Source: Conexivisphaerales archaeon (GTDB lineage Archaea > Thermoproteota > Nitrososphaeria > Conexivisphaerales > DTJL01). From it: 32,000 nt of DNA. The notes below the pieces were generated by a model. It did not search any database. It saw only the letters and a list, made by a program, of their open reading frames with translations, and was not told the DNA's origin. The DNA is taken from contig JAVYTR010000002.1 of assembly GCA_038728585.1 (NCBI GenBank), positions 350,369 to 382,368 on the forward strand, given 5' to 3'. Positions within the stretch are counted from its first letter, which is position 1. Each line of letters begins with the position of its first letter. Both the position numbers and the translations under genes were made by a program. Positions 1 through 32,000 of the stretch are shown here, in pieces.

Positions 1-644
1 GCCCAACCTATGATTACTTTGAAAATGTTGTACTGCAGCTCTATAACAGAATAGGTGTCAGAACAAGCAGCAGGCTGGTAAAGAGAGGTTATTACCCTGC
101 CGGAGGGGGTGAAGTATCAGCAGAGATCCATAGGTCTGAAAAGCTCTTCGGTCTAAAGTCCATTGAGAAGCAAGATAAGGTGGTTAGAGGAAGAAGTGTC
201 TGTTCTATCCTGCCTTTACAGGTTGCAGAGAGGCAGGCAGAATCAGCAAGGAGACTTCTGCAGGAGAACGGAATTATGGTTGATGACATAGAGGTGAGAA
301 GAGATCCTGCTTCTTCTCCTGGCACTGCAATAGCTCTCTGGCATGTCGATGCTGCATCAGGTATCTTTGTCGGAAGTGATGCGGTCGGAGAAAGAGGTTT
401 ACTTGCAGAAGAAGTTGGCAGAAGAGCTGCAGTTGCTTTTGTCAGGGCGAGAAGAGCGCCGCTCGATCCCCATATAGCTGATGTGGCTATTCCTCTGCTA
501 GCCCTAGCTCATGAAACATCAGAAATAGTATTTCCGGAGGTGACGGGGCATATAAGAAGCAACATATACACTGCCGAACTGTTCACAAAGAGAAGATTTG
601 AACTGTTAGAAGGGAAAGAGCTGGCGAAGTTGTGCATTTATTGA
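1..644 (+). CDS. rtcA: RNA 3'-terminal phosphate cyclase, C-terminal part (5' end outside window)
   Basis: Frame 3 is open from the window edge. Its translation (PTYDYFENVVLQLYNRIGVRTSSRLVKRGYYPAGGGEVSAEI...) runs into the listed 180..644 ORF. The RGYYPxGGGEV motif and the remainder match the RtcA family. Confidence 0.8.
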   Translation, partial: PTYDYFENVVLQLYNRIGVRTSSRLVKRGYYPAGGGEVSAEIHRSEKLFGLKSIEKQDKVVRGRSVCSILPLQVAERQAESARRLLQENGIMVDDIEVRRDPASSPGTAIALWHVDAASGIFVGSDAVGERGLLAEEVGRRAAVAFVRARRAPLDPHIADVAIPLLALAHETSEIVFPEVTGHIRSNIYTAELFTKRRFELLEGKELAKLCIY

Positions 645-691
645 AGAGAATTTGATAACCCTTTTAACCAGCTACTTAAGAGGGTGAAAAT

Positions 692-1294
692 ATGTCAGGA
701 ATCGAAGCCTACATACCTGGAGCCACTGCTGTGGGTCTTGTCTTCAACGAAGGCGTTGTTCTTGCAGCAGAAAAGAGGATGGTTCTGGGAAACTTCATCA
801 TGAGCAAGGGAGTAAAGAAGGTATTCCAGATAACCCCGACTGCAGGTGCAGCATGCGCCGGTATGATAGCTGACATGCAGGTTCTGGTCAGAAACGTCCA
901 AGCAATTGTGAAGATGAGAGAGATGGAGCTGAAGAGACCGATGAAGGCAAATTCCATAACCAAACTGATGTCTGTAATAATGTTCGAAAGAAGGATGTAT
1001 CCTCTGCTCACTCAGGTGATTCTGGGAGGGGTAGACAATGGAGGAAGCATATACGTTCTCGACCCGCTCGGCTCGGTGATACCCGACAAGTATGCTTCAG
1101 TTGGCTCAGGAAGTGAACTTGCAATAGGTGTCATCGAATCAGAGTACAAGGATGGTATGGATGAGAACTCAGCGAAAGAGCTTGCAAAGAAGGCGATAAA
1201 GGCATCTGCTCAGAGGGATAGCGCAAGCGGTGATGGAGCAGATATCCTTGTACTCAAGAAGAACGGTTCATACGAAGAAAACGTTGCCTTCTGA
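692..1294 (+). CDS. psmB: 20S proteasome beta subunit
   Basis: 200 aa. A short propeptide precedes the catalytic-Thr context (...IPGA/TAVGLVFNEGVVLAAEKR), and GSGSELA lies further on. Typical archaeal PsmB. Confidence 0.9.
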   Translation: MSGIEAYIPGATAVGLVFNEGVVLAAEKRMVLGNFIMSKGVKKVFQITPTAGAACAGMIADMQVLVRNVQAIVKMREMELKRPMKANSITKLMSVIMFERRMYPLLTQVILGGVDNGGSIYVLDPLGSVIPDKYASVGSGSELAIGVIESEYKDGMDENSAKELAKKAIKASAQRDSASGDGADILVLKKNGSYEENVAF

Positions 1295-1306
1295 GAGTTA
1301 GGACAT

Positions 1307-1948
1307 TTGAGTAAAGAACATTCCAGCATCTCAGGTTTTGAAGAATCCGTAGCAACAGCATCAAAACTGTTTGAGTCACAGGAGAAGAGAAGGGAAGTCC
1401 TGATCAAGGATTCAAGGGAAGTTATACTGCTTTGCTCAAAGGCGATAGTGAGCACTCATTCCGGCAAAGTCAAAGAGGCGAAGGAATCGCTCGAGAAGGT
1501 CCGTGCAAAACTGAAGAAACTGACCAAGACTGCTGAACAGGACCTAGCAAGGTATATCCTAGCTGCAGAGATGGAGTTTGTCGAAGCTTCAGCATTTGTC
1601 AGGCTGGTGGAGGGGGGAGGGATCGCCTCACTGAAAGAGTTTGATGTTGGACCTTCATCATACATCCTTGGCATGCTGGATGTCATAGGCGAAGTGAAGA
1701 GAAAGGTATTTGATGATGTCAGAGCTGGGAAGAGGGAAGAAGCTGAAAGACTCTTCAGTCTGGCTGAAACCATATACTCTCTCATAAAGCCTCTTGCTGC
1801 ATTCGATAACCTGGTTCCTGGGATAAGGAAGAAGCTTGACGTTGACAGGATACTGCTTGAGGATATGAGAGCGTTGATAACAGAGGAAGTGAGAAGGGAT
1901 AAGCTGCTCAAGCAGATGGAGAAGCTGACAAGAAGGGCTGAGAGTTAG
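1307..1948 (+). CDS. translin-family (COG2178-like) putative nucleic-acid-binding protein
   Basis: 213 aa all-helical protein with a TTG start. The pattern ...YILGMLDVIGEVKRKVFDDVRAGKREEAERLF... resembles archaeal translin-like proteins. Confidence 0.55.
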   Translation: MSKEHSSISGFEESVATASKLFESQEKRREVLIKDSREVILLCSKAIVSTHSGKVKEAKESLEKVRAKLKKLTKTAEQDLARYILAAEMEFVEASAFVRLVEGGGIASLKEFDVGPSSYILGMLDVIGEVKRKVFDDVRAGKREEAERLFSLAETIYSLIKPLAAFDNLVPGIRKKLDVDRILLEDMRALITEEVRRDKLLKQMEKLTRRAES

Positions 1949-1979
1949 CAATTTTAAGGACCGCCTTGCCTTAAACGAT

Positions 1980-2618
1980 GTGGCAACAAAGTTTGGAGAT
2001 ATAGTGCCTTTTGCGAAGAGGCTTCAATTCAAGCTTTCTGAGCTGTTTGAAGACGAGGGGATAGAGGCTGATAAGATTAGATACACCCTAGCAATAGATG
2101 CTGCATACCAGCAGGACAGAGCAGTATGCGTCGCGGTCAAGTATGATACTGTTACGAAGAAAGTGACAAAGAAATGGACCCTGCAGTCATCAGTGTTCTT
2201 CCCCTATGTACCGAGCTACTTTTACCTGAGAGAAGCCCCTCCTGTGATCAGGTTGCTCGACAGAATTGATGAAGATTATGACCTCATACTGATAGATGCC
2301 CATGGGAGGCTTCATCCCAGAAGAGCAGGATCCGCTACAATTATCGGAGTGTTGGCATCAAAACCAACTATCGGAATTGCCAAGTCAAGGTTGATAGGTA
2401 GAGTGGAGAAAATGAAGGAAGGAGTATCAGAGGTTACTGTGAAAGGAGAGGTGCTTGGCTACAGGATAGGGAAAGGGGGTAAGGCTTTCTTCGTTAGCCA
2501 GGGAAATATGATATCAAAGCAGGAGATGCTGAAATTCATGAAAATGAGAGAATTCGAATACCCTGAAGAGCTGAAGGTTGCTGATTCTGAAACAAAGAAG
2601 TTCAGAATGACTCCATAG
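1980..2618 (+). CDS. nfi: endonuclease V
   Basis: 212 aa. It has AIDAAY..., LILIDAHGRLHPRRAGSATIIGV and PTIGIAKSRL, the hallmark Nfi motifs. Confidence 0.85.
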   Translation: MATKFGDIVPFAKRLQFKLSELFEDEGIEADKIRYTLAIDAAYQQDRAVCVAVKYDTVTKKVTKKWTLQSSVFFPYVPSYFYLREAPPVIRLLDRIDEDYDLILIDAHGRLHPRRAGSATIIGVLASKPTIGIAKSRLIGRVEKMKEGVSEVTVKGEVLGYRIGKGGKAFFVSQGNMISKQEMLKFMKMREFEYPEELKVADSETKKFRMTP

Positions 2619-3240
2619 CTTCTTTCTTCTGCTTTATGTCTGTGCTCTTCATATTCGGTACAGGACTATCAAGCCTCTTCACTTGAACTTTCATTCCGTT
2701 CTGGTTCGCCTTGGTTTCTATCTCCCTCTCGTCATGCTTCTGGTCGTAGCCTATGGCGATAACGTCAGGTCTGACTGAGTACATGGCACCCAACGGGTCT
2801 TCTTCGCTTCCTAGGACTGCAGCATCCACATACCTTATGCTTCTAACAAGCTCTGCTCTATCTTTCTCTGAATTTAATGCTGGTTTGCCTCTCAACTTCT
2901 GCACTATCTTGTCTCTGGCAACTACAACCACCAGCACGTCACCTAGTTCTTTGGCTTTGCTCAGAGTGTAGATATGGCCCCTGTGTATTATGTCGAAGAC
3001 CCCTCCAGTAAGGACGACTTTTATCCTTTTTCTGCCATCTTCTGTTAAAGTTATGGCATCGTTCATTTTGATCAACCCTTCATCTTTCAGCTGGCTGATT
3101 AGCTGTTCAGCTTCTCCTTTTGAGAGATAGAAGGAATCTGCAATATCCTGCAGTTTGCAATTCCTCTGCAACGATGTAGCAAATATGAACCCAAGAACTC
3201 TCTTAATGAATGCTTCCCTTTGCTCTGAAATATGAAACAA
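2602..3240 (-). CDS. winged-helix domain fused to a cytidylyltransferase-family nucleotidyltransferase (RibL/FAD-synthase-like)
   Basis: The C-terminal ~140 aa carry GGVFDIIHRGHIYTLSKAKELGD...VVVARD...RYVD, the (H/T)xGH nucleotidyltransferase signature of RibL/TagD-like enzymes. The N-terminal ~70 aa (LQDIADSFYLSKGEAEQLISQLKDEGLIK) look like a wHTH. Confidence 0.6.
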   Translation of the reverse strand: MFHISEQREAFIKRVLGFIFATSLQRNCKLQDIADSFYLSKGEAEQLISQLKDEGLIKMNDAITLTEDGRKRIKVVLTGGVFDIIHRGHIYTLSKAKELGDVLVVVVARDKIVQKLRGKPALNSEKDRAELVRSIRYVDAAVLGSEEDPLGAMYSVRPDVIAIGYDQKHDEREIETKANQNGMKVQVKRLDSPVPNMKSTDIKQKKEAMESF

Positions 3241-3271
3241 ACCTTCCTCCCTCTGATATCTGTTCAGAGGT

Positions 3272-3727
3272 CTATAACTTTGCTGGAAGCCTCTTCTTGA
3301 ATTCCACGTCAGACCTTATGGCAGGGTGGTGAGGGTCAACCATAACCACCTCGTACCAGCTAAAACGACCATCCTTGGCCAAGAAATATGAGCCAAGAGC
3401 CCACAGGTTGGGATATCTGGCTTCTGCCCTTTGTATAGCTACCTTCTTCTCCGAGAGGTTTCCTTTTATCTTTACAGTGCCGAGGTGCTTGGGCCTTCTG
3501 CCTGAAACTGGTCTTTTCATTCTCATTCCGCCCCTTGCTACCCTAACTCTGAGAACAACTATCCCCTGCTTCGCTTTGTAGCCAAGTGCTCTGGCTCTAT
3601 CCAGCCTTGTAGGCTTATCAACCCTAACAACCCTTGGGCCTCTTCTCCATCCTATCAGTCTTCTCCTGAGCTCCGCAGAGTATTCTTTTAGCTCCTGCTG
3701 ATAGGTGCGGGAAATGTAGCTGTACAT
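3272..3727 (-). CDS. rpl15e: 50S ribosomal protein L15e
   Basis: MYSYISRTYQQ...WRRGPRVVRVDKPTRLDRARALGYKAKQG...RRPKH... is typical L15e. The ORF track extends to 3760, but the 11 extra residues (MRLHGARGEGS) are not L15e-like, so I start at the internal Met. Confidence 0.85.
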   Translation of the reverse strand: MYSYISRTYQQELKEYSAELRRRLIGWRRGPRVVRVDKPTRLDRARALGYKAKQGIVVLRVRVARGGMRMKRPVSGRRPKHLGTVKIKGNLSEKKVAIQRAEARYPNLWALGSYFLAKDGRFSWYEVVMVDPHHPAIRSDVEFKKRLPAKL

Positions 3728-4034
3728 CGAACCCTCACCCCTCGCCCCATGCAAACGCATTTAAAGTTATTTGCAGATAACCTGCATGGTTCAATTCAGT
3801 TTCATGATGTGCTGCAATGCGATATGCTCCAAACAGGAAGCATAGACCTAACAATCCTTATCCTCTTCGCATCGTAAGAAAAAAGAAAAGGAATTGGACC
3901 AAGGCTGTTATATACTCTACAGAACTGTTATACATTTCGTTGAAATAATGCCTTGACACACTCTTGCAGAAAAAGGAAAAAGGAATGACATTGATATCAA
4001 ACTCTGATGTTGTTACTTACCTAGAACGATGCCT

Positions 4035-4415
4035 CTACAGGAAACGGTTGGCCAGGATAACTATTATCAGTACCAAGGATGACATATCGTCACCAAAGGC
4101 ATCCGGATCTCCCAACTCGACAAATATCCAGGCGAATTTAACAATCAATCCTACAAGAGCTATTGCAGTGAAAAGGTTAGTTTGACTCTTCAGACTACTG
4201 AGCGAGGTTCTGTTCCTGAGAACCAAGTAGACAATCAGTATAATCGCTCCCAGAATCGTAACAGTCAGGTCATCCACTGTGAATAGAGGGTGGTCCATTT
4301 CTGAAAAGATTACCGGAGCAAAGGCAAGGCTGAGTCCGCCTACAACACCAAGGGCCCTTCGTCTACCAGCCCACTTTCTGACTGCTGGGATGTCCTCAGC
4401 GGGTTGTTGGGTCAT
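4035..4415 (-). CDS. hypothetical small membrane protein (3-4 predicted TM helices)
   Basis: 126 aa with hydrophobic stretches (GVVGGLSLAFAPVIF, LTVTILGAIILIVYLVL, LFTAIALVGLIVKFAWIFV, LVLIIVILA). No family recognised. Confidence 0.4.
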   Translation of the reverse strand: MTQQPAEDIPAVRKWAGRRRALGVVGGLSLAFAPVIFSEMDHPLFTVDDLTVTILGAIILIVYLVLRNRTSLSSLKSQTNLFTAIALVGLIVKFAWIFVELGDPDAFGDDMSSLVLIIVILANRFL

Positions 4416-4703
4416 GAAGAATCACCATTAGCTCCGCAAGACTTCTGTACAACAGGGTGATGCATGCGCCAATTCAACCTAGTTAATGCAAGTAACATAG
4501 ACCTTTGTCTGGTGCTTACTTCCATGGAGCTATTTTTTAGCTAACGTTATATAATTTTTGGGTTTCCGTCTTGACAGGAAACCTAAGCCCCGATTGAATC
4601 GCTTCTGATTCATAACGCATACAGTGAGATTCATCTATATGGTGTTGCATAGCGAGCAAGGCATTTGGGATATTTTATTTACCGGAAAAAATGTGGTGCT
4701 TTG

Positions 4704-4731
4704 TTATCTGATTCTTATCTGATTTTATCTG
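4704..4731. repeat. three phased copies of TTATCTG(AT) at 11- and 10-bp spacing
   Basis: gTTATCTGATTcTTATCTGATTtTATCTGcag, with copies starting at 4704, 4715 and 4725, inside a ~500-bp ORF-free gap. Confidence 0.6.
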
Positions 4732-4919
4732 CAGCTCAACTCCATGCCCCATTACAGTTGTCGTAAGCAGAAATTGTTGAAATATACTTCGGGAGAGGCA
4801 AAGCTACCCTGTTACACTTGCAAGAATGTTCAAACCAGAACGAAAGCGAATTGCATAAGTGGAATGGATGAATGAGATTAAGAATGATCAGTCAAAAGGC
4901 GTTCAGCAAGAAATGGTGC

Positions 4920-5840
4920 CTACCTGAAAAATTCTATCAGCTGATTGGCAACAGACATACCAGCTGCAAGCTGAGCTTCTGCAGTCTGCCCGGCTATGTG
5001 GGGTGTGAGCACCAAATTGTCAAGCCTGAACAATTCTTCGTTCTTCGGTGGCTCTGTCTGGAATACATCAAGAGCCGCACCTCTTATTCTCTTCTCCTTC
5101 AGCGCCTGTATCAGAGCTGCTTCGTCTATTACTTCGCCCCTAGATGTATTGACCAGTATGCACGAATTCTTCATCCTTCTGAATTGTTCATAGCTTATCA
5201 TCTTCACGGTTTCAGGGGTAGAAGGGACGTGCAGAGAGATGAAGTCTGACCTTTCCAGGAGGGCATTAAGTGATACCAGCTCTGCTCCAAACTGTTTCAG
5301 AACTTCCTCCTTCGGCACTATTATGTCGTATGTAAGTATCTTCATCCTGAACGGCTGGGCAAGTTCCGCAAGCCTCCTCCCTATCCTGCCAAACCCAACT
5401 ATACCCAGAACTTTGCCAGTCAGCTCCTCCCCCATGAGGCTGGATTTCGGCCATTCCCCTCTCAGCATTCTGTGATGAGCCAGAGGTATGCTTCTGGCAA
5501 CTGAGAGCATCAAGGCAATAGAATGTTCAGCTACCGCATTTGTCAGAGAATCAGGAGCGTTAACCACCTTTATCCCTCTTGCCTGCGCCTCCTGCAGGTC
5601 TATGTTATCTAGGCCAACCCCTGCTCTTGCTATTATTCTGAGCTTCGAGCCTCTTGCAATAACATCCTTCGTAACCTTGCTCCTGCTCCTTACTATCAGC
5701 CCCTCCGCATCCTGAACCAGAGAGGCCAGCTCTTCATGAGTTGCATCAGGTTTGTAAGTAACATCAAAAGAGTTCCTGCGAAGCAACTCTATCGCTTCTT
5801 CTACTATCTCGTCGCTGACCAGAATCTTATGAGAATTCAA
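4920..5840 (-). CDS. serA: D-3-phosphoglycerate dehydrogenase-like D-2-hydroxyacid dehydrogenase (short form, no ACT domain)
   Basis: KILVSDEI...IVRSRSKVTKDVI...RAGVGLDNIDL..A..RGI.VVNAP and the GxGxxGxxxG NAD site (GIVGFGRIGRRLA), with HxPxTPET further on. The ORF track start at 5909 overlaps the upstream gene. An in-frame TTG at 5840 just before NSHKILVSDE is more plausible, but the start is uncertain. Confidence 0.7.
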   Translation of the reverse strand: MNSHKILVSDEIVEEAIELLRRNSFDVTYKPDATHEELASLVQDAEGLIVRSRSKVTKDVIARGSKLRIIARAGVGLDNIDLQEAQARGIKVVNAPDSLTNAVAEHSIALMLSVARSIPLAHHRMLRGEWPKSSLMGEELTGKVLGIVGFGRIGRRLAELAQPFRMKILTYDIIVPKEEVLKQFGAELVSLNALLERSDFISLHVPSTPETVKMISYEQFRRMKNSCILVNTSRGEVIDEAALIQALKEKRIRGAALDVFQTEPPKNEELFRLDNLVLTPHIAGQTAEAQLAAGMSVANQLIEFFR

Positions 5841-5883
5841 TTCAAACCGTTTCTGCTGAGATGAGATGTGTTTAAAATTATTT

Positions 5884-7206
5884 CTACATTTCAAACGATT
5901 TTGCTGCAATGACTGGAGAAGGCCAGTATGGTTGAGTAAGAGGAGAGAAGCTTGTTTCCAGGTCTGCCAGATAGCTTAGCGGTAGAGAGTGAGATATCAT
6001 CATGGACAGCAGATTCCCCCAAGCAGCTGCCGAAGGACCGACAAGCTGAGCACCTATCAGTATTCCGCCTTCCTTTACAACAAGCCTAGAATACAGCTGC
6101 TTGCCCCCTGGGTAATAGCTGGCAAACTGGTATTCTGTGGATTCGTATGATTTAGCTCTGATTCCCCTCTGCTCAGCCTCCTCCTCTGTTATCCCTACAG
6201 AGCAGACGTCTACACCATCCAGCCTGAAAGATATGTTCGAAACTACCTCTGACAGAGTAATGGAGCCTCCTGCAGCGTTTGTCCCTGCAACTATACCTGA
6301 CCTGAGAGCGAGCGAAGCCTGCTGCAGAGGAATCTCCTCCTGAAGAATAGAAGAATAGATTTCGCTGCAGTCACCGGCAGCAAAAATATCTTCATCAGAT
6401 GTGCTGGCTCTTTTATCTATGACTATCCTGCCAGACTTGCTCAGCTTCAGACCGCATTCCCTAGCCAGTTGTGTGCTGGGTTGCAGGTAACCTGTAAGTA
6501 GAACGATGTCTGCAGTCAATACTTGCCCATCTAAAACGATTCCCTGCACCCTATCGAAACCGACGAAATTCTTGACCTGCTTACCAGCTATCACGTCTAT
6601 ATCCTGCTCTTCTAAGATTGATGTTACAAGCAGACTGACATTCGAATCTAGTATGCCTTCAAGAAGCCTATTCTCACTTACAAGAATGGTCTTGACCTTC
6701 ATCCCTGCCAGCTGCTCTGAGACAATAATAGCGACTGGCCCAGAGCCTACAACTATGGCTGATTTGGAGTTCTTTGCTGCCTTCTTGACCTCTTCTGCAT
6801 CCTCAAGGGTAAAAAGTGTGTAAAGACCTCTCTTGTTTGAGCCAGGGATGTTAGGAATCTGCTTCGAAGAGCCCGTGGCAATGATCAGTTTATCGTACTC
6901 TTCTCCTTCAACTCCTTCCCTATTATCCAGGATGACCCTTTTCTTCTGCCTGTCGATTAGAGCGACTTTCCTTCCAGATATGTACCTGATAGATGATGAT
7001 TCAAAGAAGCTTCTGTCTTTCAGCCTGAGGTCCTGAGGCGAGACCCTGCCTGATATAACATATGGCAAGCCACACCTTGAGTATGGTGCGTTTGATGATT
7101 CGTCTATCACTGTTATCTGCAGTTCTCTATCATTAGCTCTGGCTGCCTCAGCTGCAGCCACACCTGCCAAACCGCAGCCTATAACGACAACTTTCTTAAC
7201 CTTCAT
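5884..7206 (-). CDS. FAD-dependent pyridine nucleotide-disulfide oxidoreductase (NADH oxidase / CoA-disulfide reductase family)
   Basis: 440 aa. It has an N-terminal GxGxxG (VVVIGCGLAGVAAA), a redox Cys context (YSRCGLPYVISG), a second dinucleotide fold (IVVGSGPVAI) and AAGDC. Confidence 0.75.
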   Translation of the reverse strand: MKVKKVVVIGCGLAGVAAAEAARANDRELQITVIDESSNAPYSRCGLPYVISGRVSPQDLRLKDRSFFESSSIRYISGRKVALIDRQKKRVILDNREGVEGEEYDKLIIATGSSKQIPNIPGSNKRGLYTLFTLEDAEEVKKAAKNSKSAIVVGSGPVAIIVSEQLAGMKVKTILVSENRLLEGILDSNVSLLVTSILEEQDIDVIAGKQVKNFVGFDRVQGIVLDGQVLTADIVLLTGYLQPSTQLARECGLKLSKSGRIVIDKRASTSDEDIFAAGDCSEIYSSILQEEIPLQQASLALRSGIVAGTNAAGGSITLSEVVSNISFRLDGVDVCSVGITEEEAEQRGIRAKSYESTEYQFASYYPGGKQLYSRLVVKEGGILIGAQLVGPSAAAWGNLLSMMISHSLPLSYLADLETSFSPLTQPYWPSPVIAAKSFEM

Positions 7207-7236
7207 ACCATGAGCAGAGACGGAGAAGCTAATTAA

Positions 7237-8436
7237 ATGCTGGTAGGGCTGATAGGCAAGCCGAACACTGGCAAGTCAAGTTTCTTCAGTGCTGCGACTT
7301 TGATCGATGTTCCCATTGCCAACTATCCATTCACTACGATTCAGCCGAACGTGGGAATAGCGTATGTGCTGAAGAAGTGTGTGCATGAAGAGCTCGGTAT
7401 TAACGACAATCCGAAGAATTCTCTATGCATAAGCGGAGTAAGACATATTCCTGTGAAGCTGGTTGACGTAGCTGGCCTGATACCCGATGCATCAAAGGGA
7501 TTAGGACTAGGAAACAAGTTTCTCGATGAACTGAGAAGGGCCGATGCCTTAATACATGTTGTGGATGCCTCTGGTTCAACAGATAAAGAAGGAAAGGCTG
7601 TCGAGCCTGGCTCTCATGACCCTGCGGAGGATGTAGTGTTTGTGGAAAGGGAATATGATTACTGGATGGCTGGTATAATCAGAAAGGACTGGGAGAAGAT
7701 TTCCCACCACACTGATCAAAGCAGAGCCTTCGAGGAGTTGCTAGAAAAGCTTGCAGGGTTGGGTGTTGGAAGAGCTGACCTAGCAGAGGCGATGAGAAAG
7801 GTAAACCCATCTGGAAAGCGTCTCCAACTCTGGACGGATGAAGATATAATGATGCTAGCTGTTGAGCTGAGAAAACTGACAAAGCCTATACTCATAGCTG
7901 CGAACAAGTGCGATCTGCCAGAGGCTGAGAAATACATCAGTAAGCTGCAGGGGACAGGAAGGCTCGTCATACCAACTTCTGCCGCAGCAGAGCTTCTTTT
8001 GAAGAAGGCATCTCAAAAGGGTCTTATCGAATATATGCCAGGCTCATCCTCGTTCAAAATAAGGGATGAATCCAAACTAACACCTGAGCAACTGAAGGCG
8101 CTCAGGTCTGTTGAAGATAAGGTACTGAAGAAATGGGGCTCTACAGGAGTTCAGAAAGCTCTCAATGAAGCATACTTCAGCCTTCTGGGAGGGGTTGTTG
8201 TCTATCCTGTTGAAGATGAAAACAAATTCTCTGACAGGTCAGGAAATGTCTTGCCAGACGCTTACATCATGCCAAGAGGCTCCACAGCAAAGGACCTGGC
8301 ATACAGAATACATACCGAACTTGGTGAAGGGTTTCTCTACGCTATAGATGCAAAGAGGAAACAGAGGCTCTCCGCTGAATACATACTAAAAGATGGGGAT
8401 GTGATCAGAATAGTTTCAACAGCTAAGAGGGGGTAG
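7237..8436 (+). CDS. Obg/YchF-family GTPase with C-terminal TGS domain
   Basis: G1 is GKPNTGKSS, G2 region is YPFTT, G3 is DVAGL and G4 is NKCD. The C-terminal TGS-like region is TAKDLAYRIHTELGEGF...DGDVIRIV. Confidence 0.8.
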   Translation: MLVGLIGKPNTGKSSFFSAATLIDVPIANYPFTTIQPNVGIAYVLKKCVHEELGINDNPKNSLCISGVRHIPVKLVDVAGLIPDASKGLGLGNKFLDELRRADALIHVVDASGSTDKEGKAVEPGSHDPAEDVVFVEREYDYWMAGIIRKDWEKISHHTDQSRAFEELLEKLAGLGVGRADLAEAMRKVNPSGKRLQLWTDEDIMMLAVELRKLTKPILIAANKCDLPEAEKYISKLQGTGRLVIPTSAAAELLLKKASQKGLIEYMPGSSSFKIRDESKLTPEQLKALRSVEDKVLKKWGSTGVQKALNEAYFSLLGGVVVYPVEDENKFSDRSGNVLPDAYIMPRGSTAKDLAYRIHTELGEGFLYAIDAKRKQRLSAEYILKDGDVIRIVSTAKRG

Positions 8437-9046
8437 GTGCTGCCTTCGCCAGCTCTTGCTCAGCTGGTGCATGAATCAGCTTTGTCTTCCTTATGTTCAG
8501 CTGCCTGAGAGCAGTAACCTTCTTCGCTTCCGCGAAGATATCAGCCCCAAGCTTTCCAAGCACAACTTCCTGCACAAACTGGTCGTATGTCAAGGTTGAT
8601 GCCTTCTCTTTCAGCACTGAATCTGCAGCCTTTCTTATCGAGCTCTTCTTGCTGCTGTTAACTCTTCCTTGAGTGAAGGCAGACACATAAACCCTCACCT
8701 TGTACGAGTCTCTTGTAGTGTAATCACCAATGAAATTGACCATTGAACTTCCCCTCCTTACCAAGCTCTTCATGAACTCTCTTGAATATTCGTGCCCCTT
8801 GAACGTTGTGTAGGCCCTGCTATCATCTATCTTGTCTATTTTGAAGTAAAGCTTGATGTTATAATGCTGGGGGTCCTGTTTTAGAAGGTCGAAGAGAGTT
8901 GCTTCCACAGTCCTGCCTACAGCATTTTCCACGCTGGTAACTGGTATCTCTGCAACCTCGAGAGAGCCGAATGATTTGGGAGCTAGGACTGAAATCCATT
9001 TCTTCTCTCTCCATTTATCCTTGACCTTGGGGGCTCTTTTCGGCAT
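8423..9046 (-). CDS. rps3ae: 30S ribosomal protein S3Ae (eS1)
   Basis: KVKDKWREKKWISVLAPKSFG... and the overall 207 aa match S3Ae. Confidence 0.9.
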   Translation of the reverse strand: MPKRAPKVKDKWREKKWISVLAPKSFGSLEVAEIPVTSVENAVGRTVEATLFDLLKQDPQHYNIKLYFKIDKIDDSRAYTTFKGHEYSREFMKSLVRRGSSMVNFIGDYTTRDSYKVRVYVSAFTQGRVNSSKKSSIRKAADSVLKEKASTLTYDQFVQEVVLGKLGADIFAEAKKVTALRQLNIRKTKLIHAPAEQELAKAAPTPS

Positions 9047-9121
9047 ATTCCGTTCACTGACCTCGAATCAGGCATGAATATAAACAGTTCTCACGTATAT
9101 GCATATGCATATGACCTCTGT

Positions 9122-10414
9122 TTATTGCTTTACAGCAGGAATGAACTCCTGACCATTCAGATATTTCCTGAGAACTCTGGGAACCTCGAATCCTTCTCCG
9201 CTTTGATAGTTCTCCATGATAGCTATCATCGCCCTCTCCGTTGCTACAAGTGTTGAGTTGAGGGTATGAGCATACTGTGGCTCTTCTCCCATTTTATCCC
9301 TGAACTTTATTCCCAGCCTTCTGGCCTGCCAGTCTGTGCAGTTTGAAGCTGAGACCATCTCTCTGTACTTGCCTTGCCCGGGAAGCCATGCTTCAAGGTC
9401 ATACTTCTTGGCTGCAGGAGCCCCTAGCTCTCCAGAGCAGATGTTCACAATTCTGTAAGGTATTCCCAGAGACTGAAAGAAGTCTTCCGCGTTCTTTATC
9501 AGCCTTTCATGCTCCTTCTCCGAATCTTCAGGCTTGCAGAATACGAACTGCTCCACCTTTTCAAACTGATGAACCCTGAATATTCCCTTTGTATCCCTGC
9601 CATGAGCACCTGCTTCTTTCCTGAAGCATGGAGAAATGCCAGCATATCTGAACGGCAGCTTCTTTCCATCTAATATCTCCTTCATATGAAAGGCGAGTAT
9701 TGCATGCTCAGATGTAGTCAGAAGGTAGAGGTCTTCGCCCTCTACTTTGTATATTGAATCCTCAAACGCAGCAAGGTCTACAGCTCCCTTCATTACATCT
9801 CCCTTCAGCATGTATGGTGGTTGAAGAAGCTTCATGCCCCTTTCTGTGCAGAAGTCAAGGCCGTACTGGATCAGAGCATGGTTTAGCCTAACCAGGTCGT
9901 TGATGAGATAGTAGAATCTTGCTCCAGATGTTTGAGCTGCCTTCTCGACATCGATCAGCTCAAGCTGAAGACCGAGCTCTATGTGGTCTCTCGGCTTGGT
10001 AAGCTGCCTTATCTCTCCCCAGCTTCTTATCACTACATTCTCCTCTTCGCTACCGCCCTCAGGAACAGAATCGAGCACAACGTTTGGCATCCTGAATTCA
10101 AGGACAGAAAGCTCTTCCTCGACAGAATTCAGCTTGGCCTCGAGAGATGATATCCTTTCACCTACTTCTTTCATCTCGAGTATCTGACTGCTTGCATCCT
10201 TCCCTTCCCTCTTCATCGAAGCTACTTGATCTGTCACTACATTTCTTCTGTGTCTCAGCTCCTGCAGCTCCTTTATTATTGCCCTTCTTTGAACGTCAAG
10301 TTCGAGAAGCCTGTCGAGAGGATAATCAACCCTTCTCTTCTTCAGAAACGATTCGACAAGGGTTCTGTTCTCTCTTATGAATTTGAAGTCTAGCAAACTA
10401 ACCACCCATGGCAT
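9122..10414 (-). CDS. serS: seryl-tRNA synthetase
   Basis: 430 aa. It has an N-terminal coiled-coil arm and class II motifs (FRKEAGAHGRDTKGIFRVHQFEKVEQF; GELGAPAAKKYDLEAW; NCTDWQARRL; HTLNST..A..R). Confidence 0.95.
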   Translation of the reverse strand: MPWVVSLLDFKFIRENRTLVESFLKKRRVDYPLDRLLELDVQRRAIIKELQELRHRRNVVTDQVASMKREGKDASSQILEMKEVGERISSLEAKLNSVEEELSVLEFRMPNVVLDSVPEGGSEEENVVIRSWGEIRQLTKPRDHIELGLQLELIDVEKAAQTSGARFYYLINDLVRLNHALIQYGLDFCTERGMKLLQPPYMLKGDVMKGAVDLAAFEDSIYKVEGEDLYLLTTSEHAILAFHMKEILDGKKLPFRYAGISPCFRKEAGAHGRDTKGIFRVHQFEKVEQFVFCKPEDSEKEHERLIKNAEDFFQSLGIPYRIVNICSGELGAPAAKKYDLEAWLPGQGKYREMVSASNCTDWQARRLGIKFRDKMGEEPQYAHTLNSTLVATERAMIAIMENYQSGEGFEVPRVLRKYLNGQEFIPAVKQ

Positions 10415-10646
10415 CTATGCTTTGCAGAGCTAGCTGGCATGACTTCAGCACATCATCTGCCGTGGAAATAAGTGTATCTGGCTTTGAAGATGAATGCAGC
10501 ATGACAGAGATTACCCTATCACTGATTCTCATATCAAGGCTCAACGAGTCTGGTAAGGCAACGTTGTCAGGTAGAAGCGACTTGTAAACAGCTTCAGCCT
10601 GTTTTCTTGCATTGAACTTCAGGTCTATATTCACAGAAATTTCCAT
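10398..10646 (-). CDS. pcc1: KEOPS complex subunit Pcc1-like
   Basis: 82 aa. The size, the pattern (...AEAVYKSLLPDN...ISVMLHSSS...L.STADDVLKSCQLA) and the nearby kae1/bud32 genes fit Pcc1 (COG2892). It overlaps the serS start by 17 nt. Confidence 0.55.
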   Translation of the reverse strand: MEISVNIDLKFNARKQAEAVYKSLLPDNVALPDSLSLDMRISDRVISVMLHSSSKPDTLISTADDVLKSCQLALQSIDAMGG

Positions 10647-10647
10647 T

Positions 10648-12042
10648 TTAGCTTTTAACCTCTTTCCTCAGCCTTTCGACAAACTCCGATGCCTTGACAG
10701 AAGAAACCCTGGCTCCTGCCATTGTCCTGTGGCCTCCTCCTTCTCCATCACACTGCAGAGATACCTTTCTCACCACCTGCCCTACATCAACGTCAAGAGA
10801 ACAGGCAGAGCCCTTTCTGACGGAGAATTTGACCATGCCATCTCTTGTAGTAACCCTCAGAACTATCACCTTTTCCCTCACCCTCGGTACTACGGTCAAT
10901 GCGTTTGCAAGTGCTCCCGCCATCTGCTCATCAACAAGCCCCTCAGCACCAACCACAGCTACACTATCAGAGAAGGTGAGCCTCTCCTCGTCTGAAAGGA
11001 TAACCTTAATGCTTCTGAGTATCTGGTTCTTGTAATCGATCAGTAGCTTTTCTGCTTCTGTCAGGGCCTTTCCTCTGTCACCCAGGCAGACGCTTAACCC
11101 TGAGCCAGGCCTACCCATTCTGCCCGAAGCATCGAGCAGGAGTGCGAAATCCCTGGCATCTTTAAGAAAGGAATGTTCATCCTCTCTCTTTAGCAGATAG
11201 ACAGTCCCGACCACGCTTGAGATGCTGTCACCAGTGACCTGCAGATAGGATGTTAGCGTAAGCAATAGCTTATCTCTTTCTTCGTTTGAGAGGTCAGATG
11301 AAACCCTCCACCTGGATGATTTTTTCAGCTCAAGCTTTGCAGAAGTCAATACTGAGAGGCAGACATCCTTGTTCCCAGTAAGTCCCTGAATGAATGGGTC
11401 TGTAGTGTAGGCTATCGCTTCGTGCAAGGCCTTTACATCCCTGCCGAATAGCAGAAGCTCCTCAGCCACTTCAACCTGTGATGAATTCAAAGCATCCTGC
11501 AGGAAAAGCTCGTTCAGACCTATGAGAGACCTCTTTGACCCCACATCTTGCCTATCGCCGAGCGCTCCTATCAGAGAGAGCCACGCAGCTGAGTCAGGAT
11601 GAGGAAGCATCTCTCTGGATATCAGGTAAGCAAGGCCAGAACTAGACACTTCCTTTGAGCCGTCGAAGCCAAAGGTGTTTGCGTTGAGAGAGAGGAAGGA
11701 GTCAGAATCTCCCTGGGGGTTGTGATGCCCTATGAAGATTGCTTTGTCGCCCAGAACTTCAAATATCTGCCTCTCCTTTCCCCCAGCCAGTTCACAGAAT
11801 ACGTAATGACTGTAATTCTCTTCTGATAATTTCTCAAGCTCATCCTTCTCCAGAACATTCATGAACCTGGCATGAAAGATGCCACTATTTGCAAAGATAC
11901 TTTTGCAGATGATAGCAACAGTTGCTAATCCGTCAGCATCAGGCCTTCCTGCGACAAAGATACTGTCCTTTGACGATGCAGCCTTTTTCAGCCTCTGGCC
12001 GATTTCAGATGCCTTCTTCCTGAGCGCTTCGATATCGGCCAT
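10648..12042 (-). CDS. RecJ-like DHH/DHHA1 family protein (archaeal RecJ/Cdc45/GAN homolog)
   Basis: 464 aa. Motif I is GRPDADGLAT and the DHHA1 motif GGGH is present (GEGGGHRTMAGARV). The DHH position reads FIGHHNP. It lies next to rps15, a common context for archaeal RecJ homologs. Confidence 0.7.
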   Translation of the reverse strand: MADIEALRKKASEIGQRLKKAASSKDSIFVAGRPDADGLATVAIICKSIFANSGIFHARFMNVLEKDELEKLSEENYSHYVFCELAGGKERQIFEVLGDKAIFIGHHNPQGDSDSFLSLNANTFGFDGSKEVSSSGLAYLISREMLPHPDSAAWLSLIGALGDRQDVGSKRSLIGLNELFLQDALNSSQVEVAEELLLFGRDVKALHEAIAYTTDPFIQGLTGNKDVCLSVLTSAKLELKKSSRWRVSSDLSNEERDKLLLTLTSYLQVTGDSISSVVGTVYLLKREDEHSFLKDARDFALLLDASGRMGRPGSGLSVCLGDRGKALTEAEKLLIDYKNQILRSIKVILSDEERLTFSDSVAVVGAEGLVDEQMAGALANALTVVPRVREKVIVLRVTTRDGMVKFSVRKGSACSLDVDVGQVVRKVSLQCDGEGGGHRTMAGARVSSVKASEFVERLRKEVKS

Positions 12043-12061
12043 TCCATTTCAGCTCACGTCT

Positions 12062-12511
12062 TCAGGCCAGCTGTGCTACTACGCTTGAATACTTCCAGTT
12101 TTCAGGCAGCACACCGTTTTTCTTGTAGTATTTGGAAAGCCTGTGTATCTTTGCTTCAAGAAGCTCCAGCGAATGCACGTTCTTTCTGTCAGCCTTGTGC
12201 ACCTTCAGGTGAGCCTGAAGCCTTCTGGCTTTGTTCAGAAGGTTCTGCAGGTCCTCAGGAACGGAAGGCTCGACCTTCGCCTCTCTCAGCACTTGGGTTA
12301 TAGATTTGTTTATCAGCTTCTTAACCAGAGGAACGCCATATTCATCCCTCAGCTTGACACCTATTACACTTGGCGGATAACCCTCCTTTGCAAGCTTGAC
12401 TATCGTTGACTCTATCGCTTCAGGGTTCTGGTTTATCCACTGCGTTGATATTATAGAGGGCGGCCTGCTCGAGTGAGACTTGCCATGCCTGTGACTATGA
12501 ATTCTAGCCAT
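12062..12511 (-). CDS. rps15: 30S ribosomal protein S15 (uS15 / S13e type)
   Basis: 149 aa. MARIHSHRHGKSHS... and ...DLQNLLNKARRLQAHLKVHKADRKNVHSLELLEAKIHRL are typical archaeal S15. Confidence 0.9.
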   Translation of the reverse strand: MARIHSHRHGKSHSSRPPSIISTQWINQNPEAIESTIVKLAKEGYPPSVIGVKLRDEYGVPLVKKLINKSITQVLREAKVEPSVPEDLQNLLNKARRLQAHLKVHKADRKNVHSLELLEAKIHRLSKYYKKNGVLPENWKYSSVVAQLA

Positions 12512-12565
12512 CTTCCTTCCAAGCCTTTTTTGTGGGCCAATTAATAAATGTATAAAAGGAAATTT

Positions 12566-13132
12566 TCAGAGCTCTGAGTTCTCCTTCAGCCATTCAGCCA
12601 TCATTCTTAGAGCCCTTGCCCTGTGAGATATACTGCACTTCTCCTCAAGCTCCATCTCCCCAAGAGTCTTCTCCATCCCTTCAGGGATGAAGACAGGGTC
12701 GAAGCCAAACCCTTTGTCGCCTCTGACATTGTAACTGATTCTGCCGTCGATTCTCCCCTTGAAGACCTTTACCATATCCCTAATTCTAAGAGCTACAGCA
12801 GATTCAAAATATGCTGTTCTGTCTTCGCCCAAGAGCTTCAGCAGCCCCTCGTTTCCTATGGTCCGAAAGACGTATGCCGAAAAAGGCCCGGGGAAGCCCC
12901 TGAGCGAATTGACATACAAACCTGTATCCTCGACGAAGAATGGGTTTTGATTCTGGGGTACGAAACTTGCAGAGAATCTGGCAACCTCTCCAACATCATC
13001 GTCCTGAATCTCTACTCCCTTCATCGGTTTGGCCAGCACCTGTATTCCGTACGGGGCAAGGGTGAAGGCTGCTTCCTTCACCTTGTGGTTATTCGACGTT
13101 GCGAAGACCAGTTTCAAAACAGCTAACCCCAC
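12566..13132 (-). CDS. non-canonical purine NTP pyrophosphatase (HAM1/RdgB, dITP/XTPase)
   Basis: LVFATSNNHKVKE..., ...FVEDTGLYV..L.GFPG..S.., GFGFDP.F.P and SHRARAL are the Ham1 family signatures. Confidence 0.85.
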   Translation of the reverse strand: MGLAVLKLVFATSNNHKVKEAAFTLAPYGIQVLAKPMKGVEIQDDDVGEVARFSASFVPQNQNPFFVEDTGLYVNSLRGFPGPFSAYVFRTIGNEGLLKLLGEDRTAYFESAVALRIRDMVKVFKGRIDGRISYNVRGDKGFGFDPVFIPEGMEKTLGEMELEEKCSISHRARALRMMAEWLKENSEL

Positions 13133-13755
13133 TGACCCCTTGCATACCTGCCCCTCAGCTCTATAGCCTTTGACCTCTCCACAACTTCTTTACCTGCATC
13201 GCCCAGTCTGCTGACGTAGCTCTCCAGAACCTCTGAATACACCTCTTTGAATCTGTCAGGGATATCCGCTGACAGAATCTCCTTCAGAAGATGAATATCC
13301 ACTGCCTTGTCCTCTACATCTGTTGAATGGATTGAGAGCCCGAAATCAAGCGCATACAGCCTTCCATCTCTCAGTATGAAGTTACTTGTAGTCGGGTCGC
13401 CATGGATTATCCCTGCAGAATGAAGGGAGGCGAGAGCTTCACCAAGCTGTCTGCAAGCCTTCGTTACATTCCCTCCATCCTTAAGCAACAGCCTGAGGCT
13501 ATCGCCTCTGATATACTGCATTATAATTGTAGAATTTGCCATGTCAACAAAGTACACAGTTGGAGTCAGCACATTCACTTTTTTCGCTTCAACGAGTGTC
13601 CTAGCTTCTTTTATCGTCCTCTGTCTTCTGAGCTCTTCGTCAAGCTCCGCTATCATGTAGCCCCTTGGCTTTCTAACTTTGAATACAGCTTGCCTGCCCA
13701 TCCATTCCTTCAGCCATATCTCTGCCTCAGCCCCTTTCTTGATCAGCTTCTCCAT
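13123..13755 (-). CDS. bud32: KEOPS subunit Bud32 (small atypical Ser/Thr kinase)
   Basis: 210 aa. GAEAEIW..., a catalytic-loop HGDPTTSNFIL and an ALDFGLS motif. It overlaps the kae1 3' end by 13 nt. Confidence 0.8.
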   Translation of the reverse strand: MEKLIKKGAEAEIWLKEWMGRQAVFKVRKPRGYMIAELDEELRRQRTIKEARTLVEAKKVNVLTPTVYFVDMANSTIIMQYIRGDSLRLLLKDGGNVTKACRQLGEALASLHSAGIIHGDPTTSNFILRDGRLYALDFGLSIHSTDVEDKAVDIHLLKEILSADIPDRFKEVYSEVLESYVSRLGDAGKEVVERSKAIELRGRYARGQWG

Positions 13756-14741
13756 GGTATCTGCACCTCATCAACCCTCCACTTCTGTCTGACGAAGCCC
13801 TCTTCAGGTTTGACAGAGAAGCCCTGACTGTAATGCTTTGCTCCAGCCCAACCGATCTGAGAGCCACAGTCTCCTGAATATTCAATCGGCGGGACAAACA
13901 GCTTCGCCCCCTGCCTTTTGCACACTTCTTCGAGCATGATGGACAGCCTTCTGTTCGCAGCCACACCTCCCACAACAAGAAGCTCCTTCTTCTCAGTAAA
14001 CGCAAGTGCCCTTTCTGTAACTTCGCAGAGCATAGAGAATGCAGTCTCCTGCAGTGAATAGGCAATGTCCTCGACATTATTGCTTCCTATCAGCTTCTTG
14101 GCAGAAGTGAGCAGGCCTGAGAACGACATGTCGTTTCCCTTCACTGTATAGGGAAGCTGAATGTATTTGCTGCCCTTACCTGCAAGCTTTTCGACCTCAG
14201 CCCCACAGGGGCTTGACAACTTCAGCGCCCTCCCGAACTGGTCAAGAAGCTGGCCTATAGTTATGTCAAGGGTCTCTCCAAAGAACCTCCATCTTCCTCT
14301 GCTGCTGGAGAGAAGTGCTGTATGTCCGCCTGATACGAGCAGGCATACAGGGTCAGTCGCGCCTGTGAGCAGGCAGCCAAGCTCTATATGGCCTACGGCA
14401 TGGTTTACAGGTATCAGCGGCTTAGAAAAATATGAAGAAAGAGAACGCGCAACAACAGCCCCAACCCTCAGACAAGGCCCCAGCCCTGGACCTGCAGAGT
14501 AGGATATTGCTGTTATATCCTTCATCTTCACATTTGCCTTCTTCAGCGCTTCGTTCACTACATGAGGAGCATACTTCGCATGGTGGTGGGAAGCTTCGGC
14601 AGGATGTATTCCTGAGCCGTTTGTTCCTCTGTACACCTGCCTAACATCAGACATTATTCTTCCGTCAGAAGCAACAACTGCAGCACCAAAGGTATGCGCA
14701 GTGCTCTCTATGCCAAGGAACAGTAATCTCTTTGAATGCAT
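13743..14741 (-). CDS. kae1: tRNA N6-adenosine threonylcarbamoyltransferase Kae1
   Basis: 332 aa. LGIESTAHTFGAAVV, ...GIHPAEASHHH, PVNHAVGHIE and LLVSGGHT are typical Kae1/TsaD. It is not fused to bud32. Confidence 0.9.
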   Translation of the reverse strand: MHSKRLLFLGIESTAHTFGAAVVASDGRIMSDVRQVYRGTNGSGIHPAEASHHHAKYAPHVVNEALKKANVKMKDITAISYSAGPGLGPCLRVGAVVARSLSSYFSKPLIPVNHAVGHIELGCLLTGATDPVCLLVSGGHTALLSSSRGRWRFFGETLDITIGQLLDQFGRALKLSSPCGAEVEKLAGKGSKYIQLPYTVKGNDMSFSGLLTSAKKLIGSNNVEDIAYSLQETAFSMLCEVTERALAFTEKKELLVVGGVAANRRLSIMLEEVCKRQGAKLFVPPIEYSGDCGSQIGWAGAKHYSQGFSVKPEEGFVRQKWRVDEVQIPWRS

Positions 14742-14797
14742 CGTATTTGATAGATAGTAGCAATAAGATTTATCCTTTATTCAAAAGATACACCAGC

Positions 14798-15220
14798 ATG
14801 ATGAACCCAGCCATCGATTCTGCTCAGCTCAGCTTTTACCTGCATGCAACAGAGGATGAAGAGAAGGTGCTGAAGGCTCTTGGAGAGATGCTGAAAATTG
14901 ACAGGGAAAGACTGGAGAGGAGAAGGCTGGAGGGTCATTTCGGAAATGTGATCATCTCATATACAGCAAGACTGAGGGGTGATGAAGCAGCTGAACTCTG
15001 GAGCAGGGTGATTGATGGTATGAATTCTCTCGACAGGGATGAGCTGAGAAGAAGCCTGGAAGAAAGGCTTGAAGACAATTTGAGACTCCATTTAAGGCTG
15101 GACAAGCAGGCTCTGGTGCTTGGCAAGATCAGGCTAGCAGAGTCTGACCCAGTCAAGCTGGAGTTCAGATTCGCAAGAAAGGTAGCTGATGTCAAAGAGG
15201 TTCTGGAGGGTCTGGTTTGA
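14798..15220 (+). CDS. DUF54/COG1325 family protein (predicted exosome-associated RNA-binding subunit)
   Basis: FYLHATEDEEKVLKAL... is the characteristic HATED motif of this family. It sits immediately upstream of RNase P Rpp30/Pop5-like genes, as in the archaeal exosome superoperon. I start at the ATG-ATG at 14798 rather than the ORF-track 14732, which overlaps the kae1 start. Confidence 0.55.
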   Translation: MMNPAIDSAQLSFYLHATEDEEKVLKALGEMLKIDRERLERRRLEGHFGNVIISYTARLRGDEAAELWSRVIDGMNSLDRDELRRSLEERLEDNLRLHLRLDKQALVLGKIRLAESDPVKLEFRFARKVADVKEVLEGLV

Positions 15221-15783
15221 TAGATGTTGAGCCCCTGTTGAGTGATGCAGGGCCAGAGATGCTCAGGAGGCTGAAGCTTCTTGGCTACAGGTATTTCGGT
15301 ATCTTTCTCAGCGATAATGATGGTATCCAGAAGGATGCGATTGAACTGGGGCTCAGGGTGATATACTGGCAGCAAAGAAAGAGCGCAAAAGGGATTGAAG
15401 GATTCACAGCCAGCGCTCAGGTTGCTGCCTCAAGATTTACATTTTTGAAAATACCGCTGAACTTCCGTTTTCAGGAGACAAGAGCTTATGTCAGGAGATA
15501 TCAGAGCAAACTTGATGCCTTGGCTTTGAGCTTCAAAGAGATCAGGGAGATGTTTAAGCAAAACGATGCTTCCAGAATTGCTGACACAATAGGGAGGCTC
15601 AGGGCTCTGCTGCTCAGCACAAACACAGGATTGCTTGTCTACTCTGAAGCTGCTTCTCCGGAAGAGCTGGTTTCTCCTGTTTCATACGAATATCTCCTTT
15701 CGCTTATACTGAACAGAAACGAGCCGATGAATATGCTGAGAATGAAGAAGACTTATGATAGCCTGCTACAGGTGAGCATATGA
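15217..15783 (+). CDS. rnp3: probable RNase P protein component 3 (Rpp30-like), divergent and short
   Basis: The call rests mainly on conserved gene order (DUF54, Rpp30, Pop5) and a weak C-terminal resemblance (…VYSEAASPEEL.SP.SYEYLLSL versus the TSSA...P.D motif of Rpp30). It overlaps the upstream stop by 4 nt. Confidence 0.4.
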   Translation: MIDVEPLLSDAGPEMLRRLKLLGYRYFGIFLSDNDGIQKDAIELGLRVIYWQQRKSAKGIEGFTASAQVAASRFTFLKIPLNFRFQETRAYVRRYQSKLDALALSFKEIREMFKQNDASRIADTIGRLRALLLSTNTGLLVYSEAASPEELVSPVSYEYLLSLILNRNEPMNMLRMKKTYDSLLQVSI

Positions 15784-15786
15784 AAC

Positions 15787-16113
15787 ATGAAATACGTTAA
15801 GAGGTACTATGCTGTGCTCGGTAGATATGGAGATGTTTCCTTTCTTGACGAAGCTAGAAAGCTGCTTTACATGCTCGTAGGAGTTGAAAATGCTGCAAGC
15901 GTTCAGCTTTCAGTCATAAGAGACACTGACTGGGGGTTCATAATGAGCATGAGGGATTATTCTGGAAGAAATGCCAGAGTCTTGCCTTTTGTTTTGTCTC
16001 TCATCAGGGGGAATGATTGCTACCTGCAGTGCTTTGCTATATCAGGCACCCTAAAAGCACTTTCAGCAAAGCTTAAAGAGATGAGCATAGAATCAGCCAC
16101 TGGAATGAAGTGA
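15787..16113 (+). CDS. rnp2: RNase P protein component 2 (Pop5-like)
   Basis: 108 aa. An N-terminal KRYYAV, a central GFIMSMRD and a C-terminal AISGTLKAL resemble archaeal Pop5 (KRYI.F ... G.VRC.R ... VSGTIK). Confidence 0.6.
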   Translation: MKYVKRYYAVLGRYGDVSFLDEARKLLYMLVGVENAASVQLSVIRDTDWGFIMSMRDYSGRNARVLPFVLSLIRGNDCYLQCFAISGTLKALSAKLKEMSIESATGMK

Positions 16114-16171
16114 TCGCCGTCCCAGTCTGAGCCCGAGTGGCTTTGAAGACCTCGCGACGAACTGACCAAAA

Positions 16172-16444
16172 TTATTCTATTTTGAAACCGGTCTGGTTTA
16201 TCGGCTGAACCTCCTCCACTTCAACCCTGGTAACTGTCGACGAAGGGGGACCAATTCTGCAAGCATCTACCGCCATATCTACAGCTTCGTCCTCCCCCTC
16301 AAGCGCTACTTCAACTGAACCATCTGGCATGTTTCTGGCATATCCTGCCAGACCAAGAGCTATCGCCTGCCTTCTCACAAAATATCTGAACCCAACCCCC
16401 TGCACTATACCATATATCTTGAGCTTTACACGCTTTGTCATCAT
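16172..16444 (-). CDS. acyP: acylphosphatase
   Basis: 90 aa. VKLKIYGIVQGVGFRYFVRRQA..LGL.GYARN..DGSVEV is the canonical acylphosphatase signature. Confidence 0.9.
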   Translation of the reverse strand: MMTKRVKLKIYGIVQGVGFRYFVRRQAIALGLAGYARNMPDGSVEVALEGEDEAVDMAVDACRIGPPSSTVTRVEVEEVQPINQTGFKIE

Positions 16445-16474
16445 TGCGCACCCATAAGCGAAGTAGAATTGAAT

Positions 16475-16888
16475 TCAGACTACTTCTCTCAGTATGACCA
16501 TTGTGTTTGTGCTTGCGACTCCTTCAGTCTTCCTTATCTGGTCTATCGTGTTGTTGACCTCCTCCATGCTGAAGGCCTCTATAGTTATCGCTATATCATA
16601 CTGACCTGTTATTTCGTTGACCTTTCTCACTGCTGGAAGAAGTTTGATCTTATCTGCAACTTCGCTGGTTGGGGAGCCTGGGGTTACAGCTACGAGAGTA
16701 AGGGCGCTGGCTATCTGTGAGGCCTGCAGGTCTATCGTGAATTTCCTGATCACACCATTCTTTACCAGATTCTTTACCCTTCTTCTCACAGCAGCCTCTG
16801 ACATGCCTAGCTTGGATGCTATTTCCAAGTATGGAGCTCTGCCATCCTGCTGGAGGTACTTTATTATCGCTTGGTCTACCTTGTCCAA
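16475..16888 (-). CDS. Lrp/AsnC family transcriptional regulator
   Basis: 137 aa. An N-terminal HTH (D.AIIKYLQQDGRAPYLEIASKLGMSEAAVRRRVKNL...GVI) precedes a C-terminal RAM/ACT-like domain. Confidence 0.85.
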   Translation of the reverse strand: MDKVDQAIIKYLQQDGRAPYLEIASKLGMSEAAVRRRVKNLVKNGVIRKFTIDLQASQIASALTLVAVTPGSPTSEVADKIKLLPAVRKVNEITGQYDIAITIEAFSMEEVNNTIDQIRKTEGVASTNTMVILREVV

Positions 16889-16943
16889 CTTCAGGATAGC
16901 TTCCCTGTCAAACAGAGATTAAAACGTTTATACGGAGTGCCTT

Positions 16944-17375
16944 TTATAAATGATAGGAGTAGATTTCAAGCCTTCCTTTTTCTCCTTTCTGCAGATAAGC
17001 TATCATCTCTCTGGGGATATCTTTTGCAGCTGCACCAGCTTTCACTGCTAGGGTTCTTTCTGATATGAAGCTGCTCTTTCTTATCACCATGCTTACATTG
17101 CTTGTATGGCTGAGCTTGCTGCTTCCCATTGCAATGAATTCGAACTCCTTTTCAAGCACCTTTATCCTTATGATTACCTTGCTGTCGTCTCTTTCCAGCC
17201 AGAGCTTTGCTTCATCAGATAGATTGCTGCAGCTCTTATCAGCCAAGATGCCTATTATGCAGTCTCCCCTTAACGTCAAGTAATCCTCAGTAGTAACCTC
17301 AATGGTGGAGTTGTTCGTAGCTCTGACGTTTGAGTGGCCTGTAAAGTTTACAGTATCAAGAAGCCTGCCCTTCAA
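16944..17375 (-). CDS. DUF371 domain protein
   Basis: 143 aa. FTGHSNVRATNNSTIEVTTEDYLTLRGDCIIG... matches the DUF371 pattern (GHpNI.A.H.tT.E.T.e..lt..GDCIiG). Confidence 0.6.
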   Translation of the reverse strand: MKGRLLDTVNFTGHSNVRATNNSTIEVTTEDYLTLRGDCIIGILADKSCSNLSDEAKLWLERDDSKVIIRIKVLEKEFEFIAMGSSKLSHTSNVSMVIRKSSFISERTLAVKAGAAAKDIPREMIAYLQKGEKGRLEIYSYHL

Positions 17376-17387
17376 GGGAATCCCTTT

Positions 17388-18062
17388 TCAGTTCCAGTAT
17401 CTGTAGCTCTGCTTCAGGGGGACAAAGCTGACCCAAGTTATCGAAGTTTCTGTGAGTCTTGATTCTTCGTCCTTTCTGACCTTGACAAGCCTCTGAGCAA
17501 AAGGTCCACCTACAGGTGCCAGAAGTATTCCGTTTCTCTTCAATTGTGATTTCAGTATGCCTGGCAAAACTGAACATGCAGCTGTAACTGCGATTCTGTC
17601 GTATGCCTGCCTGGCTATACCAGCAGGTAAACCTGCAGAGCCGTCAGCGTTCACCACTTCAACGCAATCCGAATAGCCTGTCTTCTGAAGGTTGTTCTTT
17701 GCAAATACAGCCAGCCTGCTGTCGAGTTCTACAGTTATGACCCTAGCAGAGTTACCTACTATTTCTGCTATCAGGGCTATGTTGTAGCCGCTTCCTGTCC
17801 CTATCTCAAGGACAGAATGCTCCTGTTGAAGCTCCATCTCCTCAAGCATGAGAGCAACCATGTGAGGAGCTGAAATAGTCTGGCCTGTATCTCCGAGAGG
17901 AAGGGGAGAATCATCATAGGCCCTTTCAGCATAACCCTGCCAGACAAACTCCTCTCTGGGAACTTTCAACATGGCTCTTTCCACTCTGCTTGAGATTATT
18001 ATCTTCTGCTCCTTCAGCATGTTGACTAGCAACCTTCTTCTCTGCTCAAATGTAAGGTTCAT
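17388..18062 (-). CDS. pcm: protein-L-isoaspartate O-methyltransferase
   Basis: 224 aa. AYDDSPLPLG.GQTISAPHMVA.MLE and the SAM motif VLEIGTGSGYN.A match the family. Confidence 0.85.
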   Translation of the reverse strand: MNLTFEQRRRLLVNMLKEQKIIISSRVERAMLKVPREEFVWQGYAERAYDDSPLPLGDTGQTISAPHMVALMLEEMELQQEHSVLEIGTGSGYNIALIAEIVGNSARVITVELDSRLAVFAKNNLQKTGYSDCVEVVNADGSAGLPAGIARQAYDRIAVTAACSVLPGILKSQLKRNGILLAPVGGPFAQRLVKVRKDEESRLTETSITWVSFVPLKQSYRYWN

Positions 18063-19088
18063 TCAGAACCACTTCTCCAGAGTAGAGGAAGCCGGCCTGC
18101 TGACACCCAGCACTCTCTGTATTGCGGCTGATACCCTTTCCCTTGAAAAATCGTGCATATCGCAAAGGAAATGTATTACAGAATCTTTGTTCATCTGTTT
18201 CCATTCAGGAGTTTCAATATCCTTCACATCTGGGCTGAGAAAGATCTTCCTGATTGCGTTGTAATCAATCTGTTCAAGCCTGTCCTTCAATTCCTTTATC
18301 TCTTCAAGCCTTCCGTATTTCTTTATGAATTTAAGAGCTGTGGCAGCGCCTATACCTCTGAACCCTTCTGGATTGAAGTCTGTGCCAAGGAGTATACCTA
18401 TGTCAACCAGCTGCTCCCTGGTGATCGAATGGGTTGAGAGTATTGTCATCAGTTCTACAATTTCAGGATGGATGTCTATGTATATGTTCTTGCCGGGCAG
18501 CTTTCTCCTCCCTGATATTGCAAGGTTCCTTATCAACCTTGGAGCTCCGAACAGAAGTGAATCATAGTCCTGGGAGACTGTGGCCCATGCAACACCCTTC
18601 ATCGCTAGGTAAGATGCCTCTGCTTCCCCCTCAGAAGGGGCCTGCACCCATGGGAGACCCATTGCATCCAGAAGAGATTTTGCATCCTGCACCATAGCTG
18701 CATTCAAATGAGCAGACATCGATGCGAATTTCCTTGCAGACTCTGTATCACCTCTTGCAACAGCAACTTCATACATCTCCCTGGCATTTTTCTTCAGCTC
18801 TTCTCTCCTGACCAGCTCCTTCCTCTTCAGCTCAGGAGACTTGCCATCGAAGACATACAGAGGCCTTACTCCCTTCTCGAGCATGTTTATAGTTCTGTAA
18901 AAAAGACCACTCAGATGGCTTGTCACGTTGCCCCTCGAATCCATGAGGGGTTCGCCCCCTTCCCCCCTTATTATGGTCAGGAACTGGTATAGAGAGTTAT
19001 AGGCATCTATAGCTAGTACTCTGCCTGAAAGGTCGTCCAGAGTTATTCTTGTCCTCTGCTTGACCAGAGGAGCCAGGTCTACTCCCAT
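18063..19088 (-). CDS. fen: flap endonuclease 1
   Basis: 341 aa. MGVDL..L, AIDAYNSLYQFL, YVFDG.P...K, SEGEAEA..L and the QDYDSLLFG H3TH region. The stop abuts the pcm start. Confidence 0.95.
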   Translation of the reverse strand: MGVDLAPLVKQRTRITLDDLSGRVLAIDAYNSLYQFLTIIRGEGGEPLMDSRGNVTSHLSGLFYRTINMLEKGVRPLYVFDGKSPELKRKELVRREELKKNAREMYEVAVARGDTESARKFASMSAHLNAAMVQDAKSLLDAMGLPWVQAPSEGEAEASYLAMKGVAWATVSQDYDSLLFGAPRLIRNLAISGRRKLPGKNIYIDIHPEIVELMTILSTHSITREQLVDIGILLGTDFNPEGFRGIGAATALKFIKKYGRLEEIKELKDRLEQIDYNAIRKIFLSPDVKDIETPEWKQMNKDSVIHFLCDMHDFSRERVSAAIQRVLGVSRPASSTLEKWF

Positions 19089-19113
19089 CGATATAGCATA
19101 AAAGGTTCATGCA

Positions 19114-19404
19114 TTAAGAGGTTTCCTCTTCCTCCTCTTCTGCTTTTGCCTCTTCCTGAACAGGCTCTCTGTATTCTATTCTCCTTCTGTCCTTATCCAT
19201 CCAGGTAACTGTAACCAAGCCAAGTATCTCCAGCCTGAGGAGCATGTTGTTCAGCTCTGACATGGTTGTCTCCCTTGTCTTTCTCAGCTCCGAAAGAAGC
19301 TCCTGGTCTGTGGTTACTTTCAGTTCTTTTATCTTCTTTGCTACCTCCATGCTCAGCATGTCGACCAAAAAAGGCACCTGTTTCTGCCCTTTCAGAACCT
19401 GCAT
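19114..19404 (-). CDS. hypothetical small protein, possible winged-helix fold with acidic C-terminal tail
   Basis: 96 aa ORF in the cdc48/fen co-directional array, ending ...EEAKAEEEEEETS. No family recognised. It is called coding only from its position and lack of competing ORFs. Confidence 0.35.
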   Translation of the reverse strand: MQVLKGQKQVPFLVDMLSMEVAKKIKELKVTTDQELLSELRKTRETTMSELNNMLLRLEILGLVTVTWMDKDRRRIEYREPVQEEAKAEEEEEETS

Positions 19405-19427
19405 TTAAGGATGACTCGAATCAAGCT

Positions 19428-21608
19428 CTATGCATATGGAGGAGGGCTCTTGCTCTTCAGCATGCTGGCTGTGAGCTTCTTCTCCATCTCCTTGTACCAT
19501 GCATGCATCTCAGGGGTGAACGTAGGTCTGACACTAGCCAGAGCGAATTCAAAGTCTTTCAAAGATACCTTGTCAGAACCCCTCTTGAGAGCCGTTAAAG
19601 CTGCCTGCCTGCAGACAGCTTCCAGGTCTGCCCCTGTGTAGTTGTTAGAGAGTCTGGCTATATGCTGTAAATCCACATCAGATGCAAGGGGCATAGAGGA
19701 TGTCTTTATCTTCAGTATGCTGAGCCTTGACCTTTCATCTGGAGGTGGCACGTATATCAGGAATCCAAGCCTACCAGGTCTCAGAAGGGCTGCGTCAAGT
19801 ATATCCGGCCTGTTTGTAGCTCCTATCACAAAAACACCTTCGCCGGTGTAGAGAGAATCTATCTCGGTGAGAAGCTGACTGAGCACAGTCTCTCCACTCC
19901 ACCCTTCGCTGTACTCCGCTCTTGCCTTGCCAAGAGAGTCTATCTCGTCGAAGAAGACTATGCATGGAGCTGATGCTTTTGCCTTTCTGAATATTTCCCT
20001 TATCCCCTTTTCTGATTCGCCAACCCATTTGCTCAGAATCTCTGGTCCTCTGACTACAATCATGTTAGCCTTTGATTCTGTTGCAAGAGCCTTTGCTATC
20101 ATGGTCTTCCCGCAGCCTGGAGGACCATACAGCAGCACACCTCTGGGAGGCTCTATACCCATCTTCCTGAAGTCCTGGGGCCTTTTGATTGCTCTGCTGA
20201 CGTTTTCGTTAAGTATCTCTTTAACGTCTTCAAGCCCTCCTATATCTTCCCACTTTACGTTAGGCATCTCCACGTAGAACTCTCTCATCGCTGTTGGAAC
20301 AATATCCTTGTATGCTGACATGAAGTCCTGCAGATTCACCTTGAGCTTCTCGAGCGTTGAGGAAGGAACCTTGGCAAAGGAGTCAGCCTGAGGAAGTATT
20401 CTTCTCAGAGCGTTCAAAGCAGCTTCCCTGCAGAGTGCCTTCAGGTCTGCCCCTGTGTAGCCGTTGGTTATCTCAGCCAGTCTCTTCAGGTCTACATCGT
20501 TATCCAGAGGCATTCCTCTGGTGTGTATATGAAGGATCTCGAGCCTTCCTGATGTGTTAGGAACTCCTATCTCGACTTCTCTGTCAAACCTGCCTGGTCT
20601 TCTTAATGCTAAATCTACATCATCGATCCTGTTAGTTGCACCTATTATTATCACATTACCCCTTTCACTTAGGCCATCCATCAGAGACAGCATCTGAGCA
20701 ACTACCCTCTTCTCAACTTCACCAAACACCTCTTCCCTCTTGGGGGCTATTGCATCTATTTCATCTATGAATATGATGCTTGGGGCGCTTTCCTTCGCTT
20801 CCTTGAATATCTCTCTCAGCTTTGCCTCTGTCTCTCCATAGTACTTGCTCATTATCTCAGGTCCGTTGATTGCGAAGAATTTGGCCTGTGATTCTGTTGC
20901 AAGAGCCTTTGCTATCATGGTCTTCCCGCAGCCTGGAGGACCGTACAGAAGCACACCTCTGGGAGGCTCTATACCAAGTCTGCTGAAGAGTTCAGGCTGC
21001 CTGAGAGGTAGCTCAACTATCTCCCTCAGCTTTCTGAGCTGATTGCCCAAGCCTCCAATATCATCATAGGTAATTCTCAGCTCTGAAGCTACTTCGCCTG
21101 CACCAACTCTTACATGAAGGCTTGTGGATTCTGTTACAGAAACTACTCCACGGGGAGATGTCTTTACAACAAGAAAGTTCATCGGATTGCCAAGTACAAC
21201 TATGCTTATTGTATTGCCCTCGACTATAGGCATACCTTTCATCCTGTTCTTGACAAAAGCTTCGAAGTCAGAGTCTACGTTAACGTTACCAGTGGTTGTG
21301 CTCAGGATTATGCTCGAAGCTGGCTTGACTGTGCTTCTTGAGACCTCAACAGTATCGTTTAAAGCCACACCAACGTTCCTTCTTAGAGAACCGTCAAGCC
21401 TTATCGCCTCAGGAGGTGTTTCATCAGGGTCAGATGGCCAGGCTGTTGCTGCTGCATCCTTCTTCCCTCTTATCAGTAAGGCATCTCCAGGCTTCAGGCC
21501 TATTCTTGCCATTGCAGACATTGCCAGCCTGGCTCTAGCCTTACCTATATCTCTGGGCAGACCTTCCATGACCTTTAGCCTGAGCTTCTCTGCCAAAGAC
21601 CTATGCAC
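19428..21608 (-). CDS. cdc48: Cdc48/VCP-like double AAA+ ATPase
   Basis: 726 aa. It has an N-domain and two AAA modules, each with GPPGCGKT Walker A, DEID Walker B and SRH regions (GATNR.D..D.AL.RPGRFD). Confidence 0.95.
20073..20159. repeat. copy A of an 87-bp intragenic direct repeat within cdc48 (D2 Walker A region)
   Basis: 85/87 identical to 20889..20975, offset 816 bp (in frame). It encodes [29 protein letters not shown]. Confidence 0.9.
20889..20975. repeat. copy B of the 87-bp intragenic direct repeat within cdc48 (D1 Walker A region)
   Basis: The hand alignment with 20073..20159 shows mismatches only at repeat positions 55 (A/G) and 61 (C/A). The flanks diverge immediately. Confidence 0.9.
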
Positions 21609-21649
21609 CGCTCCCTATTGTTGGGAATAACTTCCTTTTAGGCTTAACA

Positions 21650-21928
21650 TCACAACTTTGTAGATGCTCTGCTTACCCCTATAACCTCAAAAGACCCCAA
21701 TCCACTGACCTTTGAAAGCCTCTCCTCCAGAGGGTCAGTACCTCCTTCTGCGTCTTGAATTACAAAATCGACTATCAGAGCGTTCAGGCCGAATGCTATA
21801 GGCTCAACCTTATGCGCTTTTACTTCTCCAACGCCCTTGACTGTGTTCTTTATCCTGCTGAGAAGCTCTTCAGGGTTCAGAGAAGCATCGTCAGGAAGGA
21901 GCTTGATCCTTGCAATTATGCCAGTCAT
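21650..21928 (-). CDS. ef1b: translation elongation factor aEF-1 beta
   Basis: 92 aa. ...IKLLPDD..., ...KVEPIAFGLNAL and ...EVIGVSR are typical aEF-1beta. Confidence 0.85.
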   Translation of the reverse strand: MTGIIARIKLLPDDASLNPEELLSRIKNTVKGVGEVKAHKVEPIAFGLNALIVDFVIQDAEGGTDPLEERLSKVSGLGSFEVIGVSRASTKL

Positions 21929-21946
21929 TTCTCTCTACCTCTACTC

Positions 21947-22123
21947 CTATGGTCCCTCAAAACCGCAGTTTTCACACCTGTAGCTCCTTGCAAGCTTCCT
22001 GCAGCGCTCGCACCTCCATATCAGGACCTTGCCGCAGTCTGGGCAGTAGAACTTGACAGCCCTTTCCCTCGGGTCTATAGCTTTGTTGCAGGAGCTGCAG
22101 ACTGGTGGCTTGACGAAAGGCAA
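21947..22123 (-). CDS. small four-Cys-pair zinc-ribbon protein (COG2888-type, usually upstream of aEF-1beta)
   Basis: Hand translation of the minus strand gives (TTG)PFVKPPVCSSCNKAIDPRERAVKFYCPDCGKVLIWRCERCRKLARSYRCENCGFEGP*, 58 aa with four CxxC pairs. It is below the ORF-track length cutoff. Its stop lies 18 nt before the ef1b start. A TATA-like TTATATA (minus sense) lies at ~22156-22163. The TTG is the first standard start codon after the upstream stop. Confidence 0.6.
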   Translation of the reverse strand: MPFVKPPVCSSCNKAIDPRERAVKFYCPDCGKVLIWRCERCRKLARSYRCENCGFEGP

Positions 22124-22186
22124 GTCTGTTGTCTCGATGACCCTGATGCATGCTGTATATAATTGTTTAGCAAAGATATTGCATTA

Positions 22187-22255
22187 TAGCATGATTTAGC
22201 ATCCTAGCATGATAGCATCAAAGCATGATTTTGCATCTTCGATGCATCTTTGCAC
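22187..22255. repeat. degenerate 8-10 bp tandem array of (T)AGCAT(G/C)A / TGCATC units in a divergent intergenic region
   Basis: AGCAT occurs at 22188, 22198, 22206, 22214 and 22222, then TGCATC at 22232 and 22243 and TGCAC at 22251. Confidence 0.7.
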
Positions 22256-22371
22256 TGCTGGATGGCCTGTTTTAAGGCAAAATTGGCAGTTTTTAGCCTG
22301 AAAAACACCTTCAAATTGAATACAGTTATATAGCTTGCATTCGTAAGCTAGCTTCGCGGTGCGTTAAAAAG

Positions 22372-22515
22372 TTGCCAGAAGCATACTGCGTTAAGTGCAG
22401 AGCGAAGCGTACAATCAGCAATGCCAAGGAAGTAAAGCTAAAGAACGGTAGAAAGGCACTGAGCGGTACCTGCCCCAAGTGTGGTACCAAGCTGTTCAGA
22501 ATACTAGGCAAGTAA
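22372..22515 (+). CDS. small zinc-ribbon protein (DUF5679-like)
   Basis: Hand translation gives (TTG)PEAYCVKCRAKRTISNAKEVKLKNGRKALSGTCPKCGTKLFRILGK*, 47 aa with two CxxC pairs. An 8-T run follows. The ORF track lists only the antisense 61-aa ORF. Confidence 0.55.
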   Translation: MPEAYCVKCRAKRTISNAKEVKLKNGRKALSGTCPKCGTKLFRILGK

Positions 22516-22538
22516 ATTACTAGCAGACTTAAAAATTC

Positions 22539-22546
22539 TTTTTTTT
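22539..22546 (+). terminator. oligo-T tract, candidate archaeal terminator for the DUF5679-like gene
   Basis: A run of 8 T starts 24 nt after the stop at 22515. Archaeal RNAP terminates at oligo-T. The tract overlaps the convergent reductase stop codon. Confidence 0.3.
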
Positions 22547-23723
22547 ACCTGCCAGCTGCCAGCTGTAGCAGTGCAAGCAGGTTCTTCCTGTTCACTAGGC
22601 TTAATGACTTGACGAAGCCCTTTATCCCTATCAGCTTAAGGAAGTCCATGCCATGGAAGTCAAAGCTGCCTTCAGATAATGCCTGCAGCGCATCGCTCGA
22701 CTGCAGAATATCGAACAGCACATCTATATCCTTATCATCAAGCTGCTCGTATATCTTCCTGAGCCTGAGCTGCAGGCTGAAGTCGTCTCCATACATAGCA
22801 AGCCAGTCCTTCTGATAGGATTGCAGCGTCGAATCGTCTGTGTCTTGAAGAGCCCTTACTATGTATTTACCTGCAAGCCTGCCTCCCATGCCAGCAGTGT
22901 ATATTCCTCCGGCTGTGGTTGGCTTTGTCTGGCCTGCAGCTTCTCCAGCAAGGACTCTTCTTCCCAGCACGAAGTCTTTCACTGGCCCTCCAACTGCAAG
23001 GCTGTGGTATATCTTCTTGAGCACCCTTGCACCTCTCTTTGCAAGGTATTGTTCAAGCAAGGGGGCCAGAACCCCTCTGCCAGCTATCCCTACTCTAGCC
23101 TGTTCATCGGTCAGAGGAATCAGCCAGAGAAAATACTCCTTTGAAAGTTTCTTATCTATATGCACTTCAACGGTCTTCCTCTGAATATCAGGTACATAGC
23201 ATTCATACTGAGCTACGGTGAGAACACCCTGAGGCATGAATGTTTTGTAGACAGAGATGCCTCTGGCATCGATAAAGTATTTTGCTTCCACGTCAAACGT
23301 TGAAGTGCTTACAGTTATTGCATTGCTGCTGCTGTTTTCCTTGAAGTCATTCACTCTGCTCCCAAGCTCTATTTCAGCCCCAGCCCTAGCAGCTTCAACA
23401 GCAACTGCTCTGTCCAACTCTCTTCTTCTCAGTGCATAAACCCCCACATTCCTCACGTCCAGCTCTATCTGCTTCCCAGAGGCCGAAGTGAGTTTGGCTT
23501 TCTCCACCTGCAGGGAAACTATCCTGCCTGTAGGGGCTATTGCAAGGTCAGGAAGGCTCCTGGCAGAAACTAGCCCTCCGCATTTTTCTGGGGTTCCTAT
23601 CTCCATATCTTCTTCTATCACAGTCACATCATACCCCTTTTCAGCTATAACCCTGGCTGCTGATAACCCTGCTATGCTTGCCCCTGCTATTACCACGTCG
23701 CACTTCCTTACTTGCTTTGACAC
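22545..23723 (-). CDS. geranylgeranyl reductase family flavoprotein (digeranylgeranylglycerophospholipid reductase-like)
   Basis: CDVVIAGASIAGLSAARVIAEKGYDVTVIEE...PEKCGGLVS is the FAD fold plus the GGR-type Cys motif. The ORF-track start at 23849 adds 42 non-homologous residues and overlaps the divergent marC-like gene. An in-frame GTG at 23723 (VSKQVRKCDVV) gives a typical ~392 aa. Confidence 0.8.
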   Translation of the reverse strand: MSKQVRKCDVVIAGASIAGLSAARVIAEKGYDVTVIEEDMEIGTPEKCGGLVSARSLPDLAIAPTGRIVSLQVEKAKLTSASGKQIELDVRNVGVYALRRRELDRAVAVEAARAGAEIELGSRVNDFKENSSSNAITVSTSTFDVEAKYFIDARGISVYKTFMPQGVLTVAQYECYVPDIQRKTVEVHIDKKLSKEYFLWLIPLTDEQARVGIAGRGVLAPLLEQYLAKRGARVLKKIYHSLAVGGPVKDFVLGRRVLAGEAAGQTKPTTAGGIYTAGMGGRLAGKYIVRALQDTDDSTLQSYQKDWLAMYGDDFSLQLRLRKIYEQLDDKDIDVLFDILQSSDALQALSEGSFDFHGMDFLKLIGIKGFVKSLSLVNRKNLLALLQLAAGR

Positions 23724-23839
23724 AACACGAGGATTAAACGCTAAATCTAAAAGGATTGTGCGAACAAATAATCCGGAATTCTTGACTGGAGCAACTGTAT
23801 TTAACAAGAATAGATGAAGGTTGGACTGGGAAAGCTGCG

Positions 23840-24448
23840 TTGGATGCATTTAGCGTCTACAACTTGGTCAAGGCTAGCATTACACTCTTTGTAGTTATCG
23901 ACCCTGTTGGCATAATACCACTTCTGGTGGGCCTGACTAAGGATATGAACGAGCAGGAGAAAAAGCGGACATTTCGCCTTGCTTTTTACGTCAGCCTGAT
24001 ACTGCTTGTTATCTTCGCAATACTCGGGCAGGAGATAATGCTATTCTTCGGCATATCTGTTTACAGCTTCAAGATTGCAGGAGGAATACTTTTGCTACTT
24101 CTATCGCTTGAGATACTGTTCACTGGAGAAGGAGCGATGAGAATATCAAGCAAAGAGGAGCTAGGAGCAGTGCCTTTAGCTTTCCCCCTTCTTGTCGGGC
24201 CGGGAGCGATTACAACAACGATAGTTGCCATACAGTCATCCGGCATAATAACCGGACTAGGGTCAATAGCAATAGCTTCCATATTCACCTACCTTGTTCT
24301 GCTGGGGGCAGAGAGGATCTATACAGTACTTGGAAGGACAGGTTCTCAGGTGGTTGCCAAGGTAATTGCTGTGTTTATAGCTGCAATCGCAATACAGTAT
24401 ATATTGACTGGCGTTCAGTACTATTATCCTCCAGCCGGACTGGGTTGA
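23840..24448 (+). CDS. MarC/UPF0056 family integral membrane protein
   Basis: 202 aa with six hydrophobic segments. The N-terminal ...ITLFVVIDPVGIIPLLVGLT is the MarC-family hallmark. Confidence 0.8.
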   Translation: MDAFSVYNLVKASITLFVVIDPVGIIPLLVGLTKDMNEQEKKRTFRLAFYVSLILLVIFAILGQEIMLFFGISVYSFKIAGGILLLLLSLEILFTGEGAMRISSKEELGAVPLAFPLLVGPGAITTTIVAIQSSGIITGLGSIAIASIFTYLVLLGAERIYTVLGRTGSQVVAKVIAVFIAAIAIQYILTGVQYYYPPAGLG

Positions 24449-24492
24449 AGGAATTGTTTAAACCATGAATTGTTAGAGGAGAGCTGAAAGAA

Positions 24493-24855
24493 TTGAGCGA
24501 ATTTGCATACAAGCAGGTGATTGCTGTAAGGAACGACATAAAGATGGGGAAAGGTAAGCTTGCAGCACAGGTTGCCCATGCAGCTGTATCATCTGCACTC
24601 GAAGCTCAGAAGGAGCACAGAATATGGTTCAGGGAATGGTTGAACGAGGGGCAGGCAAAGATAGTTGTAAAAGTGAGCAGCGAAGATGAGCTGAGAAGGC
24701 TGAAAGAAATGGCTGATGATGCAAAGTTGCCTTCAAGCCTTATAGTTGACAGGGGACTGACCCAGCTTGAGCCGGGAACAGTAACTTGCCTTGGGATAGG
24801 ACCTGCTCCTTCTCAACTTGTCAATAAATTAACTGGTAAGCTGAAACTGCTTTGA
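24493..24855 (+). CDS. pth: peptidyl-tRNA hydrolase, archaeal Pth2 type
   Basis: 120 aa with a TTG start. KQVIAVRNDIKMGKGKLAAQVAHAAV...KIVVKV...D.G.TQ...GT.T.LGIGP matches the family. Confidence 0.9.
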   Translation: MSEFAYKQVIAVRNDIKMGKGKLAAQVAHAAVSSALEAQKEHRIWFREWLNEGQAKIVVKVSSEDELRRLKEMADDAKLPSSLIVDRGLTQLEPGTVTCLGIGPAPSQLVNKLTGKLKLL

Positions 24856-25976
24856 ATTACAAAATTGTAAGCAGTTCGAAATTAGAAAAGAGCTTTGGGA
24901 TTCTGTGTTATGGCACATCCTTCAACGGTATAGGAGGTGTAATCAAGAAGAAGCCCGAAGATTTTGTCGTGGCTGAGGTTTTGAAGGATAATGCAAGAAG
25001 GCTGATAGGTAAGACAGGAAAAGGCTATCCTCTTTACATACTTTCCAAAAAAGAAGTAGACACTCTAGAGGCGAAGGCTGTTATCGAAAAGTCGATAAAA
25101 GCCAATGTAAACATATTAGGCTTGAAGGATAGGAAAGCGCTGACTTATCAGTTTGTTTCTGCCAGGAAGAAAATAAGGTTTCAGGAAAGGGTGGAAGGGA
25201 AAGGTTTCAAAGCTATACTTACGGCCTTTACACTTAAGCCTCTGACTAAAGCCGACCTGTTTGGCAACAGCTTCAGAATTGTTGTCAGAGAAGCGAAATT
25301 GCATGATGATGCAATTGTAATGCTGAAAGATGAACTGGCTGAAGGAAAGATACCTAATTACTATGGTCCCCAGAGGTTCGGGTACAGCATATCGAACCAT
25401 GTTGTGGGCAAGCATATAATCAAGAAAGAATTTGCTGATGCTGCAGGGCTGATATTTGGAGATTCTCTACCAAAAGATGATCCAATATCTTCGCTCAGAA
25501 CTGTACCCTTACAGCTGAGAAGATTGTATGTGTCAGCTTATCAGTCATACCTGTTCAATCTCTGCGTGAGCAGAGTTCTTGAGGAAGGTCATTTAGACAA
25601 AAGGGGTCTCTTTATTACATTCCATAAAAATGAGTTGAAGGTGGACCAGAGCATAAGGACTGAGACCTCTGCAGGCAATGATACAACTTTTGTAAGGCTC
25701 TGTCCTCTGCCAGGTTACTCGTTCAGGGATAGGGATGACATGCTCTTTAAAAAGATGAGGGATGTGATGACCGAAGAAGGTGTAACTCCATCACAATTCT
25801 ATGTGAAAGAAATGCAGGAGCTGAGTGCAGAAGGAGGATTGAGGCCATTTTCCATGATTGGCTGGTTGAAAGGATGGAGATTTGACGAAAACCTTACCAT
25901 AAACTTCGTCTTGCTGACTGGAAATTATGCTACAGTTTTACTGAGAGAGCTGATGAAGACTACCATTCAAAGTTGA
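24852..25976 (+). CDS. truD: tRNA pseudouridine synthase D (TruD/Pus7 family)
   Basis: 374 aa. GIGGVIKKKPEDFVVAEV, LGLKDRKA.T.Q and PNYYGPQRFG match the family. The start overlaps the pth stop (TTGA). Confidence 0.85.
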   Translation: MNYKIVSSSKLEKSFGILCYGTSFNGIGGVIKKKPEDFVVAEVLKDNARRLIGKTGKGYPLYILSKKEVDTLEAKAVIEKSIKANVNILGLKDRKALTYQFVSARKKIRFQERVEGKGFKAILTAFTLKPLTKADLFGNSFRIVVREAKLHDDAIVMLKDELAEGKIPNYYGPQRFGYSISNHVVGKHIIKKEFADAAGLIFGDSLPKDDPISSLRTVPLQLRRLYVSAYQSYLFNLCVSRVLEEGHLDKRGLFITFHKNELKVDQSIRTETSAGNDTTFVRLCPLPGYSFRDRDDMLFKKMRDVMTEEGVTPSQFYVKEMQELSAEGGLRPFSMIGWLKGWRFDENLTINFVLLTGNYATVLLRELMKTTIQS

Positions 25977-27012
25977 GGATCTTCTGGAACCTCAGTGAAT
26001 CAAGCAGTCCTTCTGCGTAACCAGCCTGAATCAAGGCAAGCTCAGGCTTACCGTCCAGTAAAAACCTCTGTGCATCTGATAGGTAGCATTCTACGTTTTC
26101 GAACACATCATCCAGGTTGTCTATACCTTTCTCCTTTGCAATTCTCCTCCCCTTCTCCAAAGCCATCATGGTTTTGTGAATGGCCTTGTTGACCAGTGTA
26201 GCATGAGGGGGTTCAAGTTTGGTATTCGACTGTTCGAGTATGTTCTTATCAACTTCAGCTAGAGTTGCTAGGGCATCGGCTTCTGTATAATGAAGCTCGG
26301 AAGGAATTATCACGCTGTGAGGAGGCTCTCCAAAATTCTTCGTCATCATATCCTTCAGCCTACCAGCACATATCATCTGGGAAGACCAGCCCACCCTTGA
26401 GGCAACTATGACAAGCCTGTCATCCTTGAAGACACCCAGTTTGTAGTTCTCCTCCATCCTTCTGAGCTTTGCAAGCAGTTCTGATGGAGCCAAGTATTCG
26501 CCAGAATCGCTGTCATATTCCAGAAGGAAGAGGGTATGTCTGTTTCTTGTCAAGTTATCCTTTACCTCTGGGTAAAGGGAATCTTCAACCACCTTATCGT
26601 TTCTCACAGCGGTTATAATTTTTCCCAGCTTGTAGATGTGAAGACCTGTCTCTCCGAATATCGCGTTTATTATGCTTGAAGAGTAAAAGATCCTGACAGG
26701 TATCCCCATCTCCTTTGCTCTCTGTTTCAGAATGATATGCGTTGTTGCAAGGAAGGGGTCTCCCACTGTTATTACGGCAACAGCAGCTTGCTTTGCTTCA
26801 TCAAGAATCTTTCTACCATCTTCAAGAAGGGTCCTTGATGCTCTCTGGATATTCTTTCCGAGCTCTGAACTCAAATCATGAAGCAGATCTGGAGGCCACG
26901 GGCTTGTGTACATGTCAGCATAGATGATGTCGCATTCCTTTAGATATTTTAAGCCTCCCATAGGGACACTGGCCATTCCCTGAACGCCAAGCCCTACGAG
27001 ACCTAGAGTCAA
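25960..27012 (-). CDS. dphB: diphthine synthase with ~85-aa DUF357-like C-terminal extension
   Basis: Residues 1-~260 align by eye to archaeal DphB (VGLG..., YADMYTS, GDPFLATTH, TGLHIYKLGK, HTLFLLE, FGEPPHSVIIPSELHYTEA). The tail ...ECYLSDAQRFLLDGKPELALIQAGYAEGLLDSL resembles DUF357. TTG start. Confidence 0.85.
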   Translation of the reverse strand: MTLGLVGLGVQGMASVPMGGLKYLKECDIIYADMYTSPWPPDLLHDLSSELGKNIQRASRTLLEDGRKILDEAKQAAVAVITVGDPFLATTHIILKQRAKEMGIPVRIFYSSSIINAIFGETGLHIYKLGKIITAVRNDKVVEDSLYPEVKDNLTRNRHTLFLLEYDSDSGEYLAPSELLAKLRRMEENYKLGVFKDDRLVIVASRVGWSSQMICAGRLKDMMTKNFGEPPHSVIIPSELHYTEADALATLAEVDKNILEQSNTKLEPPHATLVNKAIHKTMMALEKGRRIAKEKGIDNLDDVFENVECYLSDAQRFLLDGKPELALIQAGYAEGLLDSLRFQKILNFEW

Positions 27013-27154
27013 TTTGGGTACCTGAAGAAGTCAATCCATCATACTAGGTTTATAAGTTTGACATAAAATCCTAGCTTTGGCTGAAGCTGGTTTTGTTAGC
27101 ATAAAATTCAATCATGACTGACGCGCCTTAAATGCAAAGAGTTTCGCTTTATAC

Positions 27155-27163
27155 TTAAATATA
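27155..27163 (+). promoter_or_regulatory. TATA-box-like element upstream of tRNA-Lys
   Basis: TTAAATATA lies 24-32 nt upstream of the tRNA 5' end, the spacing expected for archaeal TBP/TFB promoters. Confidence 0.35.
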
Positions 27164-27186
27164 CAGGCAAGGCTGGCAAGAAAAAC

Positions 27187-27260
27187 GGGCCTGTAGCTCA
27201 GCCAGGTAGAGCAGTCGGCTCTTAACCGACGGGTCATGGGTTCGAATCCCACCAGGCCCG
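27187..27260 (+). tRNA. tRNA-Lys (anticodon CUU), no intron, CCA not encoded
   Basis: Hand-folded cloverleaf: acceptor GGGCCTG/CAGGCCC plus discriminator G; D arm GCTC-AGCCAGGTA-GAGC; anticodon arm GTCGG-CTCTTAA-CCGAC; T arm with GGG-TTCGAAT-CCC. One A-C mismatch closes the T stem. A T-rich tract follows the 3' end. Confidence 0.88.
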
Positions 27261-27315
27261 CTTATTTTATTAACCGAATCCTTTGTTACAATGGTACTGT
27301 AACCCTATTATATCA

Positions 27316-27624
27316 ATGTCTAACAGCAAGTATTCTCATCTGCTTGATGATGAAGATGTCAGGAGATGGTTTGACAACCTTGAGGCGAGTTCTGCGGTAA
27401 CAGCTGATTAGAAACCTTGGACCCTTTAGTGTGGAAAAAACCAGATGTTCATCTGTTGGGGTTCGCCGGTAAATTTAATTGCTCGGTTGAGGAGATGGTA
27501 AATGGGAGTTCTAAAGCAACAGGTGACCCCTCTAGCTTTAGTTGACTATATCTTGTGGCTGTCAGATCAAGAAGAAGAAAGACGGCCACCGCCAGGATTT
27601 TCTTTGAGAAAACATGACTCTTAA
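27316..27624 (+). pseudogene. degraded N-terminal fragment of a tyrosine-recombinase-type integrase
   Basis: ATG at 27316 gives MSNSKYSHLLDDEDVRRWFDNLEASSAVTAD*, which resembles the N-terminus of archaeal site-specific integrases (…V.RWY.NL..GS..TAD…). Further pieces continue in shifted frames (LGFAGKFNCSVEEMV..., LVDYILWLSDQEE...), interrupted by stops. No catalytic domain was found downstream. The family assignment is from memory only. Confidence 0.35.
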
Positions 27625-28308
27625 AGATCAGACTATACTCGGTCTTGATGATATCTAAGAATTATAGTTGACAATTCAACGAACGCGTCTATTCTATTCT
27701 GTGTTCTTGACCTTAAGAGCAAGGAAAACATCAACTTTAGTCTGACCTCCATTCAATCCTATTTAATTTGTTGCCGTGGTAAGTGCAATTGCAGCGAAGA
27801 ATATGCAGAGAAGAAAACAGCCTAAAGACAGTTGAAAGACTATGTCTTTATAAAAACTTGGTCACCATGATAACCAGAAACCTACCAAGTCTCTAGACAA
27901 TTTACTTTAGCTCTAAGCATTATGATTATTAGCGGGAGAAAAGGCAAAAGAGCCGAACAGTGTTGAGAATAGAATAAGACAAGATGATTTTACATAGTAT
28001 CTCGAGCACTGTCAAGAGAGGTCATTCGTCTGCCCGCTTGGGAACATCCCTGAAGCTGCCGTATGGTCTATTCGTAAAATGCCGTCAGAGAGTGGGACCA
28101 TTAAATCGCAGCTGAGGCCGCGCGCTAAATGTATACTCGTGCAGTGACAACGTTGCTCGAACAAGTACTTTTCTATACGTTTACAAAAAGAATGTAAACA
28201 ATATCATTAAATTGTTGACGAAACGAAGTTTTACTTGGATATACTTTAAGCGATGAGATATTTCCACATGTTATGCTACCTGTACTGCGAAAATTTGTCA
28301 AACGCAAG

Positions 28309-28316
28309 TATAAATA
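28309..28316 (+). promoter_or_regulatory. TATA-box-like element upstream of the mcrB-like gene
   Basis: TATAAATA ends 21 nt before the ATG at 28337, which suggests a leaderless or near-leaderless transcript. A second TTAAATAG at 28324-28331 could serve the in-frame ATG at 28352. Confidence 0.3.
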
Positions 28317-28336
28317 GCCTAAATTAAATAGATATA

Positions 28337-30121
28337 ATGGTAGAATATGCAATGAGATACATCGCTATTCAGGGTTCTCCGGTTAATTGGATCTGGAGCC
28401 TTAGAACCCTTGGAAAGAATGAAGTAGGTCCAGGATTTCACAAAGTAAATCCCAATAGTGAGCGATCATTAACCAAAAATCAAGACAAACTATTGTGGGC
28501 TTTTCGACAAAAACAAGATTTTAATAGACTTTCCGAGATATTACAATTCGAAGAGAAGGTTCAGGTGCTCGTCATTTCAACTGTTGGAAACAGCTATCAA
28601 TTGAATGCGGGGGGTGTGATAGCGTTTGGTGAGATCGTAAAAGAAGATGTTATTGGAGAACTCAAATGGGATTATTGGCCAGAGGGTTCTGGCTGGGATT
28701 ATAAGTTTTATATAAGAATAACAAAATTAGCACCGAAGCTGCAAGAGAACTTAACAAAACTTAATAATATCCAGTCTCCAGAAATTGGTAATTTAGTTTC
28801 TGTTATGAGAGAATCAAGGGAAGATGTCTTGCCAGTCGTCCCAAAAAGCGTGACCAGAGGGTCGCTATCGGAACTGGACCATAAGACGTTTGATATATTC
28901 GAATTTCTGGCCTCTAAATACTGGGTAAAACAAAGAGAAGTCCAAATAGGTGTCACAAGCCTGTCGGAAGACCTTCAAAAGATAGCTACCATGCATCTTC
29001 TCGCGGGTAAAAATATCATAGTTTATGGACCGCCTGGAGTGGGAAAGACAATATTCGCAAAGAGTCTTTGTGAAAATCTAGGAATAGGTTTCCGTATAGA
29101 AACAGGGAACCCAGAGTGGACCGCTTTTGATGTAATTGGCGGCTACGACATTAATAATAAGTTTCGTATAGGATTTCTTACAGATGCTGTAGTTTCATGC
29201 CATATTTCACTCAAAGAGAGCGGAAGACCATATTGGTTAATTATAGACGAAATTAATAGAGCAAACCTAGATCTTTCCTTTGGTAATGCATTCACAACAT
29301 TAGATCTAGCCCACCGGCCTAATACTCCATTGGTAGAATTTTATGAAAGCCTTGACGAAAACAAGGGTAAAAATGAGAAACTAATGTCCATACTTAAAGA
29401 GTACGGATCGAAGAAGATGGCCCTATTCGTACCGTTATCCTTTAGAATTATAGGAACAATGAACAGTTATGACAGAACACTTCTATTTAGGCTAGGCTTC
29501 GCAATGATCAGAAGATTTGCTTTCATACCATTATCCACGAAAAAGTACACCCTTTCAGTAAACGATGACACTTTTATTGAACAAGCTAAAATTTTGACTA
29601 ACGAGTCTAACGAAAACTGGAAAGAGACATTTCAAAGTGCATCTCGAGAATTGATGCTGAAGGGCGACATACAAAATGATTCCGTCACCTTTAGAACCGA
29701 TTCAATGCCTCAGGAACCTTACCTGATTGACGAGAGTTTAGGCGAATTATCTTCAGATTTGAATGCTTTTAGGTTGATCCACGCGATATGCCAAAGGATA
29801 AACGAGATTTTGGTCGGTAGTCTTGAGGTGGGTATGGCTTTGGAAATTGACGCAATGAAATTTATGCTAGCCGCTACCTCATATTTTGGGGAATCATGGA
29901 AAACATTCGGTAAAGGTCTGGTTGACCAAGCGGTTAACTCATACATATTGCCACAATTTGACGCGTTATCTGAACAACTCCGAGCTGAAGCATTGGGTAT
30001 GTCAAGCAGCCAAAGTGTACAAAATAAAGTAAAAGAAGTCAATGTATTATTCAAAAATCTGCGATTGAATGATAGCTTGGCCAGTATCGAACGGATAATG
30101 AACGGGGAAAGAATCTTTTGA
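28337..30121 (+). CDS. mcrB: McrB-family AAA+ GTPase with unrecognised N-terminal (putative DNA/modified-base reader) domain and long C-terminal extension
   Basis: 594 aa. Walker A is GPPGVGKT (aa 231-238) and Walker B is WLIIDEINRAN (aa 300-310). IIGTMNSYDR corresponds to the McrB MNTADRS/NxxD motif, and MIRRFAFIPL to McrB ALRRRFSFI. Aa 1-~225 and aa ~401-594 lie outside the AAA+ core. Confidence 0.8.
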   Translation: MVEYAMRYIAIQGSPVNWIWSLRTLGKNEVGPGFHKVNPNSERSLTKNQDKLLWAFRQKQDFNRLSEILQFEEKVQVLVISTVGNSYQLNAGGVIAFGEIVKEDVIGELKWDYWPEGSGWDYKFYIRITKLAPKLQENLTKLNNIQSPEIGNLVSVMRESREDVLPVVPKSVTRGSLSELDHKTFDIFEFLASKYWVKQREVQIGVTSLSEDLQKIATMHLLAGKNIIVYGPPGVGKTIFAKSLCENLGIGFRIETGNPEWTAFDVIGGYDINNKFRIGFLTDAVVSCHISLKESGRPYWLIIDEINRANLDLSFGNAFTTLDLAHRPNTPLVEFYESLDENKGKNEKLMSILKEYGSKKMALFVPLSFRIIGTMNSYDRTLLFRLGFAMIRRFAFIPLSTKKYTLSVNDDTFIEQAKILTNESNENWKETFQSASRELMLKGDIQNDSVTFRTDSMPQEPYLIDESLGELSSDLNAFRLIHAICQRINEILVGSLEVGMALEIDAMKFMLAATSYFGESWKTFGKGLVDQAVNSYILPQFDALSEQLRAEALGMSSSQSVQNKVKEVNVLFKNLRLNDSLASIERIMNGERIF

Positions 30122-31611
30122 GTCTGGTACTAGAGTTTAGAGAAGACAAAGACTATGAATGCGATGAAATTCAAGAAGTAATAAAACAGAAGTTACCAAG
30201 CCAACAGTCATCAACTCTTGTTGATGAAATAATTGAGTTTGTAGATAAGAATCTAAACCGCAGTATGCGAATCTTGATAGAGCTCCAATATTCTGATTTT
30301 AGGATAGAGTCTCCATTACCAGTTTTTCGCCATAGAAAAAGACAGATCAATTTCGGACAATGGGTTGGTGTGTATAGATTCTACTCGGAAGAGCTAGCTT
30401 CTGAAGTTACGATAAAAGTCGTTCCTAAAATTCCTCTTCAATCGTTCACTCTTATGTTGAATGAAGTTTATGGTCTCGTGCAAATGTACGGCGTTCCGGC
30501 TTTGGACGTGGTATCGCTTAATCTGCACGGTTATAGTAATTTCCGTGATTGTCTGACATACAGTTTCCTACTAAATAGGTTAACAGAGTTAGCTTTTGCA
30601 CATGGTATAGTTAGGCAGGCTACATTCGTACGATATTCTTCTGGAATACAGATGGGCTTGATCGACAGACATAGAACAGCCTATAATTTACAAAGGGGAA
30701 TACCACTGATAGAATCCAAGAAATTTACAGCGAAGTACCCTGATCTCTTTCTTATGTTATTAGTTAGGTTTCATTTAATGCTCAGTCATGATATCAATGA
30801 GCAAGTCGCTAGATTTAGAAACTTGAATCCAAACAAGGGCGATCCGTTGGACCACATGCTGAGTACCATTAAAGTATCGCAAGCTCAACATGCTAAGTAT
30901 CTATCAGATGGTATCTTGCAGAATTACATAGCTGCAGCACTGTCTTTTGACTTTGAAGATTTTGGGCTATTACGAAATATCCGAAGCGAAGTAAAGTATA
31001 ACGAATGGTTTAAGGCAATTGTTGACCTATTCGAATCTTACTTGTCAAAAAGACCCGTCAGAGTTAAGTTAAAAGAGTCAGATCTAAGCGAAGTTGCAGT
31101 TCAACCATTACCTTCCAGTAAGGTCTACGAGTTGTGGATACTTACACTGTTTAATCGAATATATGGAAAATATAACTCCAGAAAGCCAGTTATAATGCGT
31201 ACCAATAATGGATTCGATTTCGTTTATGGAGATCTCGTGATTTGTTATAACTCTGAGAAACTAGAATGGAGTAAAATCTTCTCAAAAATAATCAGAAATT
31301 CCCCTAGACCAGATATGATACTAGCTGGGAAACATAAAAGAGCTGTGTTAGACGCAAAATACAGAGAAGTGAACCATTTAGGCGTTGAAGATATAGAAAG
31401 GATAATCAGCTATCTAGTGGATTATTCGGAACCTCAGGACCATGATGAAATAAAAGGCTTTCTTGTAACTCTTGGTGATTTGAATGTGAACGAAGCTAGC
31501 CGTAGAGATTTGGTGCCAAACCTGAGAATCTATCATCTTGTAGCTGATCCCAACCGTCCGAAAGAAGCAGAAGAAAATTTAGAAAGAGTATACCACAAAG
31601 TATTTTCGTAA
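30118..31611 (+). CDS. mcrC: McrC-like partner protein with C-terminal PD-(D/E)xK nuclease domain
   Basis: 497 aa. The TTG start overlaps the upstream stop (TTGA). The N-terminal QWVGVYRF...VTIKVVPKI matches the McrC/DUF2357 motif (VGvi...ieIlPKi). The C-terminus has E338 (YELW), P-D399 (RPDMIL) and D412-A-K414 (VLDAKYRE), a canonical PD...(D/E)xK arrangement. Confidence 0.72.
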   Translation: MSLVLEFREDKDYECDEIQEVIKQKLPSQQSSTLVDEIIEFVDKNLNRSMRILIELQYSDFRIESPLPVFRHRKRQINFGQWVGVYRFYSEELASEVTIKVVPKIPLQSFTLMLNEVYGLVQMYGVPALDVVSLNLHGYSNFRDCLTYSFLLNRLTELAFAHGIVRQATFVRYSSGIQMGLIDRHRTAYNLQRGIPLIESKKFTAKYPDLFLMLLVRFHLMLSHDINEQVARFRNLNPNKGDPLDHMLSTIKVSQAQHAKYLSDGILQNYIAAALSFDFEDFGLLRNIRSEVKYNEWFKAIVDLFESYLSKRPVRVKLKESDLSEVAVQPLPSSKVYELWILTLFNRIYGKYNSRKPVIMRTNNGFDFVYGDLVICYNSEKLEWSKIFSKIIRNSPRPDMILAGKHKRAVLDAKYREVNHLGVEDIERIISYLVDYSEPQDHDEIKGFLVTLGDLNVNEASRRDLVPNLRIYHLVADPNRPKEAEENLERVYHKVFS

Positions 31612-31628
31612 TGTTATAGCATGTTAAA

Positions 31629-32000
31629 GTGTGGTGTGGACTGTTGACTGAGGAAGATTCAAAGTTTACAATCGGTAACTTAAAGACCTTAGTGAAGGAA
31701 TTTATATCCCAAAGGAAGTGGGAAAGATATCACAATCCGAAGGATTTGGCGGAATCAATATCCGTTGAGAGTGCTGAACTACTCGAAATTTTCCAGTGGA
31801 AATCACAGGAACAGAGTTGGTCTTTGGCTATGTCTGAGAAAGGCAGGACTAGGGTAAAAGAAGAGTTGGCCGACGTGCTGATCTACTGTATAAGCTTGGC
31901 AAATGTGCTTGGCTTGGACATCAACACTATTGTCAGAGAAAAAATCAAAAAGAATTCTGATAAATATCCTACAAATGGCTCAGAGAATCTCTTCGGGTAG
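31629..32000 (+). CDS. mazG: MazG-like nucleoside-triphosphate pyrophosphohydrolase, DCTPP1/RS21-C6 (dCTP pyrophosphatase) type
   Basis: 123 aa. WERYHNPKDLAESISVESAELLEIFQWKS and VKEELADVLIYCISLANVLGLDINTIVREKIKKNSDKYP closely parallel the DCTPP1 pattern (W.QFH.PRNL...GE.GEL.E.FQWK...; L.EELSDVLIYL...DL...I..K...N...YP) with the ExxE...ExxD metal motifs. The start is GTG 31629 or TTG 31644. The TAG stop is the last three bases of the window. Confidence 0.8.
   Translation: MWCGLLTEEDSKFTIGNLKTLVKEFISQRKWERYHNPKDLAESISVESAELLEIFQWKSQEQSWSLAMSEKGRTRVKEELADVLIYCISLANVLGLDINTIVREKIKKNSDKYPTNGSENLFG

Follow-up and report, generated by a model that had tools for sequence, protein, structure and literature searches.

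Integrated elements of the archaeal class Nitrososphaeria have tRNA 3' ends as their main targets, att sites in these Thaumarchaeota/Nitrososphaeria elements may measure no more than 8 bp, and inactivated elements are among them (PMC6563490). We analyzed a 32,000-nucleotide stretch of DNA (hereafter the window) from a Conexivisphaerales archaeon (genome G000) and propose that the DNA past its tRNA-Lys(CUU) gene is probably the left end of an old mobile-element insertion, with a dead integrase and an McrBC-type cassette aboard (Table 1). The locus is a further case of the cryptic integrated elements (CIE) described from Nitrososphaeria (Krupovic et al. 2019, PMC6563490), with which it shares the host class, tRNA 3'-distal integration, a XerC/D-type tyrosine integrase at the border and restriction and defence cargo; it differs in that the border integrase beside the target tRNA survives as a remnant only, a stub of 31 codons, and in that the att repeat and right border are not seen in the available 4.87 kb. 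As archaeal genomic islands go, it is of an ordinary and well-described type, and it adds nothing conceptually new on tRNA-targeted islands. Archaeal tyrosine integrases have been sorted into 17 families in a review (PMC8371274), among which the classical pNOB8-type enzymes (type II; She et al.; PMC8371274) resemble the intact relatives of the stub: these have R...YxxR...Y boxes and a gene that stays whole on integration and targets tRNA genes, the ORFs starting 50-130 nt past complete tRNAs, but they are distinguished by a length of about 420 aa and the N-terminus LLxDxDVRRWYDN. Because the whole catalytic domain is missing, the window's copy is a dead remnant of a pNOB8-type gene and not a working member. 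As in the McrBC type IV systems of E. coli and Thermococcus gammatolerans (6hz4, 6ut6, 6ut7), an AAA+ McrB-type gene of the window overlaps that of an McrC-fold partner with a D...D-x-K nuclease motif. Unlike in these systems, the McrB-like protein begins with 225 aa that are not recognised and ends in a long C-terminal tail, its partner has no sequence-level McrC match, and the cassette includes a MazG/DCTPP1-like gene as a third, conserved component.

Table 1. Features of the window from the tRNA-Lys gene to its right edge
Feature	Position	Strand	Basis
Intact tRNA-Lys(CUU) gene	27187..27261	+	ARAGORN; Rfam RF00005, 64.4 bits
Element-type spacer, tRNA to integrase start	27262..27315	+	Motif comparison with tRNA trailers
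Tyrosine integrase N-terminal stub, 31 codons plus TAG stop	27316..27411	+	tblastn, family HMM
AT-rich DNA with no recognisable gene, ~0.93 kb	27412..28336	.	No Pfam, Rfam or integrase-HMM match
McrB-like AAA+ (AAA_5) NTPase, 594 aa	28337..30121	+	Pfam AAA_5, E 2.5e-12
McrC-like partner, 497 aa	30118..31611	+	AlphaFold model and Foldseek
MazG-like/DCTPP1-like nucleotide pyrophosphatase, 123 aa	31629..32000	+	Pfam MazG-like, E 4e-19

A first-pass annotation of the sequence had placed a compositional and organisational break at the 3' end of the tRNA, and the best single GC change point under maximum likelihood indeed falls exactly after 27261 (2-LL support 26994-27651). GC is 0.466 over positions 1-27186 versus 0.387-0.388 past the tRNA (27262 onward; 0.387 to the contig end), and composition is uniform from 27262 onward. 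This puts the island in the lowest 4% of the genome's 4.8-kb windows (z -2.3), and the GC3 values of its two large ORFs, 0.37 and 0.344, lie at the 8th and 5th percentiles, against 0.44-0.49 in the neighbouring core genes and ~0.47 genome-wide. The computed GC and GC3 profiles hence contain the shift that the annotation had estimated by spot counts, but the evidential weight it gave to this shift was too great: GC also sinks gradually into a native trough of 120 kb elsewhere in the host genome, on C1, because of which low GC alone argues only weakly for foreign origin, and the departure of the island from the host core in GC, change point and GC3 loses force accordingly. The low-GC contigs of this genome encode housekeeping genes. 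The organisational side of the break is as described at first, with overlapping housekeeping genes upstream (MarC, PTH2, TruD and a diphthine-synthase-type methylase) and about 1 kb of AT-rich DNA downstream, 27262-28336, devoid of any ORF above 59 aa.

G001 and G003 share the tRNA-Lys(CUU) sequence at 100% identity and G005 at 99%, all three belonging to genera other than that of the host, and a diphthine-synthase gene likewise lies upstream of it in each. Similarity with G001 and G005 stops at the 3' end of the tRNA, which we presume to be the attachment site on the attL side. Downstream of it, G001 and G003 have unrelated housekeeping genes, and the downstream regions of the three genomes differ from one another; as the orthologs of the G001 and G003 genes are scattered in G000, no empty site can be deduced from them. 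A copy of the tRNA 3' end marking attR, for which a search past position 32000 had been suggested, did not turn up in the 129 nt from there to the contig end, which lies at window-equivalent 32129, 4.87 kb past the tRNA. Direct repeats of the tRNA 3' end of at least 9 nt are absent from these 4.87 kb and from the rest of the assembly, and a k-mer search of the island with the tRNA end gave two 8-mers, where chance predicts 2.2. When the whole assembly was queried by blastn-short with the 3' half of the tRNA and its trailer, only T-arms of other tRNAs were retrieved. One such T-arm is that of an intron-bearing tRNA at C1:413345. No contig-end overlaps extend C2, and the small low-GC contigs, considered as a continuation of the island, were ruled out by the housekeeping genes that they carry. 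Since the contig ends inside the island and its right end is unassembled, neither attR nor the size of the island can be demonstrated.

The frame of the stub opens 54 nt past the tRNA on the same strand, and its segment 27316-27408 aligns with intact relatives at 53-64% identity (tblastn, E 1e-7 to 2e-8) and with positions 1-23 of an HMM built from 76 homologs of the family (E 5e-7). Of the frameshifted integrase-like N-terminus that the first-pass annotation had seen at 27316-27624, and had proposed to check by tblastn and HMM, only these 31 codons return a significant match, 27409-27624 being at chance level; because no more than ~31 codons are detectable, the integrase is truncated, to ~31 or perhaps 40 codons, rather than frameshifted along its length. 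By eye only, and without significance, the stub may run on for ~8 codons in the +1 frame, to ~27433. Searches for the rest of the integrase in 27409-28336, by tblastn and by the 76-sequence HMM on whole frames and stop-to-stop fragments, yielded nothing above chance, and weak collinear-looking matches at 28148-28310 were rejected as its remainder with E values of 1-3. Based on the abrupt end of similarity after a stub that is as well conserved as the intact copies, we favour a deletion or replacement, the left end of which lies only a short way into the gene, over gradual decay by point mutation. There is no intact family member elsewhere in the host genome, a weak match at C2:210982 examined as a second integrase of the family being a CoA-transferase. 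Lacking both a catalytic domain of its own and an intact copy elsewhere in the genome, the element would be unable to excise by its own enzyme, which supports the early suggestion that integrase decay has left it fixed.

The intact homologs of the stub in other archaea are proteins of 419-441 aa with R...YxxR...H...Y boxes (R145, Y266xxR269, H296 and Y304 in the numbering of alignment A1); their Pfam Phage_integrase match falls below threshold, and the family profile matches P. abyssi XerA (4a8e, E 1.8e-7). At 42 of 74 family loci from other archaea a same-strand tRNA ends 50-130 nt before a whole integrase gene, and at three of these 42 the tRNA is tRNA-Lys(CTT), one of them in G027, a genome of the same taxonomic order as the host. 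The family was not found in IMG/VR, and att repeats sought for intact relatives in G301, G302 and G303 were uninformative. In the spacer of the window, AACCGAATCCTTTGTTACA (27272-27290) resembles the family's GTTCnnAACC + TATA motif, which is present in 25 of 42 integrase-adjacent tRNA trailers versus 0 of 40 other trailers, the pattern having been picked post hoc, after the data had been seen. A spacer variant, ..GAATCC(T/A)TT.., is common to the window, G001:C26 and G005:C32. The tRNA-Lys trailer of G003 resembles that of the window over ~33 nt, yet has no island behind it, and therefore the first few tens of bases may predate the cargo.

The annotation's statement that defence cargo follows holds, and the cargo can now be named. 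The McrB-like protein has a partial match to the NCBIfam McrB model (E 2e-11, below that model's cut-off), and among PDB sequences E. coli McrB (6hz4, E 5e-11) matches it best. The gene that overlaps it by 4 nt encodes a protein with no Pfam, NCBIfam or PDB sequence match, whose AlphaFold model (pLDDT 79) has McrC chains as its top Foldseek matches (6ut7_G, E 9e-10, and 6hz4_M); it displays a nuclease-type motif, D399...D412-A-K414, at columns invariant in 13 homologs. The third ORF, complete and the last ahead of the contig end, matches PDB 4qgp (E 1e-21) and DCTPP1 (E 1e-17). Judged from sequence and the modelled fold, the first two genes constitute the pairing of an McrB-type AAA+ NTPase with an adjacent McrC nuclease subunit seen in McrBC type IV systems. 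Such systems cleave modified DNA in a GTP-dependent manner, and we posit that modified DNA of viruses would be the target of the cassette. Its putative promoter is a TATA-like box at 28309-28316, ~25 nt ahead of the cassette start codon. The McrC-like gene was not found in any of 300 other genomes of the class, and a search of 5.8 billion proteins retrieved only 14 homologs, all at 40% identity or less. Metagenome contigs, most with a GC of 0.36-0.40, contain the three-gene cassette again. The cargo beside intact integrases of the stub's family is varied and includes defence-like genes.

In light of this, we propose that an element with a classical (pNOB8-type, lambda-like) tyrosine integrase recombined into the 3' end of tRNA-Lys(CUU), which would have left the tRNA whole and put the integrase gene directly downstream on the same strand. 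The integrase would later have been cut down to its first ~31 codons, and the remnant would be immobile foreign DNA expressing an McrB-like NTPase, an McrC-like nuclease and a MazG-like pyrophosphatase. The junction, the tRNA-linked integrase family and the cassette not found in relatives support the original diagnosis of a horizontally acquired, tRNA-anchored element. So understood, the junction marks the start of foreign DNA in a draft genome and accounts for the contig break a few kb later, and the locus offers a clean example of an archaeal defence cassette fixed once its vehicle loses the integrase; the cassette would be accessory, mobile DNA and not a lineage-specific core.

We infer that the cassette arrived together with this element, although an integrase of the stub's family is present on none of 24 homologous cassette contigs, so that the two are linked by position only. 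That every one of the related contigs carries the cassette but not this integrase would suit a history of two events, in which an older element left stub and spacer behind as a scar that marks a hotspot and not a vehicle, and the cassette came later by recombination into that hotspot or by cargo replacement. The abrupt drop in similarity past codon 31, the 0.9 kb of unrelated DNA behind it, the similar trailer without an island in G003, and the frequency of broken integrase copies in the order (short open frames in 9 of 14 matches) point the same way, as does an island codon composition that is not ameliorated although the integrase is almost gone. We nevertheless consider two events rather unlikely, given the uniform composition from the tRNA onward and the absence of any second recombinase, transposase, repeat or junction signature from 27412-28336 and the rest of the island. 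Copies of integrase 3' ends, sought within the island as cassette junctions, were likewise absent. The gap 27412-28336 has no similarity to the DNA upstream of homologous cassettes or to relatives, and Rfam, Pfam, repeat and promoter/terminator scans of it gave nothing meaningful.

The chance that the assembly has joined two organisms at the tRNA-Lys, the low-GC tail coming from another genome, is very slight. The genome is a 27-contig draft, the 75-nt tRNA is 100% identical even in other genera, the tail is short and terminates its contig, and the bin contains several small low-GC contigs, all of which would accommodate such a chimera; however, these contigs match the genome's own GC trough on C1, the estimated contamination is 0.74%, and ordinary reads and read pairs span a 75-nt repeat. 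Furthermore, the succession of tRNA-Lys and this integrase in G027, and other integrase relics adjoining tRNAs in the host genome itself (C3:63536-63916), speak against it. It is most improbable that the stub represents the Int(N) half of an SSV-type 'suicidal' integrase that its own integration split, the Int(C) half lying at the other end of the element: all that remains beside an att-bearing tRNA is an N-terminal piece, and archaeal examples of split integrases are well known (PMC7253208; PMC8371274), but intact family genes stand whole beside tRNAs that lie outside the ORF, the family box is YxxR (pNOB8-type) and not KxxR (PMC8371274), no C-terminal fragment exists anywhere in the assembly, and the stub, starting 54 nt past the tRNA and pointing away from it, has no att sequence at its end, so that the arrangement is not that of an att site inside an integrase ORF split into Int(N) and Int(C).

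Beyond the old insertion that we favour for this locus, a wider proposition, quite unlikely when its parts are taken jointly, is that the ~420-aa integrases are a hitherto undescribed lineage of very wide distribution (Bathyarchaeia, Nitrososphaeria, Thermoplasmata and Hadarchaeia) with a conserved palindromic operator, GTTCnnAACC, and a TATA box directly past the captured tRNA, and that stubs of their N-termini survive next to tRNAs in several genomes because deletions cannot enter an essential tRNA. If true, archaea would have a general way of immobilising defence cargo that is useful to them.

The genome is a draft of 1.93 Mb in 27 contigs (99.6% complete, 0.74% contamination), and the window takes up positions 350369-382368 of contig C2, which runs only 129 nt beyond it. 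The first-pass annotation had proposed a compositional and organisational break at the 3' end of the tRNA-Lys gene; this break is real and correctly placed, with the GC step, GC3, the overlapping genes upstream and an ORF-free stretch all in agreement. Ahead of the tRNA, at positions 1-27186, GC is 0.466; from 27262 up to the end of the contig it is 0.387, a value within the bottom 4% of the genome's 4.8-kb windows, and a likelihood scan places the best single GC change point directly after 27261 (2-LL support 26994-27651). GC3 of the two large ORFs in this low-GC island is 0.37 and 0.344 (8th and 5th percentiles in a set of 1230 long ORFs) as against 0.44-0.49 in the adjoining core genes, and no ORF longer than 59 aa is found in 27262-28336. 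In this genome low GC is nevertheless no sure sign of foreign origin when taken by itself, because another contig, C1, contains a gradual 120-kb trough (C1:60000-230000) in which GC falls from 0.45 to 0.32 near 156 kb and rises again, and which takes in several tRNAs as well as a peak of 0.55 GC at 180-188 kb, and because seven small low-GC contigs, probably part of the same trough, code for housekeeping proteins (aminotransferases, topoisomerase, STT3, phosphoglucomutase, peptidases). The argument for foreign DNA thus rests on the abruptness of the step and on gene content.

Features at the tRNA-Lys junction and in the low-GC island (window positions)
Feature	Position	Strand	Remarks
MarC, PTH2, TruD, diphthine-synthase-type methylase	upstream of tRNA-Lys		ends overlap
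Diphthine-synthase-type methylase	25960-27012	-	C-terminal DUF357 domain (Pfam E 1e-11)
tRNA-Lys(CTT)	27187-27261	+	ARAGORN, sole tRNA in window; Rfam 64.4 bits
Spacer motif	27272-27290		AACCGAATCCTTTGTTACA
Integrase stub	27316-27408		31 codons, then TAG
TATA-like box	28309-28316		~25 nt ahead of first cassette gene
McrB-like, 594 aa	28337-30121		AAA_5 domain; best PDB sequence match E. coli McrB, E 5e-11
McrC-like partner, 497 aa	30118-31611		overlaps McrB-like gene by 4 nt
MazG-like protein close to DCTPP1	31629-32000		complete ORF

The stub after the tRNA matches N-termini in nine other genomes of the order, including open frames of 419-441 aa in four of them (G001, G026, G027 and G029). 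These full-length relatives align well, with R145, Y266-x-x-R269, H296 and Y304 at tyrosine-recombinase box positions; searched as a profile, they match Pyrococcus abyssi XerA (4a8e) with E 1.8e-7, and their matches to Pfam Phage_integrase are sub-threshold (best E 3.5e-5). We searched for further remnants by tblastn with five relatives and with an HMM of 76 homologs, applied to whole frames and stop-to-stop fragments. Residues 1-31 were the only part detected (HMM 1-23, E 5e-7), with no other integrase signal above chance in 27262-28600, and the range of 27316-27624 initially assigned to the integrase is accordingly too long. In the +1 frame past the stop, LIRNLGPF resembles the family's YLRRLGxF by eye, though not significantly, and on this likeness the remnant may extend to about 27433. 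As the stub is 53-68% identical to its relatives, like intact copies among themselves, and similarity then halts abruptly, we infer that the gene was cut short by deletion or replacement rather than worn down gradually. No intact family member is present in the genome; the one other trace covers residues 65-169 (C3:63536-63916), beside a tRNA at C3:63195-63289, and a weak match at C2:210982 proved to be a CoA-transferase.

Scanning species-representative genomes, we recovered 287 relatives, the best 80 of which (loci L035-L114) come from Bathyarchaeia, Nitrososphaeria, Thermoplasmata, Hadarchaeia and others, so that this ~420-aa family spans at least four archaeal classes. In 42 of the 74 loci having upstream sequence it lies 50-130 nt after the end of a same-strand tRNA, a lower bound since intron-bearing tRNAs escape ARAGORN; these tRNAs represent 21 anticodons, three being tRNA-Lys(CTT). 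The arrangement in the window is alike, a 54-nt spacer (27262-27315) separating tRNA-Lys from the stub ATG. An SSV-type split integrase is ruled out by the family layout and the YxxR box, which is a pNOB8-type signature, SSV1-type enzymes having KxxR (PMC8371274). Broken copies are common across the order (open frames below 330 aa in 9 of 14 hits outside this genome). In the related genome G005, a ~50-codon stub after a tRNA (G005:C94:35100-35500, L156) and a full-length copy with several frameshifts beside a tRNA (G005:C32:15000-16400, L158) both have lower-GC DNA beyond them. Intact members adjoin varied cargo (wHTH, NACHT/STAND-HD, AAA_15/23 and serine-recombinase genes among it), which is typical of cryptic integrated elements.

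The island's own cargo is a McrB/McrC/MazG cassette. The McrC-like partner has no sequence match in Pfam, NCBIfam, PADLOC or PDB; a model built from 13 homologs (pLDDT 79) gave McrC as its top Foldseek matches (6ut7_G, E 9e-10, then 6hz4_M and 6ut6_G), and D399, D412, A413 and K414 are invariant in the alignment, forming a PD-(D/E)xK-type motif. Only 14 homologs, at no more than 40% identity, were found among 5.8 billion proteins, and this query matched none of 300 other genomes of the class. The partner is encoded on 24 metagenome contigs, most with GC of 0.35-0.40; wherever a contig reaches far enough a McrB-like gene precedes it, and on eight contigs a MazG-like gene follows it; none of the 24 carries an integrase of the family. 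On one metagenome contig, Ga0209225_1013461, a homologous cassette (L122:37-4498) lies ~0.77 kb after tRNA-Pro CGG, with no integrase detected between them. Between stub and cassette, 27412-28336 gave no hit to Pfam, Rfam or the integrase family and has no repeats of note, and neither the relatives nor the upstream flanks of homologous cassettes resemble it in sequence; the TATA-like box near its end is a putative promoter of a leaderless transcript.

In three genomes of the same taxonomic family and other genera (G001, G003 and G005), the methylase gene likewise adjoins a tRNA-Lys that is identical or 99% identical to that of the window, and the similarity of G001 and G005 to the window halts at the tRNA 3' end. 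An assembly chimera at this conserved tRNA is unlikely. The most likely history is integration at tRNA-Lys followed by integrase loss: an element encoding a tyrosine integrase of the classical type would have inserted site-specifically into the tRNA 3' end and then lost nearly the whole integrase gene, leaving fixed foreign DNA that would express a McrBC-type cassette. The association of integrase and cassette is positional only, and arrival of the cassette with the element or later both fit. Of 68 integrated elements catalogued in Thaumarchaeota, 39 lie in tRNA 3' regions (PMC6563490); these elements carry XerC/D-type integrases and restriction genes, and the island matches them and belongs to this already known kind.

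Neither the island (two 8-mers against 2.2 expected by chance) nor the rest of the assembly contains a repeat of the tRNA-Lys 3' end, and no contig end overlaps that of C2. In this class an att site may measure only 8 bp (PMC6563490); as the right end is unassembled, the missing attR is uninformative. Downstream of tRNA-Lys are an ABC transporter in G001 and an FKBP isomerase and phosphoesterase in G003; orthologs of all these genes are scattered in our genome, so no clean empty site can be drawn. The FKBP gene, directly after the tRNA in G003 (C10, L020), lies 30 kb upstream of it here (C2:347313-347987), a rearrangement breakpoint thus coinciding with the tRNA/att site. The G003 trailer resembles that of the window over ~33 nt and, judged from this resemblance, may mark a former insertion of the same element family, an old scar.

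A GTTCn(1-2)AACC palindrome followed by a TATA-like box, a pattern picked post hoc from the data, occurs in 25 of the 42 integrase-adjacent trailers, in none of 10 other tRNAs of the same loci and in none of 30 tRNA trailers of our genome; it is a possible operator or arm site. The window spacer motif is a variant of this pattern, shared with two other loci: at G001:C26 it comes after tRNA-Arg CCG and ahead of ~7 kb of lower-GC DNA, and at G005:C32 it comes after tRNA-Val and ahead of the frameshifted full-length integrase.

Follow-up and report, generated by a model that had tools for sequence, protein, structure and literature searches.

The stretch of DNA that we analysed (hereafter the window; 32,000 nucleotides) comes from the MAG of a Conexivisphaerales archaeon and ends with three ORFs packed on the same strand (Table 1), just as the original prediction had described. 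The first two genes overlap by 4 bp (TTGA), an overlap that recurs in homologous loci, and a gap of 17 or 32 nt precedes the third, because gene 3 may start at the GTG at 31629 or at the TTG at 31644; alignment to homologues favours the TTG. The final codon of the window is the stop codon of gene 3. We also found the AT-rich island that had been proposed beside a tRNA: the GC content falls from ~0.46 to 0.38-0.40 at ~27000, and the low-GC island reaches the window end and runs on past it. Although the three genes had been said to sit alone there, more genes may thus follow, and the suggested extension of the cassette past the window is plausible. The tRNA-Lys(CTT) is the border between this island and the upstream housekeeping genes, which encode TruD, a diphthine-synthase-like methylase, CDC48 and FEN1. 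The region between the tRNA and gene 1 gave no family match and no similarity to the integrases of related loci. One part of it, 27316-27621, which we take to resemble archaeal integrase N-termini, is a candidate and may be a frameshifted remnant of such an integrase end.

Table 1. Features at the end of the window (positions in the window).
Feature	Position	Strand	Details
tRNA-Lys (anticodon CTT)	27187..27261	+	ARAGORN; Rfam tRNA, 64 bits
Region with no intact gene	27262..28336	.	~1.07 kb; short broken ORFs only
Gene 1, McrB-type AAA+ GTPase	28337..30121	+	594 aa
Gene 1 N-terminal domain, probable EVE/PUA-like	28337..28786	+	aa 1-150
Gene 2, McrC-type partner and nuclease	30118..31611	+	497 aa
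Gene 2 PD-(D/E)xK nuclease core	31105..31467	+	~aa 330-450
Gene 3, DCTPP1/RS21-C6-type MazG-like	31644..32000 or 31629..32000	+	118 aa (TTG) or 123 aa (GTG)

All the motifs that had been quoted for genes 1 and 2 were present in their translations. Gene 1 carries GPPGVGKT, IDEINRAN, MNSYDR and IRRFAF, that is, conserved Walker A, Walker B, NxxD and RRF motifs, and the residues G231, P233, G234, K237, T238, D304, E305, N376, D379, R392 and R393 are invariant among 40 homologues. Pfam AAA_5 matches the protein with an E-value of 2.5e-12, and McrB is its top match both in NCBIfam (2e-11) and among PDB sequences (5e-11). Congruently, the best 19 Foldseek matches of its AF2 model (pLDDT 85) are all McrB chains. 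Gene 1 is thus a McrB-type AAA+ GTPase, as had been proposed, and from these motifs its product is predicted to hydrolyse GTP. The McrB top matches in PDB and NCBIfam together with the conserved NxxD motif place it with McrB rather than with the MoxR-like ATPases.

The first 150 residues of the gene 1 product form a beta-rich domain in the AF2 model (pLDDT ~90), in which the aromatic residues W54, F56, W114 and W120 are invariant. The domain of the window protein itself showed no Pfam match, while 4 of 13 members of its family matched Pfam EVE (best E-value 1.6e-4) and the best PDB profile match was the EVE protein PH1033, with a weak E-value of 0.2. It probably represents a divergent, EVE/PUA-like domain that reads modified bases, and an insert of 30-40 aa separates its first strand from the LWAF motif. 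The arrangement resembles the EVE-McrB fusions, in which a PUA-superfamily reader is placed N-terminal to McrB (Bell et al. 2020, PMC7641849), although the EVE assignment here is weak. Among the EVE fusions of defence systems EVE-McrB is the most frequent one, and it occurs in ~300 genera, archaea included (PMC7641849), so the domain, which the original prediction had regarded as undescribed, is probably not new. The reader is not of the DUF3578 type of Escherichia coli, nor demonstrably of the YTH type of Thermococcus gammatolerans, whose McrB reads m6A (PMC7641849); the base that it would recognise could be a modified cytosine or another modified base such as m6A.

Gene 2 gave no match in Pfam, PADLOC or NCBIfam. 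Nevertheless, the top Foldseek matches of its AF2 model (pLDDT 77) are McrC chains (6ut7_G, 1e-9; 6hz4_M, 2e-8), a profile of 50 family members matches the McrC proteins of T. gammatolerans (2e-9) and E. coli (3e-5), and 16 of these 50 members match Pfam McrBC. The protein contains the WVGVYRF...VPKI motif, and its core (E338, P398-D399, D412-A413-K414) aligns to the nuclease cores of the solved McrC structures; E338, P398, D399 and K414 are invariant across 50 diverse homologues. By predicted fold and family profile gene 2 is a McrC, in agreement with the proposed McrC-like protein with a PD-(D/E)xK core, and the conserved core suggests that its product is a nuclease.

In sequence and in fold, both window proteins match the McrBC structures of E. 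coli K-12 and T. gammatolerans (6hz4, 6ut6, 6ut5, 6ut7) best. The likeness extends to the two overlapping genes, to an AAA+ GTPase with GPPGVGKT, DEINRAN, NxxD and RRF motifs, and to a partner with a McrC fold and a PD-(D/E)xK core. In contrast, the window McrC is only 11-12% identical to the solved McrC proteins in structural alignments, and McrB and McrC are each longer than in E. coli (594 vs. 459 aa and 497 vs. 348 aa, respectively). We conclude that genes 1 and 2 form a self-contained archaeal restriction system of the McrBC type (type IV, modification-dependent) that is very divergent. By analogy with the solved complexes, McrB hexamers would bind a modified DNA base through the EVE-like N-terminal domain, McrC would insert into the hexamer and stimulate GTP hydrolysis, and its PD-(D/E)xK domain would then cut the DNA.

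Gene 3 is a DCTPP1/RS21-C6-type all-alpha NTP pyrophosphohydrolase with an intact catalytic site. It matches Pfam MazG-like (4e-19), the Archaeoglobus pyrophosphatase 4qgp (1e-21) and the mammalian DCTPP1/RS21-C6 structures (1e-17), with which it shares the ExxE...ExxD metal site and a size of ~120 aa. In the 118-aa numbering E42, E45, E74, D77, W26, W52 and Y81 are invariant, and the enzyme looks active, judging from these residues. The two tryptophans and the tyrosine align with W47, W73 and Y102 of mouse DCTPP1, presumably its substrate-binding residues, while a valine occupies the position of mouse H38. The close match to DCTPP1 that had been claimed is therefore correct as to type and catalytic residues, but the closeness amounts to ~37% identity with mammalian DCTPP1. 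Between McrC and MazG in the window we found no run of at least five T, and the two genes are likely co-transcribed.

We then examined the neighbourhoods of related genes. Among the nine lineages of the McrBC subfamily with readable downstream DNA, a MazG-like gene follows McrBC in two, namely in the window and in a single clade with McrC proteins of 82-94% identity; the sisters of this clade, at ~70% identity, lack it. The other seven of the nine lineages thus have no MazG-like gene as a McrBC neighbour. In the relatives that have it, MazG heads a conserved trio with a ~108-aa gene and a ~220-aa HExxH gene. These two genes follow every read-through MazG of the trio group (7 lineages); conversely, MazG is present in 6 of the 9 contexts of the 108/220 pair, five of them without McrBC. 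The trio also lies behind unrelated two-gene modules, either radical-SAM with a Cys-rich ~580-aa protein or radical-SAM with HNH. MazG follows McrC after gaps of 17-47 nt and overlaps the Cys-rich protein gene by 4-7 bp; as a counterpoint to the reading that we prefer below, this packing is tight, and MazG lies close behind the upstream gene in every context. Integrases and a rolling-circle Rep are found beside the trio, and at locus L004 HK97-type capsid, cement and portal-like genes adjoin McrB. A fused 108+220 gene lies in an RM/defence island, and the HNH front gene has a weak match to a model for type IV methyl-directed restriction.

Two loci have unrelated fronts, McrBC in L016 and a Cys-rich ~580-aa-type protein in L050. 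Their sequences are 95.7% identical over 1541 bp, and the shared stretch begins at a recombination boundary 49 nt inside MazG and stops where the 220-aa gene ends. Moreover, in the MazG tree the L050 protein nests within the MazGs of McrBC-fronted loci. Because a nearly identical trio has unrelated fronts, McrBC appears swappable and MazG part of the neighbouring block, and we consider it fairly probable that McrBC is a cargo cassette next to which MazG lies by its position in the element, rather than as a dedicated third subunit. The possibility that the MazG-like gene opens a separate downstream block largely holds in these relatives, and the window's own MazG would behave in the same way. 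However, this protein is an outlier. Its identity with the MazGs of the trio is 43-53%, and since the stand-alone 4qgp is as similar to it (45%), it is at most a tentative orthologue of them. The MazG-McrBC adjacency of the window could also have arisen independently, and in that case a functional link would be favoured.

The central proposal had been a dedicated, co-evolved unit with two targets: the cytosine-modified DNA of viruses, cut by McrBC, and the pool of modified dCTP, destroyed by the DCTPP1-like enzyme. The shared strand and short gap in the window, the repeated McrBC-then-MazG order in the related clade, the DCTPP1-like catalytic and aromatic substrate-site residues and a possibly independent acquisition of the window MazG all speak for it, and we found no such McrBC+DCTPP1 system in the literature searched. 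It is nonetheless unsupported, because in the relatives MazG travels with a different gene block: a near-identical MazG sequence stands behind unrelated modules, MazG is missing from most McrBC lineages, and in L026 the 108-aa and 220-aa genes occur without it. The reader, moreover, could target m6A, as does the T. gammatolerans McrB (PMC7641849). We regard this dedicated unit as improbable. Still less credible is that gene 3 is an ordinary host gene of nucleotide-pool housekeeping beside an inserted McrBC cassette. Archaea do have stand-alone DCTPP1-like MazG proteins such as 4qgp, but the GC content of gene 3 (0.38) is that of the island and not of the genome (0.46), the tRNA boundary places the gene with the island, and the related McrBC clade has the same neighbour. 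At least part of the trio adjoins three divergent McrBC lineages (the window, the L003 clade and L026), more than chance would give, and this counts against the cargo reading.

This last association, within one McrBC subfamily, also fits a block of MazG, 108-aa and 220-aa HExxH genes that serves as an accessory to any front module ahead of it, a reading that we hold to be possible but unlikely. MazG might, for example, hydrolyse the modified dCTP freed when modified foreign DNA is degraded; modified dCTP would then be kept from the host DNA, sparing the host self-restriction, and the virus would be starved of its modified precursor. The close spacing or overlap seen behind all types of front module, the match of the HNH gene and the island that holds the fused gene agree with such an accessory. 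So do the known prevention of modified dCTP misincorporation by DCTPP1 (PMC13291643) and the MazG domains predicted, not validated, as defence components (PMC13092281; bioRxiv 10.64898/2026.01.15.699771); in the literature searched we found no MazG-type enzyme validated as a defence effector (PMC13092281). On the other hand, MazG is optional in both McrBC- and radical-SAM-fronted loci (L026, L043-48), the whole block is absent from most McrBC loci of the subfamily, no known family, PADLOC included, matches the 108-aa or the 220-aa protein, and in several loci MazG and the 108-aa gene are separated by a conserved antisense ORF and by as much as 236 nt.

We return to McrBC as swappable cargo. 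In the variable slots of prophages and satellites, e.g., the P2/P4 hotspots, a conserved backbone flanks interchangeable defence cassettes, and the 95.7%-identical backbones, one with McrBC and the other with a module that ends in the Cys-rich ~580-aa-type protein, resemble them; the differences are that our elements are archaeal and that the uncharacterised slot-side genes (MazG, 108 aa, 220 aa HExxH) may be functional partners. The trio would be carried on integrated mobile elements or proviruses, directly after a slot taken by McrBC, by radical-SAM with the Cys-rich protein or by radical-SAM with HNH, and in this archaeon the McrBC cassette sits on the low-GC island beside tRNA-Lys. As for MazG, T4 gp56 is a viral dCTPase that serves DNA modification, not defence. 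The nucleotide-depleting defences include dCTP deaminase and dGTPase (bioRxiv 10.1101/2021.04.26.441389); like these and gp56, an enzyme of the gene 3 type would remove a dNTP during virus-host conflict, although, gp56 excepted, they belong to different folds and families. Most likely, MazG hydrolyses dCTP-like nucleotides for the purpose of the conserved block, and it may cooperate with McrBC in a looser functional way.

Past the tRNA-Lys(CTT) gene the GC content drops from ~0.46 to 0.38-0.40 and stays there as far as the end of the window, where three same-strand ORFs are packed just as the original prediction described: the first two overlap by 4 bp (TTGA) and a gap of 17 or 32 nt precedes the third, since an alignment of homologues favours a TTG at 31644 as the start of gene 3. 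No T stretch of five or longer separates gene 2 from gene 3, and the stop codon of gene 3 coincides exactly with the window end. All the motifs quoted in that prediction were found in the window. The DNA belongs to a Conexivisphaerales archaeon MAG, and NCBI has proteins identical to the products of genes 1 and 2, encoded on a 382-kb contig (gene 2 under the locus tag QXV32_04270). A scan of the island with Rfam and a repeat search found the tRNA alone. Just past the tRNA lie a short ORF (MSNSKYSHLLDDEDVRRWFDNLEASSAVTAD*) and its frameshifted continuation (together 27316-27621), presumably resembling the N-terminus of archaeal tyrosine integrases; a decayed integrase at this position was tested for, and the tools gave no confirmation.

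Features of the last part of the window
Feature	Position	Remarks
Housekeeping genes	up to ~27000	FEN1, CDC48, MarC, TruD, diphthine-synthase-like methylase
tRNA-Lys(CTT)	27187-27261	after the housekeeping stretch
Stretch without intact gene		~1.07 kb, between tRNA-Lys(CTT) and gene 1
Gene 1	28337-30121	McrB-like ORF; same strand as genes 2 and 3
Gene 2	30118-31611	McrC-like ORF; same strand as genes 1 and 3
Gene 3	31629-32000	MazG-like ORF; same strand as genes 1 and 2

Gene 1 is McrB-like; MoxR and other AAA_5 ATPases are less similar to it. Its Walker A (GPPGVGKT, residues 231-238) and Walker B (D304-E305) are invariant in 40 homologues, as are N376, D379, R392 and R393, which belong to the stretches MN376-S-Y-D379-R and R392-R393-F that align with MNTADR and RRRF of the E. 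coli protein. The NxxD motif (NTAD in E. coli) is the McrB signature and confers GTP specificity. In Pfam gene 1 reached AAA_5 alone (2.5e-12), its best NCBIfam model was McrB (2e-11, with the runner-up at 1e-4) and the top five PDB sequence matches were all McrB (best 5e-11), in an alignment that takes in Walker A, Walker B (IIDEINRAN), the MNxxDR signature and the RRF motif. When the AF2 model (pLDDT 85) was searched with Foldseek, the top 19 matches were all McrB chains, and the MoxR-class NorQ and CbbQ ranked lower. The placement of gene 1 that had been proposed from the sequence is upheld. In PADLOC its matches were confined to general models for ATPases or type II restriction enzymes, none better than E 3e-7.

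A conserved, beta-rich domain occupies the first ~150 residues of gene 1, and in it W54, F56, W114 and W120 are invariant. This domain of the window protein has no match in Pfam; four of 13 members of the family matched the Pfam EVE model, the strongest at 1.6e-4, and a profile search of the PDB put the EVE protein PH1033 first, with a weak E (0.2). Because the AAA+ core dominates the fold search with the whole model, that search is uninformative on the N-terminal domain. From these profile matches the domain is probably a divergent EVE/PUA-type putative reader of modified DNA, that is, a known type and not the new reader domain first suggested. Among the EVE fusions of defence systems EVE-McrB is the most frequent (PMC7641849), so gene 1 adds no new kind of architecture.

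Gene 2 gave no match in Pfam (including McrBC, PF10117), PADLOC or NCBIfam, and a profile of 14 sequences found nothing among the PDB sequences. The four best Foldseek matches of its AF2 model (pLDDT 77) in the PDB were McrC chains with E from 1e-9 to 7e-6, headed by 6ut7_G (1e-9) and 6hz4_M (2e-8); the alignments cover 412-532 columns, and the TM scores, at 0.27-0.43, are modest. An exhaustive profile search outlined a small family of 155 representatives, and a 50-member profile of this family matched the McrC proteins of T. gammatolerans (2e-9) and E. coli (3e-5) over the nuclease core. Of these 50 members, which are more distant, 16 reached Pfam McrBC (PF10117); with no Pfam match in the window protein itself, gene 2 is placed with McrC as part of a divergent subfamily recognised from its profile and its fold. 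The PD-(D/E)xK motif reads E338, PD398-399 and D412-x-K414, with E338, P398, D399 and K414 invariant in 50 homologues. In concordance with the original prediction, we consider gene 2 to be McrC-like, with the McrC fold and a predicted PD-(D/E)xK nuclease core.

The assignment of gene 3 to the DCTPP1 branch of MazG also held. It matched the Pfam MazG-like family (PF12643, 4e-19) and, among PDB entries, an Archaeoglobus pyrophosphatase (4qgp, 1e-21) and DCTPP1/RS21-C6 (1e-17). The metal ligands of the ExxE...ExxD motif are kept, as E42, E45, E74 and D77 correspond to E63, E66, E95 and D98 of the mouse enzyme and are invariant among relatives; the Trp, Trp and Tyr aligned with mouse W47, W73 and Y102 are likewise conserved and invariant among relatives, and the position of mouse H38 is a valine. 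In the mouse enzyme these four residues form the nucleobase pocket, the aromatic ones binding 5-methyl-dCTP. By these similarities gene 3 is a predicted all-alpha NTP pyrophosphohydrolase of the DCTPP1/RS21-C6 type.

We then mapped all three window genes onto 34 collected loci with relatives of gene 2. McrB and McrC were adjacent in every locus that includes the upstream sequence. Among the relatives of gene 2, a MazG-like gene directly follows McrC in one clade only (that of locus L003); McrC identity is 82-94% within this clade and 40% to the window protein. The sister groups at ~70% identity (L019 and L001/L008/L015) carry no MazG, nor do the more distant McrBC lineages (L010/L028, L029, L031/L032 and the second pair in L008). 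MazG is thus found downstream in two of the nine McrBC lineages with readable downstream DNA, too few for a neighbour conserved across this McrBC family. In the MazG-bearing clade two more conserved genes always come next, one of ~108 aa and one of ~220 aa with an invariant HExxH; L026 has this pair behind McrBC but no MazG.

Some of these loci have further restriction genes. In L008 two McrB-McrC pairs stand in tandem (4569-10790), the first 25-30% and the second 40-42% identical to the window proteins. A convergent gene for an Mrr-type restriction endonuclease lies just downstream in L001 (5187-5414), L008 (11466-12632) and L015 (7160-8290), which make up a McrBC lineage without MazG. The Mrr gene of L001 is followed by that of a 1315-aa DEAD/helicase protein, which indicates a defence-island setting.

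With at least 70 clusters (55-100% identity), the 220-aa family outnumbers the 15 of the first-pass McrC match list. A profile search with MazG, the 108-aa and the 220-aa proteins concatenated matched little other than this family and missed even proteins identical to parts of the query, so its silence on the window genome is uninformative. The 108/220 pair occurs with MazG in six of nine contexts and comes after every readable MazG of the trio group among the relatives (the trio being MazG, 108-aa and 220-aa genes in that order). The MazG of the trio was also found behind radical-SAM modules without McrBC. In the relatives, these arrangements speak against a MazG that is specific to McrBC and does not head another unit.

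Contexts of the 108/220 pair other than McrBC
Loci	Front	MazG
L041/42	radical-SAM 434 aa + Cys-rich 578 aa	yes
L038/39	radical-SAM-like 322 aa + 590 aa	yes
L049	radical-SAM 428 aa + 544 aa	yes
L050	C-terminal part of ~580-aa-type protein (locus begins inside gene)	yes
L035-37	radical-SAM-like 436 aa + HNH	yes
L043-48	radical-SAM 435 aa + 596 aa	no
L040	none; fused 108+220 gene alone in RM/defence island	no

The 108-aa, 220-aa and ~580-aa proteins gave no meaningful match in Pfam, PADLOC, PHROGs, NCBIfam or the PDB sequences. The ~220-aa family has an invariant H76-E77-x-x-H80 (L003:5390-6052 and homologues), a motif that suggests a metallohydrolase. The 108-aa and 220-aa proteins are fused in the sequences P0284 and P0285 as well as in L040. 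The recurrent two-gene module of radical-SAM and Cys-rich proteins alternates with McrBC at the front of the MazG/108/220 block (L041:4089-7129, L038:4113-6860, L043:536-3630 and L049:3238-6195); its radical-SAM protein has a weak likeness to the PA0069, Rv2578c, 'mobile pair B' and DNA-repair-photolyase types, and its Cys-rich protein, of 544-596 aa, matched no known family. A relationship of the ~580-aa family to McrC was tried by profile-profile comparison, with a negative result. Between MazG and the 108-aa gene lies a conserved antisense ORF of ~50 aa (MGRE.AK.VCKSYEEAVELLNAYK...), on the minus strand of L012 (2568-2720), L013 (4768-4920), L014 (2972-3124), L016 (2807-2971) and L050 (992-1144), with 88-98% identity across loci with differing front modules.

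The clearest exchange of fronts is seen in L050 and L016, which are fronted by a Cys-rich ~580-aa-type protein and by the unrelated McrBC, respectively. From 49 nt inside MazG to the end of the 220-aa gene these loci share 95.7% nucleotide identity over 1541 bp. They also have in common the 50-aa antisense ORF (98% identical) between MazG and the 108-aa gene, and a tree of MazG sequences places the L050 protein within the group fronted by McrBC. Tyrosine integrases and a rolling-circle Rep are found beside the trio. In L004, a McrBC-fronted locus, genes for an HK97-type major capsid, a cement and a portal-like protein lie directly upstream of McrB (395-5557, minus strand), so that this McrBC-MazG-108-220 locus is part of a tailed-virus-like provirus or borders on one. 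All these genes, and the low-GC island next to a tRNA in the window, point to integrated elements or proviruses in which a conserved block comes after a variable slot. Searches of IMG/VR found no member of the McrC or the 220-aa family, and the phage and plasmid collections gave none of the 220-aa family either. A NurA and HerA (DUF87) pair without Mre11/Rad50 lies near the trio in two different arrangements (L003:6100-8672 and L041:463-3039) and may be another defence-type module on these elements. Just downstream of the trio in L038 a gene of the nucleoside 2-deoxyribosyltransferase family (8803-9210, minus strand) is a further nucleotide-metabolism gene of the element.

In the best-supported reading, genes 1 and 2 make up a full McrBC-type restriction cassette, divergent in sequence and mobile as a whole, and the window MazG probably adjoins it through the cassette's place in the element and not as a third subunit. 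A dedicated three-gene defence, in which McrBC and a dCTP pyrophosphatase would together counter cytosine-modified viruses, is disfavoured by the two lineages in nine and by the L050 and L016 block behind unrelated fronts. A looser association is possible, in which McrBC and MazG are co-transcribed and cooperate, including through an accessory role that MazG would share among fronts. In every context MazG either overlaps the gene before it or lies close behind it, and three divergent McrBC lineages adjoin at least part of the trio; both points leave room for such a shared role. For example, hydrolysis of modified dCTP could avoid self-restriction, matching the sanitising role known for DCTPP1 (PMC13291643). 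The window MazG itself stands apart and is at most a putative orthologue of the trio MazGs, with 43-53% identity to them and 45% to the stand-alone Archaeoglobus enzyme; its independent acquisition beside McrBC, if true, would argue for function.

A wider and rather unlikely proposal is that MazG, the 108-aa and the 220-aa proteins are a module, not described so far, that archaeal immune loci share and combine with interchangeable effector pairs (McrBC, radical-SAM with the Cys-rich ~580-aa protein, or radical-SAM with HNH). The dCTPase-type enzyme would then sanitise or drain the modified pyrimidine nucleotides, with the HExxH protein as a regulator or co-effector. If this were true, the window would be a divergent case of a modular multi-gene system against modified nucleotides without a characterised counterpart. 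The literature searched contained no paper on a McrBC-MazG link, neither a McrBC census nor the survey of EVE domains (PMC7641849) mentions MazG, and MazG domains have been predicted as defence components without validation.

Returning to the McrBC cassette as a mobile unit, what is new here is a very divergent member of the EVE-like McrBC type. With no Pfam, NCBIfam or PADLOC match for McrC and generic PADLOC models for McrB, HMM-based defence annotation would probably miss the window McrBC (28337-31611), and type IV restriction in Thermoproteota-related archaea is probably under-counted. More unusual than McrBC itself is the conserved MazG/108/220 block with interchangeable fronts on archaeal integrated elements. 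A tidy same-strand cassette in one genome hinted at a new combined mechanism; the comparison of related loci revealed instead a swappable cargo cassette beside a conserved block. Both this block and the radical-SAM/Cys-rich pair are uncharacterised and recurrent on archaeal integrated elements, and are of interest for the conflict between archaeal viruses and their hosts.

Follow-up and report, generated by a model that had tools for sequence, protein, structure and literature searches.

A divergent EVE/YTH-like domain as the probable target-recognition module of an archaeal, island-borne McrBC system

Our data show that the N-terminal domain of a McrB-like protein encoded in the window (i.e., the whole 32,000-nt stretch of archaeal DNA analysed here) represents a new and rare subfamily within a familiar class of modified-DNA sensors, and that the system to which it belongs follows the known EVE-McrB-McrC pattern. 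More specifically, residues ~1–200 of this 594-aa protein probably form a divergent PUA-like domain of the EVE/YTH branch that acts as the target-recognition module of an island-borne Type IV modification-dependent McrBC system. The analysis provides a fold and a testable candidate pocket (W54, W114, W120, N17, and S21) for a region that is blank in every profile library tried, and the EVE/YTH readers that steer McrBC thereby gain a rare, archaea-only branch. To our knowledge, modification-dependent restriction has been little studied in Thermoproteota. The features on which the analysis is based are listed in Table 1.

Table 1. Positions of the genes, domains, and candidate residues discussed in the text (numbered from the first nucleotide of the window)
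Feature	Position	Strand	Details
tRNA-Lys(CTT)	27187..27261	+	ARAGORN; edge of the low-GC island carrying McrBC
Possible archaeal TATA box, TATAAATA	28309..28316	+	~25 nt upstream of the mcrB-like ATG; read from sequence
mcrB-like gene	28337..30121	+	594 aa; N-terminal EVE-like reader and McrB-type AAA+ GTPase
EVE/YTH-like beta-barrel core	28355..28729	+	Residues 7–131; core model, Foldseek, hhalign
N17 and S21, near-invariant polar residues	28385..28399	+	Helix alpha1; N17 in 64/65, S21 in 65/66
Subfamily-specific insertion, ~28 residues	28403..28486	+	Residues 23–50, between helix alpha1 and strand beta2
W54, first candidate cage Trp	28496..28498	+	LWAF motif on beta2; conserved in 68/68
YWPEGSGW loop with W114 and W120	28673..28696	+	Second and third candidate cage residues
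Helical extension	28730..28942	+	Short strand (177–180) and long helix (182–202); conserved, packed with the barrel
Linker and helix leading into the AAA+ module	28943..29011	+	Residues 203–225; pLDDT 54–69
Walker A, GPPGVGKT	29027–29050	+	Residues 231–238
Walker B, LIIDEINR	29237–29260	+	Residues 301–308
McrB signature, MNSYDR	29459–29476	+	Residues 375–380
mcrC-like gene	30118..31611	+	497 aa; TTG start codon overlapping the mcrB stop
MazG-like nucleotide pyrophosphohydrolase gene	31629..32000	+	Cut by the window end; Pfam MazG-like, E 4.3e-19

Conservation and predicted fold of the N-terminal region

The first-pass annotation had described the N-terminal ~225 aa of the McrB-like GTPase (nt 28337–29011, residues 1–225) as unrecognised, and this was borne out: at E ≤ 1, the region matched no Pfam family, no PADLOC family, and no NCBIfam entry in a meaningful way. 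The strings quoted from it (RYIAIQGSPVNWIW, LWAFRQ, KVQVLVISTVG, GGVIAFGEIVKE, and LKWDYWPEGSGWDYKFYIRITKL) are all present in the ORF. Families PF28527–PF28530, which are annotated on distant McrB relatives, do not occur in the precomputed list for the 594-aa protein or its close relatives. Approximately 68 non-identical archaeal relatives retain the N-terminal region at 20–47% identity, with a mean column identity of 29% across the domain family. Given this conservation in dozens of archaeal proteins, together with a confident predicted fold, the region is not a chance extension of the ORF. The domain is always fused to a McrB motor, including in all 17 library representatives. The family is rare, occurring in 4 of 185,579 species genomes, all from Thermoproteota-type archaea, and neither viral relatives in IMG/VR nor a meaningful fold match in BFVD were found. 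Homologue searches with the N-terminal 225 aa alone, and also with the core alignment, returned nothing; since the same database contains domain-carrying relatives, we ascribe this outcome to a limit of the word prefilter with short queries rather than to absence. An antisense ORF (28708–28956; 82 aa) was rejected, as it overlaps strongly conserved plus-strand coding sequence and has no support.

AF2 modelled residues 1–225 with a pLDDT of 87.7 and a pTM of 0.82, and residues 1–140 with values of 91.2 and 0.86, respectively. The earlier description of the region as beta-rich with conserved aromatic residues agrees with the six strands of the model (residues 8–13, 51–56, 74–81, 93–101, 105–108, and 122–131), which are accompanied by helices at 15–22 and 59–71, and with the essentially invariant W54, W114, and W120. 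A Foldseek comparison of the 1–225 model against the PDB revealed that the best 37 matches are all EVE, YTH, or archaeal McrB-N structures, with probabilities mostly of 0.63–1.0, and the same three groups account for 18 of the 20 best matches of the core model. The strands listed above and the helix that follows strand 1 correspond to the EVE fold, and EVE structures (MJECL36, PH1033, and THYN1) are the best Foldseek matches, with the core model reaching a TM of 0.50–0.55 and an rmsd of 3.3–3.9 Å over ~130 columns. The YTH fold was also recovered, i.e., YTHDF1/2, YTHDC1, Mmi1, and CPSF30 matched at probabilities of 0.9–1.0 and TM values of 0.42–0.51, no better than the EVE matches. Among archaeal McrB N-domains, that of S. 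marinus (6n0s) ranked fifth with the core model (probability 0.92) and that of T. gammatolerans (6p0f) reached a probability of 0.69 with the 225-aa model. With Foldseek E values of ~1e-2 and a TM of ~0.5 for the core model, the predicted fold is clearly related to EVE/YTH, yet divergent.

These results favour the suggestion made from the letters alone, namely that the region is a PUA-like reader of EVE, ASCH, or YTH type, and they place it in the EVE/YTH branch rather than with ASCH, whose representative 5guq appeared only at rank 50 with a probability of 0.08 (225-aa model). AF2 did not predict disorder and Foldseek did not point to an unrelated fold, the two outcomes that had been named in advance as contrary to that suggestion. 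SRA and classical PUA structures were not found among the Foldseek matches listed. An E. coli-type McrB-N (DUF3578, PF12102) was likewise rejected, with no Pfam match, no entry in the Foldseek lists, and an alignment to E. coli McrB that covers the motor and not the region before it. A DCD domain (PF10539) had no Pfam match, and hhalign gave a probability of 0.2% against a DCD-McrB relative.

The 594-aa protein misses the Pfam EVE (PF01878) threshold, with no match at E ≤ 1, and its EVE homology draws its support from profile comparison instead. The family profile aligned to a standalone 120-aa EVE protein with an hhalign probability of 92.7–95.4% (E 4e-7 to 1.8e-8); this small protein is encoded beside a related McrBC locus and itself exceeds the Pfam EVE gathering threshold (26.3 bits vs a cut-off of 23). 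Pfam EVE was detected in 5 of 25 relatives at 17–18 bits (E ~3e-3), under the gathering score, and Pfam YTH (PF04146) was detected in none of the 25 members at E ≤ 1. In PDB sequence searches, PH1033 (EVE; E 0.026) and MRB1 (E 0.18, the best YTH sequence match) were both marginal. At the sequence level, neither of the two archaeal McrB N-domains of characterised structure showed detectable similarity to the domain. The best PDB match of the core-alignment profile, a de novo TIM barrel (E 0.003), was dismissed as an artefact composed of four repeated fragments of 4.7 bits each, all from a designed repeat protein.

Two additions distinguish the domain. The insertion after helix alpha1 is present in the close subfamily and missing from distant relatives in our alignments; it carries a PPP-x-L-x-KK motif conserved among close relatives and was modelled by AF2 at a pLDDT of ~85–92 with no regular secondary structure. 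As for the part that follows the barrel, the first-pass annotation had treated residues 136–225 as a separate linker or helical segment, which holds for ~203–225 (a low-confidence linker and helix) but not for 133–202, which are conserved and were modelled confidently together with the barrel (pLDDT 82–95; pTM 0.82). A SLTQGSL-x-ID-x-KTY motif is conserved in this helical extension, and another conserved motif, HL-x-AGKN, immediately precedes Walker A. When the extension is included, the TM to EVE structures (normalised to the target) is 0.63, compared with ~0.50 when it is left out. The hhalign alignment to the standalone EVE protein stops short of the extension, and deleting residues 132–168 or 132–172 from the alignment did not lengthen the match. 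Residues ~175–200 might conceivably represent strand six and the C-terminal helix of the EVE fold, displaced by the helical insertion, an idea in whose favour we can cite only the above difference in TM.

The McrB-like motor, its partner gene, and the genomic island

Downstream of the N-terminal domain, a Pfam AAA_5 match spans residues 226–394 (E 2.5e-12). E. coli McrB (6hz4) aligned to the 594-aa protein with an E of 5e-11, the alignment starting only at residue 220, and full-length T. gammatolerans McrB aligned with an E of 1e-8 in the AAA+ region only. The NCBIfam McrB model matched with an E of 2e-11, far under its equivalog cut-off. The AAA+ core contains sequence hallmarks of McrB, i.e., Walker A, Walker B, and the MNxxDR signature. 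This signature is of the canonical NxxD type, as opposed to the NxD motif of CoCoNuT systems (PMC11090510), whose other hallmarks are coiled coils and added nuclease or RNA-binding domains (PMC11090510). Assignment to that McrBC subclass was rejected on account of the NxxD signature and because no domains of these kinds were found in either the McrB-like or the McrC-like protein.

In every complete related locus, the McrB gene is immediately followed by a McrC-like gene. The 497-aa product of the mcrC-like gene in the window carries a PD-(D/E)xK motif (E338, RPD 397–399, and DAK 412–414), of which R397-P398-D399 and K414, together with Y337-E338, are invariant across 6 McrC-like homologues. 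The Pfam McrBC match is weak (E 0.02–0.05), PDB sequence searches gave no real match, whether started from the single protein or from a profile of 6 sequences, and the N-terminal part of McrC (DUF2357) went unrecognised in the 497-aa protein. Synteny and motif point to a McrC, and we treat the protein as a putative one. Both genes lie in a stretch of low GC content, which drops from 0.45–0.49 to 0.38–0.40 from ~27000 onward.

Candidate pocket, mode of action, and closest known systems

The YTH aromatic cage is composed of W, W, and W/Y/L (PMC6356822), and alignment indicates that the order and spacing of W54, W114, and W120 fit this pattern. All three are near-invariant and align with residues of the EVE/YTH pocket region, and they form a candidate cage: W114 is conserved in 68 of 68 sequences, the adjacent P115 in 65, and W120 in 66 (Y in the other 2). 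The counterpart of W54 is the Trp of VWGV, a motif of both the standalone EVE protein and PH1033. In the alignment to the standalone protein, W114 and W120 fall in its LWPEE and IWPLR motifs, with three Trp matched overall; in the alignment to the MRB1 YTH chain, they pair with a Trp and a Tyr, and the triad as a whole aligns to W-W-Y. In addition, N17 and S21 are candidate hydrogen-bond donors or acceptors to a flipped base, by analogy with N363/N367 of YTHDC1 (PMC6356822).

The mechanism that we propose takes VcaM4I-EVE, T. gammatolerans McrB-N, and eukaryotic YTH domains as analogues. The N-terminal domain would bind DNA and flip out a modified base, which would enter a hydrophobic pocket. 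The walls of this pocket would be formed by W54 on beta2 and by W114 and W120 of the YWP-x4-W loop; N17 and S21 would be likely polar contacts. The McrB AAA+ domains would then assemble into a GTP-hydrolysing hexamer, and the McrC-like protein would stimulate the GTPase and cut DNA through its PD-(D/E)xK site. As a rough split, the base read would be most readily N6-methyladenine, then methylated or hydroxymethylated cytosine, with a smaller but substantial share left to something else and none of the three given as much as half of the weight. The domain is small (~200 aa, with a confident model) and amenable to direct measurement of base specificity, and a reader of new specificity could serve as a reagent to detect modified bases.

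The best structural and sequence matches are the standalone archaeal EVE proteins (UPF0310/PH1033/MJECL36; PF01878; 1wmm, 2hd9, and 2p5d). Three motifs correspond between them and the N-terminal domain, namely xWGx/LWAF on beta2, GD-x-V-x-FY/IV-x-x-G, and LWP...W-P-x-R-x-K-I/YWP...W-D-Y-K-F-F-I. Unlike these proteins, the domain is fused to a McrB motor, contains the ~28-residue insertion and a ~70-residue helical extension, and belongs to a subfamily that has lost the GD-x-V-x-FY motif and misses the Pfam threshold. To this extent, the proposal that the region might be a new specificity module applies to a new, Pfam-invisible subfamily, whereas the superfamily itself is known.

The McrB proteins of T. 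gammatolerans (6p0f/6p0g) and S. marinus (6n0s) have the same layout, i.e., an N-terminal PUA-like reader on an archaeal McrB accompanied by McrC. Their N-domains belong to the same superfamily by fold and rank under the standalone EVE and eukaryotic YTH structures. TgMcrB-N, which has a YTH fold and binds 6mA DNA (PMC7680126, PMC7544203), is our working model for how the N-terminal domain would act. The two proteins differ in the connection to the motor, which is a 7-residue linker in TgMcrB (PMC7680126) vs ~70 residues of extra helices and a ~20-residue linker here. Eukaryotic YTH domains (YTHDF1/2, YTHDC1, Mmi1, MRB1, and CPSF30) share the fold and an aromatic trio in the same order and with similar spacing, namely one Trp on beta2 and, in the loop that precedes the last long strand, two aromatics spaced 6 residues apart; the first Trp is followed by Ala or Gly in our family vs Ser in YTHDC1. 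In contrast to these eukaryotic domains, the domain described here occurs in a restriction context and presumably acts on DNA.

VcaM4I (EVE-HNH) and other Type IV enzymes of the EVE-nuclease or EVE-McrB type similarly couple a reader of the EVE superfamily to a nuclease system, and among EVE defence architectures the EVE-McrB fusion occurs most often (PMC7641849). The EVE domain of VcaM4I flips 5mC/5hmC into a hydrophobic pocket of P24, W82, and Y130 on the same face (PMC7897488); in our candidate pocket, a Trp triad would take the place of these residues.

Alternative readings and minor features of the locus

An EVE/YTH fold does not by itself imply that a modified base is read. The domain could bind unmodified DNA, non-specifically or at particular sites, or could serve the McrB hexamer only in a structural or regulatory capacity, the Trp residues then being structural. 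Some N-domains of the McrB family do recognise unmodified sites, such as the B3 domain of LlaJI (PMC7680126, PMC12707154), with a TM of just ~0.5 and large insertions peculiar to the subfamily the function could have changed, and no clue to the target, a methyltransferase included, is visible within the window. We nevertheless regard this reading as rather unlikely: the residues invariant across 68 sequences are those aligned with EVE/YTH pocket positions, two of the three Trp sit in a surface loop and not in the core, and every EVE or YTH domain so far characterised in a restriction enzyme is a reader of modified bases (PMC7897488, PMC7641849). An equally doubtful variant retains the reader function but assigns it to a modification not yet attributed to McrBC, e.g., one of hyperthermophilic archaeal viruses. 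EVE and YTH structures match the domain about equally well, and it may therefore represent an intermediate lineage. If so, it would bear on the origin of eukaryotic YTH m6A readers from archaeal defence modules, and the 28-residue insertion and 70-residue helical extension would add discrimination of sequence context or strand.

There is a slim chance that the modified base is read in RNA (tRNA, rRNA, or viral transcripts) by an RNA-directed system resembling the YTH-containing CoCoNuT relatives of McrBC. Eukaryotic YTH domains are RNA m6A readers, CoCoNuT systems with YTH-like domains are predicted to target RNA (PMC11090510), and many RNA-bound YTH structures occur among our Foldseek matches. 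Against this stand the canonical NxxD signature (MNSYDR) in place of the CoCoNuT NxD motif (PMC11090510), the failure to find coiled coils or HEPN, cold-shock, and Hsp70-like domains, the apparently intact PD-(D/E)xK motif of the partner, and the finding that the characterised archaeal YTH-McrB binds 6mA DNA and has little affinity for RNA (PMC7544203). It is just as improbable, in our estimation, that the locus is what remains of a decaying or domesticated system, with a degraded island integrase and a McrBC pair that no longer works. The 1.07 kb between tRNA-Lys and mcrB contain only short, frame-shifted ORF fragments, and the McrB gene copy is disrupted in two related loci (L015 and L016), but the mcrB-like and mcrC-like genes are full-length here, their catalytic motifs and the candidate cage residues are intact, and the stop/start codon overlap is preserved as in relatives. 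A divergent EVE/YTH-branch reader of modified DNA that guides a McrBC system is the reading that we prefer.

The MazG-like gene likewise follows mcrC in two related loci (L008 and L012), and is possibly the third gene of the McrBC module. In addition, the position of the possible TATA box relative to the ATG suggests that the mcrB-like transcript may be leaderless.

Detection and conservation of the N-terminal domain

Residues 1-225 of the McrB-like protein gave no matches at E ≤ 1 in Pfam or PADLOC and no meaningful match in NCBIfam, which confirms the first-pass description of an unrecognised region on a McrB-like GTPase; the peptide strings quoted there were all found in the 594-aa ORF. A full-length search returned ~40 proteins, each ~590 aa long, with alignments across 96-100% of the window protein, and their N-termini are 20-47% identical to its own (BLAST, MAFFT). 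An exhaustive phmmer search of 1.84 billion cluster representatives with residues 1-225 yielded only 17 matches, in nearly all of which a McrB-type AAA+ domain follows (two are contig-end fragments). A pattern scan that took a single genome for each of 185,579 species found the domain in 4 of them (a Methanomethylicota MAG, Pyrobaculum sp. WP30, a Thermoproteaceae MAG, and a Thermoproteus MAG); it also occurred in 28 metagenome contigs, and a viral contig search found none carrying it.

The N-terminal region is a real, conserved domain. Counted over 68 non-identical sequences, W54 and W114 are invariant (68/68 each), and W120 occurs in 66/68, the other two having Tyr. Also conserved are G13 (64/64), N17 (64/65), S21 (65/66), F56 (66/68), and P115 (65/68), in a core alignment with a mean column identity of only 29%. 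Distant relatives (P0027-P0030 and P0036-P0042, among others) lack the 23-50 insertion and carry the classical EVE motif GD-x-V-F-x-Y. These same proteins, together with P0046, P0048, P0052, and P0055, which lack the insertion as well, have four clustered cysteines (C-x3-C ... C-x2-C) directly behind the barrel, at N-terminal positions ~110-135, with faint matches to IBR, B-box, and treble-clef models; the cluster probably represents an inserted zinc ribbon that separates reader and motor. The Pyrobaculum-type relatives (L002, L003, L020-L026) are shorter (464-480 aa), with Cys instead of Trp at position 111, more conserved Cys residues in the insertion (C-x3-C), and the signature MNLRDAR rather than the window's MNSYDR.

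Predicted fold and candidate pocket

AlphaFold2 models built with the family alignment reached pLDDT 87.7 and pTM 0.82 for residues 1-225, and pLDDT 91.2 and pTM 0.86 for residues 1-140. With the 225-aa model, Foldseek ranks 1-37 in the PDB comprise only EVE structures (MJECL36 2p5d, PH1033 1wmm/2hd9, THYN1 5j3e/3eop), YTH structures (CPSF30, Mmi1, YTHDF1/2, YTHDC1/2, MRB1), and archaeal McrB N-domains (S. marinus 6n0s, T. gammatolerans 6p0f), whereas ASCH appears at rank 50 with a probability of 0.08. The core-only model recovered the same families, with 6n0s at rank 5. Within the PUA-like superfamily, the predicted fold therefore falls into the EVE/YTH branch. Since the core model superimposes with a TM of 0.50-0.55 on PH1033 and MJECL36 (rmsd 3.3-3.9 A over ~130 columns) and of 0.48-0.51 on YTHDF1/2, YTHDC1, and CPSF30, the modelled domain is a divergent member of that branch.

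Residues 133-202, modelled with pLDDT 82-95 as short helices, a helix (150-163), a strand (177-180), and a helix (182-202), are kept in the close subfamily with the motif SLTQGSL-x-ID-x-KTY. When they are included, the target-normalised TM against EVE structures goes up from ~0.50 to ~0.63, a hint that the EVE fold's C-terminal strand and helix may come from this segment; the hhalign match grew no longer when the intervening helices were deleted. Residues 203-225 form a low-confidence linker and a helix (HL-x-AGKN) running into Walker A.

Profile searches of the PDB recovered PH1033 with the core (E 0.026, residues 52-130 aligned) and the MRB1 YTH domain (4u8t) with the 225-aa region (E 0.18), and Pfam EVE matched 5 of 25 relatives (E ~3e-3, 17-18 bits), below its 23-bit cut-off. 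In metagenome locus L017, the family HMM matched a 120-aa gene beside a McrBC pair, whose product exceeds the Pfam EVE threshold (26.3 bits, E 8.3e-6) and aligns with the family profiles at hhalign probabilities of 92.7% (E 4.3e-7) and 95.4% (E 1.8e-8). At the level of sequence profiles, this standalone EVE protein is the decisive bridge from the domain family to EVE. The fold and this alignment together support the earlier interpretation of a PUA-like modified-base reader.

In the alignments with this EVE protein, W54, W114, and W120 fall opposite the Trp of VWGV, LWPEE, and IWPLR, respectively, and in the MRB1 alignment W114 and W120 fall opposite a Trp and a Tyr spaced six residues apart. 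The domain is of the EVE/YTH type with a conserved Trp triad, a candidate cage, and the proposed search for an aromatic cage was thus positive as far as sequence position and conservation go. The triad is shared with standalone archaeal EVE proteins, and its W...W-x5-W arrangement looks similar to that of YTH m6A cages, which consist of two invariant Trp and one Trp/Tyr/Leu (PMC6356822); in the EVE domain of VcaM4I, P24, W82, and Y130 make up the pocket (PMC7897488).

Relation to known systems

Archaeal YTH-like McrB N-domains have already been crystallised, and the EVE domains of restriction enzymes read cytosine modifications. The EVE-superfamily-McrB architecture itself is already known, and among defence systems no other EVE architecture is as common as this fusion (PMC7641849, PMC11090510). 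Bell et al. noted modest scores for EVE and YTH alike in many YTH-like domains of prokaryotes (PMC7641849), and the window domain shows the same. What is new here is limited, namely a rare Thermoproteota-type subfamily missed by current profile libraries, with its characteristic insertions and invariant Trp triad. Relatives whose motors are ~30-35% identical have different modules at the N-terminus or internally (DCD in P0070, EVE in P0096 and P0099, DUF4357 in P0094, DUF3578 in P0092), in agreement with the swapping of N-terminal modules between lineages put forward in the first-pass annotation and the literature.

By analogy, the domain may take a modified base from the DNA and flip it into the putative Trp pocket, as VcaM4I-EVE does with 5mC/5hmC (PMC7897488) and TgMcrB-N with 6mA (PMC7680126, PMC7544203). 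McrB hexamers would then hydrolyse GTP upon insertion of McrC into the ring, and McrC would cleave, these being the roles described for McrB and McrC (PMC7680126).

The motor, the adjacent genes and their genomic setting

The C-terminal two thirds of the protein are McrB-like by Pfam (AAA_5, residues 226-394, E 2.5e-12), NCBIfam (McrB model, E 2e-11, far below the equivalog cut-off), and PDB matches (E. coli McrB, E 5e-11; T. gammatolerans McrB, E 1e-8), and the motor is a canonical McrB with an NxxD signature.

Coordinates of the features in the window, in the window McrB-like protein and in locus L017
Feature	Location	Strand	Remarks
tRNA-Lys(CTT)	27187-27261		
mcrB-like ORF	28337-30121	+	594 aa; nt 28337-29011 = residues 1-225
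Core strand	residues 8-13		
Core helix	residues 15-22		
Long ordered loop	residues 23-50		
Core strand	residues 51-56		
Core helix	residues 59-71		
Core strands	residues 74-81, 93-101, 105-108		
Core loop	residues 109-121		
Core strand	residues 122-131		
Walker A	residues 231-238		GPPGVGKT; intact
Walker B	residues 301-308		LIIDEINR; intact
McrB signature	residues 375-380		MNSYDR; intact; NxxD type
mcrC-like ORF	30118-31611	+	497 aa
MazG-like pyrophosphohydrolase gene	31629-32000 (window end)		Pfam E 4.3e-19
Standalone EVE protein	L017 3786-4148	-	120 aa; convergent, right after McrC-like gene

The TTG start of the mcrC-like gene overlaps the mcrB TGA stop (TTTTGA, 30118-30121), as it does in relatives, which suggests translational coupling. 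A PD-(D/E)xK pattern (Y337-E338, R397-P398-D399, K414) is invariant in six homologues; Pfam McrBC matches this stretch weakly (E 0.02-0.05), and PDB sequence searches gave no match. An mcrC-like homologue directly follows the McrB-like gene in all 20 related loci where that gene is complete and the sequence continues downstream, and the stop and start codons usually overlap. The McrC assignment is supported more strongly by this synteny, and the McrC-like partner, with its nuclease motif, is obligate. A MazG-like gene also follows mcrC in loci L008 (5895-6257) and L012 (4169-4528) (phmmer E ~1e-34) and is missing in most others; it is possibly a third component, e.g., one removing modified dNTPs.

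Upstream of the window mcrB lie ordinary archaeal housekeeping genes (MarC, PTH2, TruD, a diphthine-synthase-like methylase, CDC48, a FEN1-like XPG, and SerRS). After tRNA-Lys(CTT), GC drops from 0.45-0.49 to 0.38-0.40, and the 1.07 kb ahead of mcrB holds only short ORF fragments that switch frame, e.g., MSNSKYSHLLDDEDVRRWFDNLEASSAVTAD then LIRNLGPFSVEKT. The tRNA, the GC fall, and the frame-shifted fragments suggest that the region from tRNA-Lys onward may be a genomic island flanked by this tRNA, with an integrase that has decayed. A repeat of the tRNA-Lys 3' end was not found within the window, and the putative island extends beyond position 32000. The sequence TATAAATA at 28309-28316, ~25 nt 5' of the mcrB ATG, could be an archaeal TATA box heading a leaderless transcript; a Shine-Dalgarno leader would not fit.

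In two related loci on metagenome contigs (L015 4402-5298, L016 1756-3926), the homologous McrB gene stops after ~298 aa and resumes in other frames, Walker A is mutated to GPPGTGKK, and the McrC-like ORF is shortened too; these copies are probably pseudogenes or assembly frameshifts. The Methanomethylicota MAG (L001 3987-10790) contains a tandem of two McrB-McrC pairs. Its first McrB (605 aa) has a different N-terminal domain with only a faint Pfam EVE match (E 0.14), and its second is the close homologue of the window protein.

Follow-up and report, generated by a model that had tools for sequence, protein, structure and literature searches.

The DNA analyzed here, called the window throughout, is a stretch of 32,000 nucleotides (G000:C2:350369-382368) whose last position, 382368, lies 129 nt short of the end of contig C2 at 382497. 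Immediately past a tRNA-Lys(CTT) gene the GC content falls from ~0.45 to ~0.38 in the composition profile, and the low-GC island that begins there carries a cassette of three genes, Table 1, separated from the tRNA by ~1 kb (27262-28336) without long open reading frames. No other contig was found that overlaps the end of C2 and so continues the island, nor was a tRNA-derived att repeat found.

Table 1. Features of the tRNA-linked island, numbered from the first letter of the window.
Feature	Position	Strand	Description	Basis
tRNA-Lys(CTT)	27187..27261	+	left border of the island	ARAGORN
Low-GC island	27262..32000		reaches the contig end, 129 nt past the window	composition profile
TATAAATA box	28309..28316	+	21 nt 5' of the McrB-like ATG; likely cassette promoter	
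Gene 1, McrB-like AAA+ GTPase	28337..30121	+	594 aa; putative N-terminal reader region	AAA_5, PDB matches, motifs
Gene 2, McrC-like nuclease	30118..31611	+	497 aa; 4-nt overlap with gene 1	fold matches
Spacer	31612..31643	+	GTTATAG (31613-31619) and a GGTG Shine-Dalgarno-like site (31633-31636)	sequence
Gene 3, DCTPP1/RS21-C6-type MazG dNTP pyrophosphatase	31629..32000	+	123 aa (GTG 31629) or 118 aa (TTG 31644)	

The product of gene 1 matches Pfam AAA_5 (2.5e-12) and, among PDB entries, the McrB proteins of E. coli (6hz4, chain 6hz4_A, 5e-11) and T. gammatolerans (1e-8), and its translation contains the Walker A sequence GPPGVGKT, DEINRAN and MNSYDR (the NxxD signature). Against the NCBIfam McrB equivalog NF008457 it scores only 43 bits, relative to a cut-off of 637 bits, and is therefore regarded as a divergent member of the McrB group. 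Gene 2 gave no Pfam hit, PF10117 included, and nothing matched when the profile of this McrC-like family was run against PDB sequences, so that a search at the level of the fold was needed. The best fold matches of the gene 2 model are chains of McrC, a protein in which a C-terminal PD-(D/E)xK nuclease is preceded by a domain that binds McrB (6ut7_G, 5.5e-9, followed by 6hz4_M and 6ut6_G), and D399, D412 and K414 of the PD...DAK motif of the family are invariant in alignment A2. On the basis of these motifs and of the modeled fold genes 1 and 2 are assigned as a divergent McrBC-type restriction pair, with GTP-dependent cleavage of modified DNA as the predicted activity. An earlier note on this DNA had described the MazG gene as adjoining a type IV pair, and that description is borne out by the McrB motifs and PDB match of gene 1 and by the McrC fold of gene 2. 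Judged from named homologues of its geranylgeranyl reductase, the organism would belong to a deep branch of the Nitrososphaerota. The genome of the window encodes one N6/N4 methyltransferase; a C5-cytosine methyltransferase (PF00145) was not found in the assembly, which is 99.6% complete.

The reading frame of gene 3 is complete: it opens with GTG 31629 and closes with a TAG codon (31998-32000). The gap that follows the stop codon of the McrC-like gene amounts to 17 or 32 nt, depending on the start, as the earlier note had it. Of the two candidate start codons TTG 31644 is the better supported, since it gives an N-terminus of the length seen in homologues, is preceded by GGTG 7 nt upstream and is where the database gene call (P0001) begins. 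The protein belongs to Pfam PF12643 (MazG-like), scoring 69 bits over a gathering cut-off of 27 bits (E 4.3e-19). A search of PDB sequences places AF1178 first (4qgp, 1.3e-21), then mouse and human DCTPP1 (1e-17 to 4e-16), with the remaining MazG subtypes at 6e-4 or worse. By fold, the AlphaFold model (pLDDT 89.6) is closest to mouse dCTPase in complex with 5-Me-dCMP or dCMPNPP (6sqz_D, 6sqw_D; TM 0.78/0.87, rmsd 2.0 A), next to AF1178 and human DCTPP1, while Bacillus MazG, iMazG, YpjD and MazZ are far poorer matches with TM values of 0.55 or less.

The protein aligns with mouse DCTPP1 without gaps, its numbering being shifted by 16 residues, so that the pocket can be compared position by position with the base and sugar contacts given in PMC13291643. 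The four metal ligands are conserved without exception, as are 12 of the 13 pocket residues. The ligands of the ExxE...ExxD motif, E47, E50, E79 and D82 (E63, E66, E95 and D98 in mouse), are invariant across the 33 sequences of alignment A1. The cytosine pocket is likewise present, with W31 and W57 in place of the Trp47/Trp73 sandwich and F25, Y34, I85, Y86, Y113 and H35 at the positions of Phe41, Phe50, Ile101, Tyr102, Tyr129 and His51. The sole change is at His38, which has been proposed as the second of two filters that select for cytosine in DCTPP1; gene 3 has Val22 at this position. Judged from these residues the enzyme looks catalytically intact, and Pfam family, PDB matches, modeled fold and pocket residues agree that it is of the DCTPP1 type and not a generic MazG, as had been claimed from the letters of the sequence.

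Two features of the pocket count against a specialized activity on modified dCTP. At the position of His38 nearly all of the prokaryotic homologues that were examined carry Val or Ile, and one carries Ala, and a comparison of McrBC-linked with free-standing MazG proteins for specialized pocket residues revealed none, the two sets of pockets being alike. The pocket also speaks against a regulatory function, by which the MazG protein would hydrolyze GTP or a signaling nucleotide and so tune the McrB motor or a stress signal. McrB is GTP-dependent, and a connection with (p)ppGpp has been made for the tandem-domain MazG that the E. coli mazEFG operon encodes, so that such a function is conceivable; however, gene 3 retains the pyrimidine-type Trp sandwich of DCTPP1 together with His51, and its fold subtype is distinct from that of the tandem-domain enzyme, and we consider a regulatory role to be extremely unlikely.

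The TATAAATA box that precedes gene 1 is not repeated in exact form anywhere else within the 32-kb window, and no comparable box was found before the MazG gene. A second exact copy lies beyond the window end (L001:1909-1916), 37 nt past the MazG stop codon, and is followed by a reading frame that contains a CxxC...C pattern and runs off the contig end (L001:1909-2001, 37-129 nt past the window); this frame is probably the next transcription unit. In the related cassettes of a metagenomic clade, clade A, described below, the spacers between McrC and MazG measure 31-40 nt, and four of five that were inspected have AGGAGG 8-9 nt 5' of a TTG start. The short spacers with their Shine-Dalgarno-like sites, along with the placement of exact TATAAATA copies 5' of gene 1 and 3' of gene 3 but nowhere between, fit a single transcript with internal translation starts, and gene 3 would then probably be co-transcribed from the promoter upstream of gene 1. 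An internal promoter that makes use of the weak shared GTTATAG motif is possible as well.

In order to place the cassette in a wider context a profile of the McrC-like family was used to collect 27 loci from metagenomes and GTDB genomes, whose neighboring genes were established by six-frame HMM searches. The family is rare, with 15 clusters among 5.8 billion proteins. The window and the loci L003, L004, L005, L007/L008, L009, L012 and L021 have a DCTPP1-like MazG gene directly 3' of McrC and in the same orientation. The order of genes is McrB-McrC-MazG in the window, McrB-McrC-MazG-X-Y in clade A, where X and Y are two further genes, and MazG-McrB-McrC in two genomes of different families, G085 and G034. 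In G085 (L071) MazG is immediately 5' of McrB, its stop codon abutting the McrB start codon. In G034 the MazG gene ends contig C1, the N-terminus of McrB comes next and the gene continues on C10, with a 19-nt overlap between the contig ends. Pieces of the G034 McrB gene recovered by tblastn are in different frames on either side of the contig break (L074:8340-8742, L091:1-1369), and the gene may be frameshifted or misassembled.

Genes X (~110 aa) and Y (~221 aa) of clade A (L003:2793-3810, L007:2945-4049, L009:6663-7337, L012:3527-4426) returned no Pfam hit, and homologues were not found in the genome assembly of the window. Gene Y contains the sequence HEKAHE, a metalloprotease-like HExxH motif, and an Atlas look-up of its product gave sub-threshold leads only. 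At L017:2366-3379 X and Y follow McrC directly, with no MazG gene.

The lineages in which MazG and McrBC are linked are well diverged. McrC identities between them are ~40% or less (~40% for the window versus clade A, with G085 far more distant), and the genes that flank the clade A cassettes differ from one locus to the next. The linked MazG genes give dN/dS values of 0.06-0.21 at dS of 0.2-2.0 and, by this measure, are under purifying selection. Frequencies were obtained from an even sample of the phylum comprising 401 genomes. Strong DCTPP1-like MazG genes occur in 28 of these and a full-length McrC-like gene of the window's family in 8; three genomes (G000, G034 and G085) have both, and in all three the genes are adjacent. 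For comparison, chance adjacency is estimated at ~1e-3 per genome, at ~1,800 genes per genome. The linkage in G034 and G085 may go back to one ancestral event. In the MazG tree the linked genes occupy three places, and by AU tests neither one clade of all McrBC-linked MazG genes (p 0.097) nor one that joins the window and clade A (p 0.30) is rejected; ancestral linkage followed by losses and repeated recruitment are both possible.

These data argue against the suggestion that gene 3 is unrelated cargo, a house-cleaning gene that shares the island but is functionally unconnected with McrBC. Most MazG genes of the sample do sit beside unrelated genes (SufBD, an ABC transporter, a B12-binding protein), sister McrBC clades do without MazG, and in the window the contig ends right after gene 3, leaving the downstream context out of view. 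Nevertheless, adjacency in three lineages with McrC identities of 40% or less, in two gene orders and with differing flanks, purifying selection on the MazG genes and the 3/3 adjacency in sample genomes that have both genes make cargo quite unlikely. Still less probable, in our view, is that the MazG protein serves a mobile element, for example by conditioning nucleotide pools for replication of the element, as has been proposed for MazG genes carried by phages. The cassette is located in a tRNA-linked, low-GC island, DCTPP1-like genes are found in some phage records and the clade A cassettes include X and Y; yet McrB and McrC are the sole constant neighbors, conserved replication or structural genes do not occur beside MazG, and in G085 MazG abuts the start codon of McrB itself.

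The linkage has clear limits. MazG is absent beside the same McrBC in sister clades (L002/L006/L026, L010 and L017) and also at more distant McrBC loci (L019/L028, L020 and L022/L023), and in the genomes of L026 and L027 a DCTPP1-like MazG was not found anywhere. The gene is thus an optional rather than an obligatory component of immunity in the McrBC family of the window. Besides that of the window, the sample contains 27 strong MazG loci, of which two adjoin the McrBC family (L071, and L074 across the contig break) and 25 have mixed neighbors. Within this sample of an archaeal phylum the association is confined to the divergent McrBC family of the window; canonical McrC (PF10117) is present in 7 of the genomes, and a strong MazG gene in none of these. 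MazG is not a housekeeping gene in the lineage of the window: none of 56 genomes of family f2, which falls within the window's class, yielded a DCTPP1-like gene, and among 25 close relatives one has such a gene, as an unlinked copy.

Several further loci came to light in the course of these comparisons. At L083:7947-16336 (G214) a MazG gene lies ~5 kb from a radical-SAM gene and is followed by a pair on the opposite strand that consists of an McrB-like gene (family profile E 2e-73) and, in the McrC position, a 464-aa gene that matches neither Pfam nor the McrC profile; the locus was left out of the linked set because the pair is not adjacent to MazG. A Methanomethylicota MAG (L026:3987-10790) has two tandem McrB-McrC pairs without MazG, one near the family of the window and one distant from it. 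At the MazG-less locus L010 a 179-aa reading frame (L010:4197-4736), ~350 nt after McrC, has no Pfam hit and contains a D...EAK pattern, which suggests a small PD-(D/E)xK nuclease.

Taking all of this together, we view MazG as a partner that is conserved, though dispensable, in an archaeal McrBC family of rare occurrence, a pairing that is well supported and for which neither a description nor any link of MazG to McrBC was found in the searchable literature; a census of McrBC systems, PMC11090510, mentions neither MazG nor pyrophosphatases in its text or in two of its supplements. That the partnership is functional we consider likely. Gene 3 would encode an active DCTPP1 homologue, an optional third component of a type IV cassette that is mobile and otherwise made up of McrB and McrC, and the enzyme would most likely hydrolyze non-canonical nucleotides of the dCTP type, modified at C5, to monophosphates. 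Substrates of this kind could arise as modified dCTP made by a virus or by salvage from modified viral DNA that has been cut by McrBC and degraded. Two benefits might follow: the mark that the McrB reader recognizes would be kept out of host DNA, and the virus would be denied its modified dCTP building block. For a substrate of the modified or non-canonical dCTP type, to which the homology to DCTPP1 points, we put the chances at about even, while the statement as a whole, an optional cassette gene that clears modified dCTP for both host protection and viral denial, stands slightly below that. A further point against the choice of a C5-modified dCTP is the binding of m6A by an archaeal YTH-like McrB domain, as cited in PMC7641849.

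Because gene 3 encodes a bare catalytic domain its activity should be constitutive, and this would be tolerable if, as is the case for DCTPP1, non-canonical nucleotides are preferred. Host protection and viral denial follow from the same predicted activity and are not separable by sequence. The earlier note, whose interpretation is supported in part, had offered three readings and left the choice among them undecided, namely a depletion arm of defense, a self-protection device and unrelated cargo; the last of these is now unlikely, given the recurrent adjacency and purifying selection, and the first two both rest on that one predicted activity.

Depletion could also take a more general form, in which canonical dCTP or several dNTPs are lowered and viral DNA synthesis stalls, independent of any base modification; defensive dCTP deaminases and dGTPases provide the comparison. 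The identity of the pockets in linked and free-standing MazG proteins is in keeping with such an arm, as is the replacement of the Calcineurin-CE effector by a MazG-like enzyme in rare PUA-HAD systems (bioRxiv 10.64898/2026.01.15.699771). So, too, are plasmids of the Bacillus cereus group, where DCTPP1-like MazG genes are found beside DUF2075 (Nhi-like) nuclease-helicases, HNH and GIY-YIG genes and a type I restriction-modification system. They occur there in two contexts, the first comprising arrays of the form HNH - hypothetical - MazG - (GIY-YIG) - DUF2075 and the second a DCTPP1-like MazG gene adjoining a helicase-domain gene and a type I restriction-modification system. DUF2075 nuclease-helicases are not known to be modification-dependent, so a MazG gene beside them fits a more general role. 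On the other hand, a bare catalytic domain of 118 aa without a sensor or regulatory part would be constitutively active and hence costly, the closest characterized enzymes are sanitizers of the nucleotide pool rather than triggered effectors, and canonical McrBC is unassociated with MazG in the sample. We therefore regard general depletion, the main rival, as fairly unlikely, and retain clearance of modified dCTP-type nucleotides as the preferred role.

Arrays of the first kind are seen on the megaplasmids L101 (NZ_CP139484.1) and L102 (CP046512.1), and on L101 a separate (deoxy)nucleoside triphosphate pyrophosphohydrolase gene is located 2.3 kb upstream. In two genomes of different families (L059:4853-8351 and L060:4910-8345) a free-standing DCTPP1-like MazG gene comes immediately after a radical-SAM gene (434-446 aa) and a 591-595-aa gene on the same strand. 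For the large protein of these loci the Atlas gave only a weak NOV_C/DUF3883 lead, that of the 595-aa protein of L059 being sub-threshold, and the arrangement may represent another conflict cassette with a MazG partner. Finally, at L067:7959-9167 (G143) a frame of 402 aa has an N-terminal MazG domain and no Pfam hit in the rest; the matched stretch of sister genomes contains a TGA codon, and the long frame may reflect a lost stop codon or a fusion.

A broader proposition is that type IV systems need, or at least profit from, a dedicated sanitizer of the nucleotide pool that acts against salvaged modified nucleotides. Once incorporated into host DNA such nucleotides would turn the cell's own modification-dependent nuclease on the host, and the salvage route would be blocked by a DCTPP1-like MazG protein in the present case or by a Nudix hydrolase in that of SauUSI. 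We offer this generalization tentatively and consider it rather doubtful. If true, it would establish a logic of type IV immunity that operates at the nucleotide pool rather than at the DNA, would explain the linkage between SauUSI and Nudix hydrolases that has been open since 2011 and would mirror the protection of the mammalian epigenome by DCTPP1. McrBC, the textbook example of modification-dependent restriction, is regarded as consisting of two genes; that a pyrophosphatase is conserved beside it suggests that such systems work, or are kept safe, in part by controlling the pool of modified nucleotides. The theme spans unrelated folds, with Nudix enzymes beside SauUSI, and other nucleases as well, so that one answer could cover many gene pairs. 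Human DCTPP1 guards DNA methylation patterns and blunts the action of nucleoside-analogue drugs, and the proposed role would provide the first physiological function for prokaryotic DCTPP1 homologues along with an evolutionary context for the human enzyme.

Comparison with known systems begins with mammalian DCTPP1 (also RS21-C6 or XTP3-TPA; 2OIG, 6SQW, 7MU5), which belongs to the same PF12643 family, has the same all-alpha fold and aligns without gaps at ~35-37% identity. The metal ligands, the Trp-Trp sandwich, His51, Asp98 and Tyr129 are common to the two enzymes, while gene 3 lacks the N- and C-terminal extensions, has Val in place of His38 and is found in a restriction cassette rather than among housekeeping genes. 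DCTPP1 is further characterized by a homotetramer in which subunits share the active sites and by hydrolysis of dCTP and C5-modified dCTP. The mammalian enzyme is described in PMC13291643 as averting misincorporation of methylated dCTP. AF1178 of Archaeoglobus fulgidus (4QGP), the closest solved relative, is archaeal like gene 3, of the same size and 39-44% identical; it is a structural-genomics entry for which no published function was found. EcoKMcrBC and the McrBC system of Thermococcus gammatolerans resemble genes 1 and 2 in their GTPase motifs and in the overlapping downstream nuclease gene with the McrC fold and PD-(D/E)xK motif, and both McrB proteins have an N-terminal reader region, as gene 1 putatively does. 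The pair in the window falls below the curated cut-offs that define the classical systems (NF008457, PF10117), and a third gene encoding MazG is absent from those systems.

SauUSI provides a parallel from bacteria. Linkage to a Nudix/MutT hydrolase has been described for upwards of 60 type IV enzymes that resemble SauUSI (Xu et al. 2011, PMC3141236), and a Nudix neighbor of SauUSI appears in a figure legend of the EVE survey (PMC7641849). As in the window, a modification-dependent nuclease is accompanied by a conserved adjoining small nucleotide pyrophosphohydrolase. In S. aureus the partner is dispensable for restriction: its deletion, unlike that of sauUSI, produced no transformable phenotype (Monk et al. 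2012, PMC3312211), which counts against our main reading. The two systems differ in the hydrolase, Nudix as opposed to all-alpha MazG, in the nuclease, a PLD-helicase as opposed to McrBC, and in the host, bacterial as opposed to archaeal. A second parallel is PUA-Cal-HAD, where a PUA/EVE-type sensor of modified bases is combined with a nucleotide-hydrolyzing enzyme, the sensor being putative in the case of the window. PUA-McrB fusions have been noted, together with the rare PUA-HAD variants that carry a MazG-like enzyme in place of the dNTP-depleting Calcineurin-CE (bioRxiv 10.64898/2026.01.15.699771). In those systems the hydrolase is a triggered effector that is joined by a HAD phosphatase, whereas the cassette described here has no HAD component, has a nuclease as its effector and encodes MazG as a bare domain.
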